DNA from: Escherichia phage BAU.Micro_ELP-22 | Reading direction: 5' to 3' (one strand) | Sequence record: OR699282.2 | Length of the DNA stretch: 64,000 nt | Part shown: positions 1 to 64,000 of the stretch, piece by piece | Position numbering within the stretch: position 1 is the first letter of the stretch | How the letters are laid out: every line of letters begins with the position of its first letter | Translations under genes and position numbers: made by a program | The notes under the pieces: generated by a model | Database searches by the model: none | What the model was told of the DNA's origin: nothing | What the model saw: the letters and a program-made list of their open reading frames with translations, nothing else

Positions 1-267
1 AGTTTTATTGTAGGTGATATTGATGCATTCAAGTATTTTGACAAAGGTGCAAAACATTTTGAAATTCAATGTCTTAGTACTGCACTATGTGAACTCATTA
101 AAATTTACATAAAAGAGTATTTGGGTATTGACAATGTACGTGTACCAGAGTATACTTTTTCTATTGAATTCGATTGTGAATCAATCAAAGAGTTTGGAAT
201 TCTTTTCAATAAACAAATAGAACTTGCAATTCAAAACGAAATCAAGTACTATACTACTAACATTTAA
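1..267 (+). CDS. hypothetical protein, C-terminal fragment (5' end outside window)
   Basis: Frame 1 open from window edge to TAA 265-267. Confidence 0.5.
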   Translation, partial: SFIVGDIDAFKYFDKGAKHFEIQCLSTALCELIKIYIKEYLGIDNVRVPEYTFSIEFDCESIKEFGILFNKQIELAIQNEIKYYTTNI

Positions 268-282
268 TCAGAGGAAATTATC

Positions 283-465
283 ATGCAAATTATCATTCTT
301 ATCGTTGGCATCATGCTGGGTGTTTACGGTCACTCCTGGATGAACGAGAAGTTTCCTAATACGCGTCCTGAGTATTGCAGTACTAATGTATTCCAGAATG
401 GTGAGAAACCAAAGGAAAGCATTGGTAAAAAGCTGGATAAAGTACTTGATGTGATCAATGAATAA
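283..465 (+). CDS. hypothetical small protein
   Basis: ORF 60 aa; SD GAGGAA upstream of ATG. Confidence 0.55.
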   Translation: MQIIILIVGIMLGVYGHSWMNEKFPNTRPEYCSTNVFQNGEKPKESIGKKLDKVLDVINE

Positions 466-676
466 GGGCCATAAAATGTTTAAACCGAATTCCAATGTTG
501 GTAAGAAAGTTCAATTACTTGAAGATGTATCCACCATGAGTGGAATTTTCCCAAGAGGTCACATCATGACTATTATTGCCGAAACATCCCGTGGGTGGGA
601 TTTGGAAGATGCTGATGGTAATCGCATCCTTGAGGCTGGATTCTATGGTCATCGTGAATATAAAATCATTGATTAA
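458..676 (+). CDS. hypothetical protein
   Basis: ORF 72 aa overlapping upstream stop; alternative start at 476 with AAGGG. Confidence 0.5.
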   Translation: MNKGHKMFKPNSNVGKKVQLLEDVSTMSGIFPRGHIMTIIAETSRGWDLEDADGNRILEAGFYGHREYKIID

Positions 677-685
677 GGATACAAC

Positions 686-769
686 ATGACTTTAGAGATT
701 GTCTTTGGTATTGTTAGCTTAGTCGTCTGTGTGGGTTGGTTTGGGTATCTGATGATTTTTGGTGATTAA
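686..769 (+). CDS. small hydrophobic peptide (27 aa)
   Basis: AAGGA SD; hydrophobic sequence; short, uncertain. Confidence 0.3.
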   Translation: MTLEIVFGIVSLVVCVGWFGYLMIFGD

Positions 770-773
770 TACT

Positions 774-801
774 TGACATAAGATATCAGTACTGTATAAT
801 G
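774..801 (+). promoter_or_regulatory. sigma70-like promoter (TTGACA, ~16 nt spacer, TATAAT), followed by long 5' stem-loop 810-872
   Basis: Consensus hexamers read directly; AGTACTG abuts -10. Confidence 0.55.
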
Positions 802-893
802 TTTATATCAAAGGGAATGCAGTGAAAGGAAAGACAGCATAATCGTACTCGTCACTGCGTTCCCGCCCTTTTAAATTAAATGAGGAATTAACT

Positions 894-1202
894 ATGTTTC
901 AAACTAACACTCAAGGTTTTGTAATCATCGATTTGAATCAAAACAGCGGTTATTGGATGAAACCTACTGACGCATGTATGCAGTTTGATTTTTTAGGTTA
1001 CAGGATTAGTGTAAGTACTGGTGCTTCTGTACTGCGTGGTGGTTGTATCGTTGAACATCTGGTAACTGATCCAGAAGGTCGTGAGTATGAAATCGCAGGT
1101 TCGGTACAAGATGCCATTATGTTTGTATGTCAGCGTGAAATGAATAGTTCGAATTCAAATGCACTGACTCATGCTCTTTCTCAAGAAGTGGAGGTTCGTT
1201 AA
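894..1202 (+). CDS. hypothetical protein
   Basis: ORF 102 aa; SD GAGGAA. Confidence 0.65.
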   Translation: MFQTNTQGFVIIDLNQNSGYWMKPTDACMQFDFLGYRISVSTGASVLRGGCIVEHLVTDPEGREYEIAGSVQDAIMFVCQREMNSSNSNALTHALSQEVEVR

Positions 1203-1453
1203 TGAAATATATCGTAGCAGTACTCGTTGCATTTTTACTCACTGCATGTGACGCTTCAACAAAAGAACGCACAAGTGATTTTATTCTCCCTATTGAATTA
1301 CAAGAAGCAGGATGTAAGATTTATCGTATGCAAAAGGACGGTGCTGGCGTAACCTTGTATACAGTTTATTGCCCTAATGCAAATACCAGTACTGGATACA
1401 GCAGCGGTAAAACACGAATCAATACTTCAGTGATTAATGGAGTACAACAATGA
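1202..1453 (+). CDS. putative lipoprotein
   Basis: ORF 83 aa; N-terminal signal with lipobox LLTAC; start overlaps upstream stop. Confidence 0.6.
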   Translation: MKYIVAVLVAFLLTACDASTKERTSDFILPIELQEAGCKIYRMQKDGAGVTLYTVYCPNANTSTGYSSGKTRINTSVINGVQQ

Positions 1454-1818
1454 GCCTTGATACAACCCGTGCAACAGATTTATTAACTCGTATGAATAAT
1501 GAAGAATTTCTTGCTGAAATAAAGTACAAGCTTGAAAAACTGGCACGAAGTGCTGAAGTAATTGAAGTTGAAGGTCACTTACCAATGGACCAATTCAATA
1601 CGTTCAACGAAGATATGGTTTATTATCCAAATGAAATTTGGATTGAGTGGGAGTCATGGACTAACAAAACTCTACGCATTGAAGGTTATTGTGTGAATTA
1701 TGAATCTGAACCTGGTGATGTTACAAAAACTCTCTCCATTTGGTGTACAAAAACACATGAACTCGTTGAGGTGAATTTGAATTATATGAAAGGTTTCCGT
1801 TGGGGTGATGTTCAATGA
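1450..1818 (+). CDS. hypothetical protein
   Basis: ORF 122 aa, overlapping start/stop with neighbours. Confidence 0.6.
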   Translation: MSLDTTRATDLLTRMNNEEFLAEIKYKLEKLARSAEVIEVEGHLPMDQFNTFNEDMVYYPNEIWIEWESWTNKTLRIEGYCVNYESEPGDVTKTLSIWCTKTHELVEVNLNYMKGFRWGDVQ

Positions 1819-2090
1819 TTAAAAAACTATTGACAGTTGTCTTTGTATTCTGTACAATGTTTCTTACAGCATGTAATGATGACGGCAGGTTTAGTGCAAA
1901 AGACTTAGTTCGTCAGGATTGTACATTCACAGGTAAGTCTTTTATTAACGAGTATGAGGTATGTACACAATCAGGCCGTATCTGTGGTGGTTGGGAAAAA
2001 CGACAGGAGCGATTGTATGTATATGAATGCCCTGGACATCACAACAAAGTACTAAGCACACACAAACTTGTTTATGATAAGGTTGAATAA
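1815..2090 (+). CDS. putative lipoprotein
   Basis: ORF 91 aa; signal peptide with lipobox FLTAC. Confidence 0.6.
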   Translation: MIKKLLTVVFVFCTMFLTACNDDGRFSAKDLVRQDCTFTGKSFINEYEVCTQSGRICGGWEKRQERLYVYECPGHHNKVLSTHKLVYDKVE

Positions 2091-2305
2091 TGACTACCAA
2101 TGAAATGATGCAGGTTATTTGGGATAAAGGTTGTGATATTAAAATCACTAGTACTGATGTTCGTGTATTCAAAACTGAATATATGGAGTACTTGGACCTT
2201 GATACTTATAATAATATTGTATCAATTGAACACAAAGGTGCAGTACTGGAAACCATTGACGTAGTACTCAAGAAAGCTACCGACCTATTAGGAGTGGCAG
2301 TGTGA
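2090..2305 (+). CDS. hypothetical protein
   Basis: ORF 71 aa, start overlaps upstream stop. Confidence 0.55.
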   Translation: MTTNEMMQVIWDKGCDIKITSTDVRVFKTEYMEYLDLDTYNNIVSIEHKGAVLETIDVVLKKATDLLGVAV

Positions 2306-2456
2306 ATAACAAAGAGTGGGAAGATTACCGCAAGAAGTGCAGGGAGTTTGATAAAGAACTTACTGGTACAGTGAATGCAGTAATGTGGGTATCTGTAATT
2401 ATTGCAGTTCTTGCGTTGGGTGCTATTATTATTAATAAATTATTCTAAGGACTAAT

Positions 2457-2657
2457 ATGTTTACTTTATATCTTGCAGTAGTACTAACTAATGGTGAAAT
2501 CACTCGCACCGTTGGTGAAGGTGTATATAAAACACCTGATCAGTGTTACTCTGCAACTCATTGGCCTCGTGATGCTGGTGATGAATCTCGCACTGAATAC
2601 AAATGTATGAAGGTTAAAGGTGACTTTGTAAATCTAAAGGTTATTGAGACTAAGTAA
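2457..2657 (+). CDS. hypothetical protein
   Basis: ORF 66 aa; SD AAGGA. Confidence 0.55.
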   Translation: MFTLYLAVVLTNGEITRTVGEGVYKTPDQCYSATHWPRDAGDESRTEYKCMKVKGDFVNLKVIETK

Positions 2658-3175
2658 TGGATATTAATGAGTTGTTGAAATTAGTGTTTAATCGTGAACG
2701 CCGCGATACAAGACCAATTGAATATCAAGATGTGATACGCATTGAAACTGATTTCTGTTATGGTAAAACAACTCATGACCTTTTGAATCTCTCTGGAAAA
2801 CGCTATGCTGATGTTTGTTTTTCAGAGAGAAGTGATGGTTCAGAAATAACGAGTACTGATATTGTTTGTTACGCACGCAGTGCTGATAAATCTTATGAAA
2901 TAGAACTTATATATTCCCCTAGTTCTAAAACAAATCATCACCGCCATATTTTATATGATGTTTACACACCACCTGGTATTGCTGAATATTTTGTTATTGA
3001 TTATAGTACTGAAGAAAATGTGTTTCAACAAAGTTTGATTCATAACTTTGAGGTTAATGATCCATTAGTGCCAAAGTTATTCAAACTACTTGACACCATC
3101 GATGTTGATTTTGAATTTGTTATGTGTATTAGAACTTCTTTATTCAATGAATTCATGGAACTTTTTAATATATGA
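2657..3175 (+). CDS. hypothetical protein
   Basis: ORF 172 aa. Confidence 0.6.
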   Translation: MDINELLKLVFNRERRDTRPIEYQDVIRIETDFCYGKTTHDLLNLSGKRYADVCFSERSDGSEITSTDIVCYARSADKSYEIELIYSPSSKTNHHRHILYDVYTPPGIAEYFVIDYSTEENVFQQSLIHNFEVNDPLVPKLFKLLDTIDVDFEFVMCIRTSLFNEFMELFNI

Positions 3176-3393
3176 ATAGATACTATGTTGTGTATGAACA
3201 CGTCTCTGAATTTAATAACATACGAGGTTATTCCAGAGTTGTCACAAAGATGGATGTATTCATTCGTGCTCTTAGTGAAGTGGATGCACTGTTTAAATTG
3301 TTTGATGAAATTACAAAGTATAACACACCCAAAACACACCGCTATGTGGAAACTGTACATAGCATTATACTAACTGAAAGTGATGAGGAATGA
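3172..3393 (+). CDS. hypothetical protein
   Basis: ORF 73 aa, coupled start. Confidence 0.55.
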   Translation: MNRYYVVYEHVSEFNNIRGYSRVVTKMDVFIRALSEVDALFKLFDEITKYNTPKTHRYVETVHSIILTESDEE

Positions 3394-3396
3394 TAA

Positions 3397-3615
3397 ATGA
3401 ATTTATATCTAGTTGAAGGTTTAGTACAAGTCTATAAACCAGAAGGTGAAGGTCAACGTTTTTCACACGTAGAAGAATTTAAGTACGTTGTACAGGCTGA
3501 TGGTCAGTACGATGCGGAAATTCAAGTAGATGAATCATTCCGTAAGAAAAATGAAATTGGTAAATTTCAATACCAGAACTTACAATATAAAGTATGGCCT
3601 AGTATAAATGACTAA
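3397..3615 (+). CDS. hypothetical protein
   Basis: ORF 72 aa; SD GAGGAA. Confidence 0.6.
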   Translation: MNLYLVEGLVQVYKPEGEGQRFSHVEEFKYVVQADGQYDAEIQVDESFRKKNEIGKFQYQNLQYKVWPSIND

Positions 3616-3823
3616 GATGTGGTGGTGTCATGGTGTATATAACGTGTATGTAAATGGTAGATATAAAATGTCTAGTACCTATGCAAGACGTGTTAATGCG
3701 AACAACCAAGTTGATGCTGCTTGTGAGATCATTGAGTGGTATGCTGAGTTCAATGCACCTGACTATATGTACGAAATAGTTACAATAAATGTTGTACAAA
3801 TCGATACATCTTTGATACAATAA
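3608..3823 (+). CDS. hypothetical protein
   Basis: ORF 71 aa. Confidence 0.5.
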   Translation: MTKMWWCHGVYNVYVNGRYKMSSTYARRVNANNQVDAACEIIEWYAEFNAPDYMYEIVTINVVQIDTSLIQ

Positions 3824-3855
3824 CCACATCAAAAAAATTGCATCTGAGGATACTT

Positions 3856-4518
3856 ATGTTAGTTAATCTTAATTTCATCACTTCACCTGACTGGGCATTA
3901 CGTGGAGTTTCTTTAAACTTCAAGGAAACTATGTTTGACTACATTGGTGAGTGTACATTGGTAAATGCAACTTTTGATCCAAATCATCCGTTTTGGGCTG
4001 AAATTCATGATCCAAATGTAAACAACAATACATCTGTTATGACTATTGTCCAGACTAAACATGCAGGTATCCTTGCAGGTTATCGACCTGCACATGCAAT
4101 TGAACACTTCACTGATTACGATGTCGTGGATGAATACCCAATGATCCATGAAGATGGAAGTCTATACACATCTGAAGACTTCCGTGCTATCTTTAATAGT
4201 ACTGATGATATTCTACCAAGTGGACGTCCACGTCCTGAGTCTTATCTTATGCATCCATCTTATGGTGTAGCAGATACGCTTGAACAGATTATGAATAAGT
4301 ACAAGAACCTAATTGAAGGTCCAGAAGAAATTGTCCTGTGCTATCACCCAGTACTGAAGTCTGAACAACCAAAGGATGGTGGATGGCGTTGGCATAAGAA
4401 TGGTGAGTATATCGGTACTAAACGAAGTAAAGAACGTTTTGAGTACTTGTATGATGAGCCAGATGTTGATGTGGTTTTGTGTTATAATTTTATTAAGGTG
4501 AAAAAGAAATGTATCTAG
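3856..4518 (+). CDS. hypothetical protein (220 aa)
   Basis: Start moved to internal ATG with SD GAGGA; ORF track 3838..4518. Confidence 0.6.
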   Translation: MLVNLNFITSPDWALRGVSLNFKETMFDYIGECTLVNATFDPNHPFWAEIHDPNVNNNTSVMTIVQTKHAGILAGYRPAHAIEHFTDYDVVDEYPMIHEDGSLYTSEDFRAIFNSTDDILPSGRPRPESYLMHPSYGVADTLEQIMNKYKNLIEGPEEIVLCYHPVLKSEQPKDGGWRWHKNGEYIGTKRSKERFEYLYDEPDVDVVLCYNFIKVKKKCI

Positions 4519-4751
4519 TACTAAGTTTTGTTGTTGCACTATTGTTTATGTTCTATCCTACACTAGTGGCATTAGCCACTAGGCGAACGATGGTAGATCT
4601 CACTACTGTATTCTTGCTAAACGTGGCATTAGTACTGGTGTCTATTATCATTCCAGTGAGCTTTACAGTTATTGATATTATTTCGGTATTACTCTTCGTG
4701 TTAAGTTATCTTATGCTTATTGAAGAAACAAATGTTGACAAACGTTCGTAG
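4509..4751 (+). CDS. small membrane protein
   Basis: ORF 80 aa, hydrophobic; SD AAGGTG. Confidence 0.55.
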   Translation: MYLVLSFVVALLFMFYPTLVALATRRTMVDLTTVFLLNVALVLVSIIIPVSFTVIDIISVLLFVLSYLMLIEETNVDKRS

Positions 4752-4762
4752 TACTGTATAAT
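4735..4762 (+). promoter_or_regulatory. sigma70-like promoter (TTGACA/TATAAT)
   Basis: TTGACA ~16 nt upstream of TATAAT, AGTACTG before -10. Confidence 0.5.
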
Positions 4763-4809
4763 GGTTCCTGTAGTCTGAAACTTAACACTTAAACTTGAGG
4801 TAAAAAAAT

Positions 4810-5136
4810 ATGCTATCAGTACTAATTTCAATTCCGTCTTTAATTCTGATTTGGCTTCTGGTTTACGAATGCTTTATTACTGATGATAATGATAAAAAAG
4901 AGTTCTCTGAGTTGTTTATGCTTGATTCACCGATTGTGCGTATTTTCTATACAGTCGTTGTGGTTTCAGTAATTGTATGGATTTTGAGTTTTATCTTCCC
5001 ACTCGGTGCAGTAGTTAAAACTTTGGATTTAGTTGAGAACTTTGTTGCAATTATGTGGCTAATCAAAGCACTATTTGCAGGAAATGTTAAAATTTGGATT
5101 GATATTATCAAATTCAAGTTCACGAATAAGATGTAA
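4810..5136 (+). CDS. membrane protein
   Basis: ORF 108 aa, hydrophobic; SD GAGG. Confidence 0.6.
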   Translation: MLSVLISIPSLILIWLLVYECFITDDNDKKEFSELFMLDSPIVRIFYTVVVVSVIVWILSFIFPLGAVVKTLDLVENFVAIMWLIKALFAGNVKIWIDIIKFKFTNKM

Positions 5137-5161
5137 CAGTGAAAATATCTCTATAGTATTA

Positions 5162-5203
5162 AATACTTCTGTACATATATATAGTACAGAAGTATTTCTC
5201 GTT
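5162..5203 (+). terminator. hairpin terminator
   Basis: Inverted repeat AATACTTCTGTAC / GTACAGAAGTATT followed by T-rich run. Confidence 0.5.
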
Positions 5204-5214
5204 AGAGGTTTGTT

Positions 5215-5574
5215 ATGAAGAGTTATATAAAATTAATAGCACTTGTGTGTGCATTATTTTCATGTTTTAGTTATGGTGCAGCAGCAGAAACATATTGTCG
5301 TAGTACTAAGGGAACGTGGCATGTATTGACTAACGACCCTAGAAATGGTAAAAATATAGTTGTTGATGGTGTGATTTATCGTTTTAAAGTAGAAAGTATT
5401 ATCGGTAATAAAAAAATCTCGACTTATAGAGATGATTCTGGTACATTAGCAAACGTAATATTAATTGTAGACCCAAGAACTGGTAATGGTGATATCTATA
5501 TAGTAATTTACTTGGACTCATCGGTACGCCGTGACCTAGATATAGATAAATTGAACTTACACTGTGAAATATAG
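5215..5574 (+). CDS. secreted protein (signal peptide)
   Basis: ORF 119 aa; N-terminal hydrophobic signal ending GAAAE. Confidence 0.6.
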   Translation: MKSYIKLIALVCALFSCFSYGAAAETYCRSTKGTWHVLTNDPRNGKNIVVDGVIYRFKVESIIGNKKISTYRDDSGTLANVILIVDPRTGNGDIYIVIYLDSSVRRDLDIDKLNLHCEI

Positions 5575-5584
5575 GACTTAAAAA

Positions 5585-5962
5585 ATGGTAAACACTATTT
5601 TACTTTTGTTGTTGAATATTCCAATTATTCTGTCTTTTTTAATTTCTATTTTTATGGCAGGATATTGTTTAGTTGCAGTAATTCATTTCATTTTAACAAA
5701 CAAATATGTCCTAATTTCTAAGCTTGATTCTATTTTTGCTTGCGATTCGATTGCTTATAACTTGTGGTTAATTTGTTCTTGCATTATGGGAGTAACTTTC
5801 CTTCTGTATGTATTTGATGTCCTTGACCAAAAGTTCGTATACATCAGTACTGGATTGGCTCTTTATCCTGCTACGTGGTACTTGATTTACGTTGGTGATA
5901 TATGGTATAGTACTTATAAAGAATATCAGTACAAGAAATCACTTAACGTTGGAGGAAAATAA
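5585..5962 (+). CDS. membrane protein
   Basis: ORF 125 aa, several hydrophobic segments. Confidence 0.6.
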   Translation: MVNTILLLLLNIPIILSFLISIFMAGYCLVAVIHFILTNKYVLISKLDSIFACDSIAYNLWLICSCIMGVTFLLYVFDVLDQKFVYISTGLALYPATWYLIYVGDIWYSTYKEYQYKKSLNVGGK

Positions 5963-5964
5963 TC

Positions 5965-6315
5965 ATGAAAATTATTTTATTTTTTGTATGTATGTTAATG
6001 TGTGGATTGTCATATGCTGAACCATTGGAAGGTTTAGTTTGTACAGATGGTAATATTAAACATATCTATCAAGGTGATAGTGACAATCGAGATATTGTAT
6101 ATATTGATGGACAATCATATACGTTTGTTAAAGAGCATACAGTAGGCGACATTAGCTTCACTGAGTTTTCTAACGACACAGACCCTAACTTCTTAGCGTT
6201 TATTGAAGTAGATGTATATGAAGATAGTAATGGCACACAATATGCTAAATTAGTTATGATGCGTCGTGGTGCTAAAGAAACTAGTTTTGGTGGCTTGTGT
6301 AAATATAAGGATTGA
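5965..6315 (+). CDS. secreted protein (signal peptide)
   Basis: ORF 116 aa; SD GGAGGA. Confidence 0.6.
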   Translation: MKIILFFVCMLMCGLSYAEPLEGLVCTDGNIKHIYQGDSDNRDIVYIDGQSYTFVKEHTVGDISFTEFSNDTDPNFLAFIEVDVYEDSNGTQYAKLVMMRRGAKETSFGGLCKYKD

Positions 6316-6319
6316 TATT

Positions 6320-6511
6320 ATGTTGATTTATCAAAGTGATAATATTCGTGTTATGCAGCATCCCTACTTACAAATCTTTGATGTGCAGCAGTATATGGAA
6401 GGTGATGACCCAAGAACCTATGGTCGTAAGTATGATTACTTCACTGTAAAGCAGTGTAAAAATATTAACGAAGTACGACAATTAGTTCAAGAACTTCAAA
6501 ACAAAGGTTGA
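6320..6511 (+). CDS. hypothetical protein
   Basis: Internal ATG with SD AAGGA (63 aa); ORF track 6266..6511. Confidence 0.5.
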   Translation: MLIYQSDNIRVMQHPYLQIFDVQQYMEGDDPRTYGRKYDYFTVKQCKNINEVRQLVQELQNKG

Positions 6512-6537
6512 CTTCGGTCAGCCTTTTTTGTTATAAT
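6505..6537 (+). terminator. intrinsic terminator with embedded promoter
   Basis: AGGTTGAC-TTCG-GTCAGCCT hairpin, T-tract, then TATAAT about 18 nt after the TTGACT in the stem. Confidence 0.6.
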
Positions 6538-6565
6538 TCTCTTAATAAATTAGAGGATTTTAATT

Positions 6566-7006
6566 ATGTATGTATATCGTTTTGAACTTAAATTTAGTTA
6601 CATTGAACCTAACTTAGATCCTGCACGAACTGTAGGTCCGTTTGCACGGTATTCAACTAGATACAGTACTAAAAATGGATTTGACCGTTTGTGCATGACC
6701 ACACCTTCGCAATTCCAACCAGAACCAACTGAAGATGGAATCTATTCAATCAAACGTGGCTGGGTATTTGGCTGTCAAAGTTTGAAAGATTTGTTCAGAT
6801 TCTTCACTATGGACTTGGGTAAATTGCATCGTGCTGGGTTTGCTATATCTGTATATGAAGTTCCAGACCACCATGTAGACATTGGTCGTAATCAGGTTCA
6901 GTACTATTGCGGTAGTGCTAAATTAGTTCGTATCATGTCAGTTAAGGAAGCAAAGGATGAGTTCCGACAAAGTAAAAGAGAAACACATGAGGTAATATAT
7001 GGATAA
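6566..7006 (+). CDS. hypothetical protein
   Basis: ORF 146 aa; SD GAGGA. Confidence 0.65.
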   Translation: MYVYRFELKFSYIEPNLDPARTVGPFARYSTRYSTKNGFDRLCMTTPSQFQPEPTEDGIYSIKRGWVFGCQSLKDLFRFFTMDLGKLHRAGFAISVYEVPDHHVDIGRNQVQYYCGSAKLVRIMSVKEAKDEFRQSKRETHEVIYG

Positions 7007-7343
7007 AACTCAAATAGAATTAAAGAAATTTGTTTCATTCTATTTTCCTGATGACCCACGTAATTCACAAAAAGATATTGAATATTATAATATCCTATCT
7101 AAACAGTTAATGAGAAAGTTTCAACAGTGTTTAACTATATTCAATACAGATGGAAGACGTAGATACCGAATCGTTTCAATGAATGATGAAAACGCAAATT
7201 TCTTTGATTACGATGTAGTTTTTAGAGCATATAATGATGATCGTATAAAATTAAATTATGATCAAATTATACTTGACCTGAATGTTATATGTGTTATAAT
7301 CACTCACGTAGCCGAACTTAATGGTTTTAAAGAATGGTATTGA
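6999..7343 (+). CDS. hypothetical protein
   Basis: ORF 114 aa. Confidence 0.55.
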   Translation: MDKTQIELKKFVSFYFPDDPRNSQKDIEYYNILSKQLMRKFQQCLTIFNTDGRRRYRIVSMNDENANFFDYDVVFRAYNDDRIKLNYDQIILDLNVICVIITHVAELNGFKEWY

Positions 7344-7357
7344 ATAGAGGATAACAT

Positions 7358-7624
7358 ATGAAGCTTAAATTACAATATAATGGATTTACTTTACGTAATG
7401 ATACTGAATTTATTAATCGTTCTCCTGGTGCTGAACTGTTTTTACGAGAGATGAACATTCCTTTCATCATTACTACAGTGGGCGACCGTGAAGTTCTACA
7501 ATATGCAGAGCATCCGATTATTGATGTTCCTTGGTACTCTGAGCATATGTACATGGATATGGCACGTCGCTACAACTGTAAGTTCGTAGTTGAAGGTGAT
7601 AAAATTACAGTCGAATTTAAATAA
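7358..7624 (+). CDS. hypothetical protein
   Basis: ORF 88 aa; SD GAGGA. Confidence 0.6.
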   Translation: MKLKLQYNGFTLRNDTEFINRSPGAELFLREMNIPFIITTVGDREVLQYAEHPIIDVPWYSEHMYMDMARRYNCKFVVEGDKITVEFK

Positions 7625-7636
7625 GGTAAATTAAAA

Positions 7637-7930
7637 ATGATCAGTACTTCAGTTAATGAAAGCATCGTCGCTGACGTAGAAATGGTTAAAGAATGTGCAG
7701 ATGAAACTCTTCGTGATATGTACATTAATGATTTAATTACTGAATACGGTAGTCGTGGTGTACACGAATTTATTCGTTTAAGTGGAGAGTTGATGAAAAA
7801 TCGAATTCGTATGAAGCTTAACGTACATCCAAAAGCATGGGCATTTACATTAAAATACGCAGAAGATATTGTGAATTTGCGTCGAACTGAAGTATATGAA
7901 CGTTTGCACAATGGTATGTTAGATAAATGA
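7637..7930 (+). CDS. hypothetical protein
   Basis: ORF 97 aa. Confidence 0.6.
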   Translation: MISTSVNESIVADVEMVKECADETLRDMYINDLITEYGSRGVHEFIRLSGELMKNRIRMKLNVHPKAWAFTLKYAEDIVNLRRTEVYERLHNGMLDK

Positions 7931-7935
7931 TTGTA

Positions 7936-7969
7936 AAAAAGGAATTCTTAAATGAATTCCTTTTTGTTT
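7936..7969 (+). terminator. intrinsic terminator
   Basis: AAGGAATTC / GAATTCCTT hairpin followed by TTTTTGTTT. Confidence 0.6.
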
Positions 7970-7982
7970 ATAAGGTATAGTA

Positions 7983-8204
7983 ATGAAATATATAGTACTT
8001 GTACTGATATTATTCAGTACTGTTGTAAGTGCTAAACAAAAAGAATATGTTAAATGTATAAATTATGAAGAGAAATATGTTGAAACATATAAAAAAAGTA
8101 TAATTAAAAACGTTTCGATTACTAACAGAGCAACAATCATTGTACTTAAAAATGGGTTAATTATGCTATATAAACCACACGTTAAATGTGAAATTATTAA
8201 TTGA
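7983..8204 (+). CDS. secreted small protein
   Basis: ORF 73 aa with signal peptide. Confidence 0.55.
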   Translation: MKYIVLVLILFSTVVSAKQKEYVKCINYEEKYVETYKKSIIKNVSITNRATIIVLKNGLIMLYKPHVKCEIIN

Positions 8205-8211
8205 GGAAATT

Positions 8212-8784
8212 ATGAATCGTAAAGGTCGTTTTAAAGTATCAAAAAAGAACAAAAGTTCTAGGTTTAAACCTATTGTTTTAACAGTTAAATCTAACAAAGA
8301 TTTAACTGCACTTAGTAAAAAGATAATTTCATCTAAGATTGAAGTATCATACGTAAATTCATTAAAATATATGAATGTCAAACCACTGGACCAACTCATT
8401 TCACTTATATTTGAACGTAATGATTTTGAGATATCAGTAGATGATTATAGAGCCTATAATGCTGGTTTCATTAATGTTACTTGTAATAAAAAACTAACTG
8501 AGTTGGAAAATTTGTCATGTATAATAAATCTAGATAAAGGTGTTGTGAAGTACCATTTTGTACATTTCACTAATATCAATAATGGAATGGGTGTACAATC
8601 CAGACCTATAGTGCCTACGTGTGATGTTACTAAATTAGCAAAGCTCAATGATGAAGAATATTTTCAAGAAAGCATTGTAACTGAGCATTTAGATGATATA
8701 ATAGCTACTTACAAAGAATGCATATGGGTGTTGAATGCTATAAAACCTAAATTGTGTTTAATGAATATTGTTCGTGATTTATGA
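8212..8784 (+). CDS. hypothetical protein
   Basis: Start at internal ATG with SD GAGGAA (190 aa). Confidence 0.6.
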   Translation: MNRKGRFKVSKKNKSSRFKPIVLTVKSNKDLTALSKKIISSKIEVSYVNSLKYMNVKPLDQLISLIFERNDFEISVDDYRAYNAGFINVTCNKKLTELENLSCIINLDKGVVKYHFVHFTNINNGMGVQSRPIVPTCDVTKLAKLNDEEYFQESIVTEHLDDIIATYKECIWVLNAIKPKLCLMNIVRDL

Positions 8785-8797
8785 ATGGGGAATCGTA

Positions 8798-9241
8798 ATG
8801 AGTTGGGTAAATGTTAATAGTATTGAACTTAACGAACAAGATATTTTTGCATTTGTAAATTTAACTAATAACACAGTACTAAAAGGGCGTTTGTTCAGTG
8901 CTAGTGATGGGTACAAATGGATCTCTTTGATGGATGATAGTGGTGTGATTTATAATGTAATGCAATTACCCCAATGGGTATATAGTAACACTGCTGACGA
9001 TGTTCTTACCGCAGTTATGCGTGAGTTTGAAAAACTCCCAGGTGGTGATATCAAAAACAAAGTTTTTAATGCAGAACGTAAAAATTATACAGCACAGCAA
9101 TTGGAATCCCTTGCCATTGCTGCTTATCAAGCTGCTATTAAGAAGCCAGAGTGCGTTATTCTTAAGTATGTACCAGACTTAAAACTTACGTTGGAAGACA
9201 TGGATGCATTCATTTTTACATCTGAACTTGATCAGTACTAA
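8798..9241 (+). CDS. hypothetical protein
   Basis: Start at internal ATG (147 aa). Confidence 0.55.
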   Translation: MSWVNVNSIELNEQDIFAFVNLTNNTVLKGRLFSASDGYKWISLMDDSGVIYNVMQLPQWVYSNTADDVLTAVMREFEKLPGGDIKNKVFNAERKNYTAQQLESLAIAAYQAAIKKPECVILKYVPDLKLTLEDMDAFIFTSELDQY

Positions 9242-9356
9242 TTTAACTTTGGGACAACCATTCTTATTATGATATAATGTTTTATGTCATTCGATATAAA
9301 TGACAACGGAACTATAAATATTATAGTAAAATTTATCTCTTATAGGAGTTATAAAA

Positions 9357-9740
9357 ATGGTTGATAAATGGAATAAGAAAGATCCATCACATGATGTTGA
9401 TATTTCTGGTCTAGACAATGCACATAAGCACAAGTATCTAGATTCACTAGGTCTTCTAAAACCAGACCAAAGTCTTGCACATGATCGTCCATCCCGTGAA
9501 AAAGCATTTAGCCTAGAATCACTAGGTCATGAGCTTAATCGTGTGTTTGAGGATCACCCAATCTATGTACGTGATATTATCGAGAAACTTAAAGTAACTC
9601 CTAAAGAGCACTTTAAAGCAACTGTACACTCTGCATTCCGTGCATTACATGAATCTCTAAAGAAAACTCACAATCTTCGTAAAATTCATGATGAAATCGT
9701 GAATGCTATCGAAAGTGAAAAACATAAGTTCAAGAAGTAA
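9357..9740 (+). CDS. hypothetical protein, shares SLGLL-containing domain with 9987..11264
   Basis: ORF 127 aa; SD AGGAG; TATAAATA ~40 nt upstream. Confidence 0.65.
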   Translation: MVDKWNKKDPSHDVDISGLDNAHKHKYLDSLGLLKPDQSLAHDRPSREKAFSLESLGHELNRVFEDHPIYVRDIIEKLKVTPKEHFKATVHSAFRALHESLKKTHNLRKIHDEIVNAIESEKHKFKK

Positions 9741-9746
9741 TAAAAA

Positions 9747-9779
9747 GGGTTGACTAAGGTCAGCCCTTTGTTGTATCAT
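9747..9779 (+). terminator. terminator with embedded promoter
   Basis: GGGTTGAC-TAAG-GTCAGCCC hairpin + T-run, then TATCAT. Confidence 0.55.
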
Positions 9780-9808
9780 AACTTCTCAATATAACTGAGG
9801 TATCATAT

Positions 9809-9922
9809 ATGCAAGGTTTAAAATTTGTAGTTGCTGCACTCATCGCCGCAGTACTGGTTGGTGGTGTATTCTATGTAGTGGATCAAAAAGTAAATCCACC
9901 TGCACAAGAACAATCTACGTAA
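9809..9922 (+). CDS. small membrane peptide (37 aa)
   Basis: SD GAGG; hydrophobic core; flanked by two terminator/promoter cassettes. Confidence 0.4.
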   Translation: MQGLKFVVAALIAAVLVGGVFYVVDQKVNPPAQEQST

Positions 9923-9929
9923 CAAAATA

Positions 9930-9961
9930 AGGTTGACTTCGGTCAGCCTTTTCTTTATACT
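9930..9961 (+). terminator. terminator with embedded promoter
   Basis: AGGTTGACTTCGGTCAGCCT hairpin + T-run; TATAAATA follows at 9961. Confidence 0.55.
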
Positions 9962-9986
9962 ATAAATATAGACATAGAGAAAAAAA

Positions 9987-11264
9987 ATGAAATCTATGGA
10001 GAGAAATCAAATGCCAAGTAATTTTACTGATAAAAATGGTGGTAACATGGCTGGTCACTCTGATAAATGGAGTGAACGCAACCGCCGTCCAAATAGTTAT
10101 CAAGCAGGTCAAGGTTCACGTGGGTCACGTAATCAAGGAACTGGTCTAGCTGGTAAAGCAAACGCAGAAGCAGGTGAAGTTAAGAGTACTGAGAACATGA
10201 CTGAGCTAGAAAAGCTACGTTATGTTAATTCATTGGGACTTCTTAATGCTACACAAAAACAACGTCTAGCTGATATGGAACGTGAAGAAAAAGAAAAATC
10301 TGCTCCTGCTAAAGAAGAACCAAAACAAGAAGCACCAAAGGCGGTTAACCCTGTCAAAGAACTGTCGGATAAGTTAGGTAAGATTTTTGCTAATAAACCA
10401 CAACTTATCCAAGGTATTGTGAAAGAATTGCAATCTGTACCTAAAGAAGAATTAAAAGTCAAAGCACAAGCTGTACTTGATGCAATGAGTGGAAATACCA
10501 GTACTGAACCAACTGAAGTATTCAGTACTATAATGCGTGCACTTGAAGGTACGCAACAAGGTGATGTGCCTGCACAAGAGGAAGTAAGTCTTGAAAGCGT
10601 ACTTAAAACATTTGATAGTATTGGTAAAGAAGACCGTGCTAATGCTCAACAAGTTAAGAATGTACTAGCTAAGTTAGAAAACCGTCTGGAAGGTAAAGAC
10701 GATAAGATTAAATTAGTATCTGATGCAGTTAACGATGCACTTAAATCTTATGTACAAGGTGAAAAGAGTCGTTTTGTAACTGCAATGGATGCTGCATTCA
10801 ATACTATGAAAAAGTATGAAGCTGATCATGGTGAGAAGGTTACACGAGATGGTTATCTGATGCGTGATGATGAAGAAGGTGCAGTAGAACAGAACGATGT
10901 TCATTCAGACGAAGAAATTGATGACATGGAAGCTGAACTGTCACAAGACCGCCAAATGACTGAAAAATCCCATAACGAACTACAGAAATTAATGCAATGG
11001 GTTGCAGATGTTGGTGAAAAAGCTGGTGCTGATAAGAAGAGTATAAACCGAAATCTTAGTTGGATTAAAGATAAAGTTGGTAACAACGCTCGTAAACTAC
11101 AAAAAGCGTGGACTGATGTAGTGAATGGTGCTGTTGATATTGATGTTGAATCCGGTGAGGCATATGATTATGCATTGACTACACTTGATGACTCTTTCCG
11201 TGATTACGAAAATGGAAATGTAACTCCTTGGGAAAAGGACATCATGAGCAAATACGGTAAATGA
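9987..11264 (+). CDS. charged Lys/Glu-rich protein (425 aa)
   Basis: Long ORF; N-terminal region paralogous to 9357..9740. Confidence 0.7.
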   Translation: MKSMERNQMPSNFTDKNGGNMAGHSDKWSERNRRPNSYQAGQGSRGSRNQGTGLAGKANAEAGEVKSTENMTELEKLRYVNSLGLLNATQKQRLADMEREEKEKSAPAKEEPKQEAPKAVNPVKELSDKLGKIFANKPQLIQGIVKELQSVPKEELKVKAQAVLDAMSGNTSTEPTEVFSTIMRALEGTQQGDVPAQEEVSLESVLKTFDSIGKEDRANAQQVKNVLAKLENRLEGKDDKIKLVSDAVNDALKSYVQGEKSRFVTAMDAAFNTMKKYEADHGEKVTRDGYLMRDDEEGAVEQNDVHSDEEIDDMEAELSQDRQMTEKSHNELQKLMQWVADVGEKAGADKKSINRNLSWIKDKVGNNARKLQKAWTDVVNGAVDIDVESGEAYDYALTTLDDSFRDYENGNVTPWEKDIMSKYGK

Positions 11265-11273
11265 TAAAACAAA

Positions 11274-11306
11274 AGGTTGACTTCGGTCAGCCTTTTTTTG
11301 TAAATA
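11274..11306 (+). terminator. terminator with embedded promoter
   Basis: AGGTTGACTTCGGTCAGCCT + T7. Confidence 0.6.
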
Positions 11307-11335
11307 CAAAAGAGGAATTAAGAAGAGGGATTACA

Positions 11336-11587
11336 ATGAAAAAATATATTATATTTGGAATTGTATTATTTTCCAGTACTGCTTATGGTGCAGATTATCA
11401 TTGCTCCGTAGCAAGGCAGGATTTCAGAAATGGGGAGTTCTATACTACCTCATACACAAAAGGAATAATACACGACACCGACAGAACTATTGGATTTAAT
11501 GTGTTTGACAACAAAGATTCATATACTTCAGGTATACTATCTGAGCATAAGACTGATGTAATGGGAATAGAAAAAGAGTTCCGGTGA
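11336..11587 (+). CDS. secreted protein
   Basis: Internal ATG with SD AGAGGG; signal peptide (83 aa). Confidence 0.55.
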   Translation: MKKYIIFGIVLFSSTAYGADYHCSVARQDFRNGEFYTTSYTKGIIHDTDRTIGFNVFDNKDSYTSGILSEHKTDVMGIEKEFR

Positions 11588-11597
11588 TTCAGTAGTA

Positions 11598-11921
11598 ATG
11601 TGCAATGACATTGAAAGTACTAAAACAATTTATTATAATAATGAACGTAACTATCGTTTTCATAATTTAACCACAAATAAAAGTTTACTATTTTACAATT
11701 GTAAAGAAGTAATACTCCCATCAGACAATAGCTGTACTCCAACTAATCAACCCCCAGCACAATGTAATACTCCCTCTGAACCTGATAAAAATAAAAAAGA
11801 CAAAGATAAAGATAAAAAAGAAGACAAAAAACCTTTAAAAGATAAAAAGAAAGATAAAAAACCTAATCCGTTTAAAAATAATAAACCAGCACAACCCGAT
11901 ATGACATGTAAAATAAAATAA
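11598..11921 (+). CDS. Lys/Asp-rich repeat protein
   Basis: ORF 107 aa with KDKDKDKK low-complexity tail. Confidence 0.45.
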   Translation: MCNDIESTKTIYYNNERNYRFHNLTTNKSLLFYNCKEVILPSDNSCTPTNQPPAQCNTPSEPDKNKKDKDKDKKEDKKPLKDKKKDKKPNPFKNNKPAQPDMTCKIK

Positions 11922-11930
11922 GGATATATA

Positions 11931-12350
11931 ATGAAAAAGATTTTTTTAAGTATTATTTTAGTACTTTTTAGTTTTAATGTATATGCAGCAGATGCTAAAC
12001 AGGTTGCAAATACAGTAAAAGATGTTATAGTAGATAATGCTCCTACATTAGAGGAAATTGGGGTAAAAACTTGTGATATAGTAATATATAATTTAGTTAA
12101 TGATGAACGAGTTATGTTGAATACGTATGAACAAGTAGTCCCATTGGTTGAATCTGGTGATGCTTTTAGCTTTACATATAAAGTTAAATTAACAGGAGGG
12201 GTTGAAGTTAATCTTGACATTGATACCGCTTCAGTACTAAAAGATAAACTAGGATATGTGTTCAATCGTATTCGTGAAGAAGGTCATCTTAAGTATGTTT
12301 ATGAAAGTAAAATACTAAAACGTGCAATAGTTATAGAAAACTGTAAATGA
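11931..12350 (+). CDS. secreted protein
   Basis: ORF 139 aa; signal peptide; SD AAGGA. Confidence 0.65.
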   Translation: MKKIFLSIILVLFSFNVYAADAKQVANTVKDVIVDNAPTLEEIGVKTCDIVIYNLVNDERVMLNTYEQVVPLVESGDAFSFTYKVKLTGGVEVNLDIDTASVLKDKLGYVFNRIREEGHLKYVYESKILKRAIVIENCK

Positions 12351-12358
12351 TAATAAAA

Positions 12359-12391
12359 GGGTTGACTTCGGTCAGCCTTTTTTGTTATGAT
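12359..12391 (+). terminator. terminator with embedded promoter
   Basis: GGGTTGACTTCGGTCAGCC + T6, then TATGAT. Confidence 0.6.
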
Positions 12392-12419
12392 GTTGGTATT
12401 AACTACAGAGGATAAAGTA

Positions 12420-13061
12420 ATGACTAAGCAAGACATATTCAAAACTTTAATTGACATTTTGCGTCCATCAAAAACTCGTTGTGCGATGGAGTTTGATATT
12501 CCTTATGCTGAACGCGTAATCTTTCCACAAGTTAAAGCTGCTGGACTTACTTTGCTTGGAATGGGGATGTACTCTGTAGTAGTTGAACATAAAAACTATC
12601 CTGGACGTGCATTTAAAGTAACCACTTCACGCTGGGATGGTTTTCGTGCTTATGCAAAGTACTGCATTGAAAACGCAGGAACCAAGTTTCTTCCAGTGAT
12701 CTACAGTGCCAACGAACAAGGAAACTTTGGATGGTATGAGATGGACAAGTACTATCCTATAATTAAACAAAAAAATAATTATGATGACTTTGTTAGTACT
12801 AAAATTGGAGATTTATATTCTTATGCACATGCTGGTCAGTACGCTACTTCAGTGAATGATATGCGTGGTAATTCTGAAGAGATTGCTATTGCAACGGTCG
12901 CTGCTAACATCATGAAAGAGTTTCACGGGCGTTTTGTACCAGACATTCATTCCAGTAATGTCATGATGGATAAAGATGGCAATGTATTCATTACTGATCC
13001 TCTTTCGTGTGATGTACGTAGAGAAATACCAGTTACTGAAGAAGATCCAGTTTTTTATTGA
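12420..13061 (+). CDS. putative protein-kinase-like protein
   Basis: GxG loop, AFKV lysine motif, DIHSSNVMMD catalytic-loop-like segment; SD GAGGA. Confidence 0.5.
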   Translation: MTKQDIFKTLIDILRPSKTRCAMEFDIPYAERVIFPQVKAAGLTLLGMGMYSVVVEHKNYPGRAFKVTTSRWDGFRAYAKYCIENAGTKFLPVIYSANEQGNFGWYEMDKYYPIIKQKNNYDDFVSTKIGDLYSYAHAGQYATSVNDMRGNSEEIAIATVAANIMKEFHGRFVPDIHSSNVMMDKDGNVFITDPLSCDVRREIPVTEEDPVFY

Positions 13062-13122
13062 CAGAACTGATGTTCTGGTGTATTCTTAATAAACCATAAA
13101 AATTGCGGTAAAGGATAAAATC

Positions 13123-13404
13123 ATGCGTTCATTTGAAAACTTAATAGGTAAGCATCTTTTATCTGAAATTGATGCAGACGTTAAAGAATTATCCAAATCA
13201 AAAAGTTACATTCATTTGGATGAACTGTTTATTAAGTACGGTGAGATTGGTTTTAAGTCATTATTTGTTTTTACTATGAAAGTACATAGTTTAAAGTACT
13301 TCGATTTGAGTTCTAAAGATGGTGAACCGAATCTATATTACATGTATTACCTTAAGAACAAAGATGAAGCTAATACATTACTCTCTGAATATATATTGGG
13401 GTAA
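13123..13404 (+). CDS. hypothetical protein
   Basis: ORF 93 aa; SD AAGGA. Confidence 0.6.
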   Translation: MRSFENLIGKHLLSEIDADVKELSKSKSYIHLDELFIKYGEIGFKSLFVFTMKVHSLKYFDLSSKDGEPNLYYMYYLKNKDEANTLLSEYILG

Positions 13405-13406
13405 AA

Positions 13407-13745
13407 ATGGAACAATATTTTGAATTAATAAACAAAGTATCATTTTATGTAGTATCTTTGGTTTGGGTGTATTATATGTTTTGCTACATTATTGCATTCT
13501 TCCGATACACTACTTTATATGAACGTATCTACTATGATGCCCCAATTTCATTCTTGATGTTTTGTGCATGTACGTGGGGAATATTAGAAGTACTGATATG
13601 TGGGTATAGTACTGATGAATTAAATCTGGTATCGGTCTTGACTGGGTTTTCATTTGTTGTTATGATAGCTGCCGTTCCAGTATGGTTGTTCTTTGGACTA
13701 GTTCATCGCATTGATATATGGCGTTCTAATATCCCTGAAAAGTAA
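13407..13745 (+). CDS. small membrane protein, paralog family M
   Basis: 112 aa, hydrophobic; C-terminal basic tail (RSNIPEK) shared with paralogs. Confidence 0.65.
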   Translation: MEQYFELINKVSFYVVSLVWVYYMFCYIIAFFRYTTLYERIYYDAPISFLMFCACTWGILEVLICGYSTDELNLVSVLTGFSFVVMIAAVPVWLFFGLVHRIDIWRSNIPEK

Positions 13746-13748
13746 GGA

Positions 13749-14096
13749 TTGGTAATGATTTATTACACTAACATGTTTGCCTATGCTGTTGCTTGCATTT
13801 ACATTGTTTACTTCTTATTCGGTGGAGTACTGTGCTTCTTTAAGTACAAAACGTTGTTCAACCGAATGTACCCAAATCATCCAATTGTAGTTGTACTTTT
13901 GATTCTTTCAGTTTCTCAAATAATCGTTGAAACTACAATGGGTATCAGTAGTGTACATTATAGTTTTGGCACTATAGTAATTATTACTATGCTTATTGCA
14001 TACATTTTAGTACTTGGATATGGTATCTTTGGTAATATTGGTATGAAAATGTATCATCGAATTAAAACATTACGTGATAATCTACCGGAGCGTTGA
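13749..14096 (+). CDS. small membrane protein, paralog family M
   Basis: 115 aa; tail RDNLPER. Confidence 0.65.
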   Translation: MVMIYYTNMFAYAVACIYIVYFLFGGVLCFFKYKTLFNRMYPNHPIVVVLLILSVSQIIVETTMGISSVHYSFGTIVIITMLIAYILVLGYGIFGNIGMKMYHRIKTLRDNLPER

Positions 14097-14097
14097 T

Positions 14098-14442
14098 ATG
14101 TATAATTTGAACCTAATCTCATATATTATAACAACACTGTTTACATTCTATGCCTTTGTTGGTATAATCCTACTGTACTTTAAATTTTATAAAGTGTTTA
14201 ACCGTTTCTATCCTTCAATGGAGAATGAGTTTTTCTTTGTGTTGTACGTAGGTTACACATTAATGGCTACATGTTTCACTGTAGCCGATGGTGTCATCGG
14301 CATTAAAACTGATTCCCCAAATGGTAGTACGCTGGTTGCATTTATTCTTACTGGATTCCTTGCAACTTATATTGCCTTCATTACAACATGGTCAGTGGTT
14401 GAATTTCTCTTGCGACTACGAAAGAATATGCCGAATCGATAG
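14098..14442 (+). CDS. small membrane protein, paralog family M
   Basis: Start at internal ATG; tail RKNMPNR. Confidence 0.6.
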   Translation: MYNLNLISYIITTLFTFYAFVGIILLYFKFYKVFNRFYPSMENEFFFVLYVGYTLMATCFTVADGVIGIKTDSPNGSTLVAFILTGFLATYIAFITTWSVVEFLLRLRKNMPNR

Positions 14443-14451
14443 GAGACATAT

Positions 14452-14706
14452 ATGTTTGCGTTGCGTAATAAAAACACTAAAGAATTATTATGTATTGATA
14501 CCGTATGGGATTGTGCGGGATCAACTACAGTTCTTGAAGAAGGAACTGGATATTGCGTGTTTGTTGTTCATGATAGGAATGAACTCGAATTATTACTTGC
14601 TGAGTTCAATGCTGGTGGTAATCCTAACAGTACTGAATACCCTGAGATTATCAATCCAGCACCACCAGGCTCTTATGAAATTCTACAACTGTGGGAGTTG
14701 AAGTAA
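14452..14706 (+). CDS. hypothetical protein
   Basis: ORF 84 aa; SD AGGAGA. Confidence 0.6.
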   Translation: MFALRNKNTKELLCIDTVWDCAGSTTVLEEGTGYCVFVVHDRNELELLLAEFNAGGNPNSTEYPEIINPAPPGSYEILQLWELK

Positions 14707-15086
14707 TGCGTCAAATGCACAAAGTAACCGAGCTAAACAAGCGTCTGGTTAAACAATCAATGTTCGAGGATAAAGAGTCTTATTATAACTTTAAACGTGC
14801 TGTAGAGGCTGCTATCCACATTCAGAAGCTTAAAGAACGTGGTTGTATTATTCTGGAAAATGGGTCGGAAGTTGTAACGGATGACTTTAGTGTAGCGTTT
14901 GATGTTTCACCTGACGGGACGCTATCAATGCCCCGCTTAGGAACTGGAAACATGACTGTTTGGGTTGGCTTCACTATGGGGAATGTACCTGGTACTGTGT
15001 ACGTAGATGATGCGGAATTGAAAGACAGTTTCAAAAACTTATCTTATCTTGAACCACAATACGCACATGAAATGAATTTATTTTGA
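14706..15086 (+). CDS. hypothetical protein
   Basis: Start at internal ATG after GGAG (126 aa). Confidence 0.55.
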   Translation: MRQMHKVTELNKRLVKQSMFEDKESYYNFKRAVEAAIHIQKLKERGCIILENGSEVVTDDFSVAFDVSPDGTLSMPRLGTGNMTVWVGFTMGNVPGTVYVDDAELKDSFKNLSYLEPQYAHEMNLF

Positions 15087-15087
15087 G

Positions 15088-15115
15088 TTGACAAACACAT
15101 TCAGTACTGTATAAT
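15088..15115 (+). promoter_or_regulatory. sigma70-like promoter followed by 5' stem-loop (15126-15144)
   Basis: TTGACA, ~16 nt spacer, TATAAT; hairpin GGGATGA / TCATCCC before the SD. Confidence 0.55.
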
Positions 15116-15162
15116 GCTTATCAAGGGGATGAACTTCTCATCCCTACAATCGAGGAACTACC

Positions 15163-15717
15163 ATGATTACTTTTAAGAAAACTGCTAACCACATCCATGA
15201 AATCTACATTAACGGTCACAAAGCTGGCCTTCTTCGTTTACTCGCCCATCATCCTGATGTTACCGTATCTGATAATGAACCTAAAGATTGGCGTGTATTT
15301 TTCTTTGGAAAGTACAGTGATTTTCAAGTATCAAACCTGAAGAACATTCGTTCAGTATGCACGTTAACTGAAATTAAAGAAAAGTTAGAAAAAGCATTGA
15401 AAACTAATCCAGATGGTGTTCTTCCACCTGATAACTTTGTAGAGAAAGGTTATGCATTAGCTCATTTCAAAGATGGTACTATTCAATCTATCAGTACTGA
15501 ATATGAATATCAATGGACTGAGTACTTCACTTATGGATCGCGTAATACATTGATGGCTTCACGTAGTAAATTGGAAGAAGTACTGACTCGTATGAATGAA
15601 CGCGAACGTCAATTTTATGACAAACCAGAAATGTGGAGTTCAACTTACATTGACCGTATTGACTATGTTATTATGACTCCAATCTTTGACACTGCTTACT
15701 ATGATTCTTTGAAATAA
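15163..15717 (+). CDS. hypothetical protein
   Basis: ORF 184 aa; SD GAGGAA. Confidence 0.7.
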   Translation: MITFKKTANHIHEIYINGHKAGLLRLLAHHPDVTVSDNEPKDWRVFFFGKYSDFQVSNLKNIRSVCTLTEIKEKLEKALKTNPDGVLPPDNFVEKGYALAHFKDGTIQSISTEYEYQWTEYFTYGSRNTLMASRSKLEEVLTRMNERERQFYDKPEMWSSTYIDRIDYVIMTPIFDTAYYDSLK

Positions 15718-15728
15718 GGATAACTTAT

Positions 15729-15905
15729 ATGAAACTACGTACTCGTAATCGACTGATGGATGCACTGTACCATGAACAGCTTTCACTGAATGAAGTGAAG
15801 CGTCAGTTAATGTACACATATCTGTTACCCGCTCGCATTGCAAAACAACGTGCTAAAGAATTGCTGAAAGAAGCAATCGAGTACTGGGAATCTGATTCGT
15901 ACTAA
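15729..15905 (+). CDS. hypothetical small protein (58 aa)
   Basis: SD AAGGA; below ORF-track cutoff. Confidence 0.45.
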   Translation: MKLRTRNRLMDALYHEQLSLNEVKRQLMYTYLLPARIAKQRAKELLKEAIEYWESDSY

Positions 15906-15933
15906 TTGTCACGTTAATTAAGTGAGGCGATAA

Positions 15934-16185
15934 ATGAAAATTTTATTAGTTCTAATACTACTAATTGTTTTACCATTTACGTTAGTATCCCCTGAACTTG
16001 CATGGAATGTGTTTGTGTACTTACTATGTACTATTGTAGTAAATGGTATCTTGTTCTTAGTTCTATTCATAAATGGAATAGGACACGGTGGAGGATGGAC
16101 CAGTACTGCTGATATTGTACATAAAACCACTATGTCTTTATTTGTAGTGTGGAATTTATTCTGGACTTGGTTTGTGTTCTTCTAA
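15934..16185 (+). CDS. small membrane protein
   Basis: ORF 83 aa, hydrophobic. Confidence 0.55.
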   Translation: MKILLVLILLIVLPFTLVSPELAWNVFVYLLCTIVVNGILFLVLFINGIGHGGGWTSTADIVHKTTMSLFVVWNLFWTWFVFF

Positions 16186-16194
16186 TTAAAAAAT

Positions 16195-16566
16195 ATGAAT
16201 ATAGATTTGAAAGGTGCAACCCGAACTGTTATCCTCATTGGGGAATACGCTATCAAGATTCCAACCTTTAAAAGTTGGAAGCTATTCTTAACAGGGATGA
16301 TAGCTAACCTCAATGAACGTTCGTGGATGCAGTACTCCAAGCGTAGTGATACTGGTATCTGTCCTACTTTGTGGTCATCATGTACTGGACTAGTAACTGT
16401 ACAGAAACGTTGTAAGCCAGTACAACATAGGGGTTTATTTTGGGTGGAGTTGTGTGCTTTAGCATTGAATTCAGAGTTAAGTACTGACTTCTTCTATTCA
16501 GATGCGAAGCCAGAAAACTTTGGGTATCTGTGTGGTAAGTTGGTTAAACTTGATTATGGAGATTAA
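16195..16566 (+). CDS. putative mini protein-kinase-like protein
   Basis: AIK lysine motif, DAKPEN catalytic loop and KLDYG (DFG-like) read in translation. Confidence 0.5.
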   Translation: MNIDLKGATRTVILIGEYAIKIPTFKSWKLFLTGMIANLNERSWMQYSKRSDTGICPTLWSSCTGLVTVQKRCKPVQHRGLFWVELCALALNSELSTDFFYSDAKPENFGYLCGKLVKLDYGD

Positions 16567-16567
16567 T

Positions 16568-16837
16568 ATGTACGCACTGTATAATAAAGAAAAGAAACGA
16601 TTTGCTAAGGTTGAAATTTCGATTGATACATTTGATATGTTGGAGTACTGTATTGTAACTGACCTATATGCTAACTTGTATTACGTTCTTGATGACGTAT
16701 CAGTACTGCAACGATTGCTTGAGAATTCCAAAAGTCAATGCCAGGGCATCCATGATGGTTCATCTTATGAAACACCTGAGTGTTCCTACGGCTATCTGGA
16801 CGGGTATGAGATTGTGAAGTTGGGGATTGTTGAATAA
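16568..16837 (+). CDS. hypothetical protein
   Basis: Internal ATG with SD GGAG (89 aa). Confidence 0.5.
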   Translation: MYALYNKEKKRFAKVEISIDTFDMLEYCIVTDLYANLYYVLDDVSVLQRLLENSKSQCQGIHDGSSYETPECSYGYLDGYEIVKLGIVE

Positions 16838-16932
16838 ATGGATTAAACAATGAAGAAGTGTATGATTCTTTGTTCTAATCACCATCGCATGGTACATTCT
16901 GGTAGACTATGTTTGATTGAAAGAAAAAAAAA

Positions 16933-16965
16933 GGGTTGACTTCAGTCGGCCCTTTTTGCTATAAT
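16933..16965 (+). terminator. terminator with embedded promoter
   Basis: GGGTTGACTTCAGTCGGCCC + T5, then GCTATAAT. Confidence 0.6.
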
Positions 16966-16993
16966 CATTTCATCGAAACGAGAGGATGAATAC

Positions 16994-17509
16994 ATGACAC
17001 GCATTAACTTAGTACACGTTAAAGAACTTGCTGACCAACATCTGATGGCTGAATATCGTGAACTCCCACGTGTATTTGGTGCTGTACAAAAACACGTTCA
17101 AGCACGTAAGCGTGTACGTGATTTCAAAATTAACAGTACTTACCTGTTGGGTTCAGGTCATGTAACATTCTTCTACAACAAGTTATTGTACTTACAGAAG
17201 CGTCATATTGATATTGTTAACGAATGTTTGCGTCGTGGTATGAAGATTCAAAACACTGAAGTAAACGACATTAGCGGATTCCCTGCTGAGTTTTGTAATG
17301 ACTACGTACCATCGGAGTCAGAGATTAAAATGTCTCGTGATCGTTTGATTGAGAAGCTCCAGATGAAGCCTAAGTGGTATAAGTTTACTGATGTTGAATG
17401 TCCACAGTACGTTAAAGATATGCAGAACGTAAGTAGTAAGAACGAATCTAGTACTGATATGTTCGACGAAATTGAAGAACAAATCAAAGATGAAATGAAT
17501 AATTATTAA
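16994..17509 (+). CDS. denV: pyrimidine dimer DNA glycosylase (endonuclease V)
   Basis: N-terminus [42 protein letters not shown] closely matches T4 endonuclease V as recalled; SD GAGGA. Confidence 0.9.
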
Positions 17510-17547
17510 AGGAAAGGATTGACTTCGGTCACATAAAGGAACATAAC

Positions 17548-17742
17548 ATGTTATTAGTATATTCAAAGCGTTTCTGGATTTCTTTCATTGTACTTTCGCT
17601 AATCGGCTTCGGTGTGAGTATAATCTTTTCGTGGGATGAATTGGGTACATGGTATTATGAAGTTCCGTGGTACATGAAGATAGCTCCTTGTTATGCGGCA
17701 TTGTTCGTGTCATTCCTTATTGTTGTCTTCAGCGAGGATTAG
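17548..17742 (+). CDS. small membrane protein
   Basis: ORF 64 aa, hydrophobic; SD AAGGA. Confidence 0.5.
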   Translation: MLLVYSKRFWISFIVLSLIGFGVSIIFSWDELGTWYYEVPWYMKIAPCYAALFVSFLIVVFSED

Positions 17743-17848
17743 TTGATGTAGTATTTGCTACACCAAAGTATTTGGATATTTTAGATATAAACATGGACAC
17801 CTGTTCTATCTTTCTGTATTATGTACATCACCAAATGAGGAATACAAC

Positions 17849-18208
17849 ATGGCATCTTTAAGTGAAATCGCAGAATACAACCCACTAACAATCTCAACAA
17901 TTCAACGTACAAAAACTTTTTATTTCCGTCCTGCTGATGGATGGAAACGTGGAATGAATGGTGACTATCGAGTACTGGAAGATTCACTAATCGAGCGTAT
18001 CAACTCTGAACTACAGAAGTATGAAGGTGTTAAAGTTGTGCGTTCAACTTCTCGTTATTTTGAGTACTACATTGAGTCTTCAACTGTAAATGAAAACTCA
18101 TCATTATCGGTGGACAACACTGATATTCTTCGTAATGCAGTTGGTATGTTATGCAACATTGCAGAAGAAATGGGATTAACTATTAGTACTATGAGTGAGT
18201 TAGAATAA
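17849..18208 (+). CDS. hypothetical protein
   Basis: ORF 119 aa; SD GAGGAA. Confidence 0.65.
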   Translation: MASLSEIAEYNPLTISTIQRTKTFYFRPADGWKRGMNGDYRVLEDSLIERINSELQKYEGVKVVRSTSRYFEYYIESSTVNENSSLSVDNTDILRNAVGMLCNIAEEMGLTISTMSELE

Positions 18209-18214
18209 CATAAA

Positions 18215-18247
18215 GGGTTGACTTCGGTCAGCCCTTTTTGCTATAAT
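18215..18247 (+). terminator. terminator with embedded promoter
   Basis: GGGTTGACTTCGGTCAGCCC + T5 + GCTATAAT. Confidence 0.65.
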
Positions 18248-18273
18248 CATTTCATCAACTCAAGAGGCAACAC

Positions 18274-18507
18274 ATGAAACTATCTTTTATACGATTGGCT
18301 GAATTCTTTGGTACTGATGTAATTACTCTACAACAAATCGCAGATAATACATCATTAACTACACAAGAAGTACTTGATTTAGATGTAATTCAGTGCGATA
18401 ATACTTCCATCGATTACAAAGAAGGTCTTGTCGAAAAAGATAAGATTCAAGCTAAAATTAATGGTGCTGGACGGGTTCAGTACTGGAAAGGAGTTTTAAG
18501 TAAATGA
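18274..18507 (+). CDS. hypothetical protein
   Basis: ORF 77 aa; SD AGAGG. Confidence 0.6.
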   Translation: MKLSFIRLAEFFGTDVITLQQIADNTSLTTQEVLDLDVIQCDNTSIDYKEGLVEKDKIQAKINGAGRVQYWKGVLSK

Positions 18508-29072: not shown

Positions 29073-29140
29073 ATTCCCTCCTTTATTCATTATACTATAT
29101 TTAATACAAATAAGAAAGCCAGTACAAAGTACTGGCATAA
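29060..29140 (-). promoter_or_regulatory. conserved 5' cassette of RCC1 family: terminator hairpin GCCAGTAC-N3-GTACTGGC, TATAAT, SD
   Basis: Near-identical ~80-bp copies upstream of 8 of the 11 genes (ends near 30360, 31166, 32428, 33638, 36030, 37200). Confidence 0.6.
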
Positions 29141-29142
29141 TT

Positions 29143-30285
29143 TCAATAAACATCCCAAGGTAATGGTGTCTTCCTAAATCCATACCTGGTTGTGCTCGCA
29201 CCATCGCCAGCAATGTATCGACCGATGCCACATTGGTATAACTCTGTACTACTACATATAGCACCACCAATAGTACCACTACCCCACTGAATTATATTAG
29301 AATATGTTATTGGTAAATCACTACATTTAGTATATACACCAACGGTAGCAGAACCACTAATACCACCAAACATGCTTCGGTTAGCACCAGTGTAATATAT
29401 ACCATCTGGACTCATAAATGCAGAGGTGTACGTTGTACTACAATCCACTGGACTTCTTATAGTATTAAGATCGCCAGGGTATGTTCTAGCAGCATATACG
29501 TAAACATTACCATCAGTAGTAATACCATTACCCAACTGACCACTGTTCTGACCACCACACGTAACTAACGATGCAGAACCAGAAACAATTGCAGTAGCAT
29601 TATACGAAGTACCCATTGCAATAGAAGCACCAGACAATAGTTTTGGTGTAACGATAGCTGTTGTATTACCCTGTCCTAATTCACCATTTGTGTTACGTCC
29701 CCATGCGTATATAGAAGTCGTATCCAATCGACATAGTACTGAACCATAACTAAACGTATATCGCATGTCATTTACAGCAGAAGGCAAATTAACCTTAGTT
29801 GCAACACTAATAACACCACCAGTAACACCACTGTTTGCGTTCATGTTACGACCATATGCATATAAAGAACCATCTGAAGTTTTAATATGCATCATACCAT
29901 CTGTGCAATATAATGCATCGATGCTATCCACCGCAACCGGACCCATACTGGCAGTTATATCGGTCCACCCAAGAGTAGTAGTGCTAGAAATTAAGTTATT
30001 TCCTGCGTAAAGGATTCTATTATTATTAGTAACTACCACTGTATATCTAGCAGTAACTCCAATTAATCGAACATCAGTATATATCTTAGACCACGCACCT
30101 AGTGAATTGGTATTTGCATCCAAAAAGCCTAACTGCCCATCTGTATTGTATCCAATACCCCATACATCACCTGCACTGTCCAATAACACTTCATGTGAAA
30201 AGCCAATCTTAAAATCTTTTATTGTAGGAACTACTGGAACTGGTGCTATATTCCCGTACTTAACCATTCTTGCAAAAGGTAACAT
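29143..30285 (-). CDS. RCC1-like repeat protein, leader-peptide family
   Basis: Start at MLPFARMVKYGNIAPVP; motifs GYNTDGQLG, GRNTNGELGQGN, GGQNSGQLGNG. Confidence 0.8.
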   Translation of the reverse strand: MLPFARMVKYGNIAPVPVVPTIKDFKIGFSHEVLLDSAGDVWGIGYNTDGQLGFLDANTNSLGAWSKIYTDVRLIGVTARYTVVVTNNNRILYAGNNLISSTTTLGWTDITASMGPVAVDSIDALYCTDGMMHIKTSDGSLYAYGRNMNANSGVTGGVISVATKVNLPSAVNDMRYTFSYGSVLCRLDTTSIYAWGRNTNGELGQGNTTAIVTPKLLSGASIAMGTSYNATAIVSGSASLVTCGGQNSGQLGNGITTDGNVYVYAARTYPGDLNTIRSPVDCSTTYTSAFMSPDGIYYTGANRSMFGGISGSATVGVYTKCSDLPITYSNIIQWGSGTIGGAICSSTELYQCGIGRYIAGDGASTTRYGFRKTPLPWDVY

Positions 30286-30356
30286 AATTCCCTCCTTATT
30301 CATTATACTATATTTAATAAAAATAAGAAAGCCAGTATCAAGTACTGGCCTATATT

Positions 30357-31094
30357 TTAGACTGAATTGTTAGGATAATATCTCCCACGTCCCCATATTA
30401 TTCGCACAGCACCACCACCAGCAGCCGTATAAGAAAAATTATCCCATATACTACCACCACCACCATACATCTTACCAGCACCACCACTACCAGCACCACC
30501 ATTATATGAACCATCGTATCTACCGCCAATACCATTAGCACCTTGAACAATAATACCAGTACCACCACCCGTACCAATGAACGAGGTATTATAGAATGCA
30601 CCACCACCACCGCCGCCGCCAGCACCATTTTCACCAGTGATTGCATCTCCGTTACCACCTTTACCAGTGTAGCCACCAGCACCACCACCAATGACTGCAC
30701 CACCACTTACACCAGTATTGCCACCATTACCACCACCATCATTAATAGCGTTAGCAGCTTTTCCACCTAGTCCACCAACCGTATATGCACCAGTGAAGCT
30801 AACACATAGTTTTTCAGTTCCACGATATAAACCGTTTTCAACTGGTGTAGTAGTGTTGGTATGCGTAAGAGAAACACTTAAGTACTCACCACTAGTAACC
30901 GGAATATTATTACGCCACGATAAGCCGCCACCAGCACCACGTTGACCACCCGGCGAAATAACACATACTGATATTTCGGTAACGCCAGCAGGAACTGTAA
31001 ATTGTGTTGTTCCTATTGTCGTGATTAATTGTTCACCATGTGGCTTATATTCAATTTCATTCCCGTACTTAATCATTCTTCCAAAAGGTAACAT
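30357..31094 (-). CDS. glycine-rich protein carrying the same N-terminal leader
   Basis: 245 aa; MLPFGRMIKYGNE start then Gly-rich low-complexity body (GGxGxGG runs), no RCC1 motifs. Confidence 0.7.
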   Translation of the reverse strand: MLPFGRMIKYGNEIEYKPHGEQLITTIGTTQFTVPAGVTEISVCVISPGGQRGAGGGLSWRNNIPVTSGEYLSVSLTHTNTTTPVENGLYRGTEKLCVSFTGAYTVGGLGGKAANAINDGGGNGGNTGVSGGAVIGGGAGGYTGKGGNGDAITGENGAGGGGGGGAFYNTSFIGTGGGTGIIVQGANGIGGRYDGSYNGGAGSGGAGKMYGGGGSIWDNFSYTAAGGGAVRIIWGRGRYYPNNSV

Positions 31095-31166
31095 AATTCC
31101 CTCCTTTATTCATTATACTATATTTAATACAAATAAGAAAGCCAGTACTTTGTACTGGCTAAATTA

Positions 31167-32357
31167 TTACAATTGTCTAGGTGTATCCAGTACATATCTA
31201 TTTGTAGTAGGACCACCATCATCATATGTTCCGGTTGAATATATATTTTTCATATCAGCAGTTAGGAAAGTACGATACGAACCGCGATATATTTTTATTT
31301 TATCATACATAGAATATGTTATTCCTGACGGCAATGGACATGCAGTAAACTTACCAACAGTTGCACTAGTACCAATACCCAATGAACCAGCATAACTACT
31401 GGCATTTAAACCAGTTGCATATACACCAGTACTCGTAACTAGTATACTAGATTGTGTTGGGTATCCTGTATGAATTGAATACAAAGTTCCAGTTGGTAAT
31501 GTCGTACTATTGCTCCCTAATACAGCAAGTGCCGAACTGGTTGTGGTATTGTTACCCCATGCACCATTACTCGCTAAACCACCAACTAGAAACTGACGTG
31601 CACCAGAACTTGGATTCTCAACCAAAGCACTGACTGCACCACTTGAGCATCCAGTGTATTGTAACGTTTTTGTGTATGTTGTACTTGGTTTATATAAAGT
31701 ATATTCATTAAATGGTGTCCATGTGGTACTGGTACTTATACCTGACGTACCACCACCAATATATAAATTATTTTGTGTATCAAAAAACATTACACAGTTA
31801 TTTGTTGACTGTATTTGTGCAATATCAACATTAGGCGTGACAGCTTTTACAAATGATCCATCTGTTATTTGTTGAGTACTACCAGTACCATCAGCGAATT
31901 GTCTAGCCCCACTCCAACCAGTACTCCATATTGTATTATTATCCATTAATACCGTAAACCACGTAGTACCTCCATACATCTGTTTAATTGAAGTACTTGA
32001 ACTTTGCGTGTACAAATTTTCAATATATTGGTTATAACTTAAAAACGTAGTAGTACTAGTTGGTAAACCAACATGATCACCATATCCACAATAAAAATAA
32101 TTTGAGTCATTATCTTTTACTAATAAAGTTCCTTGTGTAACCCAGCAATCGTTAACGTTTTCTCTAATTAATGTCCATGATTTTAATGCAGTGTTGTTTC
32201 CCCTACCAAATTTCCCAAAACTATTATTCCCACGTGCATATAGTTGACCATCCGTATACAGAACAACAACATCTAAATCAGTTGGGATTATTTTCTTAAT
32301 TTGAAGTGGTACTGGGGCAATATTCCCATAATTCATCATTCTTGCAAAAGGTAACAT
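31167..32357 (-). CDS. RCC1-like repeat protein, leader-peptide family
   Basis: 396 aa; MLPFARMMNYGNIAPVP start. Confidence 0.75.
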   Translation of the reverse strand: MLPFARMMNYGNIAPVPLQIKKIIPTDLDVVVLYTDGQLYARGNNSFGKFGRGNNTALKSWTLIRENVNDCWVTQGTLLVKDNDSNYFYCGYGDHVGLPTSTTTFLSYNQYIENLYTQSSSTSIKQMYGGTTWFTVLMDNNTIWSTGWSGARQFADGTGSTQQITDGSFVKAVTPNVDIAQIQSTNNCVMFFDTQNNLYIGGGTSGISTSTTWTPFNEYTLYKPSTTYTKTLQYTGCSSGAVSALVENPSSGARQFLVGGLASNGAWGNNTTTSSALAVLGSNSTTLPTGTLYSIHTGYPTQSSILVTSTGVYATGLNASSYAGSLGIGTSATVGKFTACPLPSGITYSMYDKIKIYRGSYRTFLTADMKNIYSTGTYDDGGPTTNRYVLDTPRQL

Positions 32358-32428
32358 AAATTCCTCCTTTATTCATTATACTATATTTAATACAAATAAG
32401 AAAGCCAGTACAGTGTACTGGCATTATA

Positions 32429-33568
32429 TTATTTCCACGGTAGAAGTGAATCAGGAACCCTTGTTGGTACAGTAGTTGAAGACATTCCAGTAAGATTGGG
32501 TACACCACATGTGTATAAATTATTATATTCGTCAACTAACATCGTATAAGAATAGCTCTTACAAAAACTACTAAGATTACTACCTTCTAATGCAGTAAGA
32601 TCCATTTCAGCGAATGATGTTATATACATATCAGTTGTACCAATACCACATTGACCATTTGAATTAAGGCCACATGAAAATAACTTATTATTATTATTAA
32701 TTATACAGGATGGTCCGGTAAGGTTTGTCCCAAGCTCACCCACCAACTCCACTTCTCCTTGGAATGATAAATTTGGAATTAATGTACTCATTGGGGCTAC
32801 TGACCTATTTCCTGTACCTGCTTGTCCATAGTCGTTAATAGATGCAACTTTAACATTACCATCATTAAGAAATATATAAGAAGTTTCATTTGTATTGACT
32901 GCTTTAATTGCATTACTAATCGAAGTATCTTGTGTAAATGTGAGCAAGTTTTGTGTCGTCGTTCCTGATACAAACGTTCTACCTGCATACCAATATGAAC
33001 CATCATTTAGTACTAATCCAGTACTATATATTGCACAACCAGCACTGATAACATTTTCTATTGTACTATAGGTGAATCGTGAAACGCTTGAAGTTGATCC
33101 ATTCCCAAAAACACCACCAGTACCAGCACCACAGTAGAACCACTTTCCATTTTTTAAAAATACACGCATACACGAAGATATCACAACACTATCAATATCA
33201 TCTGCACTGACACCGAAATCAGTAAAGTTCTGTGTTATATCAACCCAAACGCCGTTAGTGTTTGAAGATAGTATTGGAATAACAGTACGTCTACCAGTGT
33301 ACCAAATAGTACCATCTTTCTTTATAGCAATTGTTCCTTGTACCCCACCCCAATATCGTGTAACATTTGAGTTGACAAGAGTCCATTCAGTTGAAGAGTC
33401 CAATGAACCATTACCACTTTGTCCATATGCTGAAGAACCAAACCAATATAGATTGCCATTTGTGTGTAAATAAAATTTGGCATCAGCAGAACATTGTAAC
33501 CTGTTTTTAGGTAGAATCAGTTCAGGTGCGATATTCCCGTACTTAACCATTCTTGCAAAAGGTAACAT
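32429..33568 (-). CDS. RCC1-like repeat protein, leader-peptide family
   Basis: Start at internal MLPFARMVKYGNIAPE; motifs GLNSNGQCGIG. Confidence 0.75.
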   Translation of the reverse strand: MLPFARMVKYGNIAPELILPKNRLQCSADAKFYLHTNGNLYWFGSSAYGQSGNGSLDSSTEWTLVNSNVTRYWGGVQGTIAIKKDGTIWYTGRRTVIPILSSNTNGVWVDITQNFTDFGVSADDIDSVVISSCMRVFLKNGKWFYCGAGTGGVFGNGSTSSVSRFTYSTIENVISAGCAIYSTGLVLNDGSYWYAGRTFVSGTTTQNLLTFTQDTSISNAIKAVNTNETSYIFLNDGNVKVASINDYGQAGTGNRSVAPMSTLIPNLSFQGEVELVGELGTNLTGPSCIINNNNKLFSCGLNSNGQCGIGTTDMYITSFAEMDLTALEGSNLSSFCKSYSYTMLVDEYNNLYTCGVPNLTGMSSTTVPTRVPDSLLPWK

Positions 33569-33638
33569 ATTCCCTCCTTTATTTGTTATACTATATTTAA
33601 TACAAATAAGAAAGCCAGTACAGTGTACTGGCATTATG

Positions 33639-34748
33639 TTATTTTGGTAAATCAATTTTAGTAAAGACTGCAACATCCTCGATTGCACCTGGAATGGCGT
33701 AATACGATCCAGTACTATACACATCTCCATTTTTGGTTAATATCGATGTCAAACCATCACTAAAAAGAACATCCCTAATCTCACTAACTTCAACGGGTAA
33801 TTGTAAATTGGTAGCACTATATATAGCACCAGTTTGAGAATTGTTTAATCCCAAACCACGGTTCGCCCCAACACCCTTCTGATATGTACTAGTAATTACC
33901 ATTTGTGTAGCAGTATTTAAGGCAGGTGAATTCGTCATAAACAATGGAGAACTATTAGGCAAAGTACTTACAGGAACTGCACGGAATGTAGTCGTACCTG
34001 AACTAAGAAAGTTTGGAGTTTGACCACATACGAAATATGATGTACCATTATAGTAATTTAATGCATTACCACCAATGGCTGCATCGATTACACCAGAACT
34101 ACGCAATCCCCAAGTGTTAATTTGTGTTTGGTTCCCCGTACCATGCTGCCCACTACTATTCCATCCAGAACTATATAGCTTATTATCTAATGTAAGATAC
34201 ATACTATCATTCGCATTGGTCATTACTTTACGAACGTTCGTAGCACATTGAGTTAATGTGTAAATTGATGAGGAACCAATACCCAAAGAACCACGATATC
34301 CATTATCTCCTGCACCATAGAGTACTGAATTAGTGCTAAGTACAAATATTAAACCATTTGTACATACAATATTAGCAATTTCACTTACTGGTATAGCATT
34401 GGTAAACCAATTAGTTCTTTCAACTAATACAGTACTGTAAGAAGTAGTTGTAGAAGATGAGAACCAGTACGTTTGACCTGATGTCCATATCGTATTATCA
34501 TTTTTAATAATAACAAGTGTACGATCACCCACGAAAAAATTAGAAACATCTGCACTTACTAATGTCCACGAAGACACCGTGTTGGTATTACCATTTCCAG
34601 ATTCACCACCTTGATTTCTACCTATGTAATATAAATCATGTGAATCAGTCAATAAGAATTGGCCTTGGGTAGAAGCACCAACTTTAATTATTTTTTTAGG
34701 ACCAGGGACAATATTTCCATACCTAATCATTCTTCCAAAAGGTAACAT
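33639..34748 (-). CDS. RCC1-like repeat protein, leader-peptide family
   Basis: Start at MLPFGRMIRYGNIVPGP; GWNSSGQHGTGN; SD overlaps the stop of the upstream gene. Confidence 0.75.
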   Translation of the reverse strand: MLPFGRMIRYGNIVPGPKKIIKVGASTQGQFLLTDSHDLYYIGRNQGGESGNGNTNTVSSWTLVSADVSNFFVGDRTLVIIKNDNTIWTSGQTYWFSSSTTTSYSTVLVERTNWFTNAIPVSEIANIVCTNGLIFVLSTNSVLYGAGDNGYRGSLGIGSSSIYTLTQCATNVRKVMTNANDSMYLTLDNKLYSSGWNSSGQHGTGNQTQINTWGLRSSGVIDAAIGGNALNYYNGTSYFVCGQTPNFLSSGTTTFRAVPVSTLPNSSPLFMTNSPALNTATQMVITSTYQKGVGANRGLGLNNSQTGAIYSATNLQLPVEVSEIRDVLFSDGLTSILTKNGDVYSTGSYYAIPGAIEDVAVFTKIDLPK

Positions 34749-34756
34749 ATTCCCTC

Positions 34757-35959
34757 CTATTGTTGCCATAACTGCGTTGGCATTAATGTTAGTGTAGTAG
34801 TACTATAAGTGCCATCTGGCAATCTACCACCATTTCCATTCCAGCCACCACATGCATATAATTTATAATCTTTAGTAATTATTATGGTTCTGCTCCAATC
34901 TTTAGATGCCATAAGAACATTGTCATAACCACCACTTATTGCACTAAGATTAAAAATATTCCAAGTTCTAACTAATGTATTAGTTCCATTACCTTCTTGA
35001 CCATATGAGTTAGCACCACTACTTCTAACATATGGTGCGTATTGTGCCATAGGTGCACCAATTGATGCATTTCCCATATTACTTGGACAAATAAAAGTAC
35101 TGTACTTACTTACATCAACCGTGACCGATGTGTTCCTAATTGGTGTTAGCTGATTTACCGATGTAGTCGTACCATTACCAGCTTGTCCAGAACTGTTAGC
35201 CCCGCTATAATATACAGACCCACCAGTAGTAAACCACCAAGTAACATCGTATGTAGTACTAATATGTTCTACATTACTAATCACGAATTTGTTCAAATAT
35301 ACAACAGAACTACCACCACATCCACTTTCACCAAAGTTATCCTTACCACAAAACCATGCATCTTTATTTGATTTGATATAGTGCGTTCCTTGTAATGAAC
35401 ATGCCATATGTGTAACTTCACCCATATTAGTCATAACTGTGAGTGTAGGGATGGAATTTTTATTCCCAGAGCCACATTCACCATTAGTATTTCTTCCACA
35501 CGCAATTACTCTACCATCGGTTAATAATATTCTAGTACTTTCACCTATATATACACTCTTGATCATATTAGCCATAACACCTATTTTATTAAATGCAACA
35601 GTAACATCAGTCCATGTTGTCAAATAACCATTAACAGGTGTTGCATCTCCATAATCAGAAAATGCACCCACAGACCCAGTGTAGTATATTTTATTATCCA
35701 AATCAATCATCAATGAACCTTGAACACCAAGCCAAAAGGCTGCACAGTTCCTTGCAAGTACTGTAAATGACGAAACTGCTGCTGAATTCCCAAGACCAAA
35801 TTGATAAAAGTTATTACTACCATAACCATATAAAGTATTAGTTGGGTTATGGAGATACATACAGTTTGTATAATGTTGTTGTAAAACATCTGAGAACTCT
35901 ACAGGTACTGGACCTGGTGCAATATTTGCGTACTTAACCATTCTTCCAAAAGGTAACAT
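34757..35959 (-). CDS. RCC1-like repeat protein, leader-peptide family
   Basis: 400 aa; MLPFGRMVKYANIAPGP; GANSSGQAGNG, GRNTNGECGSGN. Confidence 0.8.
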   Translation of the reverse strand: MLPFGRMVKYANIAPGPVPVEFSDVLQQHYTNCMYLHNPTNTLYGYGSNNFYQFGLGNSAAVSSFTVLARNCAAFWLGVQGSLMIDLDNKIYYTGSVGAFSDYGDATPVNGYLTTWTDVTVAFNKIGVMANMIKSVYIGESTRILLTDGRVIACGRNTNGECGSGNKNSIPTLTVMTNMGEVTHMACSLQGTHYIKSNKDAWFCGKDNFGESGCGGSSVVYLNKFVISNVEHISTTYDVTWWFTTGGSVYYSGANSSGQAGNGTTTSVNQLTPIRNTSVTVDVSKYSTFICPSNMGNASIGAPMAQYAPYVRSSGANSYGQEGNGTNTLVRTWNIFNLSAISGGYDNVLMASKDWSRTIIITKDYKLYACGGWNGNGGRLPDGTYSTTTLTLMPTQLWQQ

Positions 35960-36030
35960 ATTTCCCTCCTTTATTCATTATACTATATTTAATACAAAAA
36001 GAAATGCCAGTATCAAGTACTGGCATCGTA

Positions 36031-37140
36031 TTACTTGGGTAATGGAATTGTGGTCCATCTATTTGCGGCAACGTCACCTGGTACATATGTAGGACTACCA
36101 CTTACAGCAATAGTTTCATTACCATCATATACAACACTGAAGTTTGTGCACGTATACAACGCTGCGGCATCTGGATTGTAATTTTCAAGTGTTAGTGTAT
36201 TGGTGAACAAATTCAATGCAGTAGTTGAGCCGTTTTTACCATATGCACCTGTAGTATATATCTTTCCTTCTGTTGTTGAGTACATATTAACATATGACCC
36301 AGATGATGATTTAGCAATTTTATCTATCTTGCTATCTATTGTTTTAGAGTTAAATTGAAATGGATATACCTGTACGTTAGTATCTAAACCATTTCCCAGT
36401 TCCCCATTTAACTGCCACCCTGTGTGGTACATTCCCGCATTTGTATATGCAAGCGTACTATACGCATTACCACCCATTATTTTAGTGCCAGATAATTTTA
36501 AACCAAACGATGTCCACTTACCAGTTTCATTTCCTATGGAACCATAAGCACTTGTACCACACGCACGAAGCTCGCCATTTGACGTTAGAAGCACTGTATT
36601 ATTAACGTTACCAAATATATCAATAACCTGATTAGTGCCATTATTCAGTACTGAAGTAAAAGTACTCTGTGAGTAAGTACTACCTGAACCAACAGAACCA
36701 TTTGTGTTCATACCTCTTCCATATACAATTTTACCATCAGCACTAACATAGTGCATTGAATCAAAACCAATGGATATCATTTTAATATCAGATATATCTG
36801 GAAATGAAGAAGTTACATCTACTCCACCTAGTGGAATTGTATTATTTCCTAAACCTAATGAGACATTAGTTCCGTGCATTATAAATTTATCTTCTTTAAA
36901 ATATAAAATATTATATCCACCAGCCCATGCATTATTAACGCCATTTGTAATCAGTACCCATTTATTTTGTGTAGTAGTTCCAGTAATATTTAACTGTTGA
37001 TAGTTATTGATTCCACAACCATATAGCGATCCATCACCATATAGTACATATAAATTATCATATCCTGCAATAACTTTCTTTATTTTTTTGGGTACAGGTG
37101 CTACGTTCCCATAATTCATCATTCTTGCAAAAGGTAACAT
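36031..37140 (-). CDS. RCC1-like repeat protein, leader-peptide family
   Basis: 369 aa; MLPFARMMNYGNVAPVP; first gene of the array, divergent from the 37244 promoter. Confidence 0.8.
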   Translation of the reverse strand: MLPFARMMNYGNVAPVPKKIKKVIAGYDNLYVLYGDGSLYGCGINNYQQLNITGTTTQNKWVLITNGVNNAWAGGYNILYFKEDKFIMHGTNVSLGLGNNTIPLGGVDVTSSFPDISDIKMISIGFDSMHYVSADGKIVYGRGMNTNGSVGSGSTYSQSTFTSVLNNGTNQVIDIFGNVNNTVLLTSNGELRACGTSAYGSIGNETGKWTSFGLKLSGTKIMGGNAYSTLAYTNAGMYHTGWQLNGELGNGLDTNVQVYPFQFNSKTIDSKIDKIAKSSSGSYVNMYSTTEGKIYTTGAYGKNGSTTALNLFTNTLTLENYNPDAAALYTCTNFSVVYDGNETIAVSGSPTYVPGDVAANRWTTIPLPK

Positions 37141-37243
37141 ATATCCCTCCTTTATTCATTATATCATATTTACCCCATAAAGAAAACCCTTGACATCCTT
37201 TCAGTACTGGTGTACTATAGAAGGAATATAAGGAGAACTACAC

Positions 37244-37471
37244 ATGACAAATACTCTTAAGTACTACCTGAATACTCTAAATGAACTAGAGTACGGTGAG
37301 TTTCTCGCAGATAGTTCGTGGCTAATTGAGCTAAAAAATTATAATAGTCCAGGATGCACCCTTATGATGAACAATGCAATTGATACCCTCATAGTAAGCA
37401 TATTGCACAGCAACATCTGCGGGGATAGCAATAAACAATTATCAAAAATCTTAGTACTGCTATCTATATGA
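37244..37471 (+). CDS. small protein, tandem family S (75 aa)
   Basis: SD AAGGAGAA; first member of array. Confidence 0.6.
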   Translation: MTNTLKYYLNTLNELEYGEFLADSSWLIELKNYNSPGCTLMMNNAIDTLIVSILHSNICGDSNKQLSKILVLLSI

Positions 37472-37671
37472 ATATCGAACAGTACTACATCGATGCACTA
37501 CCAACAAAAGGTCTACGTGAAAGCCTACTGCATACACAAACTAATTTCAAACACCTCAAACGTAGCCCTAAACTCCTGAACTCGTACAGGAATAATAACA
37601 TAAGAAATGCTTTACAAGGGGTAGAATGTATGCAATACTATTACATCCTTACCCTATTAATCGAGTACTAA
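37468..37671 (+). CDS. small protein, tandem family S
   Basis: 67 aa; ends LTLLIEY. Confidence 0.6.
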   Translation: MNIEQYYIDALPTKGLRESLLHTQTNFKHLKRSPKLLNSYRNNNIRNALQGVECMQYYYILTLLIEY

Positions 37672-37672
37672 T

Positions 37673-37882
37673 ATGAATACTGAACATAAAGAATTCTACA
37701 CCAAATACCTTAGCAACGAAGAACAATTGTTTCTAAGGAGTGTATCACCTGTAAGTACCAATACTCAATTCGGTAGAGATTGCTTTAATAATTGTATACG
37801 TAGTACTCTAGAAGCAATCGAATGCAATAACAAAAATATTATGTACTCAGGTTTAATAGGACTAATATATTTCTATGAATAA
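37673..37882 (+). CDS. small protein, tandem family S
   Basis: 69 aa; MNTEHKEFY..C..LIYFYE. Confidence 0.6.
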   Translation: MNTEHKEFYTKYLSNEEQLFLRSVSPVSTNTQFGRDCFNNCIRSTLEAIECNNKNIMYSGLIGLIYFYE

Positions 37883-38069
37883 TCATAAAGATTTCTATTG
37901 TAGTAAACTACCCAAACAAGAACAGCTATCATTCTCTTTAGCACCACCTATGAGAAAGGATAATCTGTATTATAATTACGATTTCAGGATGGTGACACGT
38001 TATGCAATAGAACATCAGTTCCCTGAAACTAAGTACCGCTCTATCCTGAACCTCATCTTTAAGTTCTAA
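37875..38069 (+). CDS. small protein, tandem family S
   Basis: 64 aa; MNNHKDFY..LIFKF. Confidence 0.6.
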   Translation: MNNHKDFYCSKLPKQEQLSFSLAPPMRKDNLYYNYDFRMVTRYAIEHQFPETKYRSILNLIFKF

Positions 38070-38121
38070 AAGGTACACCAGGGACCGAGTACTTTAATAT
38101 AGTAAGGCTAATTACATTATA

Positions 38122-38307
38122 ATGAATCATATAAGCTACTACTACCAACAACTATCCGACAGAGACAAGTACAGTCACAACTCCCATGTGTGGTACTACA
38201 AACGCGGCAGTATAAGAGACAAACAACATTACTTCTGTATTTCTATTAAAGAAGCACTGACAACTAAGTACACGTACCGAGCAGTACTTAAACTTATTGA
38301 AATGTAA
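38122..38307 (+). CDS. small protein, tandem family S
   Basis: 61 aa; ..YTYRAVLKLIEM. Confidence 0.55.
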   Translation: MNHISYYYQQLSDRDKYSHNSHVWYYKRGSIRDKQHYFCISIKEALTTKYTYRAVLKLIEM

Positions 38308-38317
38308 AGAGAATACT

Positions 38318-38500
38318 ATGAACATTGAATTGTACTTAAGTAAATTACAGCCTGGCGATAGATTCATCTACAATAAGTTCGAATTCAACTACAAGAACGG
38401 GAGCAACAAATATCGTCGAGGATACCTATATACAAGCACAAGAGATGCACAAAACGAAAAGTACACATACAGAGAAGTACTTAAACTAATCTCTATTTGA
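38318..38500 (+). CDS. small protein, tandem family S
   Basis: Internal ATG; ..YTYREVLKLISI. Confidence 0.55.
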   Translation: MNIELYLSKLQPGDRFIYNKFEFNYKNGSNKYRRGYLYTSTRDAQNEKYTYREVLKLISI

Positions 38501-38508
38501 GGTAATAT

Positions 38509-38694
38509 ATGAATACATTTGAGTACTATACCAATAAACTATCTATGCCTGAAAGATCTCATCTCTATGTGTGGAGAAATGCGTATAAAAGCGGCAATAA
38601 ACTTATACAAAGAAATTCCCTTACAGTGTGTACAAATTTAATTAAAGCAGAGTACCGCACATATATTGAAGTACTCAAACTGATAGCAATATAA
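38509..38694 (+). CDS. small protein, tandem family S
   Basis: 61 aa; MNTFEYY..C..VLKLIAI. Confidence 0.6.
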   Translation: MNTFEYYTNKLSMPERSHLYVWRNAYKSGNKLIQRNSLTVCTNLIKAEYRTYIEVLKLIAI

Positions 38695-38702
38695 GGTACT
38701 CT

Positions 38703-38882
38703 ATGCAAGAATTCTATATCTATAACCTCCAGCACAAAGATAGATACAACTATAATAAATTCCAAAGGTACTACACAGTCGGGAACAAAAGAGATAAAAA
38801 ACGTTATCTACTCTCGTGTACAGTAGAAGCACAAAACGAAAAGTACACGTACAGAGAAGTACTTAAACTAATCTCAATCTAA
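38703..38882 (+). CDS. small protein, tandem family S
   Basis: 59 aa (below track cutoff); MQEFY..YTYREVLKLISI. Confidence 0.55.
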   Translation: MQEFYIYNLQHKDRYNYNKFQRYYTVGNKRDKKRYLLSCTVEAQNEKYTYREVLKLISI

Positions 38883-38889
38883 GGTAGAC

Positions 38890-39078
38890 ATGAACACTTT
38901 TGAGTACTACTTCAATAAACTAAACCACATAGAACAAAGTATGCACTACACATTTATTCAGAACCATCAATCATCTTCACCTCTAATTAAAAACATATCG
39001 ATTGAGATTATAACTAACAGTGTACTGTCATCTGAACGTTATATGTATATTGATGTACTGAAACTCATCTCTATGTAA
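38890..39078 (+). CDS. small protein, tandem family S
   Basis: 62 aa. Confidence 0.6.
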   Translation: MNTFEYYFNKLNHIEQSMHYTFIQNHQSSSPLIKNISIEIITNSVLSSERYMYIDVLKLISM

Positions 39079-39086
39079 GGAATACT

Positions 39087-39266
39087 ATGCAACAATTCTA
39101 TAGAGAACACATAAGCATTAAAGACCGTTTCATGTACGACACCTTCGTGAAGTACTACAAACTAGGAACAAAAAGTACTAAAAATATTAATCTCAATAGC
39201 TGCATTTATGCTGTACTAACACAAGATAATCCCTACAGGGAAATCATTGCCCTGGCATCTATATAA
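39087..39266 (+). CDS. small protein, tandem family S
   Basis: 59 aa (below track cutoff); MQQFY.. Confidence 0.5.
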   Translation: MQQFYREHISIKDRFMYDTFVKYYKLGTKSTKNINLNSCIYAVLTQDNPYREIIALASI

Positions 39267-39276
39267 AGGAAACCAA

Positions 39277-39936
39277 ATGAAACTTAATCCACACAGCAAA
39301 CAATACCTTAAGCACTTTAAGTACCTCAACAGTATTCAAGCAGAATCTTTTACACCAACATATACTTACGACCCGTGTGTACTAAAGAAACGAAATAAAA
39401 AGAAAAAATCCAGAAATGTTCTCGTATCTAAGAACCTCAAATCGTACTTGAAGAAAAATAATATAGCTCTTGCTTTTATTAATATCTATAATACTGATTT
39501 AAAAGTATTGAGTACTAATACCAGCACAAAAGCACTAAAGAATGCATCTATCTATATACACATGGATAATATCCCGTGCACTATAATTCTATCTTTCGGG
39601 AATGTATACTTCTTCGGGAATTGTAATAGCACCCATGATATCAGTACTGCACAATTCCAAATCGGCGATATGTACTGCATGGGTTCAGAAAAAATACACG
39701 ATAACATGCACTTCTTCCAAAAGCAACGTACTAACGAAACTGATACAGTACTGCAATTCCTCAAAGAACTAGAACACAAAGAATTATCCGAGGAAGAAGA
39801 ATTCATGTACAGTACTGTAATCGATAATCCAGGACTCTATAAAAACGCGTACAAACTAACAAAACATGTACAGGAACTTATCAGTACTGATAAGAAATTT
39901 CATCACCTCATTACGTATATTTCAAACTATGTATAA
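39277..39936 (+). CDS. hypothetical protein (219 aa) inserted in small-gene array
   Basis: Internal ATG with SD AAAGGAAA; unrelated to array members. Confidence 0.55.
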   Translation: MKLNPHSKQYLKHFKYLNSIQAESFTPTYTYDPCVLKKRNKKKKSRNVLVSKNLKSYLKKNNIALAFINIYNTDLKVLSTNTSTKALKNASIYIHMDNIPCTIILSFGNVYFFGNCNSTHDISTAQFQIGDMYCMGSEKIHDNMHFFQKQRTNETDTVLQFLKELEHKELSEEEEFMYSTVIDNPGLYKNAYKLTKHVQELISTDKKFHHLITYISNYV

Positions 39937-40111
39937 AGAATACTACAAAGATAAAATCCCAATGCATCTACAACACCATATACCAAACGTTGCATTGGGT
40001 ATCAAAGATCACGCAAAGATAATGTTCCAACAATGTACTAAGTACACGCTCATATACGATGATAATCCATATATGCTGTACTACGTAGTAATGCTAACAT
40101 TCAGGTACTAA
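39929..40111 (+). CDS. small protein, tandem family S
   Basis: MYKEYYKDKIPMHLQ..LTFRY; start overlaps upstream stop. Confidence 0.55.
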   Translation: MYKEYYKDKIPMHLQHHIPNVALGIKDHAKIMFQQCTKYTLIYDDNPYMLYYVVMLTFRY

Positions 40112-40112
40112 T

Positions 40113-40292
40113 ATGAATACTTATAAAGAATTCTACCTCTCGTACCTTAATTCCGATATAGTAACATCCAATACATTCAGTACTAAAATTATCTATAATG
40201 AAGTAATGAAAGAATGTATTAAAGGTGCTATTAACCCTAAAGATACGTATGACTTGTACTATGCAGTACTAACCCTTGTTTTCACGAAATAA
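40113..40292 (+). CDS. small protein, tandem family S
   Basis: 59 aa (below cutoff); MNTYKEFY..C..LVFTK. Confidence 0.5.
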   Translation: MNTYKEFYLSYLNSDIVTSNTFSTKIIYNEVMKECIKGAINPKDTYDLYYAVLTLVFTK

Positions 40293-40300
40293 CACATAAT

Positions 40301-40492
40301 ATGAATAACCACAAAGAATACTACATAGAGAAACTCCCAATGTATCTACAACACCTTGTACCAACAGAACCATTGCGTATAGAAAAAGACTACGAAAAAG
40401 ACTATTTCATTAAGTGCACTAAATCCTCGATAGATATTGAGGACTATAATAGAGTACTGTATCACATCCTTTTACTAATATATAAGTACTAA
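40301..40492 (+). CDS. small protein, tandem family S
   Basis: 63 aa; MNNHKEYYIEKLPMYLQ..C..LLIYKY. Confidence 0.65.
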   Translation: MNNHKEYYIEKLPMYLQHLVPTEPLRIEKDYEKDYFIKCTKSSIDIEDYNRVLYHILLLIYKY

Positions 40493-40493
40493 T

Positions 40494-40682
40494 ATGAATA
40501 ACCACAAAGAATACTACATAGAGAAACTCCCAATGTATCTCCAGAGCCAGATACCAAACGTTGCATTGGGCATAAAAGATGACGCAAAAACAATGTTCCA
40601 AGAATGTACTAAGTACACCCTAATGTTCGAGGATAGAACATATAAACTGTACTACATCCTCGCCCTAATATTCAAGTACTAA
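40494..40682 (+). CDS. small protein, tandem family S
   Basis: 62 aa; N-terminus identical to previous member, tail ALIFKY. Confidence 0.65.
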   Translation: MNNHKEYYIEKLPMYLQSQIPNVALGIKDDAKTMFQECTKYTLMFEDRTYKLYYILALIFKY

Positions 40683-40692
40683 AGAGAATAAT

Positions 40693-40881
40693 ATGAATAA
40701 CCACAAAGAATACTACATACAATTTCTCCCCAGTATATTTGAACACTACGCCAGATATAAAGTCCCCCTGGATAACGATTTGGCAGTACTGGGATTCAAT
40801 AATTGCATAGAACGAAGTATAGAAAATAGTAGTAGTTATGACCAGCTATATAACACTATCCTACTTATATTCAGGTACTAA
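40693..40881 (+). CDS. small protein, tandem family S
   Basis: 62 aa; ..LLIFRY. Confidence 0.65.
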   Translation: MNNHKEYYIQFLPSIFEHYARYKVPLDNDLAVLGFNNCIERSIENSSSYDQLYNTILLIFRY

Positions 40882-40882
40882 T

Positions 40883-41071
40883 GTGTATAAAGAATACTAC
40901 ATAAAAGATTTACCACCGCACCTTCAAGGTAATCTGTTAGAAGATGAACCTCGCGGTATAGAAATAAACTACGAAAAAGACTACTTTATTACGTGCACTA
41001 AATGCGTGATAAATTATTACAACTACAATCAAGTACTGTATCATACCCTGTACTTAGCATTCGTATTCTAA
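40883..41071 (+). CDS. small protein, tandem family S (GTG start)
   Basis: Family frame begins VYKEYYIKDLPP at GTG; ATG lost relative to paralogs. Confidence 0.5.
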   Translation: MYKEYYIKDLPPHLQGNLLEDEPRGIEINYEKDYFITCTKCVINYYNYNQVLYHTLYLAFVF

Positions 41072-41080
41072 GAGAACAAT

Positions 41081-41269
41081 ATGCATAAAGAATACTACAC
41101 AAAATATTTCCCAATGTACCTCAGAACTAATCTATTAGATAAACCTCGCGGTATCAATGCTCAAAACGATAAAGTGTACTTTACTATGTGCACTAAAGCA
41201 TGTATACTAGATTTTGATAGCTATCATCGAGTACTGTATCATACCCTGTACCTAGCTTTCGTATTCTAA
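41081..41269 (+). CDS. small protein, tandem family S
   Basis: 62 aa; MHKEYY..C..YLAFVF. Confidence 0.65.
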   Translation: MHKEYYTKYFPMYLRTNLLDKPRGINAQNDKVYFTMCTKACILDFDSYHRVLYHTLYLAFVF

Positions 41270-41278
41270 AAGAACAAT

Positions 41279-41464
41279 ATGCATAAAGAATTCTACTTAA
41301 GCCATCTCGATCTAAACTCCCAAATGCTTATACCACTAATCCCAATAGATATCAAGGATAAGAAAAATACCGAACAATTCATTTACCATACACAGTGTGC
41401 GATCACCCCAAATTACATTCCATATGAATTGTACTACATTCTCGCCCTAATATATAGGTACTAA
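41279..41464 (+). CDS. small protein, tandem family S
   Basis: 61 aa; ..ALIYRY. Confidence 0.65.
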   Translation: MHKEFYLSHLDLNSQMLIPLIPIDIKDKKNTEQFIYHTQCAITPNYIPYELYYILALIYRY

Positions 41465-41465
41465 T

Positions 41466-41651
41466 ATGCATAGAGAATACTACACACAATTTGTTAAAGG
41501 GAACTACAAACATGCCGTACCCAGAACCCCTTTAAATTTTCATGACCCAAGTACTATATTCTTGTTCCATGACGCAATACGTACAGTACTCAATACTAAA
41601 GATGAAGATGTGCAGTACGTATTCTTACTATTACTTATATACAGACACTAA
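41466..41651 (+). CDS. small protein, tandem family S
   Basis: 61 aa; MHREYY..LLLIYRH. Confidence 0.6.
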   Translation: MHREYYTQFVKGNYKHAVPRTPLNFHDPSTIFLFHDAIRTVLNTKDEDVQYVFLLLLIYRH

Positions 41652-41656
41652 CTAAT

Positions 41657-41866
41657 ATGAATAAAGAACATAAAGAATTCTACTCCAAATACATAAGCCC
41701 CTCAGAACAAATGTTTCTAAGGACTACAGCACCTTTAAGTACTAATACATTTTTCGGCAGAGTATGCTACAATAATTGTATTCAAATGACTTTAAACGCA
41801 AACGAAGATGGTAACAGTACTAACCTGTACTCAGGTATCATAGGTATACTATTCCTGTATGAATAA
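41657..41866 (+). CDS. small protein, tandem family S
   Basis: 69 aa; close paralog of 37673..37882. Confidence 0.65.
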   Translation: MNKEHKEFYSKYISPSEQMFLRTTAPLSTNTFFGRVCYNNCIQMTLNANEDGNSTNLYSGIIGILFLYE

Positions 41867-42047
41867 TTACAAAGACTTCTATTTGAATACACTACCTACT
41901 GTACTTTCTCTAAGTGCTCAATGTAAAATCCCCCTGGATAATGCTTACGCCAGATATAGCTATTCCATAACTGTTAATCGATGTATAGAGAATCATTGCA
42001 GTACTAACCAGTACTATAACATAATCCTACTTATATTCAGGTACTAA
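41859..42047 (+). CDS. small protein, tandem family S
   Basis: 62 aa; ..LLIFRY. Confidence 0.6.
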   Translation: MNNYKDFYLNTLPTVLSLSAQCKIPLDNAYARYSYSITVNRCIENHCSTNQYYNIILLIFRY

Positions 42048-42048
42048 T

Positions 42049-42231
42049 ATGAATAAAGAACATAAAGAATTCTATATACGAAAACTAACATTCGTCCCCG
42101 TAAGAATATATAAAGAATGCGACCCAAGATTATACCTATGGCACTTCAATGAGTGCATAAAAGATTCTATATACCCTAAGAACTATAAAGAACAATTGTG
42201 CTCAGTACTAACACTAGTACTATCATATTAA
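42049..42231 (+). CDS. small protein, tandem family S
   Basis: 60 aa. Confidence 0.6.
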   Translation: MNKEHKEFYIRKLTFVPVRIYKECDPRLYLWHFNECIKDSIYPKNYKEQLCSVLTLVLSY

Positions 42232-42246
42232 TTAATAGAGAATACT

Positions 42247-42447
42247 ATGCATAAAGAGTATAAAAACTTCTATATAAGTAAACTAAAAGAAAATGAACAA
42301 GTATGGATTAGATCTATAATTCCACTGGCATTTAATAGATATGCATTTAACAGATGTACCGAGATTGCTATAGACCCTTATAATATTAAAGAGAATGTAC
42401 AGTATAATCAGTACTACTATATCTTAATGCTTATATATAGAAAGTAA
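42247..42447 (+). CDS. small protein, tandem family S
   Basis: 66 aa; ..LMLIYRK; last member. Confidence 0.6.
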   Translation: MHKEYKNFYISKLKENEQVWIRSIIPLAFNRYAFNRCTEIAIDPYNIKENVQYNQYYYILMLIYRK

Positions 42448-43439
42448 TTAAACACATAGAGACAGGGGAAGCTCCTAGTGAACAACCTTTATGTACAGGC
42501 GAATTGTTAAAATTCAGCCTGGACAAATGCGATCACTAGGATTCTCCCCAGGCTAAACCCCGTAATCATAGGTAGTCATAAGTAATCATATATAAACATT
42601 TATATGAGCACCGTAGAATCACAGAATGATTATATATGATTCAGTACTGATTAGTATAGACAAGATTGCTCAAGAATGCACGGAAATGTGTGTGAATGAT
42701 TCAGTACTGATATCCCACTAAAGTAGGCAGAGGAAGTCTGCCGTACTTTGTAGTTTCCAAGCTCCTTTTCCATTTTTCAAATTACATCAAATGTAATCAA
42801 AAGTAATCACGCAATGATTAGTACTGAATTATTACTTTCACCTTAATTTCAATTACCCCTTTACCCTTCGGGGTAAAATTCCATTACCCCTTGAGGCTCC
42901 AGCAAAAAGTTGGTTAGTACTCCATCCTAAATCTCGATCCTAAAAATTTTGGAGTACCTATGAAATAAAAGTTGGATCTTCGAAAGTTGAAATTTACGTT
43001 GGGACGTTTATGATTTGTGGGATATAATGATGTTTGTAGTCGGGTAGTTCTCAAGAATATCAGTACTGAATGGTGAAAGAAAGTTATTGACATTATGATT
43101 CAGTACTGTATAATGTTCTACATAGAGAGATGAGTTGCTGCGAACAATTCATTTACTCTACCTCCTGTCGTGAGACAGTACAGAAAAGATAGTTCCTCCT
43201 GTGGTGGTACATCTTTTTGAACCTCATATGAAAATCGTAATAACAGTACTGATATTAACAGAATGGTGTCAGTACTGATTTTAATCTAAATCATTATGCC
43301 ACCAGCACAAGCTGGTGGATTCCCTCTAACAGTATTCAGTACTACATGATAGTCTTCATCCTCCTAGGGTAACATAGTGAGGGCTATGATGGCAGTACTG
43401 AATACTCCCTTTCAAAAGATAGATCTATGGTATAGTACT

Positions 43440-43630
43440 GACGGATTTTGGGTGTAGTTACCCTGGATGGATTTTGGGCGTAGATATGTCTAGCCCTCCA
43501 GAAGTCTGGAAGTAAAGATGGCTATCCATCTAGACGGCTAAACGGCTAGATTTCTGGATGGCTGGATGGCTAGACGTTTGGACGGCTAAACGGCTAGATG
43601 GTTACACGTCTGGAAGTATAGACGGCTAAA
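43440..43630. repeat. iteron-like short direct repeats (GACGGCTAAACGGCTAGAT, CTGGATGG, GTCTGGAAGTA)
   Basis: Multiple 8-19 bp units repeated within ~190 bp. Confidence 0.55.
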
Positions 43631-44250
43631 TCAAAATTTTATTTTGTTTTTTCCAATAGTTCCCCTACCGCGTGGGGATAGTTTCCCCGCAGTATCTGGT
43701 GTTAGATTTTTCTGAATCTGGAATCATTATCTTATAAACTGGGGGCAATGTCAACGACCTGGACGGATATTTTTAAAAATTTTTTCAGTACTGAATTTTG
43801 GGCGTAACTATGCACCCGGTGGGCTGGAGTCTTTCTCGACTTGATGGAACTATTATACAGTACTGGAAAAATAAAGCAATACCCTGGAAGCAAAAAAGTT
43901 TTAATTAATTTGCTTGCTATCCTGGGCCGGACTATGGTACTATAATTCAGTACTGAGAAAGTGCGTTTGCCTGCTAGGGTGCGGGAGTGTATCCTTTTTT
44001 TATATCTTGAATTTTGGGCGTAATTCCGCACCCTCTGGGGTTTCCGCTTTCTCGTGTCTATGTAGTAATTATACGCTTTTTCAGGATCAAGTCAATACCT
44101 AAAAACAAAATAATTGAAAATAATTTAACGCGTTTAAACGGCCTGTAAAGCCCTGGAATGATTGGAATGGTGCAAATGTATAGCTTATGTGTATTAATGC
44201 GTTAGAATGCGTCTGAGGCCGTTTTTTGGGGTGTAGTAGTGATTTGGTTG

Positions 44251-44345
44251 ATTCAGTACTGAATAATAGTACTCCTATATAGAAAGATAGTTCCCCTGGA
44301 TTGATTCAGTACTGAATAATAGTACTCCTATATAGAAAGAAAACT
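44251..44345. repeat. ~40-bp direct repeat x2 (GATTCAGTACTGAATAATAGTACTCCTATATAGAAAGA)
   Basis: Two near-identical copies ~55 bp apart. Confidence 0.6.
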
Positions 44346-44371
44346 ATTTTAAAAGTATTTGTAGAAAGTAC

Positions 44372-44399
44372 TTGCACCGTACTGATAAAAGCGTATAAT
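44372..44399 (+). promoter_or_regulatory. class A early-type promoter (AGTACTTGCA..TATAAT) followed by 5' stem-loop
   Basis: First of ~25 similar promoters in 44-64 kb. Confidence 0.6.
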
Positions 44400-44454
44400 G
44401 TTTTACATCGAGAGCGGGAACACTTCCCGCTACACTTTAAAAGAGATGAAAACG

Positions 44455-44817
44455 ATGGCGACTCAAATCAATAAAATCATGCTTAACCTGGTAAACTTCC
44501 GCGATGAGATGAAAGGTCTTCCGGCTGAAACTGTAAAAATTCACATTGCAGCTTATCGGGAACTTATTGCAATGTTGCCGCTTAAGCGTGAACAATACGC
44601 CGCTACTTTGATGCTGGATTCAATGATCCATATAATGATCTCAAATGATTTGACGATGGTTTATCAGTATATGGGCGAAAATTTCGCGGTGTGTAGTAAG
44701 CCAGTACCAGGGATGGCAACAACTGAGGAATTGCACGGCTTAAACTTAAAACAAGATGCATGGGATAATATGCCTCGTTTCCTGGTATGGGCTGACAGTG
44801 GCAAAATTTACAAATAA
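44455..44817 (+). CDS. hypothetical protein
   Basis: Start after hairpin and SD AAGAG (120 aa); track ORF 44398 starts inside the -10. Confidence 0.6.
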   Translation: MATQINKIMLNLVNFRDEMKGLPAETVKIHIAAYRELIAMLPLKREQYAATLMLDSMIHIMISNDLTMVYQYMGENFAVCSKPVPGMATTEELHGLNLKQDAWDNMPRFLVWADSGKIYK

Positions 44818-44911
44818 GTTTAATAAAGTACTTGCATACTAAGTTAAAACAAGTATAATACTTTCTATCAGGTGGGGAATAGTTCCCCACTATAATTAAG
44901 AGATTAATTTT

Positions 44912-45145
44912 ATGAGTACTATTTTAACTGTTTCTCAATCCGTTGCACTGACTGACCTATTAAACGCTTTAAGCCGTTGCACTGAGGTTGGCTTGTTTGA
45001 TGTGGTTGACGTTGCACCGGACGTTATTAATCATTTTTGTGATGCGATGGAAGAATGTAAGGAAGATGATAGCCGTATGATGGCGGTCGCCTTTGAGGAA
45101 GTACAGCCAGGTGAGATCAAAGGTTTACCAGTACTGAAAAAATAG
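44912..45145 (+). CDS. hypothetical acidic protein
   Basis: ORF 77 aa; promoter + hairpin + SD upstream. Confidence 0.65.
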   Translation: MSTILTVSQSVALTDLLNALSRCTEVGLFDVVDVAPDVINHFCDAMEECKEDDSRMMAVAFEEVQPGEIKGLPVLKK

Positions 45146-45227
45146 TACTTGCAAACTAAGTTTAAAAGCGTATAATGTTTTACATCAGGTGGGGAATAGT
45201 TCCCCACTATATAAGAGGATTAAAAAA

Positions 45228-45467
45228 ATGGCAAAATCAAAAATGTTCTTAGGTCACAAAAACAAAACTCATTGGAATGTAAGCCTGTGGATTAATAACG
45301 ATGAGGGATTGTATCGGTTGGCCCTGGATTTTATTAACGACAACACTAATCGCAATGATGCGGCCCGTCATATGATGTTATTTTTAGAACAGACTGGACA
45401 AGATAAAACACCGGACGGATTCAAATATAGCACTACTGCGATCCGTGCGGCGATGGTTGGAATGTAA
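45228..45467 (+). CDS. hypothetical protein, paralog of 47341..47580
   Basis: 79 aa; shared GHKNKTHWNVSLWINN..TPDGFKYSTTAIRAAMVGM. Confidence 0.7.
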   Translation: MAKSKMFLGHKNKTHWNVSLWINNDEGLYRLALDFINDNTNRNDAARHMMLFLEQTGQDKTPDGFKYSTTAIRAAMVGM

Positions 45468-45486
45468 TAGAATAGAATTTATTTAA

Positions 45487-45520
45487 AGTACTATCGCAAA
45501 AAATGATAGTACTTTATAAT
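45487..45520 (+). promoter_or_regulatory. class B promoter flanked by inverted repeat AAGTACTAT..ATAGTACTT
   Basis: Palindromic arms upstream of TATAAT; same architecture at ~58664, ~51040, ~54225, ~54490, ~62010. Confidence 0.5.
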
Positions 45521-45557
45521 AGTGTTTTATTCATACACCAACGATAAGGGCAACAGC

Positions 45558-45824
45558 ATGAATATTAAGTATTTTGCGACGCGTGAACAAGCTCGGATCG
45601 CCGCACGCCAGGACGGGGCAACGTTTAAAGATATGGGCGTACAATCGGAACGTGGTAAACGTTGGGCCATTGTAAAGCGTAGTACCGCCAGATCATTACA
45701 GTACTGGTTAGCGGCCTTAAAAAGTCCCGATAGTGTATCGCGTCGAGTGGTAGAAATAAAGCTCGACCGAAAGGGCAACCGCGTGACCGTGTACCGTACT
45801 AAAAAGATTGCAGTACTTGAATAA
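45558..45824 (+). CDS. hypothetical protein, paralog of 58746..59141
   Basis: 88 aa; YFATREQARIAARQDG..KGNRVTVY shared. Confidence 0.65.
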   Translation: MNIKYFATREQARIAARQDGATFKDMGVQSERGKRWAIVKRSTARSLQYWLAALKSPDSVSRRVVEIKLDRKGNRVTVYRTKKIAVLE

Positions 45825-45911
45825 AAAGTACTTGCAAACTAAGTTTAAAAGCGTATAATGTTTTACATCGAGAGCGGGAACACTTCCCGCCTATAACCTG
45901 GAGTAATAAAA

Positions 45912-46142
45912 ATGACTAATATGTATATGACTGAAGTTAAAACCGTAAAAGATACTACCACAAATAAAGTTACTTACTTACAGCGGATCTGTGGTGTATG
46001 GCAACGTATCAGCAAATCAAAGTACTTTAAATTAACATCATATGCAAACCGTTCGGATTCATTCAGTACTGAAATAAAAGGTAATAAAGTACACCAATAT
46101 GGCACTTATTATTATTATAGCCTGGACGCGATTGCAGTATAA
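45912..46142 (+). CDS. hypothetical protein
   Basis: ORF 76 aa; promoter, hairpin, SD GGAG. Confidence 0.65.
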   Translation: MTNMYMTEVKTVKDTTTNKVTYLQRICGVWQRISKSKYFKLTSYANRSDSFSTEIKGNKVHQYGTYYYYSLDAIAV

Positions 46143-46424
46143 GCAGTTTACAAATCTTTACAATTGCCGGTATTGACTTATTTTGTCAGTACTGGCATAA
46201 TGTATTCATTGGCAGATAAGCCGTAGCCCATAGGGTGCGGGAGTGTATCTATAGAAAAATTAGTTTAGTATAGTTACAATTGTGCACCCGGTGGGTTAGC
46301 TGTTGTCATGTGGTATATTATGCCAGTACTTGATAATGCTGTCAATACTTTTTTTTACTATTCAGTACTGAAAACTATTTTTAAAAAGTACTTGCAAACT
46401 ATGTTTAAAGGCGTATAATGTTTT

Positions 46425-46505
46425 ACATCAGGACGGGGAACGAAATAAGTAACTTCCCGTTAAGTAGCCCAGGAGTAAGGCACACGAAAAACTCCCCTGA
46501 TAAAA
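46425..46505 (+). ncRNA. candidate structured leader / small RNA between tandem promoters
   Basis: CAGGACGGGGAACG..ACGAAAAACTCCCCTGA with paired ends; near-copy at 57554-57628. Confidence 0.3.
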
Positions 46506-46569
46506 TAGTTTGACAAATGTTTTTAAAAGCGTATAATACTTACATCAACTACTGAATGAGGGTTACAAA

Positions 46570-47258
46570 ATGAAAACTATCACTACTACTACTTTCGTTA
46601 TGGATTTTTCTGAATTGAACGCAGAACAAAAAACGTCAGCTATCGAACTGGTTCGGGAACGTGAAAAAAACTCAAACGACATTTTTCTGAATTGAACGCA
46701 GAACAAAAAACGTCAGCTATCGAACTGGTTCGGGAACGTGAAAAAAACTCAAACGACAATTATTTTTCTGAAAGTGAAATTGAATACTATAAAGAAACAG
46801 TACTACCGGAATATGGCATTAATGACGCTGAAATACAATTCAGTGGTTTTTGGTCCCAGGGTGACGGTGCATCAATCAGTACTGACCACGTTGACGCAGT
46901 GAAGTTTTTACGCAAGGTAAGAGCATTAACTAAGTATCGCTCAATCCGTCACTTGCTGAATGAAGATGATTTGGCGATGAGTGTAAAGCGTTCGCACTCC
47001 CACTACTCGCATGAGAATACTGTAAGCGGGTACATTGAATCGGCTTACACTGATTTAACCGCAAAACAAGAAACGTTAGTTAATGAGCTTGAGGAACTAC
47101 TCACTGAAACTATTCGTGAATTGTCCCGCAAGTTGTACCGTGATTTAGAGAATGCATATGAGGATCAATTCACTACTGAAAACATTACGGCACTGATTGA
47201 GGGTAACGAGTATCAATTCAATGTTATTGATGGCGTAGTGGAATCAATCGAATATTAA
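46570..47258 (+). pseudogene. gene disrupted by perfect 77-bp tandem duplication
   Basis: ATG 46570 frame stops at 46693-46695 inside copy 2; rest of ORF open in the frame restored by deleting one copy. Confidence 0.6.
46604..46757 (+). repeat. perfect 77-bp tandem duplication (2 copies)
   Basis: 46604-46680 identical to 46681-46757. Confidence 0.9.
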
Positions 47259-47340
47259 TTTAAAAAGTACTTGTTTAAAGGCGTATAATACTTTATATCG
47301 AGGCGGGGAGTGGTTCCCCGCTCAAACGAGGATTAAAAAA

Positions 47341-47580
47341 ATGGCTAGTACTAAAACTTACAACGGGCACAAAAACAAAACTCATTGGAATGTAAGCCTT
47401 TGGATTAATAACGGTGAGTCATTGTATCGGCTTGCTCAAAGTTGCATCGCACAAAGTAGAACTAAAGATATTGCAGCGGAATGTATGTACCGCAGATTAA
47501 AAGCCAACGGTACTACTACAACGCCGGACGGATTCAAATATAGCACTACTGCGATCCGTGCGGCGATGGTTGGAATGTAA
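47341..47580 (+). CDS. hypothetical protein, paralog of 45228..45467
   Basis: 79 aa; SD GAGGA. Confidence 0.7.
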   Translation: MASTKTYNGHKNKTHWNVSLWINNGESLYRLAQSCIAQSRTKDIAAECMYRRLKANGTTTTPDGFKYSTTAIRAAMVGM

Positions 47581-47637
47581 TATTCAGTACTGAGATAATG
47601 GCGGGTAATAGTTCCCGCCTTTACTGAGGGTTATCTA

Positions 47638-47925
47638 ATGAGTAAAGTAATAAAGTACAATGTGTTAAGCAAATCATTGTCTATCAGTGAATGCACCGAT
47701 GGTTTTTGGATGTACGATGAAACGCGTGGCATGAATTTAGCTATGCGTGCAAAAACTGCTGAGGCGGCGTATATTCAAGCACTGGAATACTACCAGGAAC
47801 GTTTAAAGGAAGTAGAAGAAGATTATAAAAGCCTCAAAGCGAAAGTAGATCATTTCGTCGGTCAATTCGTGGAAGACAACGACGAGGACGGGCACTACTG
47901 CGACCGTTGCGGATCTTACAGTTAA
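47638..47925 (+). CDS. hypothetical protein
   Basis: ORF 95 aa; C-terminal HYCDRCG. Confidence 0.6.
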   Translation: MSKVIKYNVLSKSLSISECTDGFWMYDETRGMNLAMRAKTAEAAYIQALEYYQERLKEVEEDYKSLKAKVDHFVGQFVEDNDEDGHYCDRCGSYS

Positions 47926-47942
47926 GTACTGAGGATTATCTA

Positions 47943-48146
47943 ATGAGTGATTTAATCGACCGCATCAAAGAGCTTGAAGAAAAAGAATTGCAGTTGATCG
48001 GGTTACGGAATAAAGTATTCCATGATTTAGGTGGCTTTATTAATGCCTGGGATAGTGGCGATCCTGATGCGTTACCTGCTAACCGCCAGGCGATGATCAA
48101 TGATGTGCGTGGTGTCTTTGAGTATGTTTTAAAGCAATTAAATTAA
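47943..48146 (+). CDS. hypothetical protein
   Basis: Internal ATG with SD GAGGA (67 aa). Confidence 0.55.
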   Translation: MSDLIDRIKELEEKELQLIGLRNKVFHDLGGFINAWDSGDPDALPANRQAMINDVRGVFEYVLKQLN

Positions 48147-48232
48147 AAAAGTACTTGCAATTAGTTTTCAGTACTGTATAATGGTTTACATCAAAGGGAG
48201 AAATGGTTCTCCCTGGTAATGAGGAAAATAAA

Positions 48233-48454
48233 ATGGCAAATATCACTACTCTTTCCCAACTGGAAGCACTGGTTAAATCTATGCGGGAACATGCCGACAA
48301 AATCGGCGTACAAGATCCAGCCGTTTGCTTCTGCGACGAATTGAATGATGATACCCTGGTAATAGCAGAAGTCCAGGACGTTTCTAACTATTCCTCGCGT
48401 TACACTGGCGGCGTAGCAAATAAAGGTGACTTCTGTTTATACCTTACAAAATAA
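48233..48454 (+). CDS. hypothetical protein
   Basis: Start after 5' hairpin and SD GAGGAAAA (73 aa); track start 48203 lies inside hairpin. Confidence 0.6.
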   Translation: MANITTLSQLEALVKSMREHADKIGVQDPAVCFCDELNDDTLVIAEVQDVSNYSSRYTGGVANKGDFCLYLTK

Positions 48455-48457
48455 CAA

Positions 48458-48492
48458 CGCGGGGAGATAATAACTCCCCGTTACTTTTTCAG
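48458..48492 (+). terminator. intrinsic terminator
   Basis: CGGGGAG-ATAATAA-CTCCCCG hairpin + TTACTTTTT. Confidence 0.55.
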
Positions 48493-48696
48493 TACTGAAT
48501 CATTTAATAGACGGATCTCGGCACCCGGTGGGTTAGTGACTGTTTCGTCTTGATGTAGTAATTATGCCAGTACTGGATGCACTTGTCAACAACTATTTTT
48601 CAAATACTTTTTATTAAAATACTTGCTAATAGTTTTTAAACGCGTATAATGTTTTGCATAGGGGAGCGGTTCCCCTGGTAACTAAGGAATAAGAAA

Positions 48697-48933
48697 ATGC
48701 TTGAACAAATCAAATCAACGTCTGCTAATGTAACGGGAACGGTATCACACTTTATTGGTGATGAATCGCGGGGCGTTCCCTATTGTGCTGTACATGTAAA
48801 CACTGAGGGTAACTACTGGTTTACGGTTTACGGATCATATTCATTTGGACGGCCAGGGCATCAAAAAATTCTGGATAAAGTACAGCCAACGGGTAAAAAT
48901 ATCACGGCTGAAATGTTTTATAAAAAATCATAA
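48697..48933 (+). CDS. hypothetical protein
   Basis: ORF 78 aa; SD AAGGAA. Confidence 0.65.
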   Translation: MLEQIKSTSANVTGTVSHFIGDESRGVPYCAVHVNTEGNYWFTVYGSYSFGRPGHQKILDKVQPTGKNITAEMFYKKS

Positions 48934-49017
48934 AGTACTTGATAATAGTTTTTAGTACTGTATAATATTTTACATAGCACGGGGGAGCGGTTCCCCCTGG
49001 TAACTAAGGATAATCAA

Positions 49018-49317
49018 ATGAAAATTGCAATCATCGCCCTGGCTTTATCTGTTTCCTCTTTCGCTGTTAATGCGTCGTTAGATGTGAGTAGTGAAAAATT
49101 CATTCAGTGCACTGTTGCGATGACCAATGAAAGTACGGGCGAGATTGTTTTAAAGGATTTAGAGATCCAGCCACAAGCATTTAAAAACGGGCCGTTCCAT
49201 GAAGAAGACGAAAACGGTAGCACAACCATTTACTATGATGCCAGTACTAAACGCGGTTCGGTCACGGTTATGGATACTGAGAAAGTAACTCATACAGGCG
49301 TTATTAATTGCCGTTGA
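49018..49317 (+). CDS. secreted protein (signal peptide)
   Basis: ORF 99 aa; SD AAGGA. Confidence 0.65.
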   Translation: MKIAIIALALSVSSFAVNASLDVSSEKFIQCTVAMTNESTGEIVLKDLEIQPQAFKNGPFHEEDENGSTTIYYDASTKRGSVTVMDTEKVTHTGVINCR

Positions 49318-49338
49318 TTGATACTACGGGGTAACATC

Positions 49339-49569
49339 ATGACAGCACGAATAGTTTTACTTAACGAAAGCAGTACTACACAACTACTTAACGCCGTGCA
49401 TTATGATATTGAAACGAGCGTTAATCTTATCAGTACTGTCGTACTGTTGGACACTGGAAAGGTCGCCAATGATAAAGCGATTGCAGGTATACTAACGGAT
49501 CTTGAGCCTGGTAGCAGTGCACCAATAACGTTAAATGGTAAAGTGTTTAACATTTTACTTACTGATTAA
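49339..49569 (+). CDS. hypothetical protein
   Basis: Internal ATG (76 aa). Confidence 0.5.
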   Translation: MTARIVLLNESSTTQLLNAVHYDIETSVNLISTVVLLDTGKVANDKAIAGILTDLEPGSSAPITLNGKVFNILLTD

Positions 49570-49575
49570 GTACAT

Positions 49576-49598
49576 AGCCCACCTGGTGGGCTTTTTTG
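49576..49598 (+). terminator. intrinsic terminator
   Basis: AGCCCACC-TGGTGGGCT hairpin + T6. Confidence 0.7.
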
Positions 49599-49802
49599 TT
49601 TTTGTAGTATCGTAGTACTGAGATACTTTGAAAATAGTTTTAAAAAAGTAGTTGACATTACCGCAGAAAAGCGTAGAATGTATTACATCAAGACGGGGAG
49701 CACTAAGTAGACCGCCAGTAAGTCGAACGAAAAACTGGACACGTCGAGAAAACTTTGATACACTAATAAACGTAAACTAAACTTTAATTGAGGATTTATA
49801 AA

Positions 49803-50285
49803 ATGGCTAATGTAAAATCATTCATCAAAGCACTGGTAGCAAATGAAACTAACGTCGCGGCTGAGATCCTGGCTGAACTGGATAACGATACCATGAAAGC
49901 GGTACGCAATAATTTTAACATCGCGTACAGTACTGCGAAAGAACTACAAGCAAATAAAGCGGCAGAAATTGAAGCGGCAAAGGCGGCCCGTGAAGCAGAA
50001 CTACAAGCAACAATCGAAAGTATTCAGGCGGCAGTAGTTGGATTGGATCTGGAAGTAGTTACAGAGATGGCACAAAAAGCCCTGGCGGTTAAGTATGGGG
50101 AAGACAAGCCAGAAGTAAAAGCCAAAAAATGGATTCAGGAACGCGTAGCGGTAGTACTGGACAACGGGGAAGAATATCTGATTCCGGTGCGTGGTAACTG
50201 TATTGCGGTAGTACTGGACGCGATTAACTCCAGTGGTATGACTCGCGAGGAATGGATCGAAGCTCATCGCAAAGTTGAAGCATAA
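49803..50285 (+). CDS. Ala-rich putative coiled-coil protein
   Basis: Start at ATG with SD GAGGA (160 aa); long structured leader upstream. Confidence 0.65.
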   Translation: MANVKSFIKALVANETNVAAEILAELDNDTMKAVRNNFNIAYSTAKELQANKAAEIEAAKAAREAELQATIESIQAAVVGLDLEVVTEMAQKALAVKYGEDKPEVKAKKWIQERVAVVLDNGEEYLIPVRGNCIAVVLDAINSSGMTREEWIEAHRKVEA

Positions 50286-50306
50286 CAATTAAAGTACTGA
50301 ATCACT

Positions 50307-50334
50307 AGCCCACCTTAAACGGTGGGCTTTTTTG
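50307..50334 (+). terminator. intrinsic terminator
   Basis: AGCCCACC-TTAAAC-GGTGGGCT + T6. Confidence 0.7.
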
Positions 50335-50570
50335 TGTTTATCGTTTACCAGGCCACCAGCACCGCCTAGAAACGATTCTAACGCATTAAACTGATTATCT
50401 GATGCATTGCCCTAGCTGGTGGCGTTAAGGTCGTTGTAATGCGATTGAGAGCGTTTAAAGTATTTTGCAAAAAGTAATAAAAAGTACTTGCACGATTAAG
50501 AGATTAGCGTATAATGTTTTACATCGAGAGGGGGAAACGGTTCTCCTTCCAAATCAAAGGAATCAAAACA

Positions 50571-50798
50571 ATGGCTATTATCATTACTCGCGTATCTGGT
50601 ACTACTGGCAACGAACAAGTAGTTGCAGTCATTACCAACAAGGAAGGTGCGGAATTGCAAAATGCAATGAATACCTGGGCCGTTAATGAGTTCGGTCAGT
50701 GGGCAAGTGTAGCATACATTGAAACCTATCAAGTGCCGTCGATTAGTTTAACTGATTTGGGCGTTGAGCGTATCCTTTGCCTGGATGAATTAAATTAA
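50571..50798 (+). CDS. hypothetical protein
   Basis: Start after 5' hairpin, SD AAAGGAA (75 aa). Confidence 0.6.
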   Translation: MAIIITRVSGTTGNEQVVAVITNKEGAELQNAMNTWAVNEFGQWASVAYIETYQVPSISLTDLGVERILCLDELN

Positions 50799-50883
50799 AA
50801 AAGTACTTGCAAAGTAAATCGAATAAAGTATAATACATTACATCAAGGGGAGAAATGATTCTCCCCACTACAAGGAAACTAAT

Positions 50884-51027
50884 ATGAAAACTTGTCAATG
50901 TGGTCAGAAATCTATTACTGGTTTAAAGCGGGGCGTTGCTCTTTGCCAGTACCATTATAATTTACAAGTATGGGGTAAAGAATGGGCCGACCAGGTGGAA
51001 GCAGCAAAGAAAGCAAAAAGTAAGTAA
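50884..51027 (+). CDS. small Cys-rich protein (47 aa)
   Basis: Promoter + hairpin + SD AAGGAAA; CQCG..CQYH; below track cutoff. Confidence 0.5.
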   Translation: MKTCQCGQKSITGLKRGVALCQYHYNLQVWGKEWADQVEAAKKAKSK

Positions 51028-51118
51028 AAATATTATCACAGTACTATTGACATAGTTTGATAGTACTGGCATAATAGATTTTATCAAAACGACACATATT
51101 AATTTAAGGAATACCAAA

Positions 51119-51442
51119 ATGGCTAAAACTATCATCAACACCGTTTCCCTGGCTGCAATCCGTGCAATCAATGTTGACGGTAAACGTTGGACTGATTCAT
51201 ATGGCAATACTTATCATTCTTGTCATGTAAGCGTTGAACTGGATAACGGTTTGAATGATCTGGCGGTTGAATCATTTACTTATGGCTATGAAGATGCATA
51301 TCAACAAACGGCGTTTGATCTCTTAAAGGAATCAGTAGACGGGCTTGATACTGTTGAAACCTCCCTTACTCGTTTATGTAATGATTTGTCTATCCCGTTG
51401 CATTGTACTGTACAGAATGTTAAACGTAAAAAAGATCTTTAA
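51119..51442 (+). CDS. hypothetical protein, paralog of 58327..58650
   Basis: 107 aa; shared RWTDSxGNTYHSC..FTYGY..VKRKKD. Confidence 0.7.
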   Translation: MAKTIINTVSLAAIRAINVDGKRWTDSYGNTYHSCHVSVELDNGLNDLAVESFTYGYEDAYQQTAFDLLKESVDGLDTVETSLTRLCNDLSIPLHCTVQNVKRKKDL

Positions 51443-51522
51443 TTAGCTTTACTTTATGCAGATACTTTGATATAGTGTCTGCATAGGGGAAAGAAATTAA
51501 ATTAACTTAAGAGGATAGTATA

Positions 51523-51792
51523 ATGAAAAATATCAGTACTTTAATCGATGCAGGTACACATGTTCGTCGGTCTATGGTTACAACCAGTACTACAAAACAA
51601 GTAGCAAGCGGTTATCTTGTATTTGTGCACGATGGAAAACTCCTGGAACGTTCAATCAATTTTGATGTTAAAAACAATTGCCGTTTTATTATCTTTAAGC
51701 GTGAACAATATAAAATCGATTTACCAGCGAAGCCCATAAGCGGGGCGTACAACGTGCAATCATTGTTTGAGCGTCAACCATACACCTATTAA
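51523..51792 (+). CDS. hypothetical protein
   Basis: ORF 89 aa; SD AGAGGA. Confidence 0.6.
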   Translation: MKNISTLIDAGTHVRRSMVTTSTTKQVASGYLVFVHDGKLLERSINFDVKNNCRFIIFKREQYKIDLPAKPISGAYNVQSLFERQPYTY

Positions 51793-51843
51793 TCAAAACA
51801 TCGTTAGCGGTCGATTCAGGCCGCTTATATTGGGGATTATACC

Positions 51844-52116
51844 ATGAACGTTAATCAAGTACTGAATGAGATCGAAAGCATCATTAAACCGATGAAGCGT
51901 ACTGATGCTATGTTAACACCGGAAGAATGCCGCCTTTATGAGCGTTACAGCGTCGAACAAGTCCAGGCAATGGCTATGGCTACCCCAGCCGTTAAACCGC
52001 CTGAGAATGCGTTACAGGACGTTACAGGGGATTATATCATTAATCCAGTACTAGGGAAGATGGCTGCAATCACCGAAGATCAACAAGACTACTTAAGCCA
52101 GTACTTAAAAGGTTAA
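51844..52116 (+). CDS. hypothetical protein
   Basis: ORF 90 aa. Confidence 0.6.
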   Translation: MNVNQVLNEIESIIKPMKRTDAMLTPEECRLYERYSVEQVQAMAMATPAVKPPENALQDVTGDYIINPVLGKMAAITEDQQDYLSQYLKG

Positions 52117-52121
52117 TTAAT

Positions 52122-52331
52122 ATGCTTACTGTACAGGATAAGATCGACATCTTAAAGGTTAATATGTATGTGATTGATGCAGTACCTGGTAAAGTATTTG
52201 CATACGATGACACTACTGTAAGCAATTTCTACTATAGCCAGGACGTGGGGGATCTTTCTGTACAGTCGGTTATTGAAAACGTAGTTAATGCAGCGTATGA
52301 GCATTTACTTTCAAATAGTACTTGCAATTAG
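52122..52331 (+). CDS. hypothetical protein
   Basis: ORF 69 aa. Confidence 0.55.
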   Translation: MLTVQDKIDILKVNMYVIDAVPGKVFAYDDTTVSNFYYSQDVGDLSVQSVIENVVNAAYEHLLSNSTCN

Positions 52332-52400
52332 TTTTTAAACGCGTATAATGTTTTACATGAAGGGGAGAAATGATTCTCCCCACTAATTAAGGAATATGAA

Positions 52401-52547
52401 ATGAAAGCATCAAAAAAGAGTAATACTAAGAAAGCACGTTCAACCTTAGATGGGGTATTCCCTTTACGTTTCGTTGATGAAGTAGTTTCCTACCCGCCGG
52501 GCCTTACTCCTGAGATGGTAGAAAGTTTGCGTAAATCTAAAAAATAG
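52401..52547 (+). CDS. small basic protein (48 aa)
   Basis: Promoter + hairpin + SD AAGGAA; below track cutoff. Confidence 0.5.
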   Translation: MKASKKSNTKKARSTLDGVFPLRFVDEVVSYPPGLTPEMVESLRKSKK

Positions 52548-52629
52548 TACTTGCAATTAGTTTTTAGTACTGTATAATAGTTTACATGAAGGGGAAAACG
52601 TTCCCCTTACACCTAACGAGGAAAGTATA

Positions 52630-52881
52630 ATGGAAACAATTTTAATCAAAGACACTGCTACTACTGTAACTTATGATAATGATTGCATTATCCCAGGGAC
52701 TGAGTACGGCGAACGTGTACCCGTTCAAGTAGAGATTGATACCACATACATCGACAAGGCTGACCAGTGTATCACTATTGTAATTGGTGAATATCGTTTT
52801 CTACCAGAAGAGATCCAAAAATGGCAGAATATGATTGACCGTGCGAAATTAGTCGCACAAAGTTTAAAATACAAAGTTTAA
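52630..52881 (+). CDS. hypothetical protein
   Basis: ORF 83 aa; SD GAGGAAA. Confidence 0.65.
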   Translation: METILIKDTATTVTYDNDCIIPGTEYGERVPVQVEIDTTYIDKADQCITIVIGEYRFLPEEIQKWQNMIDRAKLVAQSLKYKV

Positions 52882-52967
52882 AATAATACTTGCAATTAGT
52901 TTTTAGTACTGTATAATGTTTTACATGAAGGGGAGAAATGATTCTCCCCAATAACAGGAGAAACAAA

Positions 52968-53120
52968 ATGAAACAATACAACGCTCGGTTTGATGTTACT
53001 ATCGGTAACGGCAAAGGTCAATTCTCTTTCAGTACTCGCCGCAGTTATACAGAAAACTTCCTGCGTAATTGTGCACTGACCGCCGCTCAAATTAAACATT
53101 ATTTTCAGGCTAAAAAATGA
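52968..53120 (+). CDS. small basic protein (50 aa)
   Basis: Start after hairpin with SD AGGAGAA. Confidence 0.5.
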   Translation: MKQYNARFDVTIGNGKGQFSFSTRRSYTENFLRNCALTAAQIKHYFQAKK

Positions 53121-53206
53121 GATCATTAGCTTATTACAGTTCGGCCCTGGTCGGTGCATTGATCGCGGCGTTGTTAGTAACCTATCTATTCTTTATGGTG
53201 ATTTAA
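53117..53206 (+). CDS. small membrane peptide (29 aa)
   Basis: ATGA overlap with upstream stop; hydrophobic; uncertain. Confidence 0.3.
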   Translation: MRSLAYYSSALVGALIAALLVTYLFFMVI

Positions 53207-53350
53207 ATGAATCCAACAGGTTTAAACTATAAAAGTTGTTCGGCATTTACGAAAGCAAATAAAGCGAATGCACGTAAAGCGAAAGTACAGGAATACATCA
53301 AGCAAGGCATGACGCGAAAGGCGGCGATTCTAAAAGCTAAAAATAAATGA
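53207..53350 (+). CDS. small basic protein (47 aa)
   Basis: Abuts previous stop (TAAATG); Lys/Ala-rich. Confidence 0.4.
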   Translation: MNPTGLNYKSCSAFTKANKANARKAKVQEYIKQGMTRKAAILKAKNK

Positions 53351-53356
53351 AAAAAG

Positions 53357-53388
53357 TGGTTGACTCCGGTCAGCCATTTTGCTATTAT
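53357..53388 (+). terminator. terminator with embedded promoter (GGTTGACTCCGGTCAGCC variant)
   Basis: Hairpin + TTTTGC + TATTAT; same cassette near 57394, 60385, 62648. Confidence 0.5.
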
Positions 53389-53571
53389 ATATTCATTGAG
53401 AGATAGCTCACTAGCCCACAGGGTGCAGGAGTGTATCTATTGTATAATGTTTGAGTACTGAAAACTATTTTAAAGTATTTGATAAAAAGTACTTGCAAAC
53501 TATCTCAATAAGCGTATAATGTTTTACATCGCAAGGGGAAACGGTTTCCCCTAGTAATAAGGAAACGAATC

Positions 53572-53913
53572 ATGACTATCTCAATTGCTCAATCTAACTT
53601 TGAAAATGAAATCATCGCCCAGGCACTGCGTTTAAATGATGGTCGGGCCGAAATCAATTACGGTTTCAATTCAGGCGGTTGTGAAAAATATCAGTACTTT
53701 GTAACGGCTGATGGCGGTGTCCTGGGTATCAATACAGTTATTGTAAACATCCAAAAAATTAATTTCAATGATCCAGACGATAGCCAGTTTTACATCACTG
53801 GCGTAGACGTGAACTATGAGGATGACTCACTAACTGATGATCACACTGGTGAGCGGTTAGAAAGTGCATACGGTGAAGATGATTATCAGTCCGGTCCAGA
53901 AGATTTCGAATAA
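53572..53913 (+). CDS. hypothetical acidic protein
   Basis: ORF 113 aa; SD AAGGAAA. Confidence 0.65.
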   Translation: MTISIAQSNFENEIIAQALRLNDGRAEINYGFNSGGCEKYQYFVTADGGVLGINTVIVNIQKINFNDPDDSQFYITGVDVNYEDDSLTDDHTGERLESAYGEDDYQSGPEDFE

Positions 53914-54008
53914 TATAAAAAAATAGTTTGACAATAGATTATAGTACTGTATAATAGTTTACATCAAGGGGAGAATAGTTCTCCCCACTAACAGAGAGAG
54001 AAAACAAA

Positions 54009-54221
54009 ATGGCTAATATCCGGTCGAAATTAAAAAATGCAAAACAAGTTTTATTTTCAGATCATGAATACTTTAATAAAGATATTACAGGAGTTACAAG
54101 TATCAAGGAAGTAAAAGAAAAAACCGGCGTTTTGTGTGATGTGCGATTAGTTGGAACATTTGGGAATAACGTGCTATATCGCTGCGGTGATTACAATTTT
54201 ACACTGACTATCATTAACTAA
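54009..54221 (+). CDS. hypothetical protein
   Basis: ORF 70 aa. Confidence 0.6.
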   Translation: MANIRSKLKNAKQVLFSDHEYFNKDITGVTSIKEVKEKTGVLCDVRLVGTFGNNVLYRCGDYNFTLTIIN

Positions 54222-54303
54222 AAATATTATCACAGTACTATTGACATAGTTTGATAGTACTGACATAATAACTTTTATCAACTACACTACTAAGGAATTA
54301 AAA

Positions 54304-54483
54304 ATGGCTATCATCGCAAAAACTGAAATCATCGGCCTGGATTCTATCATCATGACGTTTGAAGATCAAAAAGGTATGTATGTGGTTTCCTATGGTGATT
54401 ATGTTCGGGAGTATGAAACGGTAGACGAAGCCTTTGAAAGTTACATTCGCCAGGTGAATAAAGCATACGACGACTACCGCTAA
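54304..54483 (+). CDS. hypothetical small protein (59 aa)
   Basis: Class B promoter upstream; SD AAGGAA; below track cutoff. Confidence 0.5.
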   Translation: MAIIAKTEIIGLDSIIMTFEDQKGMYVVSYGDYVREYETVDEAFESYIRQVNKAYDDYR

Positions 54484-54582
54484 AATATATTACCAGTACT
54501 ATTAAATCTATTGACAATGTTTGATAGTACTGTATAATAAGTTTTATCAACAGTAGTTAACTTAACCTAAGAGAGAAACAAA

Positions 54583-54726
54583 ATGATCGCACTGGATTCA
54601 TTCATCGACGCAGTACTGGCAAAAACTGGCGAGGATCTGACCGCAGAACAATACGCAATGATCGAGCAATGCCAGCAAGACGGTAAATCGGTGAAAGATA
54701 CTGTTAAGATTATCCGCAAGATGTAA
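54583..54726 (+). CDS. hypothetical small protein (47 aa)
   Basis: SD AGAGAGAAA; terminator hairpin follows at 54733-54759. Confidence 0.45.
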   Translation: MIALDSFIDAVLAKTGEDLTAEQYAMIEQCQQDGKSVKDTVKIIRKM

Positions 54727-54831
54727 GATTATAGCCCACTGGTTAACGCTGGTGGGCTTTAATTCATTACCCTATACAATGCCAGTACTAAACCGTTTAT
54801 CTCGTTAGAATGCGTTACAGGACGTTTAACA

Positions 54832-55029
54832 ATGATTAGCATGAAATCAGTACAAAAACAAATAGAAACATTATCAAAAATTAAACGTAAACAGTACTCC
54901 TTAGAATATACAATCAATGGTAACTATCATCTAATGAAAGAAAATAATTTTATAGTCATTGATGAATCATTGCAAATCATTAGTATAGTACTGAAAGCAT
55001 TAATCAATGACAGAAAAAAATTAAAATAA
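54832..55029 (+). CDS. hypothetical protein, AT-rich
   Basis: ORF 65 aa; weak SD. Confidence 0.4.
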   Translation: MISMKSVQKQIETLSKIKRKQYSLEYTINGNYHLMKENNFIVIDESLQIISIVLKALINDRKKLK

Positions 55030-55360
55030 ACTATTGACAATATCATCCAGTACTGGCATAATACTTACATCAAGACGAGAACGTCACTAACCCATAGGGT
55101 GCACAAATGTAACTGTATAATATTGATCAAAAAATGATCTGATCAATACTTGATCAATTTGCGTAAAGTAGTATAATTCTATGCAGTTGGTTAGACGAAA
55201 GGTTATGATTAGTAGTGCAAGTGTATAAAAATTTTCATGGTGTATCGTTCCGCACATATGGGGATGAATATGTGGTATCATGTGGATTGGAAAAAGTAAG
55301 AACAAGTAATATTATTGTCGCATTACAGTACTATAGTATTTTTATAATGAGGTTAAAATA

Positions 55361-55618
55361 ATGGCTGTAGGATTCGCGAAAGATGGGGCCGAACAAGACG
55401 AGATTAACGCAGTGATTCAGGCTGCCGTTAACCACGCTAGAAAGCAAATTAACGCACAAATAGAATCACTGATACATTGCCTCGACTGCGGCGATATAAT
55501 CCCTGAGAAACGACGCCAGGCCGTTAAGGGATGTAAGTACTGCATAACTTGCCAGGAGGATCATGATAGTACTTTTAAACGTCCCCCGCGTAATTGTTGG
55601 CATAGATCTATGAGATAA
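55361..55618 (+). CDS. TraR/DksA-family C4 zinc-finger protein
   Basis: CLDCGDIIPEKRRQAVKGCKYCITCQE matches the CxxC-N17-CxxC TraR/DksA finger as recalled. Confidence 0.8.
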   Translation: MAVGFAKDGAEQDEINAVIQAAVNHARKQINAQIESLIHCLDCGDIIPEKRRQAVKGCKYCITCQEDHDSTFKRPPRNCWHRSMR

Positions 55619-55682
55619 AAAGTAATTGACAGTACTGAAAGATAGTGTATAATGTTTTATATCTTAACTGAGGATAGTAATC

Positions 55683-56039
55683 ATGGGAATACAACATATC
55701 ACGCGTACTACTGACAATGGCGAGATCACTGGCTATCAAGTACAGGGCAAAGTAGCACAATTGCAGTACTGGTTTGTTAAACGTGGAATCATTGCACCGG
55801 ATCTTGATTATGACCGTGTAGCGTTTATTGATTCTCTTTATGTTGATCCTGATAGTCGGGGCAATGGTGAAGGTAACGAATTAATGAATGCCTTTATCGA
55901 TGCCGCCGATGATTCAGATTGTATCATCTTAGAATGCGATACGGGAGAAGATAACGCCTTTAATCTTAAAGAATGGTACGAAGGTTTCGGATTCGAGGTA
56001 TTGATAGATAGTGAATATCCTATCATGATTTTATCATAG
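55683..56039 (+). CDS. putative GNAT-family acetyltransferase
   Basis: 118 aa; RGNGEGNELMNAF resembles GNAT motif A; tentative. Confidence 0.45.
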   Translation: MGIQHITRTTDNGEITGYQVQGKVAQLQYWFVKRGIIAPDLDYDRVAFIDSLYVDPDSRGNGEGNELMNAFIDAADDSDCIILECDTGEDNAFNLKEWYEGFGFEVLIDSEYPIMILS

Positions 56040-56117
56040 TACTTGCATTTAGTTTTCAGTACTGTTATAGTACTTGCATCAAGGGGAAACATCTTCCCCT
56101 ACTAAGAGGAAATAAAA

Positions 56118-56306
56118 ATGGAAAACTTATCAAGTATTTTAGTACAAGATGATTTCGGTAATCCTGGAAGTGCTATCATTGTTCGGGGTAATAAAGCAAC
56201 ATTTGTTATTGCTGGTGGACCTGTACAGCGTAGCATTAAAAACAATGCCGTTACTATTAATAATGTACGCTATCGCTTAGATAAAGAATTGATTCATAAA
56301 CTGTAA
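56118..56306 (+). CDS. hypothetical protein
   Basis: ORF 62 aa; promoter + hairpin + SD. Confidence 0.6.
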   Translation: MENLSSILVQDDFGNPGSAIIVRGNKATFVIAGGPVQRSIKNNAVTINNVRYRLDKELIHKL

Positions 56307-56333
56307 TATTAATTTAATAGAGGATAACAATAA

Positions 56334-56657
56334 ATGTACATTCATACTACTATCACAAAGGAAGTCCGTTGCCAGTTCGAAAGTATTCCGGGCGTATGTT
56401 TCATCACTGGTACGTTTTCCCCTGGTGATCGTGATAATCCAGTACTGTTACAATTACGCCATCCATCATGGGATAAAGCATTTGATCTACCGTTGAATGA
56501 ATTCGCAACTACTGCTGAAAAGTACATTAAAAATATTCGCGAGAATGATCGACTATTCATTAATGCTTTTAGTGATTCCGCGTTAAGCGAGATCCACGGC
56601 GTATTGGTTGCAATCATGGAATCAATGCAGAAAACTAAATTCAAACAAGGTGAATAA
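56334..56657 (+). CDS. hypothetical protein
   Basis: ORF 107 aa; SD GAGGA. Confidence 0.65.
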   Translation: MYIHTTITKEVRCQFESIPGVCFITGTFSPGDRDNPVLLQLRHPSWDKAFDLPLNEFATTAEKYIKNIRENDRLFINAFSDSALSEIHGVLVAIMESMQKTKFKQGE

Positions 56658-56740
56658 AAACTATTGACAATGCAATCCAGTACTGTATAATAAGTTACAT
56701 GAAGGGGAGAAATGATTCTCCCCACTGAGAGGAAAGAAAA

Positions 56741-56953
56741 ATGCAAGGTCAACTAATCGTTCGTAAATGGTCTGATACTAACGAAAAACCGTGGGATGTA
56801 CAATACATCGGACCGGATGGGGTATCACGTTATCAGCCTGGCGTAACGCATAGTACTGAGCAATATGCCGCCGCTCACCGCGAACGCCTGTTAGAATCCA
56901 TGAAACAGGGATACGGTGAAAAATTCATTCAAGATCATTGGCTGAAAGATTAA
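56741..56953 (+). CDS. hypothetical protein
   Basis: ORF 70 aa; SD GAGAGGAAA. Confidence 0.65.
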   Translation: MQGQLIVRKWSDTNEKPWDVQYIGPDGVSRYQPGVTHSTEQYAAAHRERLLESMKQGYGEKFIQDHWLKD

Positions 56954-56970
56954 TAGAAGGAGTACAGCTT

Positions 56971-57063
56971 ATGCAAATGAATCCGATGATTATTGTTTTA
57001 GCTGTACTTATGATCATTCATGCAATTGTAGAAGTATTAACGCAATCAGGAGTAATAAAATGA
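56971..57063 (+). CDS. small membrane peptide (30 aa)
   Basis: Strong SD GAAGGAG; hydrophobic. Confidence 0.45.
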   Translation: MQMNPMIIVLAVLMIIHAIVEVLTQSGVIK

Positions 57064-57233
57064 TTCAAGTAGAATTATCAGTACTGAAAGATCTGTTTTA
57101 TCGGTTAGGTACTACTGGAGAGTATCCTAAAAGTGATACCGCAAAACTTTTTGTATCACTCGACTTATGGCAACGCGAACAATTAGTAATGTCCTGGCGT
57201 AAAGGTAAAGCAGATAGCGAGGTGAAAGCATGA
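57060..57233 (+). CDS. hypothetical small protein (57 aa)
   Basis: ATGA-coupled to upstream ORF. Confidence 0.4.
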   Translation: MIQVELSVLKDLFYRLGTTGEYPKSDTAKLFVSLDLWQREQLVMSWRKGKADSEVKA

Positions 57234-57379
57234 AAGAATTCTTATTCGAAGTAGTGTTTCAAGGTGTCGGTAGTAACCAACTGATTCGCTCAAGTGGTTA
57301 CAATGTTAACCAGGCATGGAATAACATTAAACAAATGTACCCGAACGCTATCACCTATCGCAACCCGAAAGAAGTTTAA
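57230..57379 (+). CDS. hypothetical small protein (49 aa)
   Basis: ATGA-coupled to upstream ORF. Confidence 0.4.
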   Translation: MKEFLFEVVFQGVGSNQLIRSSGYNVNQAWNNIKQMYPNAITYRNPKEV

Positions 57380-57553
57380 AAATAATTGAAAAAGGGATTG
57401 ACTCCGGTCAGTCCCTTTGCTATTATATACGCATAGAAACAAATCAGCCCACAGGGTGCATAAATGTATCTATTGTTAGCTGGTGGCTAGTACTGAAAAC
57501 TATTTTTAAAAAGTACTTGCATTGTACTTAGAATCAAGTATAATGTTTTACAT

Positions 57554-57628
57554 CAGGACGGGGAACGAAACAAGTAACCCCGTTAAGTAGTCCAGGAGTA
57601 AGACATACGAAAACCTCCCCTGATAAAA
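57554..57628 (+). ncRNA. candidate structured leader / small RNA (copy of 46429-46505 element)
   Basis: Near-identical sequence with base changes, between two promoters. Confidence 0.3.
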
Positions 57629-57693
57629 AAGATTGACAATAGTTTGAAGTACTGATAAAATAATCACATCAACTACTGATAAGGAAACATAAA

Positions 57694-57969
57694 ATGCGGA
57701 TTCTACTGACAGCTAACGAAATCGAACAAGTACTGACTACTAACCTGGAAGACTGGAAACGTGAAGCAGATATCCAGGCGGTTCAATGGCTTAACGATAA
57801 GTTAACGCCGGATGACTTAAGCAAGATTGTAGATCCTCAATTCTACGAAGATATTCACGACACCGCGTTAAGCGTCGAGGATGTACTAGATAAGCACTAC
57901 ATTGATACTGATTTGCAGGTTTACGGTCGTAAAAACTTTATCACTATTCACGATATTTACAATAATTAA
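57694..57969 (+). CDS. hypothetical protein
   Basis: ORF 91 aa; SD AAGGAAA. Confidence 0.65.
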   Translation: MRILLTANEIEQVLTTNLEDWKREADIQAVQWLNDKLTPDDLSKIVDPQFYEDIHDTALSVEDVLDKHYIDTDLQVYGRKNFITIHDIYNN

Positions 57970-58055
57970 GTATTGACAAAGTATCTTAGTACTGTATAAT
58001 AGTTTACATCGAGAGGGGGAATGGTTCCCCTCCTAACTAAAAGAGAGAAATAAAA

Positions 58056-64000: not shown

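Follow-up and report, generated by a model that had tools for sequence, protein, structure and literature searches.

An endonuclease V gene with a C-terminal acidic tail and a putative hairpin-embedded promoter in an Asteriusvirus jumbo coliphage

Introduction

Endonuclease V of bacteriophage T4 is known to lose its initiator Met, to use Thr2 as its nucleophile and to act through Schiff-base chemistry. The enzyme is also known for electrostatic, one-dimensional scanning of undamaged DNA. In T4 its gene, denV, adjoins internal-protein genes, and the features that flank denV in T-even records are genes for internal head or virion proteins.

Endonuclease V has been noted in the Rak2-like phage CBB, as CBB_519 (PMC5259590), and in phage Sharanji (PMC11895373). 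Rak2-like phages are regarded as very distant relatives of T4, with 21 of 38 T4 core proteins in common at 20-46% identity, and the core proteins of CBB are about equally far from T4 and from KVP40 (PMC5259590, Table 3). RpoD-like promoters of CBB cluster in CBB_390-546, a region that includes CBB_519 and that the authors of the study regard as early; the same paper treats RpoD-like promoters and terminators separately (PMC5259590). Coupled or overlapping terminator-promoter elements, in which one short stretch of DNA ends one unit and starts the adjacent one, are described for bacteria and phages in the abstracts of two preprints (bioRxiv 10.64898/2026.08.19.745784, 10.64898/2026.02.12.705533).

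Here we analyze the denV locus of Escherichia phage BAU.Micro_ELP-22 (record OR699282.2) within a 64,000-nucleotide stretch of its DNA, referred to below as the window. The locus combines a well-conserved enzyme core with a C-terminal tail that is absent from T4, and it is preceded by a hairpin in which a promoter appears to be embedded.

Results

The denV open reading frame (ORF) lies at 16994..17509 on the + strand, starts with ATG and encodes a protein of 171 aa. An initial annotation of the sequence had named this protein a DenV homologue, and database searches bore out the name. The product scored 56.4 bits with Pfam PF03013 (Pyr_excise; gathering score 23), matched PHROG 1183 ("endonuclease V N-glycosylase UV repair enzyme") at E = 1.2e-58 and, in a phmmer search of PDB sequences, matched T4 endonuclease V (2END) at E = 7.1e-53, which is far above significance in the comparison with T4 DenV that the annotation had named as its own check. 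T4 endonuclease V entries in the PDB, among them a complex with DNA (1VAS) and a covalently trapped intermediate (2FCC), were matched at E = 7e-53 to 9e-52. The annotation had described the resemblance as a close N-terminal match with an N-terminal Thr and an EYRELPR region; both are present, with the Thr directly after the initiator Met, but the actual match is stronger and covers the whole 131-aa T4 core, with a gapless phmmer alignment of residues 1-131 of both proteins and identity at 83/131 positions (63%).

The core of the denV product (aa 1-131; 16994..17386, + strand) was assigned as a pyrimidine-dimer DNA glycosylase/AP lyase on the basis of its homology to 2END, the match of its AlphaFold model and its pN/pS ratio of 0.09-0.10, which indicates strong purifying selection. 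Residues T2, R3, Q15, H16, R22, E23, R26, R117, K121, W128, Y129 and K130 are the same in the denV product and in T4. The 32 aligned homologues show no variation at T2, R3, R22, E23, R26, R117, K121 or Y129 and hardly any at W128 and K130, and the N-terminus MTRINL, identical to that of T4, is invariant among them as well. The AlphaFold model (mean pLDDT 85.5) returned 1ENK, 1ENI, 1ENJ and 2END as its top Foldseek matches (E ~1e-15; target-normalised TM 0.90, rmsd 1.3-1.6 A against T4 endonuclease V structures), and the match ranked after the T4 structures had an E value of 0.9. The denV product is thus like T4 endonuclease V in fold, in the Thr2 nucleophile and Glu23, in the DNA contacts Arg3, Arg22, Arg26, Arg117 and Lys121 and in the W-Y-K segment. 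It is unlike the T4 enzyme at its C-terminus, where Tyr131 of T4 is replaced by Phe and the C-terminal YGKAIYA by an acidic tail of 40 aa, replacements which may alter the affinity of the protein. The ORF is a genuine homologue of T4 endonuclease V, and its product is almost certainly active as a UV-repair enzyme.

The gene itself is already known and is ordinary in 121Q-like jumbo coliphages. It is annotated as endonuclease V in 121Q (gp217, YP_009101804.1) and in many other Asteriusvirus records, and the proteins of 121Q, UB, G17, Sharanji, JP4 and others are 97-99% identical to the one described here, likewise 171 aa long and essentially the product of the same gene, with the tail, the upstream module and the downstream genes in common and few substitutions. 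The DNA of the window is ~97% identical to that of Asteriusvirus jumbo phages (350-380 kb; the Rak2-like 121Q, PBECO4 group), e.g., 121Q, SHEFM2K and UB. A megablast search with 3 kb around denV returned many Asteriusvirus records at 94-97% identity over 70-87% of the query, and the order of gp212-gp223 in 121Q (Caudoviricetes; Asteriusvirus) matches that of the window ORFs. One difference between these genomes adjoins the denV module, where the window retains the 3' remnant of an HNH endonuclease gene (16850..16939, + strand; 29 codons, MKKCMILCSNHHRMVHSGRLCLIERKKKG followed by a stop), recognized by comparison with UB and 121Q. At this site UB has a longer HNH endonuclease CDS ending in CVILCSNHHRMVHAGRLCLIERKKG and a stop; the window is ~320 bp shorter than UB there, and 121Q is without the whole insert. 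The TGA stop codon of the remnant falls inside the TTGAC of the module. A tRNA scan of the window found none.

The initial annotation had taken denV as the main evidence for a T4-like lineage. A T4-like genome (Straboviridae/Tevenvirinae) that inherited denV vertically with its lineage would account for the 63% identity to T4 DenV, and it would fit the presence of remote homologues of 21 core proteins of T4 in Rak2-like phages (PMC5259590), but the remaining evidence makes such an origin extremely improbable. Besides the ~97% identity to Asteriusvirus DNA, the near matches of the 3-kb denV region in the megablast search included no T4-like record, and the rest of the corresponding 121Q annotation holds nothing T4-like. 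The annotation had described denV of the T4-like lineage as lying among small accessory genes, and the gene examined here does have small genes of unknown function nearby; these neighbors, assigned to PHROGs of unknown function or to HNH endonucleases, are, however, unrelated to the internal-protein genes that flank denV in T-even phages. Homologues of DenV occur in at least six lineages, i.e., Straboviridae, Ackermannviridae, Pootjesviridae, Demerecviridae, Rak2-like jumbo phages and unclassified Vibrio phages. In a neighbor-joining tree, the DenVs of Rak2-like phages and enterobacterial T-even phages formed one clade (91% bootstrap), with those of Pseudotevenvirus and Schizotequatrovirus outside it. 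Whereas the CBB core proteins stand at 20-46% identity to T4 and are about equidistant from T4 and KVP40 (PMC5259590, Table 3), DenV is 63% identical to that of T4 and 35% identical to that of the KVP40-like phage ValKK3. The DenV tree, as reconstructed from these sequences, follows host range and not phage lineage. With DenV in at least six lineages and a tree of this shape, the gene is unusable as a marker of T4 ancestry. Taken very broadly, a kinship with T4 is not far-fetched, but denV, with its 63% identity, does not provide the evidence for it. A compositional sign of recent transfer was also looked for and not found, as the GC content of denV (0.372) is the same as that of the window (0.359) and shows no anomaly. 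The GC content of the HNH-like gene at 18504..19928, in contrast, is 0.248.

Upstream of denV lies an intrinsic-terminator-like hairpin (16924..16957, + strand), which consists of an A9 tract, an 8-bp G+C-rich stem in which GGGTTGAC (16933-16940) pairs with GTCGGCCC (16945-16952), the loop TTCA and a T5 run (16953-16957). Position 16933, at which the initial annotation began the unit, is the first G of this stem. The predicted RNA fold has an energy of -19.8 kcal/mol (z = -4.7), and 0/200 shuffled sequences folded as well. A sigma-70-type promoter is predicted at 16936..16965 (+ strand), with 11/12 consensus positions: its -35 element, TTGACT (16936-16941), lies within the hairpin stem and loop, its 18-nt spacer holds the T-run, and its extended -10 element, TGcTATAAT, follows (TGc 16957-16959, TATAAT 16960-16965). 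Transcription would start near 16972, and a Shine-Dalgarno site, GAGAGGA (16980..16986, + strand), is located 7 nt before the denV ATG and is conserved in Asteriusvirus relatives. The terminator-embedded promoter and the GAGAGGA site of the initial annotation were both recovered in this way.

The sequence has the features of an intrinsic terminator, i.e., a G+C-rich stem-loop, a direct U5 run and compensatory stem changes, as well as those of a sigma-70 promoter, i.e., hexamers at a spacing of 16-18 nt that are enriched beyond chance. The T-run is only five residues long, and the spacer of 18 nt compares with an optimum of 17. The arrangement TTGACT-N16-20-TATAAT occurred 5 times against 0.23 expected by chance, and the 33-nt module is present in 12 copies on the + strand of the window. 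RNAalifold analysis of 14 module copies retained 11/11 predicted pairs, three of them with compensatory double changes, and no core stem pair was broken in any copy. The same module precedes denV in 121Q, UE-S1, G17, CMSTMSU, Klebsiella phage KP13-7 and Xanthomonas phage XbC2 and is thus conserved across three genera. At the site equivalent to the denV-upstream hairpin, the G17 record carries a terminator predicted by ARNOLD. The hairpin at 16933-16952 was missing from the output of a simple terminator scan, probably because the A-tract pairs with the T-run and so absorbs it into the stem.

Searches by sequence string and in papers on Asteriusvirus or Rak2-like phages found no description of a hairpin-embedded promoter, and the 33-nt terminator/promoter module appears to be undescribed in the literature searched. 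Going by their abstracts, the coupled elements of the two preprints cited above likewise end and start adjacent units within one short stretch of DNA. The module described here is set apart from what those abstracts describe by its extreme and stereotyped overlap, in which the -35 element doubles as the 5' stem half and the U-tract as the promoter spacer, and by the repetition of a near-identical 33-nt cassette over the early region and in three phage genera.

Given the strong hairpin/promoter module directly upstream, denV might be a self-contained single-gene unit insulated at both ends, as the initial annotation had proposed, and the sequence after its stop codon does open like the module (AAAGGATTGACTTCGGTCA). 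This downstream copy is, however, a decayed half-copy (GGATTGACTTCGGTCA; 17516..17531, + strand) without the outer stem, the T-run or a usable -10 element. Its candidacy as a terminator was rejected, as its fold (-3.2 kcal/mol, z = -0.1) is no better than that of shuffled sequence, and its candidacy as a promoter was rejected as well, as transcription from its best -10 candidate, CATAAC, would begin within the start codon of the next ORF or beyond it. The half-module is equally degenerate in 121Q, UE-S1 and G17, and it is all that the 38-nt gap between the denV stop and the next ORF contains. That ORF has a Shine-Dalgarno site of its own, and the G17 record shows no annotated terminator in the gap. 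Insulation at both ends is therefore improbable, and the claim of a single-gene unit was not upheld.

The next intact module is found after two further ORFs. The first of these (17548..17742, + strand) encodes a 64-aa hydrophobic protein which had no significant family match and is homologous to 121Q gp218; the gene is annotated in 121Q, G17 and UE-S1. The second (17849..18208, + strand) encodes a 119-aa protein of unknown function, homologous to 121Q gp219, which matches PHROG 32140 (E = 2.5e-81) and is annotated in relatives. The module that follows (GGGTTGACTTCGGTCAGCCCTTTTTGCTATAAT; 18215..18247, + strand) has a predicted fold of -18.3 kcal/mol, and a terminator is annotated at the equivalent G17 site. 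ARNOLD terminators are present in the G17 record at both module positions, and none lies between them. From the lack of a terminator after denV and the restriction of the G17 terminators to the two modules, we infer a unit of three genes, with 18215..18247 as the probable 3' end of the denV unit and promoter of the following unit. One transcript would thus carry denV, the 64-aa ORF and the 119-aa ORF. A weak sigma-70-like match at 17794..17822 (10/12 positions) could give the third gene a start of its own.

The C-terminal extension that the initial annotation had reported is real and comprises 40 aa (residues 132-171; 17387..17509, + strand, including the stop codon). It has a net charge of about -8.6, against +7.9 for the core, and the net charge of the whole product is ~0. 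Three segments can be recognized, i.e., a proximal segment of 12 residues, a Ser/Asn-rich linker and a terminal amphipathic acidic helix of 18 residues (17453-17506). The linker is variable in length, is deleted in DenV forms of 158 aa and has a pN/pS of 0.80; the pN/pS of the terminal peptide is 0.29. Conserved versions of the terminal peptide occur in Asteriusvirus, the metagenomic P0008 and P0012, and Xanthomonas phage XbC2. A tail with the conserved amphipathic helix is found in three Rak2-like phage lineages, and the helix follows the pattern D-x-[FY]-[DE]-x-[IV]-E-x-Q-I-K-[DE]-E-M-N-N-Y. AlphaFold predicts residues 138-169 to be helical with moderate confidence (pLDDT 55-81 as means of 10-residue blocks). 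The terminal peptide has a hydrophobic moment of 1.55, compared to a shuffle mean of 0.66 (p ~0.004). The DenVs of many Rak2-like phages are without the tail, and tailed and tail-less forms coexist in the group.

We also considered whether the tail peptide might be a docking motif shared with other proteins. A six-frame regular-expression search of the window found it in denV only, and tblastn searches of 50,697 phage records with the 40-aa tail and with the last 20 aa, at E values up to 10, found only denV genes, at one place per genome. A shared docking motif is unsupported at the sensitivity of these searches. Matches of the tail to DUF6376 (E = 0.004, below the cut-off), IscA and SASP Tlp in Pfam/NCBIfam were attributed to chance, as expected of a low-complexity acidic helix. 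The acidic tail with its terminal helix appears to be undescribed in the literature searched.

The tail may have come to matter more than catalysis, in which case the protein would be a DenV-derived factor with a changed role, such as a DNA mimic or decoy, a virion-packaged protein or a glycosylase for another lesion. Such a role would be consistent with the neutralization of the core (+7.9) by the tail (-8.6) and with the retention of the terminal helix across genera, but the catalytic and DNA-contact residues are all invariant, purifying selection on the core is strong, tail-less DenVs coexist within the phage group, and the peptide was found nowhere else in phage genomes at tblastn sensitivity. 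With this evidence, a changed role is very unlikely. We instead favor a working repair enzyme whose tail would be a lineage-specific add-on, i.e., a flexible linker bearing a conserved amphipathic helix.

Discussion

Our analysis describes ORF 16994..17509 as a probable functional orthologue of T4 DenV in an Asteriusvirus (121Q-like) jumbo coliphage. By analogy with the T4 enzyme, the initiator Met would be removed to expose the alpha-amino group of Thr2, which would attack C1' of the 5' pyrimidine in a cis-syn cyclobutane pyrimidine dimer with the assistance of Glu23. The glycosyl bond would be cleaved via a Schiff-base intermediate and the DNA nicked by beta-elimination, after which host enzymes would complete short-patch repair and UV-damaged phage DNA would be rescued. 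The setting of the gene differs from that in T4: denV here lies in the early region of a jumbo phage, and its expression would be driven by a hairpin-embedded sigma-70 promoter. The gene would be read early by host sigma-70 RNA polymerase, in keeping with the clustering of RpoD-like promoters in the CBB region that contains CBB_519 (PMC5259590), with the 33-nt module halting upstream transcripts and restarting transcription ~15 nt downstream of the T-run. Taken together, a functional T4 endonuclease V orthologue of an Asteriusvirus jumbo coliphage, an early three-gene unit and a lineage-specific tail form an account that we hold with considerable confidence.

Human UNG2, which carries N-terminal PCNA- and RPA-binding motifs, offers an analogy for docking by a terminal extension of a glycosylase. 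From its sequence, the tail most likely either engages a partner protein or bends back onto the basic surface through which the enzyme binds DNA. In the first case, the helix may dock DenV onto a protein of phage or host replication or repair; in the second, the helix may lie on the basic face and tune the scanning of undamaged DNA. A broader proposal would make the tail a regulatory or recruitment module, acting through docking or through the tuning of scanning, and would separately make the 33-nt cassette a bifunctional punctuation mark used genome-wide in Rak2-like jumbo phages; this combined proposal is tentative, and we consider it less likely to be right than wrong.

The presence of denV has little bearing on UV-repair biology, as it encodes a well-conserved version of a DNA repair enzyme that is among the most thoroughly studied, and the gene should be regarded as an accessory gene and not as a marker of T4 ancestry. 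The cassette would delimit the gene units of the early region and so allow the remainder of the window to be divided into transcription units by a simple rule; if bifunctional, it would also be a compact part for synthetic biology. If the tail is functional, these phages would serve as a natural experiment in the modulation of a glycosylase's DNA scanning by charge and by tethered motifs.

denV encodes a homologue of T4 endonuclease V

The denV ORF runs from an ATG start at 16994 to 17509 on the + strand and encodes 171 aa. In a phmmer search of all PDB chain sequences, the protein matched six entries of T4 endonuclease V (2END, 1ENK, 1ENJ, 1ENI, 2FCC and 1VAS) at E = 7e-53 to 9e-52, with aa 1-131 aligned gap-free to aa 1-131 of the T4 enzyme, and the next match in PDB reached only E = 0.17. 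Within this core, 83/131 residues (63%) are identical to T4. The protein also matched Pfam PF03013 (Pyr_excise) at 56.4 bits, where the gathering score is 23, and PHROG 1183, ‘endonuclease V N-glycosylase UV repair enzyme’, at E = 1.2e-58. An AlphaFold2 model made with a 32-sequence alignment as input (mean pLDDT 85.5) was matched by Foldseek to T4 endonuclease V crystal structures with a target-normalised TM of 0.90 and an rmsd of 1.3-1.6 Å, and to nothing else with E < 0.8. Taken together, these sequence and structure matches put homology to T4 endonuclease V over the whole catalytic domain beyond doubt. The initial annotation had named a DenV homologue with a C-terminal extension, and had set a significant alignment to T4 DenV as the check; both features are borne out, and the match extends well past the N-terminus on which that annotation relied.

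Window positions 16000-19000 matched 59 phage records by megablast, the best being Asteriusvirus jumbo coliphages of 347-386 kb at 94-97% identity, including SHEFM2K, vB_Ec-M-J, CRJP21, 121Q, JNE01, JP4 and SP27. Gene order is the same as in 121Q from gp212 to gp223, the counterpart of denV being gp217 (YP_009101804.1), and the protein is 98.8% identical to its homologue in phage UB. The feature beneath the match in Asteriusvirus records carries the same name as the PHROG family. The Rak2-like phage CBB has a ‘UV repair endonuclease V (CBB_519)’ (PMC5259590), and in Sharanji the gene is named ‘pyrimidine dimer DNA glycosylase’ (PMC11895373). From these records and papers, denV is a gene annotated before; its annotation is correct, yet already in the databases.

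Catalytic residues are conserved

T4 endonuclease V acts on cis-syn cyclobutane dimers: the α-amino group of its N-terminal Thr forms a Schiff base with C1’ of the 5’ pyrimidine, with Glu23 as an essential residue. Its DNA complex is 1VAS, and its trapped covalent intermediate is 2FCC. Thr2, Arg3, Gln15, His16, Arg22, Glu23, Arg26, Arg117, Lys121, Trp128, Tyr129 and Lys130 are identical in denV and T4, while the checked positions that changed are Tyr131 (Phe in denV), Gln71 (His) and Arg125 (Lys). Across 32 aligned DenV homologues, T2, R3, R22, E23, R26, R117, K121 and Y129 are invariant and W128 and K130 nearly so. Core pN/pS among three Asteriusvirus alleles is 0.09-0.10. By analogy with the T4 enzyme, the denV product would be a CPD DNA glycosylase/AP lyase.

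denV carries a modular acidic tail

Past the WYKY segment, T4 endonuclease V has seven more residues and denV 40. This tail holds 11 acidic and 3 basic residues, and its net charge of about -8.6 cancels the +7.9 of the core. Comparison across homologues divides it into three segments. The proximal segment, T-x-V-E-x-P-x-Y-[YV]-x-[DE]-[MI], is found in every Rak2-like DenV, in place of the T4 C-terminus. The linker is Ser/Thr/Asn-rich and variable in length, is deleted in two 158-aa homologues (P0003 and P0004), and has a pN/pS of 0.80, near-neutral although from small counts. The terminal peptide, D-x-[FY]-[DE]-x-[IV]-E-x-Q-I-K-[DE]-E-M-N-N-Y, has a pN/pS of 0.29 and is kept in Asteriusvirus, in Xanthomonas phage XbC2 and in two metagenomic homologues (P0008 and P0012) that share 68-73% core identity with denV. 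About half of the Rak2-like DenVs (144-147 aa; KP13-7, CBB and CMSTMSU) lack both linker and terminal peptide, and tblastn, at its sensitivity, found no occurrence of the peptide outside denV in phage genomes.

In the AlphaFold model residues 138-169 form a helix, with 10-residue block-mean pLDDT of only 55-81. The conserved hydrophobic residues of the terminal peptide (F/Y157, I/V160, I164, M168 and Y171) line a single helix face, and its hydrophobic moment is 1.55 compared with 0.66 for shuffles (p ~0.004). Protein-docking and autoinhibitory elements classically take the form of a tethered amphipathic acidic helix, and the denV helix may be one or the other. In the literature searched, this modular tail seems undescribed.

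A predicted promoter is embedded in a predicted terminator upstream of denV

The hairpin before denV is formed on the + strand by GGGTTGAC (16933-16940) pairing with GTCGGCCC (16945-16952) around a TTCA loop, with an A9 tract upstream and T5 (16953-16957) downstream (RNA fold -19.8 kcal/mol, z = -4.7). The 5’ stem half and the first base of the loop make up the -35 hexamer TTGACT (16936-16941), the 18-nt promoter spacer contains the T-run, and the -10 is extended, TGcTATAAT (16957-16965). The terminator-embedded promoter of the initial annotation thus stands, as one copy of a wider pattern.

Twelve cassette copies lie on the + strand of the window, with TTGAC at 6508, 9750, 9933, 11277, 12362, 16936, 18218, 19939, 53360, 57398, 60389 and 62652; 11 have a -10 hexamer and that at 11277 is terminator only. 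Their consensus is AAAGGGTTGACTTCGGTCAGCCCTTTTTGCTATAAT, and the core motif has 5 occurrences where chance predicts 0.23. The 33-nt form GGGTTGACTTCGGTCAGCCCTTTTTGCTATAAT and variants of it recur along this strand. RNAalifold on 14 copies kept 11/11 predicted pairs, with compensatory double changes at three outer pairs and five inner pairs invariant, as expected if the inner stem is doubly constrained as stem and as -35 hexamer. Besides Asteriusvirus, the cassette lies upstream of denV in Klebsiella phage KP13-7 (Alcyoneusvirus) and Xanthomonas phage XbC2 (Mimasvirus).

A simple terminator scan left the hairpins unflagged, probably because the A-tract pairs with the T-run in the tool's stem extension; in the phage G17 record they are ARNOLD-predicted terminators (-17 kcal/mol). 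Judged from sequence, the cassette would both stop and start transcription. Such a stereotyped hairpin-embedded promoter seems undescribed in the literature searched.

A second promoter family, TTGACA-N9-AGTACTG-TATAAT, has 22 matches in the window (0.22 expected by chance), for example at 773, 4735, 15088, 43087, 53928, 54511, 56664, 57973, 58242 and 60819. The palindromic AGTACT in its spacer is invariant, and this conservation hints at a binding site for a regulator, or else at a special type of extended -10. Both strands carry a related form, AGTACTGGCATAAT, at about 46-55 kb.

A putative three-gene denV transcription unit

denV had also been described as an insulated single-gene unit, which is wrong at the 3’ end. 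The 38 nt after its stop codon (17510-17547) resemble a cassette at first, AAAGGATTGACTTCGGTCA, but give way to the Shine-Dalgarno site of the following ORF; outer stem, T-run and usable -10 are all absent, and folding (-3.2 kcal/mol, z = -0.1) does not surpass that of shuffled sequence. The same decayed copy follows denV in 121Q, UE-S1 and G17. The next intact cassette, at 18215..18247, lies six bases past the third ORF's stop codon, and terminators in G17 are annotated only at the cassette upstream of denV and at the equivalent of this one. We therefore infer, from sequence features, a putative three-gene unit of denV, a hydrophobic 64-aa ORF (17548..17742, +) and a 119-aa ORF of PHROG 32140 (17849..18208, +). 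A weak promoter-like match at 17794 may be an internal promoter.

Neighbouring features

A 29-codon HNH endonuclease remnant (16850-16939) separates the gp216 homologue from the denV cassette, and its stop codon falls within the cassette's TTGAC. At this site the gene is longer in UB and absent in 121Q, which suggests a hotspot of homing-endonuclease gain and loss. The 474-aa ORF at 18504-19928 matches HNH/homing-endonuclease PHROGs (E = 2e-15 and 7e-14), has a GC of 0.25 compared with 0.36 for the window, and is probably a mobile insertion; alignment with many relatives breaks off about 18500. The first gene past the cassette at 19939 encodes a 256-aa protein (19997-20767) with a P-loop/AAA-type NTPase signature, matching PHROG 1250 (E = 3e-103) and, mostly under cut-offs, several AAA and STAND-NTPase families of Pfam (E = 1e-5 to 1e-6). 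The minus strand at ~25-40 kb is the counterpart of 121Q gp234-gp248 (26090-40256 of L003, a stretch of the 121Q record), a long array of paralogues annotated ‘regulator of chromosome condensation (RCC1-like)’ that, in the 121Q annotation, lies on the opposite strand and breaks up the + strand early-gene region. In 121Q, 2 kb at 135194-137161 (L003 44195-46162) have no annotated CDS. ARAGORN found no tRNA anywhere in the window.

DenV distribution and lineage

DenV homologues were present by tblastn in 1,100 phage records. Carriers inspected belong to Straboviridae (Tevenvirinae, Pseudotevenvirus and Schizotequatrovirus), Ackermannviridae, Pootjesviridae, Demerecviridae (a T5-like Erwinia phage) and the jumbo phages Asteriusvirus, Alcyoneusvirus and Mimasvirus, with one unclassified Vibrio phage. 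In a neighbour-joining tree of the 131-aa core, a single short gene (200 bootstraps), Rak2-like DenVs are sister to those of enterobacterial Tevenvirinae, with 91% support for the joint group. DenVs of two further Straboviridae genera, those of phages CfP1 (40-42% identity) and ValKK3 (35%), fall outside it and cluster with Vibrio-phage and Ackermannviridae sequences. In contrast, T4 core proteins of CBB share only 20-46% identity with T4 and lie about as far from T4 as from KVP40 (PMC5259590, Table 3), which argues that the DenV tree tracks host range (Enterobacteriaceae) and not virus lineage, the pattern expected for an exchangeable accessory gene. The proposal that denV marks a T4-like lineage is thus not supported. 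Rak2-like phages are regarded as very distant T4 relatives (PMC5259590), a kinship that rests on core genes and not on denV.

What the first reader, a model, noticed from the sequence alone, without database searches (positions are those of the whole stretch)
37244..42447. Head-to-tail array of 23 diverged ~60-aa paralogs
Twenty-three ORFs of 59-75 aa are packed with 0-10 nt spacers. They share an N-terminal M[NH]..KE[FY]Y.(K)L motif, a central Cys, and a C-terminal Y..L.L[IAV][FY][KR][YF] tail, while the middle varies widely. One member has lost its ATG (GTG at 40883), four fall just under the 60-aa ORF-track cutoff, and an unrelated 219-aa gene is inserted at 39277. Such an expanded family of tiny proteins looks like a diversified set of host-factor binders or inhibitors, but no function can be read from the sequence.
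Basis: seen in the sequence. Interest (0 to 1): 0.8.

Follow-up and report, generated by a model that had tools for sequence, protein, structure and literature searches.

The report
Tandem mini-protein gene array in jumbo coliphage
A giant E. coli virus carries one operon of 23 tiny, related, helical protein genes that are really translated and conserved but vary in number between isolates; what they do is unknown, most plausibly each binds a different host or defence factor early in infection.

Summary
Window 37244-42447 (+) carries 23 back-to-back ORFs of 59-75 aa plus one unrelated 219-aa gene. The window is an Asteriusvirus-type jumbo coliphage (121Q/PBECO4 group, 96% identical to phages E9.1 and JP4). 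The ORFs are real genes: against five relatives dN/dS is 0.30 in the annotated frame and 0.98 and 1.55 in the other two. They are not one uniform family. There are 15 'C-type' members (PHROG 11711), 6 'B-type' members, and 2 marginal ones. B and C are linked by profile-profile alignment, by similar confident AlphaFold models (small helical bundles, pLDDT 89 and 92), and by an intermediate form in a metagenome contig. An invariant sigma-70-type promoter and the only strong Shine-Dalgarno site precede unit 1. Later units abut or overlap, which suggests one translationally coupled operon. Copy number ranges from 16 to 23 in 11 phages, through unit-length indels with breakpoints in the conserved 5' 'KEYY' motif. 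The family occurs only in this phage lineage and matches no Pfam family, PDB sequence or informative fold. Function is inferred, not shown: an early, diversified set of small binders with a conserved core and variable surface. This is a lineage-specific tandem expansion, a known kind of feature. In passing: AGTACT is 13-fold over-represented across the window.

The parts
37190..37218 (+). Sigma-70-type promoter of the array: TTGACA (37190-37195), 17-nt spacer containing CAGTACTG, TACTAT (37213-37218)
   Evidence: Scan hit with 10 of 12 matches. Sequence read. The -35 hexamer, CAGTACTG and the -10 hexamer are invariant in the 11 phages aligned. The hexamers also persist in divergent JNE01 (as TACAAT, without AGTACT) and in metagenome contigs.
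37230..37235 (+). AAGGAG Shine-Dalgarno site of unit 1, the only strong SD in the operon
   Evidence: Duplex with the anti-SD is -9.3 kcal/mol, against 0.7 to -6.9 for all later units. Invariant in 11 phages.
37244..37471 (+). m1, 75 aa, marginal family member
   Evidence: Leave-one-out E = 0.03. N- and C-terminal motifs resemble m22 and m23. Ortholog present in all 10 relatives.
37468..37671 (+). m2, 67 aa, divergent member; overlaps m1 by 4 nt
   Evidence: Leave-one-out E = 0.0012. Its 3' 33 nt are 82% identical to m15.
37673..37882 (+). m3, 69 aa, C-type
   Evidence: Leave-one-out E = 8e-17. 74% nt identity to m21 over the full length.
37875..38069 (+). m4, 64 aa, C-type; overlaps m3 by 8 nt
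   Evidence: Leave-one-out E = 1.8e-10.
38122..38307 (+). m5, 61 aa, B-type; preceded by the only long gap (52 nt)
   Evidence: The B-type HMM gives E = 4.5e-31 (a self-inclusive model).
38318..38500 (+). m6, 60 aa, B-type (an upstream TTG at 38297 would give 67 aa)
   Evidence: AlphaFold model with pLDDT 92.5.
38509..38694 (+). m7, 61 aa, B-type
   Evidence: Leave-one-out E = 1.2e-9.
38703..38882 (+). m8, 59 aa, B-type
   Evidence: Leave-one-out E = 1.9e-12.
38890..39078 (+). m9, 62 aa, B-type
   Evidence: Leave-one-out E = 1.7e-10.
39087..39266 (+). m10, 59 aa, B-type (divergent)
   Evidence: Leave-one-out E = 7.5e-4. The B-type search recovers orthologs such as 121Q gp255.
39277..39936 (+). 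m11, unrelated 219-aa gene held at a fixed place between the B-type and C-type blocks
   Evidence: phrog_29152, function unknown, E = 6e-112. No Pfam hit. No relation to the family. Present in all relatives. dN/dS 0.37-0.51.
39929..40111 (+). m12, 60 aa, C-type; overlaps m11 by 8 nt
   Evidence: Leave-one-out E = 1.2e-12.
40113..40292 (+). m13, 59 aa, C-type
   Evidence: Leave-one-out E = 3.6e-9.
40301..40492 (+). m14, 63 aa, C-type (best-scoring member)
   Evidence: Leave-one-out E = 1.2e-21. phrog_11711 E = 2.7e-27. AlphaFold model with pLDDT 88.6.
40494..40682 (+). m15, 62 aa, C-type; absent from the closest relatives E9.1 and JP4; mosaic of an m14-like 5' end and an m12-like body
   Evidence: Unit-length indel with its breakpoint in the 5' motif.
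40693..40881 (+). m16, 62 aa, C-type
   Evidence: Leave-one-out E = 1.6e-12. Its first 27 nt are identical to those of m14 and m15.
40883..41071 (+). m17, 62 aa, C-type, GTG start; absent from E9.1 and JP4
   Evidence: The TH47 ortholog (97% identical) starts with ATG. Unit-length indel.
41081..41269 (+). m18, 62 aa, C-type
   Evidence: Leave-one-out E = 2.7e-11.
41279..41464 (+). m19, 61 aa, C-type
   Evidence: Leave-one-out E = 7.1e-8.
41466..41651 (+). m20, 61 aa, C-type (divergent)
   Evidence: Leave-one-out E = 2.6e-4.
41657..41866 (+). m21, 69 aa, C-type, paralog of m3
41859..42047 (+). m22, 62 aa, C-type; overlaps m21 by 8 nt, as m4 overlaps m3
42049..42231 (+). m23, 60 aa, C-type
   Evidence: Leave-one-out E = 1.5e-8.
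42247..42447 (+). m24, 66 aa, C-type, last unit
   Evidence: Leave-one-out E = 2.7e-13.
42465..42549 (+). Stable imperfect RNA hairpin just after the last stop codon; possible 3' end or stabiliser of the operon transcript. No U-tract follows, so it is not a canonical intrinsic terminator.
   Evidence: MFE -46.4 kcal/mol against -30.7 +/- 3.7 in shuffles, z = -4.2. Inverted repeat I5.

Best explanation
SHOWN. This is a lineage-specific tandem expansion of a ~60-aa all-helical mini-protein in an Asteriusvirus-type jumbo coliphage. There are 23 translated paralogs: 15 C-type, 6 B-type and 2 marginal. They lie in one gene block with a conserved unrelated 219-aa gene in the middle.

INFERRED FROM SEQUENCE SIGNALS. 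The block is one operon. It is transcribed by host sigma-70 RNA polymerase from an invariant promoter at 37190-37218, which is of the phage's early type. Ribosomes load at the single strong SD of unit 1. The following cistrons, with TAAT-ATG junctions, 8-nt overlaps and weak SDs, are translated largely by termination-reinitiation coupling. The whole set would then be made together, soon after infection.

INFERRED, NOT SHOWN. Each paralog keeps the same hydrophobic core (N-terminal KE[FY]Y helix, F..C on helix 3, Y..L.LI..Y on the last helix). Each presents a different surface and charge. The set would therefore act as a panel of small binders, each titrating a different host, host-defence or phage target.

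SHOWN. The panel is remodelled by homologous recombination between the conserved 5' coding motifs of neighbouring units. This adds, deletes or chimerises whole units, giving 16-23 copies among isolates. Retained orthologs remain under purifying selection.
For: Identity of the window: 96% nt identity to phages E9.1 and JP4, and all matches are ~310-386 kb Escherichia or Salmonella phages.

Coding:
- Ortholog dN/dS is 0.21-0.38 against 10 relatives, and differences by codon position are 325/233/531.
- dN/dS is 0.30 (p = 2e-42) in frame, against 0.98 and 1.55 in the other frames.
- The small ORFs are at least as constrained as the neighbouring 219-aa gene, 0.37-0.51.

Family:
- Leave-one-out HMMs.
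- phrog_11711 matches 15 of 23 members.
- B-type against C-type hhalign is colinear, E = 3e-5, probability 72%.
- Both AlphaFold models are confident small helical bundles with the same last two helices and N-terminal helix.
- A B/C intermediate unit exists in a metagenome contig.

Conserved core, variable surface: column entropies show conserved positions at i, i+3/4, i+7 spacing on helices 3 and 4. pI ranges from 4.7 to 9.6.

Operon and early class:
- The promoter and SD are invariant in 11 phages, while the coding DNA diverges.
- Internal promoter-like sites are no more frequent than in shuffles, and there is no convincing internal terminator.
- The promoter shares -35/CAGTACTG/-10 architecture with a cassette found 24 times in the window against 0.35 expected, mostly in front of the small + strand genes at 43-63 kb.
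- The adjacent RCC1-like virion genes use a different cassette without a -35 element.
- In the related phage CBB, RpoD-like promoters cluster on short ORFs presumed to be early host-takeover genes (PMC5259590).

Not virion proteins: none of phAPEC6 gp540c-548c is in the virion mass-spectrometry list. RCC1-like gp549 and gp551 and a 4.7-kDa protein are in it (PMC7247149).

Dynamics:
- 16-23 copies in 11 phages.
- 19 copies with a different unit mix in metagenome contigs.
- 15 HMM hits, plus an m1-like first ORF that scores no hit, in JNE01.
- Unit-length indels with breakpoints in the motif CACAAAGAATACTAC.
- Mosaic blocks, and 26-27-nt identical 5' ends shared between paralogs.
- Lower dS at the 5' ends.
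Against: - No direct evidence of any binding partner, phenotype, transcript or protein.
- Ortholog evolution is conservative, and paralog dN/dS is 0.4-0.7 with no region convincingly above 1. There is therefore no signature of an ongoing arms race.
- B-type members are uniformly basic (+3 to +6, except m9), which would also suit nucleic-acid binding.
- Tight translational coupling would equally suit subunits of one hetero-oligomeric assembly.
- 'Early' rests on promoter type alone. No transcriptome exists for this genus in the searchable literature.
- The virion proteome argument is weak. Only 8 of the 18 family units in phAPEC6 (9 genes of the block with the 223-aa gene) were annotated, and therefore searchable, and 7-kDa proteins are easily missed.
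Confidence: 0.4

Rival explanations
1. Genome filler. The array is the nearly neutral product of tandem duplication that let the genome grow into a larger headful capsid (the 'ratchet' idea of Hua et al. 2017). The proteins would have little or redundant function.
For: Hua et al. note a tandem array of similar genes in 121Q and read it as duplication-driven genome growth (PMC5646251). Individual units are dispensable: 16-23 copies among viable isolates. Two units are broken in TH47.
Against: Purifying selection acts in the correct frame only. It is as strong as, or stronger than, on the neighbouring gene. ORFs are intact in 10 of 11 genomes, and TH47 is an UNVERIFIED record. Order, promoter and the central 219-aa gene are kept even in JNE01, where members are only 36-50% identical. 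Paralogs are old (dS 0.4 to saturation), yet all are kept open.
Confidence: 0.15
2. Small nucleic-acid-binding regulators or architectural proteins. This would parallel the ~35-copy zinc-ribbon expansion of Bacillus phage G. The targets could be the abundant AGTACT sites or phage transcripts.
For: B-type members are basic, pI 9.2-9.6. The window has a 13-fold excess of the palindrome AGTACT, which needs a binding protein that has not been identified. A precedent for an expanded small putative DNA binder exists in phage G (PMC7824862).
Confidence: 0.15
3. Subunits, chaperones or packaged cargo linked to the neighbouring RCC1-like virion proteins or to the capsid inner body. The set would act as one structural or assembly system, or as T4-IP-like injected proteins with a shared N-terminal targeting leader.
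For: The array sits back-to-back with an 11-gene RCC1-like array, sharing a 103-bp conserved intergenic region. Two RCC1-like proteins are virion components, and 121Q and phAPEC6 have an uncharacterised inner body (PMC7247149, PMC5646251). Coupled translation would give fixed stoichiometry. The shared N-terminal motif superficially recalls the T4 capsid-targeting sequence (from memory, not tested by alignment).
Against: The products are not in the phAPEC6 virion proteome. The promoter class differs from that of the RCC1-like genes. An [LI]-x-E cleavage motif occurs at the end of the N-terminal motif in only 2 of 23 members. The N-terminal helix is part of the folded core in both models. RCC1 and small-ORF copy numbers do not track each other: 121Q has at least as many RCC1-like genes but only 16 units.
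Confidence: 0.12
4. Noncoding tandem repeat or DNA-level element, with ORFs that are open only incidentally.
For: Units are regular (~190 bp). AGTACT sites are twice as dense here as in the window overall. The 5' ends are conserved at nucleotide level.
Against: The frame-specific dN/dS contrast. All 23 ORFs are open in the window and in nearly all relatives. TRF finds no ~190-bp period. AGTACT sites fall in all three frames and at varying positions. The AlphaFold models are confident. There is no Rfam hit.
Confidence: 0.01

Closest known systems
PHROG 11711 (and PHROG 29152 for the 219-aa gene), both 'unknown function'
   Same: 15 of the 23 units match phrog_11711 over its full length, with E down to 5e-28. 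The 219-aa gene matches phrog_29152 at E = 6e-112. The C-type family is therefore already catalogued.
   Different: The PHROG carries no function. It does not cover the six B-type units or m1 and m2. It says nothing about the array, its operon structure or its copy-number dynamics.
Tandem arrays noted in jumbo phages 121Q and G (Hua et al. 2017), and the ~35-copy zinc-ribbon expansion of Bacillus phage G (Iyer et al. 2021)
   Same: A lineage-specific tandem expansion of a small protein in a jumbo phage, read as duplication-driven genome growth (PMC5646251; PMC7824862).
   Different: [quoted passage not shown] 121Q has only 16 units at this locus, so it is unclear whether this array was meant. 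The phage G family is a zinc ribbon. The present family has a single conserved Cys and an all-helical fold.
Host-takeover modules of small early genes, e.g. Bacillus phage SPO1 gp37-60 and the early region of Rak2-like phage CBB
   Same: A cluster of very small genes behind host-sigma-type promoters, presumed to be expressed first and to act on host functions (CBB: PMC5259590; SPO1 from general knowledge).
   Different: Those modules hold mostly unrelated genes, each with its own promoter and RBS. Here there is a single promoter and SD, followed by 23 paralogs that appear translationally coupled.
T-even internal-protein (IP) hyperplastic locus
   Same: A variable set of small proteins that share a conserved N-terminal segment and differ in the rest, with gene content varying between related phages (general knowledge).
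   Different: The defining cleavable capsid-targeting leader and packaging into virions are not supported: an [LI]-x-E motif in 2 of 23 members, and no products in the virion proteome. The C-terminus is conserved as well, and the N-terminus is part of the fold.
Multigene families and 'genomic accordions' of large eukaryotic DNA viruses (ASFV MGF110/360, poxvirus K3L amplification)
   Same: Tandem paralog arrays whose copy number changes by unequal recombination, thought to tune host interaction (general knowledge).
   Different: Different viruses, hosts and protein folds. Here the paralogs are old and individually conserved, not recent amplifications.

Membership tests
Single homologous family comprising all 23 small ORFs | Each member is recognised by a profile built without it | tested here: met
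   Leave-one-out HMMs give E <= 1e-7 for 19 of 23 members, 2.6e-4 to 1.2e-3 for m20, m10 and m2, and 0.03 for m1, which is marginal.
Single homologous family comprising all 23 small ORFs | The B-type (m5-m10) and C-type subfamilies are homologous | tested here: inconclusive
phrog_11711 | Significant full-length match to the PHROG profile | tested here: met
   15 of 23 members match, best E = 5e-28. m14 aligns residues 3-63 to profile positions 1-62 of 62. B-type members, m1 and m2 do not match.
Protein-coding genes (as opposed to a noncoding repeat) | Excess of synonymous over non-synonymous change in the annotated frame only | tested here: met
   dN/dS is 0.30 (Fisher p = 1.7e-42) in frame, 0.98 in frame +1 and 1.55 in frame +2. 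The ratio is 0.21-0.38 for each of 10 relatives.
T4-type internal proteins with a capsid-targeting sequence | N-terminal leader ending in an [LI]-x-E prohead-protease site | tested here: not met
   Only m14 and m15 have Y-I-E at that place. The other 21 do not (sequences). The N-terminal helix is packed into the fold.
T4-type internal proteins with a capsid-targeting sequence | Presence in the mature virion | not testable with these tools
   From the literature only: no gp540c-548c in the phAPEC6 virion mass-spectrometry list. This is weak evidence, because half of the units were not annotated in that genome.
Zinc-ribbon expansions (the phage G type) | Two CxxC/CxxH pairs | tested here: not met
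   One conserved Cys (C39). Members carry 0-3 Cys.
Helix-turn-helix or other known DNA-binding families | Profile or fold match to a DNA-binding domain | tested here: not met
Early (host sigma-70 dependent) transcription class of Rak2/121Q-like phages | RpoD-type -35/-10 promoter upstream, distinct from the late-type motif | tested here: met
   TTGACA-17-TACTAT is invariant in 11 phages. It shares the CAGTACTG element of the window's repeated early-type cassette. The RCC1-like genes use a cassette without a -35 element. Actual timing was not measured.
Anti-defence (e.g. anti-CRISPR-type) operon | Demonstrated inhibition of a defence system, or linkage to an Aca-type HTH regulator | not tested
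   No HTH gene lies in or next to the block. No anti-defence profile library was available. This needs experiment.

The most novel reading that the evidence does not exclude
The array is a natural, recombination-shuffled library of ~60-aa helical 'mini-binders'. One operon delivers some 20 different inhibitors at the start of infection. Each neutralises a different host defence or housekeeping target. The conserved 5' KEYY-coding motif doubles as the crossover site that lets the phage population swap, add and drop cassettes.
Probability: 0.2. Interest if true: 0.75.

Novelty: new member of a known kind. Interest (0 to 1): 0.45.

Why it matters
Jumbo phages are being developed for therapy, yet more than 80% of their genes have no known function. 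This locus accounts for about 1.5% of the genome of a whole genus, and many GenBank records annotate it only in part: PBECO4 annotates 5 of 17 units and BF17 about 11 of 21.

If the units are target-specific inhibitors, they would be a compact source of new anti-host or anti-defence tools. They would also be a tractable model for how phage gene families expand and contract.

If they prove dispensable filler, they bear on the 'capsid ratchet' model of genome growth. In either case the anatomy described here makes direct experiments straightforward: one promoter, coupled cistrons, defined subfamilies and natural presence/absence variants.

Tried and rejected
1. The 219-aa gene as a family member with a large insertion. 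The full length, the termini and 12 N+C chimeras all score no better than shuffled controls. Rejected.

2. T4-like capsid-targeting leader or internal proteins. The cleavage motif is not conserved and there is no virion mass-spectrometry signal. Rejected as membership; kept only as a low-probability rival.

3. Zinc ribbon or metal site. Only one Cys is conserved. Rejected.

4. Tail-anchored or membrane protein. The hydrophobic C-terminal stretch is only ~11-13 residues and packs on helix 3 in both models. Rejected.

5. Searches that gave nothing significant or informative:
- Pfam, NCBIfam and PDB sequence searches.
- BFVD, which returned only family members.
- Rfam on 36.8-45 kb.
- TRF, which found no unit-length period.

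6. Search for relatives outside the lineage. Two word-indexed searches of 5.8 billion proteins and one exhaustive HMM search of 1.84 billion representatives were run. Every hit that carries a source name or has neighbouring genes on record comes from an Asteriusvirus-like phage or contig.

7. Positive selection between paralogs by region. No region is convincingly above 1, and the samples are small.

8. Literature. No paper describes this array apart from one unspecific sentence in Hua et al. 2017. The JP4 virion mass-spectrometry supplement could not be matched to locus tags, and its gel bands began at 18 kDa.

9. RCC1-like copy number does not obviously co-vary with unit number. This was not pursued.

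Full report
WHAT THE WINDOW IS. Megablast of the array and of the upstream 13 kb finds only ~310-386 kb Escherichia and Salmonella jumbo phages of the 121Q/PBECO4 group (genus Asteriusvirus). The best matches are vB_EcoM_E9.1 and JP4, at 96% identity over the whole array. In those records the ORFs are annotated as 'hypothetical protein (x23)'. The window has no tRNA genes.

OBSERVATION. Searches confirm 23 + strand ORFs of 59-75 aa between 37244 and 42447, interrupted by a 219-aa ORF at 39277-39936. Junctions run from an 8-nt overlap to a 15-nt gap, and one gap (before 38122) is 52 nt. Unit 17 starts with GTG at 40883, in register with the family N-terminus, and its TH47 ortholog has ATG. Three units are 59 aa long.

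The alignment shows the stated N-terminal motif and C-terminal tail. In leave-one-out profile tests 19 of 23 members score E <= 1e-7 and four are weaker (m1 is marginal at 0.03). No other ORF fragment in the six-frame translation of the window scores better than E = 0.24.

THE UNITS ARE GENES, NOT A DNA REPEAT. I recovered the orthologous loci of ten phages and identified family members with the HMM.
- Concatenated ortholog pairs give dN/dS of 0.21-0.38. Differences fall 325/233/531 on codon positions 1/2/3.
- As a control, the same ungapped alignments were read in all three frames. They give 0.30 (Fisher p = 1.7e-42) in the annotated frame, 0.98 in frame +1 and 1.55 in frame +2.
- The embedded 219-aa gene evolves at 0.37-0.51, so the mini-genes are at least as constrained.
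- TRF finds no ~190-bp period, and Rfam finds nothing.

FAMILY STRUCTURE. The set is not uniform.
- C-type: m3, m4 and m12-m24, 15 members. This is the group that matches PHROG 11711, of unknown function.
- B-type: m5-m10, with a ...Y.YREVLKLISI tail. It has no PHROG.
- Marginal: m1 and m2.

Profile-profile alignment of B against C is colinear over 54 columns (E = 3.4e-5, probability 72%).

AlphaFold2 with family alignments gives confident models for both types.
- C-type m14 has pLDDT 88.6, with helices at 3-10, 14-17, 30-45 and 49-62 and a Pro-rich loop at 18-29.
- B-type m6 has pLDDT 92.5, with helices at 3-7, 12-27, 30-44 and 47-59.

The 219-aa gene (phrog_29152, function unknown) is unrelated.

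CONSERVED CORE, VARIABLE SURFACE. Across 78 distinct C-type and 26 distinct B-type sequences from 11 phages, the low-entropy columns are K5, E6, Y8, L12, Q17, P24, F36, C39, I44, Y54, L57, L59, I60 and Y63. On helices 3 and 4 they fall at i, i+3/4, i+7 spacing, that is, on one face. The other faces and the 18-29 loop are highly variable.

Net charge ranges from -3 to +6 (pI 4.7-9.6), and Tyr makes up 11.3% of residues.

EXPRESSION SIGNALS. A sigma-70-type promoter lies 26 nt upstream of unit 1: TTGACA, then 17 nt, then TACTAT, at 37190-37218. It is followed by AAGGAG. This 103-bp intergenic region is 96% identical in 11 phages, and the -35 hexamer, CAGTACTG, the -10 hexamer and the SD are all invariant. 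By contrast, m1 protein identity drops to 77-79%. The hexamers and the SD persist in the divergent JNE01 and in metagenome contigs.

The promoter shares its architecture with a cassette, TTGACA/TTGCA-N11-AGTACTGTATAAT, that occurs 24 times in the window against 0.35 expected. Most copies lie in front of the small + strand genes at 43-63 kb.

The RCC1-like genes on the other strand are preceded by a different cassette: a hairpin with a T-run, then AAATATAGTATAATGAATAAAGGAGG, with no -35 element. Two of them are virion proteins in phAPEC6. In the related phage CBB, RpoD-like promoters likewise mark a region of short ORFs taken to be early host-takeover genes.

Within the array, promoter-like hits are no more frequent than in shuffles, and there is no convincing terminator. 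Only unit 1 has a strong SD (-9.3 kcal/mol). The B-type units have TAAGG(T/A) overlapping the preceding stop codon (-4 to -7). Most C-type units have TAAT-ATG junctions or 8-nt overlaps with little or no SD.

A stable hairpin (z = -4.2) follows the last stop codon.

The inference is one early polycistronic mRNA with translational coupling. None of this has been measured.

EVOLUTIONARY DYNAMICS. Copy number in the 11 genomes is 23 (window), 21, 21, 21, 20, 19, 19, 18, 17, 17 and 16 (121Q). A metagenome relative has 19 copies with a different mix, including four consecutive m3/m21-type units. JNE01 gives 15 HMM hits plus an m1-like first ORF that scores no hit.

The window's extra units relative to its closest relatives are m15 and m17. 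Pairwise alignment with E9.1 shows two clean unit-length indels. Their breakpoints lie inside the conserved start motif ATG...CACAAAGAATACTAC, which encodes HKEYY.

Units are mosaics. For example, m15 combines an m14-like 5' end with an m12-like body. m14, m15 and m16 share 27 identical 5' nucleotides, and m21 and m23 share 26. The m3-m4 pair resembles the m21-m22 pair, including the 8-nt overlap.

Synonymous divergence is lower at the 5' ends than in the middle for several pairs, which is consistent with gene conversion. Paralog dN/dS is 0.4-0.7, with dS from 0.4 to saturation. The paralogs are therefore old, and no region is convincingly under positive selection.

The order of features is conserved across the genus: RCC1 array, promoter, m1-m4, B block, 219-aa gene, C block, a ~2 kb ORF-poor stretch, then the early genes.

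DISTRIBUTION.
- Profile searches of 5.8 billion proteins returned 52 hits (whole family) and 32 hits (B-type). All are 39-98 aa, and every hit that carries a source name is from Asteriusvirus-like phages.
- An exhaustive HMM scan of 1.84 billion cluster representatives returned 38 proteins of 41-69 aa. Among the ten weakest, every cluster that carries a source name belongs to phages JNE01 or slurp01.
- tblastn finds the family in 35 of 50,697 phage records, all Escherichia or Salmonella jumbo phages.
- There are no significant Pfam, NCBIfam or PDB sequence matches.

FUNCTION. Nothing here measures function, so I commit to the explanation that fits most of the anatomy: an early, co-expressed panel of mini-proteins on a common helical scaffold, with individualised surfaces that bind different targets. 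The confidence below refers to that explanation.

In favour:
- early-type promoter;
- scaffold-plus-variable-surface pattern;
- wide charge range;
- a protein-interaction-type fold, not an HTH or zinc ribbon;
- absence from the phAPEC6 virion proteome;
- presence/absence variation of single units between isolates, with purifying selection on those retained.

Against, or unresolved:
- no arms-race signature;
- basic B-type members could bind nucleic acid;
- coupling would also suit a hetero-oligomer;
- promoter type is not timing;
- the proteome argument is weak, because only 8 of the 18 family units in phAPEC6 (9 genes of the block with the 223-aa gene) were annotated.

The rivals are genome filler (0.15), nucleic-acid binders (0.15), and a virion, assembly or RCC1-linked role (0.12). 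A noncoding repeat is effectively refuted.

COMPARISON AND NOVELTY. The C-type family already exists as a PHROG, and the genes are deposited as hypothetical proteins. Hua et al. [quoted passage not shown] 121Q has only 16 units at this locus, so it is unclear whether this array was meant.

Lineage-specific tandem expansions of small proteins are a known kind of feature. Examples are the phage G zinc ribbons, the T-even IP loci, and the multigene families of large DNA viruses.

What is new here:
- the subfamily structure and the predicted fold;
- the single-promoter, coupled-cistron architecture;
- the demonstration of frame-specific selection;
- the recombination mechanism and the copy-number range.

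I rate it a new member of a known kind, of moderate interest.

SIDE OBSERVATIONS. The most striking is unrelated to the array as such. AGTACT occurs 295 times in 64 kb against 22 expected, a 13.5-fold excess that makes it the most over-represented hexamer. It is often extended to CAGTACTG (66 copies) or ATTCAGTACTGAAT. It occurs in genes of both strands and in all three frames, and it is preferentially conserved between relatives: 75-90% of sites are intact, against 61-68% for other hexamers. I found no literature on it.

The ORF-poor stretch after the array (42448-44397) is packed with these palindromes. It also holds an 8-bp-period iteron-like run and perfect divergent promoters, and it coincides with the cumulative GC-skew minimum. 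That makes it a candidate origin of replication or regulatory hub.

Noticed in passing
window 1-64000 (whole window): The palindrome AGTACT occurs 295 times against 22.3 +/- 4.6 expected. This is a 13.5-fold excess and makes it the most over-represented hexamer. It occurs about once per 217 bp, in genes of both strands, in all three codon frames and in intergenic DNA. It is often extended to CAGTACTG (66 copies). Sites are preferentially conserved against relatives: 75-90% are intact, compared with 61-68% for other hexamers. The related palindromes GGTACC and CGTACG are absent. This suggests a genome-wide binding or modification site for an unidentified dimeric protein. No literature was found.
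   Followed up: partly
window 42448-44397: A ~2 kb ORF-poor stretch lies directly after the array. It holds at least 14 ATTCAGTACTGAAT-like palindromes, an iteron-like run with 8-bp period (GGAYGGCT, 43500-43628), and perfect sigma-70 promoters on both strands (43087 +, 43852 -). It coincides with the cumulative GC-skew minimum. There is no Rfam hit. The same unannotated gap is present in 121Q, JNE01 and metagenome contigs. It is a candidate replication origin or regulatory hub.
   Followed up: partly
window 43000-63300, also 773, 4735, 15088: A repeated early-type promoter cassette, TTGACA/TTGCA-N11-AGTACTGTATAAT, occurs 24 times against 0.35 expected, and 17 copies are perfect. Many copies are followed by a leader TTTTACATC..GGGGAGAA-ATG-(A/G)TTCTCCCC that can form a hairpin around the start codon of a small gene. 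In six-frame listings the cassettes show up as spurious conserved minus-strand 'ORFs' (...SPLHVKHYTVLKTNCKYYF...).
   Followed up: partly
window 24300-37140, minus strand: An array of 11 RCC1-like (beta-propeller) paralogs lies back-to-back with the small-ORF array. Several are preceded by a conserved hairpin-plus-T-run terminator (GCCAGTACnnnnTACTGGC) and an AAATATAGTATAATGAATAAAGGAGG cassette that lacks a -35 element. The gene next to the array is not orthologous between phages (24% identity), so this array also turns over. Two homologs are virion proteins in phAPEC6.
   Followed up: partly
window 37244-42447: The array's coding strand has a negative GC skew (-0.15 to -0.20) and a strongly positive AT skew. 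The other + strand gene blocks of the window have positive GC skew. This goes with an unusual amino-acid composition: Tyr 11.3%, Gly 1.9%, and few G-initial codons.
   Followed up: partly
loci L004-L009 (GenBank records of SP27, BF17, slurp01, PBECO4, phAPEC6): The array is only partly annotated in several deposited genomes. PBECO4 annotates 5 genes over 17 units, phAPEC6 annotates 8 of 18 units, and BF17 about 11 of 21. Proteomic searches against those annotations cannot detect the missing units.
   Followed up: yes
locus L010 (phage TH47, UNVERIFIED record) 3736-3858 and 4971-5161: Two units are truncated or split by frameshifts: the m8 ortholog stops at 40 aa, and the m16 ortholog is in two pieces. 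This is either pseudogenisation or sequencing error.
   Followed up: no
window 44400-64000: The early-type region holds several two- or three-member paralog families of small genes. Examples are 45189/47341, 45522/58737, 51119/58282 and 50465/60498/63234. Two homologs of the 45189/47341 family carry DUF7249 in a metagenome relative.
   Followed up: no
window 42465-42549: A significantly stable RNA hairpin (z = -4.2) lies immediately after the last unit. Its GGGGA...UCCCC stem resembles the leader hairpins of the early cassettes.
   Followed up: partly

Follow-up and report, generated by a model that had tools for sequence, protein, structure and literature searches.

An ORF-free region carrying a MetJ-operator-like array as the probable left edge of the terminal repeat of an Asteriusvirus jumbo phage

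The stretch between positions 42448 and 44454 of Escherichia phage BAU.Micro_ELP-22 (OR699282.2) is probably a terminal untranslated region, situated at the left edge of the approximately 21.4 kb terminal repeat (DTR) of an Asteriusvirus jumbo phage; it is conserved, free of ORFs, and carries an array resembling the operators of the methionine repressor MetJ. The window, that is, the whole 64,000-nucleotide stretch of DNA that was analyzed, belongs to Asteriusvirus (PBECO4/121Q group), showing 95-98% identity to Asteriusviruses, and the ORF-free region is conserved and colinear across the Rak2-like genera. Many jumbo phages of this group have been deposited with arbitrary start points, and the assignment gives them a defined chromosome end and repeat boundary. 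The stretch is densely occupied by non-random repeats, and its sequence and coordinates agree with a preliminary description of this DNA, which had likened the region to a replication origin, a packaging site or a cluster of small RNA genes.

That description found no credible ORF here, and this is upheld. The ORFs that can be called mechanically (31-99 amino acids) have no match in Pfam or PHROG and are frameshifted or interrupted by stop codons in close relatives, and on these grounds a protein-coding reading was dropped. Gene callers put spurious ORFs in the stretch; two more sparingly annotated records that were examined, 121Q and G17, leave it empty. Scanning the stretch for tRNA and tmRNA genes returned none, and an Rfam search of it gave no match at gathering thresholds and none at E≤1. 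The extent given earlier (42448-44367) is right in being noncoding, while its right edge has been corrected. The ATG at 44398 shares bases with the −10 box (44394-44399) of the promoter for the first gene, and several records start this gene at the equivalent of 44455; the ORF-free stretch therefore probably extends to 44454.

The physical left end of the packaged chromosome corresponds to the left DTR boundary at window position 42722 (±1), from which the packaged DNA opens with AGTAGGCAGAGGAAGTCTGCC. Since five GenBank records (fEgEco12, vB_Ec-M-J, CRJP21, E9.1, and BF17) begin exactly here, the chromosome end is placed inside the stretch. The position is transferred from relatives with 93-98% identity, the window carrying one extra A at the junction, and because some records may have been re-oriented to earlier ones, five identical starts do not amount to five independent mappings. 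PhageTerm analysis and restriction mapping of the fEgEco12 ends have been reported (PMC13070987), and DTRs of 20.7-21.5 kb were determined in this phage group by PhageTerm and restriction digests. The DTR is annotated in the vB_Ec-M-J record, and residues 1-1500 of fEgEco12 are identical to its right-repeat copy at 353741-355240, a comparison made in this relative as the window has one copy only. The right repeat boundary lies approximately 125 nt past the end of the window and was examined in relatives only. As the packaged chromosomes of near-identical phages begin at 42722, the unique DNA would end with positions 42448-42721, directly ahead of the right-hand repeat copy, and both repeat copies would open with the 1.7 kb at 42722-44454. 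The features around the end are as follows.

42448-42721 (no strand): unique-sequence flank outside the DTR, with a long hairpin, phased repeats and two TGATTCAGTACTGA palindromes (42637, 42697)
42465-42549 (no strand): long hairpin in the flank, folding z −4.3
42562-42604 (no strand): GTAATCA repeats in 10-bp phase outside the end, from period-10 repeat analysis
42719-42750 (+): inverted repeat holding the physical left end, with the cut in its left (hairpin) arm; z −3.3
42733-42741 (+): end motif GAAGTC(T)GC (GAAGTCTGC), 11 nt inside the end
42777-42809 (+): (A)TGTAATCA repeats in 10-bp phase just inside the end, mirroring those at 42562-42604 outside
42897-43000 (no strand): most conserved block, an inverted repeat, GTACTCCA (42917) and TGGAGTAC (42950), around ATCCTAAA repeats

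The left DTR boundary at 42722, together with the conserved end motif, supports the earlier suggestion of a packaging site or terminus, and the packaging-end role of the stretch is well supported. The records of Serratia phage BF, Klebsiella phage Muenster, and XbC2/GAP32 have the motif near their start in an identical register (+12 to +17), and an alignment on RAAGTC places the ends of four genera in one register. An inverted copy is found 2-3 nt past the right DTR boundary in fEgEco12 and Ec-M-J, and in a degenerate form in Muenster, thus in two genera; GAAGTCGC has no occurrence in the 64 kb window. The distance from cut to motif is asymmetric, being 11 nt at the left boundary versus 2-3 nt at the right. 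GAAGTC(T)GC is a candidate terminase recognition element, shared across four genera. During packaging the terminase would recognize the GAAGTCGC-type motif along with the flanking 10-bp-phased repeats and would cut 11 nt to the left of the motif, inside the inverted repeat, the other repeat boundary presumably being marked by the inverted copy. The block at 42897-43000 is 96-100% identical in five of six aligned Asteriusvirus relatives (64% in EJP2) and is homologous to XbC2 54-120 and Muenster 173-230. EJP2 has no homolog of the terminal 175 bp.

The stretch also contains the following repeats and hairpins.

43244-43318 (no strand): two strong hairpins, z −4.9; a terminator is annotated there in G17
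44248-44340 (+): two identical 40-nt repeats (TTGATTCAGTACTGAATAATAGTACTCCTATATAGAAAGA), 53 nt apart

The short direct repeats noted previously (GACGGCTAAACGGCTAGAT twice, CTGGATGG three times, and GTCTGGAAGTA twice) are all exact, and the reported direct repeat of about 40 bp proves to be 40 nt in length, with 100% identity between 44248-44287 and 44301-44340; its copy number differs among strains. "Five or more" copies of TGATTCAGTACTGA are reached only if a mismatch is allowed (six copies at ≤1 mismatch), the exact copies being four (42637, 42697, 44249, and 44302). Similarly, three of the four reported copies of ATTTTGGGCGTA are exact and the fourth carries one mismatch, against 0.46 expected. 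The hairpins stand as described: the folds are more stable than those of shuffled sequences (z −2.8 to −4.9). The first of the strong pair (43244-43277) has a 14-bp stem formed from two CAGTACTGA copies, and the second (43299-43318) reads CCACCAGC-ACAA-GCTGGTGG, with a loop that is inverted in other strains.

The core palindrome TCAGTACTGA is present 18 times in the window versus 0.12 expected, and eight of the 18 lie inside the 1.9 kb. In the stretch, the AGTACT palindromes measure 10-14 bp and may bind a dimeric protein, probably one that is phage-encoded. To our knowledge, the sites of TrpR, ArgR, MetR, and Cra do not fit this palindrome. A SlmA site (GTGAGTACTCAC) was considered and dropped as TTCAGTACTGAA fails at positions 1 and 3; SlmA requires G at positions 1 and 5, T at position 2, A at position 4, and either purine at position 3 (PMC3020112).

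The met-box-like array and the elements beside it are as follows.

43445-43482 (+): two ATTTTGGG(T/C)GTA copies, directly before the array; further copies at 43795 and 44011
43484-43627 (no strand): 18 in-register 8-bp met-box-like units, consensus AGACGGCT; predicted site for host MetJ-SAM
43647-43730 (no strand): conserved hairpin block (TTCCCCTACCGCGTGGGGATAGTTTCCCC, 43660-43688), which follows the array in several genera

Described earlier as iteron-like, these repeats are better read as tandem met-boxes, and, the base at position 6 of the boxes apart, the 18-unit array is indistinguishable in kind from MetJ operators. Its units match the MetJ met-box AGACGTCT at 73% identity, where real E. 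coli operators reach approximately 70-75% per box. The array segment scored 24, against a shuffle maximum of 4.0 and 3.5-6 for real operators by the same scan, which recovered the true operators in five of five E. coli met loci. The repeat periods are 8/16/24/32/48, and the base frequencies correlate with those of natural boxes at 0.86-0.91 (0.95 when symmetrized), the value listed for this array against natural E. coli boxes being 0.90. Array and operators alike consist of 8-bp units in strict tandem register, have common degeneracies (A/G at position 1, C/T at position 4), and possess a TA step at the box junctions which makes CTAG. They differ in box number, 18 in the array versus 2-5 in E. 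coli, and in setting: MetJ operators overlap the promoters of methionine-regulon genes, whereas the closest predicted start sites lie approximately 40 nt and 90 nt upstream of the phage array, which overlaps no promoter and has no methionine gene near it. Literature searches found nothing relevant on met-boxes or MetJ in phage genomes and no relevant description of this region in Asteriusvirus or Rak2-like phages; as far as these searches go, the MetJ-box array is a feature without prior description in phages.

That MetJ binds the array, and to what purpose, is our inference. Host MetJ-SAM could coat it with up to approximately 18 dimers over 144 bp between convergent promoters, in which case the array could serve as a protein roadblock or insulator near the genome end; alternatively, it could act as a sponge titrating MetJ once the DNA has been replicated.

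Similar arrays, of 8-29 boxes, are found near the ends of other Rak2-like, T5-like, and T7-like phages. In BF, XbC2, and GAP32 their distance to the end is 650-900 bp, and they are also present in the T5-like phages AhSzq-1 and Pontus and the T7-like phage PGT2. In three unrelated phage families, MetJ-type arrays that exceed every bacterial operator in length by a factor of three to nine thus lie close to the DNA ends. Judged by the published taxonomic range of MetJ (PMC4239095), the hosts belong to MetJ-bearing orders for 84 of 85 matching records; one array-bearing phage is listed with a Xanthomonas host. Colinear conserved blocks match XbC2, BF, and Muenster. In Muenster, seven Fur-like boxes (0.15 expected) sit exactly at the array slot, and the block at 43647-43730 is homologous to Muenster 922-1006, which follows this Fur-box cluster. 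The Fur-like boxes of T5 lie between its LexA/DnaA boxes and its DRD repeats, which is the place of the met-boxes in Pontus. Met-box arrays thus appear interchangeable with Fur-box clusters; the stretch itself contains no DnaA, Fur, or LexA boxes.

Would a phage protein, such as a ribbon-helix-helix regulator or the small terminase subunit, bind the array in place of host MetJ, or is the array merely a structural DNA element? Position 6 is T or G (48/51%) in the phage boxes versus T in 92% of natural boxes; of the two half-site contacts, G here would weaken one, and it could mean that some other ribbon-helix-helix protein is the ligand. Furthermore, the array keeps a constant spacing from the genome end in three genera, as expected of a packaging element. 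Yet three unrelated phage families are unlikely to share one phage-encoded specificity, the hosts of the array-bearing phages match the range of MetJ, and relatives fill the slot with Fur-like boxes, the site of another host repressor. No MetJ homolog was found in any frame of the window, and 20 repeat-encoded proteins are without a ribbon-helix-helix domain. We regard binding by a phage protein, or a purely structural role, as unlikely.

Returning to host repressors, we tentatively propose, as a conjecture that may well prove wrong, that phages with fixed terminal repeats carry an exchangeable near-end slot for oversized operator arrays of host global repressors, which are recruited as a roadblock or a sponge. 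The slot would hold MetJ boxes in this phage, in the Eneladus-, Mimas-, Aeromonas-, and Vibrio-T5-like phages and in some T7-like phages, and Fur boxes in the Klebsiella jumbo phages and T5, the latter also with LexA and DnaA boxes. As a roadblock, repressors recruited by the phage DNA might control DNA entry, transcription, or end processing; as a sponge, the array would soak up the repressor and thereby turn on the host methionine/SAM or iron supply without a phage protein. If host repressors do bind, this would constitute a protein-free route by which phage DNA exploits or disarms host regulators. If the proposal is true, the T5 injection-stop region would be recast as a landing pad for host repressors, and the defined boxes, combined with host knock-outs, offer a handle on the decades-old question of the T5 injection stop.

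Several promoters of the host type accompany these elements.

43087-43114 (+): promoter P1, perfect sigma-70 TTGACA-16-TATAAT, with no ORF downstream; kept in all relatives
43121-43222 (+): candidate non-coding RNA of ~100 nt from P1, three hairpins and a U-run; −30.9 kcal/mol, z −2.8
43726-43754 (−): ORF-less promoter TTGACA-17-GATAAT, leftward, toward the array; predicted start ~43719
43852-44074 (no strand): block shared with Klebsiella Alcyoneusviruses, 121 bits versus a null maximum of 31
44068-44095 (−): ORF-less promoter TTGACT-16-TATAAT, leftward; predicted start ~44061
44372-44454 (+): promoter of the first DTR gene with its hairpin leader; opens the series of 18 AGTACTTGCA-type early promoters

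The region may, as suggested, encode small RNAs: both strands have sigma-70 promoters that lack an ORF, and the P1 unit is structured and shows a few compensatory changes, while Rfam gave no match. Start sites are predicted at ~43121 (+), ~43444 (+), and ~43850 (−), besides the two leftward ones listed above. The P1 transcript has an invariant hairpin, CUGUC-GUGA-GACAG, and four of its pairs are preserved through double changes among five distinct, related sequences. Within the block at 43852-44074, both strands carry modules of a promoter with its leader, and a hairpin resembling a terminator lies at 43976-43995. The leader behind the 44068-44095 promoter resembles early-gene leaders, and its predicted transcript of 127 nt folds with z −4.3. 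After injection, host RNA polymerase would fire several of these strong gene-less promoters, and these may yield short structured RNAs or merely load polymerase onto the repeat.

On this evidence the stretch might be mainly a cluster of small regulatory RNA genes, with the repeats having arisen incidentally from the duplication of promoter-leader modules. Five or more sigma-70-like promoters without ORFs, the conserved three-hairpin fold of P1 with its four compensatory pairs, leaders like those of early genes, and the conservation of 43852-44074 across genera are all in keeping with such a cluster. However, Rfam is without a match, the covariation comes from just five distinct, related sequences, canonical terminators are few, and the genome end, the met-box array, and its replacement by Fur boxes are left unexplained. 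We consider this doubtful as the main identity of the stretch.

The same promoters bear on the suggested replication origin, in which the repeats would be initiator-binding iterons and the ORF-less promoters would prime R-loops as at T4 oriF/oriG. Strong gene-less promoters do lie on both strands beside short AT-rich tracts, convergent overlapping transcripts are predicted around 43950-44060, and the cumulative GC skew has a minimum at ~42.6-42.9 kb. Against this, no DnaA box at ≥8/9 is present in 42448-44397, phased iterons of 17-22 bp are absent, the repeats being palindromes at irregular spacing or having periods of 8 and 10 bp, and no initiator gene was recognized among the neighboring proteins. 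Elsewhere the skew follows gene orientation, positive at 1-24 kb and negative at 24-37 kb (minus-strand genes), and the local minimum is created by an upstream plus-strand paralog array of atypical composition; being confounded in this way, the minimum was dropped as evidence of an origin. An origin here is not supported and appears quite improbable.

The reading as a terminal untranslated region invites comparison with T5, the Repeat Region 3 or injection stop signal of which lies in the left terminal repeat (NC_005859 9140-10149; Davison, bioRxiv 10.1101/866236). By analogy, one repeat would enter first and transfer would pause until repeat-encoded proteins had been made. The topology is T5-like, with an overrun of 274 bp into unique DNA (270 bp in T5) and ~1.7 kb inside the repeat; the repeat holds approximately 50 small genes, each under its own host-type promoter, and in T5-like AhSzq-1 and Pontus the region equivalent to iss contains a met-box array of the same kind. 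The T5 iss region nevertheless shows no significant similarity to the stretch: direct homology was rejected, the best local alignment (32.6 bits) equaling the null maximum, and a GCGTTAGAATGCG match (44199-44211 versus the T5 9350s) was not above shuffled controls. Nor are there DnaA-box pairs (IRD′-spacer-IRC′) or a LexA box, or A1/A2 homologs among 20 repeat proteins examined, and for one shared motif orientation the stretch is at the opposite repeat boundary from T5. That it is an injection stop signal of the T5 type is therefore highly doubtful.

As a terminal region, the stretch has its closest counterparts among the Rak2-like phages. Serratia BF, Erwinia pEa_SNUABM, Cronobacter GAP32/XbC2, and Klebsiella Muenster/RaK2 each begin, at the left end, with 1.7 kb of ORF-free leader that is homologous to the stretch and colinear with it. 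The end motif is common to them, a strong promoter without an ORF follows at ~270-390 bp, and an array of repressor boxes lies at ~650-900 bp. Outside the conserved blocks the identity is low, and the Klebsiella jumbo phages have Fur-like boxes instead of met-boxes. In T7 and T3 the concatemer junction is flanked by short-repeat arrays, while the SPP1 packaging signal consists of pacL-pacC-pacR. With both, the stretch shares a sequence-specific end in or near an inverted repeat, phased short repeats on both sides of the cut, and promoters close by. It differs in that the repeat is 21 kb, versus 0.16-0.3 kb in fixed-end phages of the T7/T3 type, and in that the terminase of this phage is T4-related, unlike those of T7/T3 and SPP1. 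In comparison with T5 Repeat Region 3, the stretch is without the DnaA-box pairs, LexA box, and DRD repeats, and, in relation to gene order, it occupies the opposite repeat boundary; T5 injects its DNA in two steps, which is not known of these jumbo phages. Both regions nonetheless exceed 1 kb, are untranslated and highly conserved, straddle the boundary of a long terminal repeat, and are packed with repeats, palindromes, and boxes for host proteins. In T5 itself Fur-like boxes occupy the slot equivalent to the array, and the equivalent of Repeat Region 3 in T5-like Aeromonas and Vibrio phages includes the same type of met-box array.

The ORF-free stretch (42448-44454), here termed the leader, comprises the boundary of the direct terminal repeat (DTR) and its first 1.7 kb; it is non-coding and conserved, and carries an array resembling the operator of the host methionine repressor MetJ. 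The surrounding 2.2 kb shares 95-98% identity with Asteriusvirus jumbo coliphages (JP4, PBECO4, SP27, fEgEco12) and 89% with 121Q; within this genus, several leader blocks match coding DNA in degree of conservation. Several automatically annotated records place short ORFs on both strands of the stretch. In 121Q and G17, the two records examined whose annotation is sparser, the interval from the end of a run of ~60-aa genes to the following gene holds no feature other than one predicted terminator. The preliminary description held that no credible ORF spans the region, and this stands: ORFs of 31-99 aa gave no Pfam or PHROG match, and close relatives carry frameshifts or interruptions in them. 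A tRNA scan of the stretch found none, and an Rfam search returned no family, even at E≤1. Records differ in the length given to the first gene of the repeat (44398-44817), 139 or 120 aa; the start of this gene is probably 44455 rather than 44398, because the promoter -10 box overlaps the ATG at 44398, and the ORF-free stretch is therefore ~2.0 kb.

The suggestion of a packaging site is well supported, in that a genome end lies inside the stretch. DTRs of 20,993 bp (fEgEco12) and 20,668 bp (Sharanji) have been published, both via PhageTerm, the former being confirmed also by restriction digests (PMC13070987). Position 1 of fEgEco12, AGTAGGCAGAGGAAGTCTGCC, corresponds to window 42722; its right-hand repeat copy also opens with AGTAGGCAGAGGAAGTCTGCC and is directly preceded by the homolog of window 42448-42721. 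Four more records (vB_Ec-M-J, CRJP21, E9.1 and BF17) share this first nucleotide, and that of vB_Ec-M-J annotates a repeat of 21,525 bp. Since the window, compared with its relatives, carries one extra A at the junction, the end is placed at 42722 ± 1; its last bases align ~125 nt before the fEgEco12 right boundary, and the repeat here therefore runs from 42722 to roughly 64,125. EJP2 (1900-2700) has no homology to the window left of ~42897, so that the terminal 175 bp and the end motif are absent, and A4 (1640-1900) keeps the end but is divergent over 42730-42900; the genome ends of these two phages may differ. The repeat encodes a GNAT acetyltransferase-domain protein (55683-56039) and two DUF7249 paralogs (45228-45467 and 47341-47580); most of its other proteins have no Pfam match.

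The cut site, 11 nt before GAAGTCTGC, belongs to the left arm of the inverted repeat at 42719-42750 and has GTAATCA-type repeats in 10-bp phase on both sides. RAAGTC occurs in register, at +12 to +17, from the record starts of Serratia phage BF, Klebsiella phage Muenster (for which a PhageTerm repeat is annotated) and XbC2, and an internal GAP32 site aligns in the same register. Just past the right repeat boundary, fEgEco12 and vB_Ec-M-J possess CCT|T(T)AGCGACTTCGAT, the exact inverted motif, and Muenster a slightly degenerate inverted version of the sequence at its own left end; GAAGTCGC has zero occurrences in the 64 kb window. We regard the site as a candidate for terminase recognition and cleavage, in which recognition would occur at the GAAGTCGC motif. 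The T7-like coliphage PGT2 (1-110) carries GAGGTCGC at +13 to +20, which is similar to the end motif of the jumbo phages but displaced by one nucleotide.

The short repeats noted at 43440-43630, like the ATTTTGGGCGTA copies, are exact. The block, originally called iteron-like, reads instead as an array of met-boxes, the 8-bp units of the operator bound by MetJ with SAM. Eighteen consecutive units stand in register at 43484-43627 (... AGACGGCT AAACGGCT AGATTTCT GGATGGCT GGATGGCT AGACGTTT GGACGGCT ...), with 73% identity to the met-box AGACGTCT. Per-box identity is alike in the E. coli K-12 operators of metJ/B (AGAAGTTT AGATGTCC AGATGTAT TGACGTCC; 75%) and metF (69%). The in-register segment score of the phage array is 24, whereas shuffled 64 kb sequences reached at most 4.0; in E. 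coli met loci the best match of the segment scan fell inside the correct regulatory region in five of five. Base frequencies of 118 phage boxes and 13 natural boxes correlate at 0.86-0.91, both sets having A/G at position 1 and C/T at position 4, and the sole departure is position 6, where phage boxes have G as often as T. Tandem Repeats Finder reported periods in the array that are solely multiples of 8. On this resemblance, MetJ-SAM would be expected to bind the array, which might serve as a roadblock or insulator, either near the end or between convergent promoters, titrate the repressor after replication, or contribute to DNA entry in steps of the kind proposed for T5.

Local alignments with XbC2, BF and Muenster, all well above shuffled controls, mark the leader as a colinear feature of long standing among the Rak2-like phages. 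The first ~1.7 kb is without an ORF in all three.

Local alignments between the window and Rak2-like phages
Window 42897-42963, XbC2 54-120
Window 43515-43696, XbC2 647-832
Window 43996-44072, XbC2 998-1071
Window 43389-43682, BF 583-845
Window 43647-43730, Muenster 922-1006
Window 43852-44074, Muenster 1156-1383

The repeat contains 18 early promoters (AAAGTACTTGCA-N16-TATAAT-GTTTTACAT), each followed by a hairpin leader, of a few conserved types (GCGGGAAcacTTCCCGC or GGTGGGGAAtaGTTCCCCAC), and a small gene. The ORF-free leader has promoters of the same style without genes, which are presumably transcribed.

Promoters of the leader and repeat
44367-63211, plus strand, 18 early promoters, AGTACTTGCA-N16-TATAAT-GTTTTACAT
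43087-43114, plus strand, P1, a perfect-consensus sigma-70 promoter
44095-44068, leftward, ORF-less promoter
43754-43726, leftward, ORF-less promoter
43428 and 43935, weaker extended -10 candidates, read by eye

The predicted P1 transcript folds into three hairpins, and among five distinct sequences four pairs are kept via double changes, which is suggestive of a conserved RNA fold but not decisive. The hairpins described earlier fold better than shuffled controls, and the ~40-bp direct repeat is a 40-nt pair with 100% identity. G17, 121Q and fEgEco12 carry the hairpin CCACCAGC-ACAA-GCTGGTGG (43299-43318) with an inverted loop (TTGT), the palindrome as a whole being flipped between strains. 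Five or more copies of TGATTCAGTACTGA had been claimed; only four in the region are exact, and six are reached by allowing at most one mismatch. Its self-complementary core, TCAGTACTGA, is present 18 times in the window (0.12 expected), eight of them in this 1.9 kb.

AGTACT is the sole outlier among the 64 palindromic hexamers, with 295 copies in the window (1-64000) versus 21.2 ± 4.5 in dinucleotide shuffles, a 14-fold excess. The excess persists in late-gene regions (3 per kb) and peaks in the leader (10 per kb), where the hexamer is extended to (AT)TCAGTACTGA(AT); the early promoter includes it. BF, Muenster and the T5-like AhSzq-1 also have it in their terminal regions, and the T5 left repeat lacks it. 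An SlmA site was considered and rejected, as the palindrome lacks what such a site requires (PMC3020112). A replication origin, another of the initial options, is not supported and is unlikely. The cumulative GC-skew minimum at this location is created by ~25 tandem paralogous ~60-aa genes (37140-42447, plus strand), whose skew is negative, opposite to all other plus-strand blocks. This paralog array is absent from EJP2.

BF, XbC2 and GAP32 carry arrays of 15-16 boxes, at 650-800 bp from the left end in the first two and equally far from the end-equivalent in the third. The count is 25 in EJP2, 17 in the T5-like Vibrio phage Pontus and eight (met-box-like units at 38-101) in PGT2; the 29 boxes of Aeromonas phage AhSzq-1 stand beside a DnaA box and a palindrome of LexA type, close to the A1/A2 genes. 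MetJ occurs in Enterobacterales, Vibrionales and Aeromonadales (PMC4239095), and these orders include the hosts of all but one of the 85 array-matching phage records. The exception, XbC2, is listed on Xanthomonas, yet is congeneric with a Cronobacter phage; its record (1-1725; host Xanthomonas vesicatoria) shows a 15-unit array and terminal sequence nearly identical to that of Cronobacter phage GAP32. No account of met-boxes in phage genomes came up in searches of the literature.

Met-boxes are lacking in Muenster, which possesses seven sites resembling Fur boxes (≥14/19 matches to GATAATGATAATCATTATC, with 0.15 expected), located at 787-906 and close by. These directly precede the homolog of window 43647-43730, which is the slot of the array in the window. 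The T5 preprint (bioRxiv 10.1101/866236) discusses DnaA boxes, and not Fur or MetJ. The annotated T5 injection-stop region has, in order, the known DnaA boxes together with a perfect palindrome of LexA type (CTGTATAAATATACAG) at 9411-9518, four Fur-like boxes (9653-9718) and nine GTGCAAATCCGA repeats. By comparison, Pontus (45-800) shows the same order reversed, with the met-box array replacing the Fur-like boxes.

Follow-up and report, generated by a model that had tools for sequence, protein, structure and literature searches.

Six early promoters of Escherichia phage BAU.Micro_ELP-22, each carrying a pair of inverted arms, constitute a genuine and distinct promoter class that is kept across genera. 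Comparison with the promoters of other phages showed that selection keeps the base pairing between the two arms, and not a particular arm sequence. Based on these data it is quite possible, and we propose it tentatively, that the six sites are copies of one conserved cassette, a promoter whose -35 element is enclosed by a stem-loop. The whole stretch of DNA that was analyzed (64,000 nucleotides of record OR699282.2) is referred to below as the window.

Megablast placed the window in the Asteriusvirus group, jumbo coliphages of about 350 kb (PBECO4, 121Q, phAPEC6), the closest match being Escherichia phage ECO103 4-12-1 with 96% identity. Positions 42722-64000 of the window (+ strand), which hold the direct terminal repeat (DTR) and the early region, align with positions 1-20864 of phage fEgEco12, for which PhageTerm and restriction mapping established a DTR of 20,993 bp (PMC13070987). 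The six dyads are therefore located within the DTR of about 21 kb. This region is occupied by approximately 56 small, co-oriented genes on the + strand, most of them with their own sigma70-type promoter. Neither known RNA families nor tRNAs were found in the window.

An exact search of the window for AGTACTAT-N(11-21)-ATAGTACT retrieved six pairs and only six, at 45487-45513 (N11), 51040-51067 (N12), 54234-54261 (N12), 54495-54531 (N21), 58665-58694 (N14) and 62018-62045 (N12). A covariance model made from related promoters recovered exactly the same six, with the next match scoring 22.7 bits, and the whole 352-kb genome of ECO103, the closest relative, contains these six dyads and no others. 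The existence of six promoters with inverted arms, as reported by the first-pass annotation, is thus confirmed; the positions given as 54225, 54490 and 62010 were each 5-9 nt off. The arms are perfect 9-mers of the form (C/A)AGTACTAT, with CAGTACTAT in four sites and AAGTACTAT in two.

Three of the dyads, all on the + strand as are the remaining ones, have the canonical structure. The second dyad (51039-51068; CAGTACTAT-N12-ATAGTACTG, 88.8 bits in the covariance model) has a TTGACA -35 at 51047-51052, an extended -10 TG at 51067-51068 and a CATAAT -10 at 51070-51075, and is predicted to drive the gene at 51119-51442 (107 aa). The third (54233-54262; 83.5 bits), with the -35 at 54241-54246 and a CATAAT -10 at 54264-54269, would drive the gene at 54304-54483 (59 aa). 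In the sixth (62017-62046; 77.7 bits), a TTGACA -35 at 62025-62030 is separated by 17 bp from a TGTAAT -10 at 62048-62053, with TG at 62045-62046, and the gene presumably driven is that at 62082-62339 (85 aa). The fourth dyad (54494-54532; CAGTACTAT-N21-ATAGTACTG, 51 bits) has an insertion of 9 nt between the left arm and the -35 (54511-54516), followed by a TATAAT -10 at 54533-54538 and the gene at 54583-54726 (47 aa); its ortholog in fEgEco12 is a canonical N12 dyad.

The two remaining dyads are those with the AAGTACTAT arm. The first (45486-45514; AAGTACTAT-N11-ATAGTACTT, 35.9 bits) lacks a good -35 hexamer, has a TATAAT -10 at 45515-45520 and would drive the gene at 45558-45824 (88 aa); the loop of its ortholog measures 9 nt in ECO103, and in fEgEco12 it measures 12 nt and is inverted. 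The fifth (58664-58695; AAGTACTAT-N14-ATAGTACTT, 28.8 bits), with the -35 at 58673-58678 and a TATAAT -10 at 58696-58701, would drive the gene at 58746-59141 (131 aa). The products of the genes at 45558 and 58746 are paralogous (35% identity, E = 2e-19, both phrog_8127), in agreement with the first-pass annotation. No HTH or RHH domain was detected by Pfam in the six genes downstream of the dyads, and PHROGs matched families of unknown function alone.

In five of the six sites, the last T of the left arm either is the first T of the TTGACA hexamer or lies 1-9 nt before it. A gap of 1-2 nt separates the right arm from the -10 hexamer at every site, be the latter TATAAT, CATAAT or TGTAAT. Where this gap is of 2 nt (51040, 54234 and 62018), the last T of the arm together with the following G makes the TGn of an extended -10 (-15/-14), beside a weaker hexamer; none of the three promoters with a 1-nt gap has this TG. 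Four promoters (-35 hexamers at 51047, 54241, 54511 and 58673) match the sigma70 consensus at 11-12 of its 12 positions, and the distance between their hexamers is within the 16-18 bp of this promoter type.

The early promoters of the DTR could be sorted into three types. Type I promoters have AGTAC-TTGCAA and/or TTGACA-N9-AGTACT-g-TATAAT, followed by a GC-rich hairpin in the 5'-UTR (GGGGAGAA..TTCTCCCC). In the terminator-embedded type, the sequence is AAAGGGATTGACTCCGGTCAGTCCCTTT-GC-TATTAT. The dyads make up the third type, here called class C, with the consensus aaAATAATTAtcaC-AGTACT-A-TTGACA-N5-TG-AT-AGTACT-Gg-yATAAT. The GC-rich 5'-UTR hairpin is found in none of the six class C promoters versus 9 of the 14 other promoters with an AGTACT in the spacer, and this, as well as the conservation across genera, bears out the earlier suggestion that the six belong to a class of their own.

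Class C was found in 53 phage records, including jumbo phages of Klebsiella, Salmonella and Erwinia, and is present in 121Q, in fEgEco12 and in metagenomic RaK2-like contigs. Wherever a record annotates the genome termini, the class C sites are inside the terminal repeat. In phage RaK2 they precede genes without evident similarity to the class C genes of the window. The same module was also found in unrelated rV5/phAPEC8-like phages of about 145 kb belonging to Vequintavirinae and Stephanstirmvirinae (A5-4, UPEC06, alia, phiWec186, phiWec190, Nernie, WPEC1 and KKP_3264), in which AGTACT is not enriched and the GCGC content is normal. A broad scan of viral contigs for AGTACTAT-N(5-25)-ATAGTACT returned mostly single matches due to chance, and the marine N6 matches obtained in the metagenome scan turned out to be unrelated coding sequence.

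The phages of about 145 kb provided the most informative comparison. Their promoters keep the -35, the -10, the 12-nt separation of the arms and the initial transcribed sequence, yet the arms differ from those of the window and are always mutually complementary. The arm pairs are CAGCACTAT/ATAGTGCTG in UPEC06, TAGCGCTAT/ATAGTGCTG in A5-4 (9730), TTGTACTAT/ATAGTACAA in Nernie, TTGTGCTAT/ATAGTACAA in alia, phiWec190, C3 and KKP_3264, and TTATACTAT/ATAGTATAA in phiWec186 and WPEC1. Two arm variants coexist within the single genome of A5-4, and the near-identical promoters of Stephanstirmvirinae show three. In RaK2-like phages the arms are invariant.

We aligned 24 distinct promoters from RaK2-like, Vequintavirinae and Stephanstirmvirinae phages and found that the 11-bp stem is paired in 99.6% of cases, with none of the 216 core cells unpaired. 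Of the 11 stem pairs, four have changed in both partners and two in a single partner, to G.U or G-C, the pair types being CG/UA/UG, AU/UA, GC/AU and UA/CG, with G.U intermediates present. The covariation score of the stem was 0.207 versus 0.115 in shuffled alignments (none of 500 reached the observed value), slid partners scored at most 0.06, and RNAalifold independently predicted the same stem. All changes in a single partner leave G.U on the sense strand; they comprise two independent events, along with two pairs on which TTGACA may itself impose a constraint. Loop lengths of 9, 11, 12, 13, 14 and 21 nt were observed with intact arms among orthologs and paralogs.

Since the arm changes are compensatory, which is not what selection by a protein of fixed specificity would produce, the dyad is better explained as a stem-loop than as the operator of a dimeric protein. 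The first-pass annotation had proposed the latter, that is, control by a dimeric repressor or activator. The inverted repeat indeed overlaps the core promoter, as it overlaps the -35 and spacer of strong promoters in lambda OR/OL, LexA boxes and Arc/Mnt operators. Unlike in those systems, however, the spacing in class C ranges from 9 to 21 nt instead of being fixed, the arms co-vary instead of being conserved as half-sites, two arm variants are found in one genome, and no cognate DNA-binding protein was found among the 148 ORFs of the window, in which Pfam detected no HTH, RHH or AbrB domain. The inverted loop of one lineage further disfavors an operator.

The symmetry could also have arisen from the general abundance of AGTACT, a condition under which the first-pass annotation would have been mistaken about it. 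When the flanks were permuted with the AGTACT positions fixed, only 0.41 AT/AT pairs were expected, with a maximum of four in 20,000 permutations, versus the six observed. Together with the conservation in RaK2 and the covariance-model search, this ruled out chance pairing due to AGTACT enrichment. The six dyads are not independent, because they form two paralogous promoter families, and this would suit a functionless dyad, in which two AGTACT copies simply occupy the only free positions of the promoter (the spacer and the stretch preceding the -35) and the dyads descend by duplication from one or two ancestral promoters. A spacer AGTACT in the same register is in fact common in promoters devoid of a left arm (18 of 38 candidates), and it supplies the TG that doubles as an extended -10. 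Nevertheless, besides the permutation result, the AT inner flanks and the left arm co-occur independently in RaK2, the module is kept across genera although five nucleotides of the loop vary, and compensatory changes keep the arms complementary in phages where AGTACT is not enriched. We consider a functionless dyad extremely improbable, as the covariation of the arms contradicts it and largely refutes it.

In the cassette that we propose, the 5' arm would extend from about -43 to -33 and end in the TTG of TTGACA, the loop would consist of ACA and about five free nucleotides, and the 3' arm would extend from about -24 to -14, stopping 1-2 nt before the -10 hexamer. The predicted stems have 12-17 bp, with ΔG values from -12.6 to -15.7 kcal/mol. 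The stop codons of the upstream ORFs are located 11-19 nt before the stems and, as the genes are co-oriented and have few terminators between them, the sense strand is probably transcribed through the element. Most likely, the pairing would act in the sense-strand RNA produced by read-through from the upstream gene, and our best guess is that the stem may serve as a 3' stabilizer or as a leaky terminator insulating the next promoter. A hairpin formed at the DNA level instead of the RNA may also be considered.

The same region offers a close parallel in the terminator-embedded promoters, of which the class C stem may be the A/U-rich counterpart, with the same geometry. The terminator-embedded promoters at 53353, 57391, 60382 and 62645 share the class C register, with the -35 placed in the 5' arm and 2 nt left between the stem and the -10, so that enclosing the -35 in a hairpin seems to be a design used repeatedly in the region. 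Like terminator-promoter units and phage intercistronic stem-loops, the class C stem stands between co-oriented early cistrons, a few nucleotides past the upstream stop codon and compacted with the next promoter, and the window itself contains bona fide GC-rich versions of such units with identical geometry. In contrast with intrinsic terminators, the class C stems are A/U-rich, have two or three G-C pairs and lack an adjacent, canonical U-tract, the tail being the A/U-rich -10 region; an intrinsic terminator has a GC-rich stem directly followed by a U-tract, and a terminator scan did not call the class C stems. With 11-14 bp, they are also too short for classical RNase III sites. The early mRNAs of T7 and T4 carry RNase III and 3'-stabilizer hairpins; unlike the intercistronic hairpins of these phages, class C places the -35 in the 5' arm and the loop.

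The register of the stem relative to the -35 and -10 is rigid in the three phage groups, which hints at a coupling to promoter function, so that the DNA form may matter; a 3' hairpin alone leaves the register unexplained. The virion RNA polymerase promoters of phage N4 have stems of 5-7 bp with 3-nt loops near the start site. Like them, class C has a DNA inverted repeat built into the early promoter of a phage, but it differs in having sigma70 -35 and -10 elements, an 11-bp stem and a loop of at least 8 nt centered near -28. Folding asymmetry between strands was tried as proof of action in RNA and discarded for lack of a consistent bias: folds of the wider region were about equally stable on both strands, with the plus strand better in 19 of 32. 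We also rejected an extended outer palindrome, in which the UP-like region would pair with the -10 and the initial transcribed region. The 75-nt folds look impressive, but the flanks are weakly complementary, with a mean z of -1.1 versus shuffles when taken alone, and the cells of the lower stem were paired in 79% of cases, one position being unpaired in 13 of the 24 sequences.

Promoters and intercistronic hairpins are ordinary features, but a cassette with the -35 inside a covarying stem-loop is undescribed in the literature that we searched. This cassette was apparently exchanged between jumbo phages and the unrelated phages of 145 kb, and it provides a handle on how dense early regions insulate or stabilize their transcripts.

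The hexamer found in the class C arms is the more surprising part of the data, since a virulent clade that purges most 6-bp palindromes and all GCGC has multiplied a single one about 8-fold. AGTACT occurs 295 times in the window versus 22 expected (13-fold) and 919 times in the whole 352-kb genome of ECO103 versus 121 expected (7.6-fold). It is the sole strongly over-represented 6-bp palindrome of the ECO103 genome, from which AGCGCT, AGGCCT, CCATGG, CTCGAG, CTGCAG, GAGCTC, GCATGC, CGTACG and GCGC are absent. The one-mismatch variants of AGTACT are at background, with 58 at most. The preferred form is yC-AGTACT-Gr, the hexamer being preceded by C (-1) and followed by G (+1) in about 45% of the sites, and CAGTACTG occurs 204 times versus an estimate of about 3.5 from base composition. 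The DTR contains 5-8 sites per kb, compared with about 2.2 outside it, and some islands of several kb have none. Roughly 85% of the sites are in coding sequence, with no promoter elements nearby, and all reading frames are represented (84, 43 and 66). Internal promoters at these coding sites were discarded, given that a -10-like hexamer is adjacent to 5.2% of the AGTACT sites versus 4.1% of random positions.

When the window was compared with ECO103, differences affected 2.0% of the third codon positions inside AGTACT versus 8.0% of those outside (p = 4e-6), and 1.1% versus 5.3% of the non-coding positions. Judged from these substitution rates, AGTACT is under purifying selection at the DNA level, synonymous sites included, which implies that at least four genera have kept a function by which this sequence is read. 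The enrichment, along with the complete absence of GCGC, is common to RaK2, GAP32 and Yersinia phage fHe-Yen9-04, and is missing in the distant relative PA5oct as well as in A5-4, alia and other rV5/phAPEC8-like phages. No description of AGTACT or CAGTACTG in phages, nor of the dyad, was found in the literature, and neither motif nor dyad was found in the promoter and transcriptome literature on the RaK2, CBB, PA5oct and Asteriusvirus groups; the motif thus appears to be undescribed in the literature searched.

Two known iterated or palindromic motifs deserve comparison. HIP1 (GCGATCGC) is a highly iterated palindrome of cyanobacteria, and AGTACT resembles it in being many-fold over-represented genome-wide, including coding sequence in three frames. 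It differs in its length of 6-8 nt, as (C)AGTACT(G), in belonging to a clade of virulent phages that otherwise purge palindromes, and in being placed at fixed registers of early promoters and densest in the terminal repeat. The SlmA-binding site of E. coli, GTGAGTACTCAC, has AGTACT as its central hexamer and needs a G before it and a C after it. The core is therefore shared, but GAGTACTC is the least-used flank in the phage (4 of 919 sites, versus 204 for CAGTACTG), and titration of SlmA was rejected since the GTG..CAC flanks are found at so few sites.

In early promoters of Asteriusvirus and RaK2, AGTACT is found at fixed registers, either 9 nt past the -35 (TTGACA-N9-AGTACT) or overlapping one of its ends (AGTAC-TTGCAA, TTGAC-AGTACT), and distances between AGTACT sites peak at 20-22 bp. 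In the homologous promoters of A5-4, AGTACT is replaced by AGTAGT, AGCGCT or AGTGCT, and the -35, the -10 and the arm pairing are kept. RNA polymerase thus does not need AGTACT, and its loss after transfer to a phage in which it is not enriched suggests that the reader is specific to the clade and is not RNA polymerase itself. As far as these comparisons go, the upkeep of AGTACT is dependent on something specific to the RaK2-like clade. The reader could be a binding, a modifying or a nicking protein.

An updated version of the operator idea follows from these observations, namely, that a clade-specific dimeric protein recognizes AGTACT. In class C, two AGTACT sites placed 22 bp apart, that is, two helical turns, bracket the -35, and a bound dimer would occlude sigma regions 4 and 3, shutting the early promoters off or otherwise regulating them. 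The palindromic nature of the motif with its symmetric flank preference, the selection at the DNA level, the constant registers that it occupies in the majority of early promoters in two genera, the distance peak, the density being highest in the early region and DTR, and the loss of AGTACT but not of the -35 and -10 in transferred promoters are all consistent with such a protein. On the other hand, the great majority of the sites are coding and away from promoters, no HTH/RHH protein or other candidate reader was found among the window ORFs, and the class C dyad, with its variable arm spacing, is kept by compensatory changes in phage groups without AGTACT. We thus regard a dimeric reader as a fairly unlikely explanation of the dyads. 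An AGTACT-reading protein could nevertheless act also at class C, in addition to the proposed stem-loop, within the RaK2-like phages, where the arms are invariant.

Methylation is another way by which the motif might be read. AGTACT would be the target of a phage DNA methyltransferase, and its methylation before or after replication would switch the early promoters, with the paired promoter sites behaving like GATC clusters read by SeqA or like Dam-sensitive promoters. The GATC clusters at oriC and Dam-regulated promoters resemble such paired palindromes, and in the phage the pairs of short palindromes are about two helical turns apart and clustered in one region. According to a motif search, the phage is predicted to encode methyltransferases of the Dam family (PF05869) and of the m5C type (PF00145), but these were the only ones retrieved, and an AGTACT-specific enzyme was provisionally discarded; GATC and GGCC are not avoided, suggesting that the two enzymes target those sites. 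Moreover, the ten restriction enzymes tried on DNA of fEgEco12 all gave the cuts expected in silico, among them several that adenine methylation of the recognition site would normally block (PMC13070987). Methylation also leaves unexplained the compensatory arm changes in phages without AGTACT, and we find it very unlikely.

A broader and unlikely idea is that RaK2-like jumbo phages may use (C)AGTACT(G) throughout the genome as a mark of 'self', which a putative phage protein would bind, modify or nick. AGTACT occurs at 2.6-7 sites per kb in the phage, and 50 kb of E. coli K-12 DNA taken as a sample contain 3 AGTACT (about 0.06 per kb) and 342 GCGC (about 7 per kb). If true, the AGTACT mark and the GCGC purge would be a means by which the phage tells its own DNA from that of the host or globally controls its early region, and the paired sites of class C, together with the fixed-register sites of other promoters, would be the contact of this system with transcription.

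The presence of AGTACT in the class C arms reflects a feature separate from the stem-loop, the iterated palindrome of the RaK2-like clade. An ancestral-type stem such as TTGTACTAT/ATAGTACAA, found in phAPEC8-like phages, would have become CAGTACTAT/ATAGTACTG under selection for AGTACT. The two copies in inverted arms would then follow directly, because base pairing forces any palindrome present in one arm to recur in the other.

The loop enclosed by the inverted-repeat arms of dyad 1, the first of the six class C promoters (45487-45513), differs among related phages. In the window it reads cgcaaaaaatg (45495-45505) versus catttttttgcg in fEgEco12 (2464-2475), that is, the loop is inverted between the two phages, and ECO103, the closest relative, has another loop of 9 nt. 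These differences point to the dyad 1 arms having recombined with each other or served for template switching.

Promoters and terminator-like stems are combined in two arrangements. Terminator-embedded promoters, in which the -35 lies inside a terminator-like stem, have the form AAAGGGATTGACTCCGGTCAGTCCCTTT-GC-TATTAT and are found at 53353-53388, 57391-57426, 60382-60417 and 62645-62680, with variants near 46173 and 55034. Downstream of each comes a conserved, non-coding sequence some 60 nt long (containing CATTGAGAGATAACTCACTAGCCCACAGGGTGCAGGAGTGTATCTAT), and after it a Type I promoter, a member of an early class with AGTACT at fixed registers. The non-coding stretch, which had no match in Rfam, may represent a family of small RNAs. 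Between 6500 and 20000, recurrent GGGTTGACTTCGGTCAGCCC-TTTTTGC-TATAAT units (for example, upstream of 6566, 10011, 11336, 12420, 16994, 18274 and 19997) carry the -35 within a terminator hairpin, whose T-run serves as the spacer to the -10.

Most Type I promoters also have a conserved GC-rich hairpin of 8 bp in the 5' UTR, some 10-35 nt past the -10, with the sequence GGGGAGAA-N4-TTCTCCCC or variants of it (for example, at 53956-53990, 56692-56725 and 60847-60880). RaK2 carries this hairpin too, although its stem there is built from another sequence. Possible roles of the hairpin are to stabilise the mRNA or to serve as a protein-binding or nut-like element.

AGTACT itself, preferentially in the form CAGTACTG, occurs at 295 sites across the window, with the highest density between 36000 and 64000. 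It is an iterated palindrome whose synonymous sites are under purifying selection, and its iteration extends throughout the clade of RaK2-like phages. In fEgEco12, islands devoid of AGTACT (22.5-25 kb and 30-37.5 kb) lie directly outside the direct terminal repeat (DTR).

Other palindromes are missing. GCGC is absent from the 64-kb window and from the 352-kb genome of ECO103, where about 297 occurrences were expected, and samples of RaK2, GAP32 and fHe-Yen9-04 likewise contained none; its level is normal in the distant relative PA5oct and was about 7 per kb in a sample of E. coli. Among the many 6-bp palindromes also lacking are CTCGAG, CTGCAG, GAGCTC, CCATGG, GCATGC, AGGCCT and CGTACG.

Early gene and promoter cassettes between 45200 and 58000 share 68-89% nucleotide identity with positions 8100-10800 of phage A5-4. 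Mosaic exchange of early cassettes connects the jumbo-phage DTR with the Vequintavirinae and Stephanstirmvirinae phages of about 145 kb. The DTR also encodes a GNAT acetyltransferase and a DksA/TraR-type zinc-finger protein (55361-55618 and neighbours), the latter a candidate that could modulate the host RNA polymerase. Its repeats include imperfect ones of 16, 24 and 48 bp at 43529-43628, a distance of some 800-900 nt from its left end, and two 100% identical tandem copies of 77 bp are found at 46604-46758.

Nine paralogous RCC1-like beta-propeller genes occupy the minus strand at 24300-37140. A near-identical late-type leader (tattaaatatagtataatgaataaaggaggg) precedes the six that have long intergenic leaders, and a hairpin of gCCAGTAC..GTACTGGc also precedes five of these six. 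Matches among the window ORFs include a toxin domain resembling ParE and a pyrimidine-dimer glycosylase of the DenV type. An HNH homing endonuclease (474 aa; 18504-19928) is 100% identical to one encoded by phage SHEFM2K; its gene contains a single AGTACT in 1.4 kb versus about 3 per kb around it.

Follow-up and report, generated by a model that had tools for sequence, protein, structure and literature searches.

Three copies of a small, structured leader RNA are encoded in the 64-kb stretch of DNA that was analyzed here in its entirety (hereafter referred to as the window). The RNA family to which they belong is found only in phages and is shared with the leader of the bacteriophage T7 A1 transcript, and the membership of the window copies in this family is nearly certain. 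The element is best explained as a self-contained, non-coding RNA domain of ∼75 nt that constitutes the extreme 5' end of some of the early transcripts synthesized by the host σ70 polymerase. We rate the family as new and previously unannotated within a known and broad kind, namely the structured leader RNAs of phages.

Three copies of the element within an early-promoter array

The DNA of the window is that of a jumbo coliphage of the Asteriusvirus type, and the region around the element displays 96-98% identity with the PBECO4, 121Q, and G17 group. The segment from 43 to 64 kb is an array of σ70-type early promoters, with a short 5' hairpin and then a small gene downstream of each, and in related records it falls within a direct terminal repeat. 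The element occurs exactly three times in the 64 kb, always on the plus strand, at positions 46427-46501 (W1), 57552-57624 (W2), and 49687-49759 (W3). A degenerate pattern for the core matched three sites, with 0.00 expected on the basis of 100 shuffles, and the core covariance model assigned scores of 53.2, 50.3, and 49.2 bits to W3, W2, and W1, respectively (E about 1e-10). The best score for a site other than these copies, on either strand of the 64 kb, was 9.8 bits. All three copies contain the core sequence plan described below, and each is positioned on the sense strand within the first ∼100 nt of a σ70-type early promoter.

A leader situated between two promoters had been pointed out in an earlier note on this DNA. 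Indeed, the sequence quoted there is located at 46430-46505, flanked by a promoter with the boxes TTGCAA and TATAAT separated by a 16-nt spacer (46392-46419, plus strand) and by a TTGACA promoter at 46510. The former was recognized in a promoter scan and belongs to a family of promoter repeats. The latter (46510-46537, plus strand; TTGACA-16-TATAAT) agrees with the consensus at 12 of 12 positions, lies 9 nt past W1, and drives the gene starting at 46570. This gene (PHROG 5162) is split into the open reading frames 46570-46695 and 46692-47258 by a perfect 77-bp tandem duplication at 46604-46758 (2.0 copies, 100% identity), the length of which is not a multiple of three. The length at this site differs among related phages.

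The near-copy claimed in the same note was found at 57552-57629 and differs from W1 at ∼7 positions, including a 2-nt indel. Its upstream promoter (57517-57544, plus strand; TTGCAT-16-TATAAT) is again a member of the promoter-repeat family, and its second promoter (57633-57661, plus strand; TTGACA-17-TAAAAT) drives the gene at 57694-57969. The more diverged relative also proved to be present, ahead of gene 49803 at 49687-49759. The W3 promoter (49652-49679, plus strand; TTGACA-16-TAGAAT), identified by the promoter scan, lies directly 3' of an intrinsic terminator at 49576-49592; both W2 and W3 directly follow a terminator. There is no second promoter after W3, which serves as the 5' UTR for gene 49803-50285 and reaches its ribosome-binding site. 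The W3 unit contains this single gene and ends with a strong terminator at 50307-50328.

Transcription is predicted to start at A46427 for W1, A57552 for W2, and A49687 for W3, such that the element would begin at +1. These positions were assigned by analogy with T7 A1, which has the same 7-nt distance from the -10 box and the same start, AUC(G/A)AG. The transcript start is the same in T7 and in the window, as can be seen by comparing AUCGAGAGGG with AUCAGGACGGGG.

The promoter-repeat family comprises 22-24 copies between 43000 and 64000 of the window (AAAAAGTACTTGCA...TATAATGTTTTACAT), examples of which lie at 48155-48215, 52890-52950, and 60819-60880. At approximately +5 of these promoters is a short hairpin such as GGGGAGAAATGATTCTCCCC, followed by a ribosome-binding site, and the transcript start of the family, AUCGAGAGGGG, is that of T7 A1. 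We also suspect the existence of combined terminator/promoter units, in which a -35 box is contained within a terminator-like stem and is followed by a -10 box (AAAGGGATTGACTCCGGTCAGTCCCTTT GCTATTATAT). There are at least nine such copies on the plus strand, including those at 53353-53390, 57391-57428, 60382-60419, and 62645-62682, and others within 6490-20000. A small conserved hairpin (GCCCACAGGGTGC / GCCCATAGGGTGCGG) is positioned 3' of these units. A second conserved block (CACCCGGTGGG...TATATTATGCCAGTACT) precedes W1 and, in Salmonella phage Munch, likewise precedes the element; this block may be another non-coding element. The loci for the small hairpin or the second block are 46215-46340, 57435-57470, 62690-62724, 53400-53432, and 60430-60461 in the window and 3290-3350 in L007. 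Elsewhere in the window, on the minus strand at 26600-37200, an extensive array of paralogous genes consists of ten tandem units of ∼1.2 kb each, the start region of which is conserved (...AAAGGTAACAT in the plus-strand reading).

The pseudoknot core and the closing interactions

The core follows the plan UAAGUA-[GNC]-N-[5 nt]-(N)UAA-[GNC]-NNACGAAAN(N)-[5 nt], with its A-rich loop, NNACGAAAAN, lying between the second GNC triplet and the final 5 nt. S1 (3 bp) arises from pairing between the GNC triplets, and S2 (4-5 bp) from pairing between the 5-nt blocks. Since the two stems are interleaved, the core folds as an H-type pseudoknot, the third loop of which is A-rich. In W1, the UAAGUA segment extends from 46461-66, S1 is formed by 46467-69/46479-81, S2 by 46472-75/46492-95, and the A-rich L3 by 46482-91. 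The corresponding strands in W3 are 49710-12/49722-24 for S1 and 49714-18/49735-39 for S2.

Covariation renders the H-type pseudoknot nearly certain. Across families the middle pair of S1 is AU in 22 cases, UA in 5, CG in 2, and GC in 1, and thus all four Watson-Crick pairs are represented. Within the window, S1 is GCC/GGC in W1, GUC/GAC in W2 (57590-92/57602-04), and GAC/GUC in W3, the change between W1 and W2 being compensatory. The forms of S2 include GCCUG/CAGGC, GCUUG/CAAGC, ACCUG/CAGGU, ACUUG/CAAGU, and GCCAG/CUGGU. In W1 and W2 the S2 helix is GGAG/CUCC, and in W3 it is CCAG/CUGG; the W3 relatives LTH01 and UPEC06 combine ACUUG/CAAGU with the closing helix GACGG/CCGUC. For 27 distinct sequences, 95.8% of the core cells were paired versus 78.6% in shuffled controls and at most 32% when the partners were slid out of register (at most 34% over all of the all-family core analyses). 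In an alignment of 34 distinct rows built with a model from which S1 had been left out, S1 was nevertheless paired in 96% of the cells. Three of its four S1 exceptions were chance pattern matches included as rows. As a negative control, seven chance pattern matches were inspected, and these lacked a Watson-Crick middle pair in S1 (one contained a U-G wobble). Genuine deviations were seen in EmilieFrey, which has a single S1 mismatch, and in the unverified CMSTMSU record, in which an S2 strand is deleted.

The unpaired UAAGUA and UAA segments are near-invariant, although partly by construction, because the search pattern by which most members were gathered fixed UAAGUAG, UAAG, and ACGAAA. Members retrieved by BLAST deviate from these motifs to only a slight extent (CAAGUAG, ACGAAC, and AAGAAA).

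Directly 5' of the core there is usually a hairpin, P1, that also covaries, with the forms CCGG/CCGG, CCAG/CUGG, CCAC/GUGG, ACGGGGA/UCCCCGU, and GGGAUG/CAUUCC. It is found at 46433-39/46454-60 in W1 and at 57558-63/57578-83 in W2, and it is absent in W3, LTH01, UPEC06, L024, and Hallingskeid. The domain is closed by its 3' tail in one of two ways. In the T7-like form, the loop of P1 pairs with the tail 3' of S2, and five distinct loop-tail helices were observed: GUCAA/UUGAC, GAUUAG/CUAAUC, GCUAA/UUAGC, GUCGGU/ACCGAC, and GUCAUC/GAUGAC. In the alignment of this type, 92% of the cells in four helices were paired versus 12-35% in slid controls; both sides had changed in 11 of the 18 pairs, and none of 500 shuffles performed as well. 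In the jumbo-phage forms, including W1, W2, and W3, the tail pairs instead with nucleotides +1 to +6 (P0). The P0 helix is AUCAGG/CCUGAU in W1 (46427-32/46496-501) and W2 (57552-57/57619-24), and in W3 it is AUCAA/UUGAU (49687-91/49755-59) plus GACG/CGUC (49692-95/49742-45). The T7-type leader differs further from the window copies in having an extra 5' hairpin, within which the 5' end is paired from +2, and in that its tail is also the -35 box of A2. In every type, base pairing of the 5' end begins at +1 or +2.

The window copies possess a closing interaction with the 3' tail, for which the support from covariation is modest. The compensatory changes in P0 are few (AUCAG/CUGAU versus AUCAA/UUGAU and AUC..GAU versus AUG..CAU). 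A comparison of duplex energies for each leader with its own tail or with those of other members did not separate the two groups; it was not discriminating because CGG/CCG motifs are common to all lineages.

The helices P0, P1, and S2 (57595-98/57615-18 in W2) were recovered by RNAfold and RNAalifold in unguided predictions. The earlier note had proposed that the ends of the leader pair through both UCAGG/CCUGA and GGGGA/UCCCC. The first of these pairings is correct and corresponds to P0. The second, in its long-range form, is not the conserved interaction: GGGGA pairs locally with UUCCC/UCCCC in P1, and the 3' CUCC pairs with GGAG in S2. The ACGAAAAAC segment that had been marked is the A-rich third loop of the pseudoknot, a fold that goes beyond the earlier reading. 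Note that in muut (L002 2510-2590), in comparison with outra (L003), one G has been added to the 5' G-run and one C to the 3' C-run. This co-insertion would lengthen an alternative GGGG/CCCC pairing and hints at a second conformation.

Distribution of the family and comparison with known RNA classes

The T7 genome (NC_001604) contains a match to the core model at about 550-588, between the annotated start sites of A1 (498) and A2 (626), and the full domain with hairpin P1 and tail spans ∼532-597. The T7 core scores 61 bits with the family model. Its core plan is identical to that of the window copies, the sequence is nearly identical, and the order of promoter, element, and second promoter is the same. 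The T7 A1-A2 region and its equivalents in T3, phiA1122, K1F, and other Studiervirinae belong to the same RNA family. A BLAST search with a T3-like copy yielded 504 records of T7-like phages, with one site each. The hosts of these phages belong to at least ten enterobacterial genera plus Aeromonas, and include Escherichia, Klebsiella, Salmonella, Yersinia, Enterobacter, Citrobacter, Serratia, Pantoea, Erwinia, Aeromonas, and Providencia. In T7 only promoters are annotated in this region, none of the 504 records carries an RNA annotation for the element, and annotation of it was likewise absent in all records seen across the phage families. No description of the element was found in the literature searched, including that on the T7 sequence itself; older subscription papers on T7 and T3 lay outside the search.

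Copies of the W1 type with ∼90% identity by BLAST are present in the Vequintavirinae and Stephanstirmvirinae (A73, W70, A7_1, muut, outra, and EmilieFrey), where the layout is also promoter, element, promoter. Matches to the W3 core were found in T7-like Yersinia phages (at 553-587) and in Munch-like Salmonella and Klebsiella jumbo phages. The strict pattern used on IMG/VR matched 121Q only, and a relaxed pattern was employed for the final scan, which provided ∼30 viral and 20 true metagenomic instances. A BLAST search of W1 against 5,426 E. coli genomes returned no match, and hence the element is neither a sequence-detectable mimic of a host RNA nor carried in prophages. A scan of 185,579 bacterial and archaeal species, each represented by a single genome, yielded nothing but a T3-like contig and one match attributable to chance.

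The promoter-proximal, sense-strand position of the window copies is shared by every relative, each being preceded by a promoter of like orientation. The S2 closing pair is G-U in 10 of the 34 rows, which would be a C-A mismatch if read on the other strand. Taken together, the G-U pairs and the constant orientation relative to the promoter indicate an RNA on the sense strand. The suggestion in the earlier note of a structured small RNA or a cis-regulatory leader is thus supported by the promoter-proximal position, by the sense-strand G-U pairs, and by covariation, which became strong once relatives from other phages were added.

A small protein-coding gene was considered and rejected: the start of the sole open reading frame over W1 (46418-46513) falls within the -10 box, and indels of 1, 2, 3, and 4 nt distinguish the copies. 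An intrinsic terminator or attenuator was likewise rejected in that no GC-rich hairpin with a U-tract is present at W1, W2, or W3; no terminator-like site lies at or just past any of them, and the tails are A-rich. The homology search against Rfam that had been recommended with the earlier note revealed no matching family. When the whole window was searched with the Rfam 15 covariance models, there was no match at the gathering score, only noise was observed around W1 at E values up to 10, and nothing was found in T7 between 400 and 1000. ARAGORN identified 0 tRNA or tmRNA genes in the window. There is no boxA near the window copies, the sole exact boxA in the window being at 6125 on the minus strand. 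In the metagenomic contig L024 (4094-4185), a perfect boxA (CGCTCTTTAACAA) is situated 16 nt past the element, and in T7-like phages a boxA lies further downstream, after A3 (at ∼400-420 in the Kayfunavirus sequences L074-L077).

In the spacer between A2 and A3 of T7 (L038, ∼640-720) there is an 8-bp long-range pairing, GUCAACCG...CGGUUGAC, the 3' strand of which is the -35 box of the next promoter. This spacer also contains CAUAAGGUGAAACAAAACGG, which appears core-like by eye. A second copy was not detected there by the core model; the spacer may be a degenerate paralogue of the element.

Proposed function and alternative explanations

The genes downstream of the element belong to at least five unrelated families, the first gene in T7-like phages being ocr. 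The encoded proteins gave no hint as to function: all fall into PHROG families to which none has been assigned, and one of them, outra gp153, additionally scores above the Pfam cut-off for a DUF. No masked ribosome-binding site was found in the window copies. Given that the same unpaired nucleotides are retained in unrelated phages that have only hosts in common, that the module precedes unrelated genes, and that neither a terminator nor masking of a ribosome-binding site is involved, we infer that the element is a gene-independent module recognized by a host component and not a gene-specific switch. The near-invariance of the unpaired nucleotides across phages that have hosts but not proteins in common suggests either such recognition or a demanding tertiary fold. 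Its retention at the 5' end of transcripts from strong early promoters, in hundreds of virulent phages of enterobacteria that belong to unrelated families, suggests that these phages have a common requirement when infection begins.

Our best guess, offered tentatively, is that the element functions as a cis-acting, gene-independent leader domain read by the host polymerase or by the RNA decay apparatus. It would act while emerging from the polymerase. Burial of the 5' triphosphate end would block the 5'-end-dependent decay mediated by RppH and RNase E, and the pseudoknot would be presented to the transcribing host RNA polymerase or to an associated factor. Transcripts from the lead promoters, which lie just past terminators, might thereby be made more processively or be longer-lived. 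That P0 begins at the predicted +1 is consistent with burial of the 5' end. Against a role in cis is the second strong promoter that follows within 0-45 nt in most lineages, on account of which the downstream genes are also transcribed without the element. Furthermore, RNase III cleaves the A1 leader off the T7 mRNAs at R0.3, and 5'-end protection therefore cannot benefit these mRNAs. An obvious need for antitermination is lacking at W3, since its unit comprises a single gene with a strong terminator at its end. In vitro transcription of the T7 A1 leader has been performed for decades, and we know of no put-like effect reported from it.

Structured RNAs that act on the host machinery without phage proteins are rare, and the put RNA of phage HK022 is the textbook case. 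The put RNAs (putL and putR), ∼70 nt in length, function as processive antiterminators in the nascent transcript, require no phage protein, act independently of the gene, and fold into two stem-loops arranged in a V shape with a triplex in stem I (PMC9378689). Like put, the window element is phage-encoded, of similar length, located immediately 3' of early host-polymerase promoters, and gene-independent. It differs in architecture, with a pseudoknot in place of the two stem-loops and triplex. Homology between the two was rejected in that the best score of the core model in the HK022 genome is 8.7 bits and the folds differ. The put RNA, which binds the zinc-binding domain of the polymerase β' subunit and reduces pausing and termination in cis, is best regarded as a functional precedent for polymerase binding or antitermination and not as a relative; the effect of the element could be comparable to that of put, with an unrelated fold.

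It is possible, though doubtful, that the family represents a new class of phage regulatory RNA, namely a compact double pseudoknot at the 5' end of the first transcripts that binds the polymerase or neutralizes a defense or decay factor. Such a class would extend over T7-like, jumbo, and rV5/phi92-like coliphages and would have gone unnoticed in the T7 A1 leader, one of the transcription templates in widest use. If the element does increase early transcript output or block a host factor, it would also be a transferable part for the engineering of phages and the design of expression systems. Testing would be easy in the T7-like members, both genetically and biochemically, given A1 templates, purified E. 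coli polymerase, and phages that are simple to engineer. Even if it is a plain stabilizer, an annotation gap would be filled in ∼500 phage genomes, and the family would be a candidate for a new Rfam entry.

The main rival explanation, which we consider rather unlikely, is that the upstream promoter and the element constitute a dedicated RNA gene for a trans-acting small RNA or decoy. A compact, 5'-protected RNA would neutralize a host factor or an RNA-recognizing defense protein in the manner of pseudo-ToxI, its 3' end being produced through processing by RNase E in the A/U-rich tract past the closing helix or, in T7, by RNase III at R0.3. The element has its own strong promoter, usually followed directly by that of the gene, and the domain is closed from +1 to ∼+75 and then continues as a single-stranded AAAAUAG. 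The release of T7 A1-to-R0.3 leader fragments in vivo is well established and fits this explanation, as do the movement of a ∼90% identical module between phage families regardless of the downstream gene and the conservation of unpaired nucleotides in phages with only hosts in common. Yet no terminator or defined 3' end is visible, and in W3, LTH01, and L024, where there is no second promoter, the element forms the 5' UTR of a gene or lies upstream of a boxA. Nor does it resemble the antitoxin or small-RNA families in Rfam or anything in E. coli genomes. The ToxI antitoxins are pseudoknotted RNAs of ∼36 nt, and phage-encoded mimics of them are a known anti-defense strategy. They are a precedent for a decoy only; the element differs from ToxI in having no tandem repeats, no sequence or model match, and no identified toxin partner. 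A plain 5'-terminal stabilizer, in which an elaborate GGGGA...UCCCC hairpin counters RppH and RNase E without a specific partner, is less probable still. The position of the element is that of the generic 5' hairpins at ∼24 other promoters of the window, which P1 resembles; these hairpins and ompA-type 5' stem-loops share with it the location at the 5' end, the paired terminus, and a G-rich stem like GGGGA/UCCCC. Pairing of the 5' end from its first or second nucleotide in all types would suit such a role, as would the monocistronic W3 unit, with the element at one end and a terminator hairpin at the other. The simple hairpins vary freely in sequence, however, whereas the element adds a conserved pseudoknot common to several phage families, and a mere stabilizer would not require that a pseudoknot and near-invariant unpaired nucleotides be maintained in T7-like, jumbo, and rV5/phi92-like phages alike. 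In addition, the T7 leader is cut off its mRNAs, and the genes past W1 and W2 have their own promoter and a short 5' UTR.

A ligand-sensing, riboswitch-like aptamer of the preQ1-I or SAM-II type, reporting the state of the host to early transcription, seems very improbable. The strand order S1a-L1-S2a-L2-S1b-(A-rich L3)-S2b is that of small pseudoknot aptamers, and the A-rich third loop running along stem 1 is a feature of preQ1-I, SAM-II, and the T4 gene 32 pseudoknot, the latter being an element of a phage 5' leader. The loop nucleotides are highly conserved, and the co-insertion in muut hints at an alternative long-range pairing of GGGG with CCCC. In contrast to these RNAs, the element has no Rfam match, with no riboswitch hit even at E up to 10; no expression platform in the form of a terminator, antiterminator, or overlap with a ribosome-binding site; and no link to a single gene, the downstream genes being unrelated. 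It is also absent from the 185,579 bacterial species genomes save for the T3-like contig and the chance match. Least probable of all is a DNA-level feature of the second promoter (an UP element or a factor site) or the recent transfer of a promoter cassette, with no function for the RNA. The A-rich 3' part does lie just upstream of the next -35 box in W1, W2, and T7, the tail UUGAC is itself the -35 box in T7-like phages, and the W1-type copies retain ∼90% identity between phage families. Covariation largely refutes this reading, in that compensatory changes occur in four helices and the G-U pairs would be C-A on the opposite strand. The element also persists in W3 and L024, where no promoter follows. 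An explanation by an UP element alone was rejected on the same grounds and on the basis of L011, L017, L036, and L065, in which the promoter is 20-45 nt away and the non-promoter tail still matches the hairpin loop.

Follow-up and report, generated by a model that had tools for sequence, protein, structure and literature searches.

A de Bruijn graph assembler that encounters a circular path writes it out as a linear contig, the last k bases of which are the same as the first k, and for reads of about 150 nt SPAdes by default goes up to a k of 77. With SPAdes run at k = 21, 33, 55 and 77, the contig of a circular genome had identical first and last 77 bp, and one of these ends was removed before the sequence was rotated (PMC8767329). 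Circular SPAdes scaffolds with 77-bp identical ends are also on record (PMC5671560), as is a further scaffold with 77-bp identical ends, which we cite for the length and not for the assembler (bioRxiv 10.1101/2022.04.05.487141). The k = 127 version of such overlaps has been described in phages as artefactual DTRs or artificial overlaps that are to be removed (PMC9331655, PMC5923482). Circular assembly is routine for phages with terminal repeats (PMC8785237), and SPAdes is commonly used for Asteriusvirus genomes.

We analyzed a 64,000-nt stretch of the Escherichia phage BAU.Micro_ELP-22 (OR699282.2), which we refer to as the window. It belongs to Asteriusvirus, i.e. the PBECO4/121Q-like jumbo coliphages of ~350 kb, and its best matches in the phage collection are 95.8-97.8% identical. 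Within it, a small gene carries a 77-bp unit twice over, head to tail. Like the SPAdes end overlaps of 55, 77, 99 or 127 bp (the 'artefactual DTRs'), this repeat is of k length (77) and perfect, and its repeated block corresponds to a graph vertex in a simulated assembly. In contrast to the published cases, in which the copies lie at the two ends of a contig and are trimmed, the copies here are adjacent inside the record; the extra step would be a rotation or re-orientation of the contig without trimming. We consider it likely, at a probability of roughly 0.8, that the second copy is an artefact of assembly and record editing and not a part of the phage genome.

A further point of comparison lies in the same gene of a relative, vB_Ec-M-J (OQ718158.1), in which positions 3854-3983 form a tandem duplication with a period of 63 bp (2.1 copies, 92% identity), corresponding to approximately 46553-46620 of the window. 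It spans the RBS, the ATG and the first 16 codons and is in frame (21 codons), yielding the annotated 224-aa product EcMJ_006. The second copy has lost its start codon (ATG to GCG) and the differences between the copies are mostly transition-like. The duplication is unique to that record among the 24 that were matched. We also observed that the 8% divergence between its copies is odd for a duplication in a single strain.

The repeated unit and the interrupted gene

Positions 46604-46680 and 46681-46757 constitute a perfect tandem repeat (77 bp, 2.0 copies, 100% matches, 0 indels; TRF score 310), with a boundary ambiguity of 1 nt, as A 46758 is the same base as A 46604 and A 46681. Nowhere else in the 64-kb window is a unit of 20-399 bp perfectly duplicated in tandem, and a perfect repeat of 77 nt cannot have arisen by chance. 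At the duplication junction CTCAAACGAC abuts ATTTTTCTGAATTG, and the junction 24-mer CTCAAACGACATTTTTCTGAATTG is absent from the single-copy sequence. The features of the locus are:

46510..46537, + strand: sigma-70 promoter of the broken gene (TTGACA, 16 nt, TATAAT; 12/12 matches to the consensus)
46558..46562, + strand: Shine-Dalgarno-like GAGGG, read from the sequence, 7 nt upstream of ATG 46570
46570..46695, + strand: 5' fragment of the broken gene, a 41-aa ORF with 37 native residues followed by IFLN and then a stop
46604..46614, + strand: upstream copy of the 11-nt direct repeat ATTTTTCTGAA; its first base is the first base of the duplicated unit
46604..46680, + strand: copy 1 of the 77-bp unit, identical to 46681-46757; the in-degree-2 vertex in the k = 77 de Bruijn simulation
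46681..46757, + strand: copy 2 of the 77-bp unit, apparently redundant; absent from the four aligned relatives and from all 17 fetched loci
46692..47258, + strand: 3' remainder of the broken gene in the +2 frame, 188 aa if read from TTG 46692; carries the invariant QGDGA motif of the family
46762..46772, + strand: downstream copy of ATTTTTCTGAA, 81 nt from the upstream copy in the single-copy sequence and 4 nt past the end of the duplication

The ORF beginning at ATG 46570 is terminated by TGA 46693-46695. Deletion of either 77-bp copy restores the gene, giving a 612-bp ORF that encodes 203 aa. A preliminary description of this DNA, made from its letters and ORFs, had reported the duplication and the resulting frameshift; its coordinates and frame statements were all correct, and its contention that removal of one copy would mend the gene is borne out by the restored 203-aa protein being 100% identical to the intact proteins of eight phage records. 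No Shine-Dalgarno-like sequence was found before TTG 46692.

The restored protein belongs to phrog_5162, a phage family of unknown function (E = 5.3e-81 over residues 4-198, with a full-length match to the profile), and it matched no Pfam or NCBIfam family above the cut-off. We recovered 396 homologues, nearly all of 190-215 aa, from jumbo phages of Escherichia, Erwinia and Yersinia and also from rV5-like phages. The invariant residues of the family are Q71, G72, D73, G74, A75, H122, Y164 and L167. Neither of the products of the broken ORFs, of 41 and 188 aa, is on record in public assemblies; the product of the upstream 76-aa neighbour is also not on record elsewhere.

The locus in related phages and public collections

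The conclusion of the preliminary description that the gene is broken is upheld by 189 of 191 records, which encode the family as one uninterrupted match. All four aligned relatives have one copy of the 77-bp unit and an intact 612-bp CDS, and one copy of the unit core is present at each of the 17 related loci that we fetched. A further 10 independent assemblies with an identical downstream neighbour all call the intact 203-aa gene. Many phages share this neighbour; all of them have the 203-aa gene intact, and their identity to the window does not exceed 96%.

The junction itself appears to be restricted to this record. A 70-nt query spanning it matched 31 phage records, none of which (0/31) matches contiguously across the junction; 29 of them cover most of the query, in two pieces that fall at opposite ends of a single unit. 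In exact scans, the junction was not found in the viral contig collection or in any phage contig of the genome and metagenome collections. The 40 matches to a junction 21-mer in the latter collections were dismissed, as they represent one Streptococcus parasanguinis locus, where the identity ends at 21 bases. A literature search for a real duplication reported in PBECO4-like phages gave nothing relevant.

Among the close relatives, the gene is one uninterrupted 203-aa ORF except in vB_Ec-M-J, with its in-frame duplication and 224 aa, and in CMSTMSU. We rejected the latter (MH494197.1, 601-1191) as an independent disruption of the gene: the record is marked 'UNVERIFIED', and over the 612 bp of the gene there are roughly twelve small indels, amounting to 25 gap positions, which we regard as sequencing errors. 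Such indels are typical of uncorrected long-read errors and are unfit as evidence of gene decay.

Unit length, the 11-nt repeat and the competing origins

The duplicated unit is exactly 77 bp, the top value of the SPAdes k list of 21, 33, 55 and 77. Its placement is also unusual: a relation to an 11-mer equivalent to that between the unit and ATTTTTCTGAA is seen in 0.041% of random 77-nt segments of the window, and the position of the unit is therefore non-random. The preliminary description had been silent on the significance of the number 77 and on the flanking 11-nt repeat. The 0.041% coincidence was at first read as the sign of a real event. Slippage between the two 11-mers was, however, rejected as the direct cause of the repeat, as it predicts an 81-bp in-frame unit with the junction CGACAATTATTTTTCTGAATTGAAC, whereas the observed junction lacks AATT and shares no more than 1 nt of microhomology.

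To model the assembly, the single-copy sequence and one molecule with the 11-mer-mediated junction were converted into a de Bruijn graph at k = 77; this is a simulated and not a real assembly graph. It contains just two branching vertices in 4 kb, of which the one with an in-degree of 2 is 46604-46680. When the cycle was opened at this vertex, printed with the overlap of k and naively rotated, the outcome matched the window at 64000/64000 bases. Both the length of 77 and the boundary at the 11-mer are thus explained, because the path through the junction merges back into the main one at a k = 77 vertex that is identical to the unit. By the same token, a seam close to a short direct repeat is no proof of slippage, since graph vertices form exactly at the starts of repeats. 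We discarded the idea that a contig interrupted at the two loop vertices was simply joined up again, since, as reasoned from the vertex coordinates, such a join would give a 62-bp and not a 77-bp duplication.

We propose the following course of events. Short reads would have been obtained from a phage with a direct terminal repeat of ~21 kb, and a de Bruijn assembler would have been run on them at k = 77, both the assembler and the k being what we infer from the repeat. The terminal repeat would have collapsed, so that the genome assembled as a circle, which the assembler would have printed as a linear contig with the last k bases repeating the first k. The circle is likely to have been opened at the 77-mer 46604-46680, as a branching vertex of the graph, at which a presumed minority of reads with the ATTTTTCTGAA 11-mer junction would rejoin the main path. 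These reads could derive from rare but real 81-bp slippage variants or from library chimeras. Their existence is made more plausible by vB_Ec-M-J having another tandem duplication in the same 5' region, and duplications may well arise at the 5' region of the broken gene given that 63-bp case. Finally, the contig would have been rotated or re-oriented untrimmed, for example for collinearity with a reference, bringing the two 77-mers head to tail in the sixth gene of the terminal-repeat region. On this model, the length, identity, boundary, scant microhomology and uniqueness of the repeat and the intact restored protein are all expected, and the actual phage genome most likely contains the unit once, with the 203-aa gene unbroken. 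The preliminary description had offered a recent event, an unstable duplication and an assembly artefact without ranking them; the k-mer length and the k = 77 branching vertex favour the last of these.

The strongest competitor, to which we assign a rather low probability, is that a genuine 77-bp tandem duplication arose very recently in the phage stock through an illegitimate recombination or template-switching event that needed hardly any microhomology, inactivating a dispensable early gene, and that the repeat is unstable and reverts by recombination between its copies. The repeat is, after all, present in the sequence as given; a real and very recent duplication would be just as perfect and as unique to this genome as a seam, and microhomology of at most 1 nt is compatible with illegitimate recombination. 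The terminal repeat contains many small early genes like this one, which is plausibly non-essential in the laboratory, and in vB_Ec-M-J the same 5' region has also been duplicated, into copies that now differ. In both phages the copies are head to tail within the 5' part of this gene, where short direct repeats containing CTGAA occur. The vB_Ec-M-J duplication is in frame, has 6 nt of microhomology (CTGAAT) and copies diverged to 92%, whereas the event in the window is out of frame and perfect, and bypasses the available 11-nt repeat. By analogy, vB_Ec-M-J would exemplify the expected look of a genuine slippage duplication at this locus, the hallmarks of which are wanting in the window. While its perfect identity fits a recent origin and, along with its uniqueness, is expected of a real duplication, the length of 77 and the relation to the 11-mer then become coincidences. 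The unit is a standard assembler k and nothing biological favours 77, a length that we estimate to be found in less than 1% of real duplications; it starts at the 11-mer yet uses at most 1 nt of homology, a pattern that is predicted by the vertex model and not by slippage. The failure to find the junction in any relative or in any of the public collections searched, and a restored protein without an amino-acid change relative to eight other phages, also weigh against a genuine duplication.

A more specific and still less probable proposal is that the repeat is real and heritable and disables, in an unstable and reversible manner, an early gene with a strong promoter in the terminal repeat; the gene would be turned off by duplication and on by recombination between the copies. 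Were this true, the stock would be a mixed population at a slippage-prone site that has independently been duplicated in vB_Ec-M-J. In a weaker version, a minority 81-bp in-frame variant in the stock might have caused the branch in the graph.

We regard it as highly improbable that the arrangement is functional, be it through termination-reinitiation at TTGA, a 77-nt ribosomal hop or a reversible on/off switch. The stop TGA 46693-46695 does overlap the potential start TTG 46692-46694 as TTGA, and, arithmetically, a hop of exactly one unit between identical codons would recreate the native protein. Programmed recoding sites are conserved features, whereas this one is unique to one record: it is conserved in none of the more than 30 close relatives or the 396 family members, and the TTG is not preceded by a Shine-Dalgarno-like sequence. 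With the bypassing of the type known from T4 gene 60 it shares a coding gap, a native frame that resumes after it and a stop soon after the interruption; it differs in being unconserved in relatives and in that the interruption is a duplicate of coding sequence.

Most likely, then, the phage itself lacks the 77-bp duplication; the biological import is small, the matter being mainly one of data quality. The record probably holds 77 spurious bases that split an intact and widely conserved 203-aa early gene in two, and users of the genome should treat the gene as intact unless reads contradict this. A rule of recognition also emerges: when a phage or plasmid record contains an internal, perfect tandem duplication with a unit of 55, 77, 99 or 127 bp, one should suspect an untrimmed overlap.

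The terminal-repeat region

Base 1 of the records of both vB_Ec-M-J and fEgEco12 maps to position 42722 of the window, and the former is annotated with a 21.5-kb direct terminal repeat from that base. Consequently, 42722-64000 of the window can be identified as the terminal-repeat region, which is dense in tiny early genes, and the broken gene as the sixth small early gene inside it. The window is continuous across 42722, the physical left terminus in the terminus-resolved relatives; as it reads through this position, the record was probably not opened at the physical end, as expected of one derived from a circle. This continuity fits a circular assembly with a collapsed repeat, and equally fits a window that spans the start of the right-hand copy of the repeat. 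In comparison with two relatives, no other annotated conserved ORF in the 21-kb region is frame-disrupted. The record is thus otherwise clean, which fits one seam as opposed to sequence of low quality.

The region has other repetitive elements. About 800 bp inside the terminus-equivalent position, at 43529-43628, lies an imperfect tandem array with periods of 24, 32 and 48 bp, units like GGCTAGATGGCTACACGGCTGGAAGG and 72-78% matches, which might be related to packaging or terminus recognition. Nearly every small gene in 45800-47700 has its own sigma-70-like promoter, built on the repeated motif TTTAAAGGCGTATAAT or TTTTAAAAGCGTATAAT (e.g. 46392-46419, 46510-46537 and 47260-47289), and the repetition of these motifs accounts for many of the extra places per record in BLAST. 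A 58-aa ORF of vB_Ec-M-J (6584-6760, unannotated there) aligns to 49535-49707 of the window in two frames; this probably reflects a non-coding spacer as opposed to another frameshift. The 79-aa downstream neighbour of the broken gene, at 47341-47580, carries the DUF7249 domain (PF23907), and in relatives a paralogue of it lies ~2 kb upstream (e.g. L048 1959-2198), indicating that paralogy among small genes occurs in the terminal repeat.
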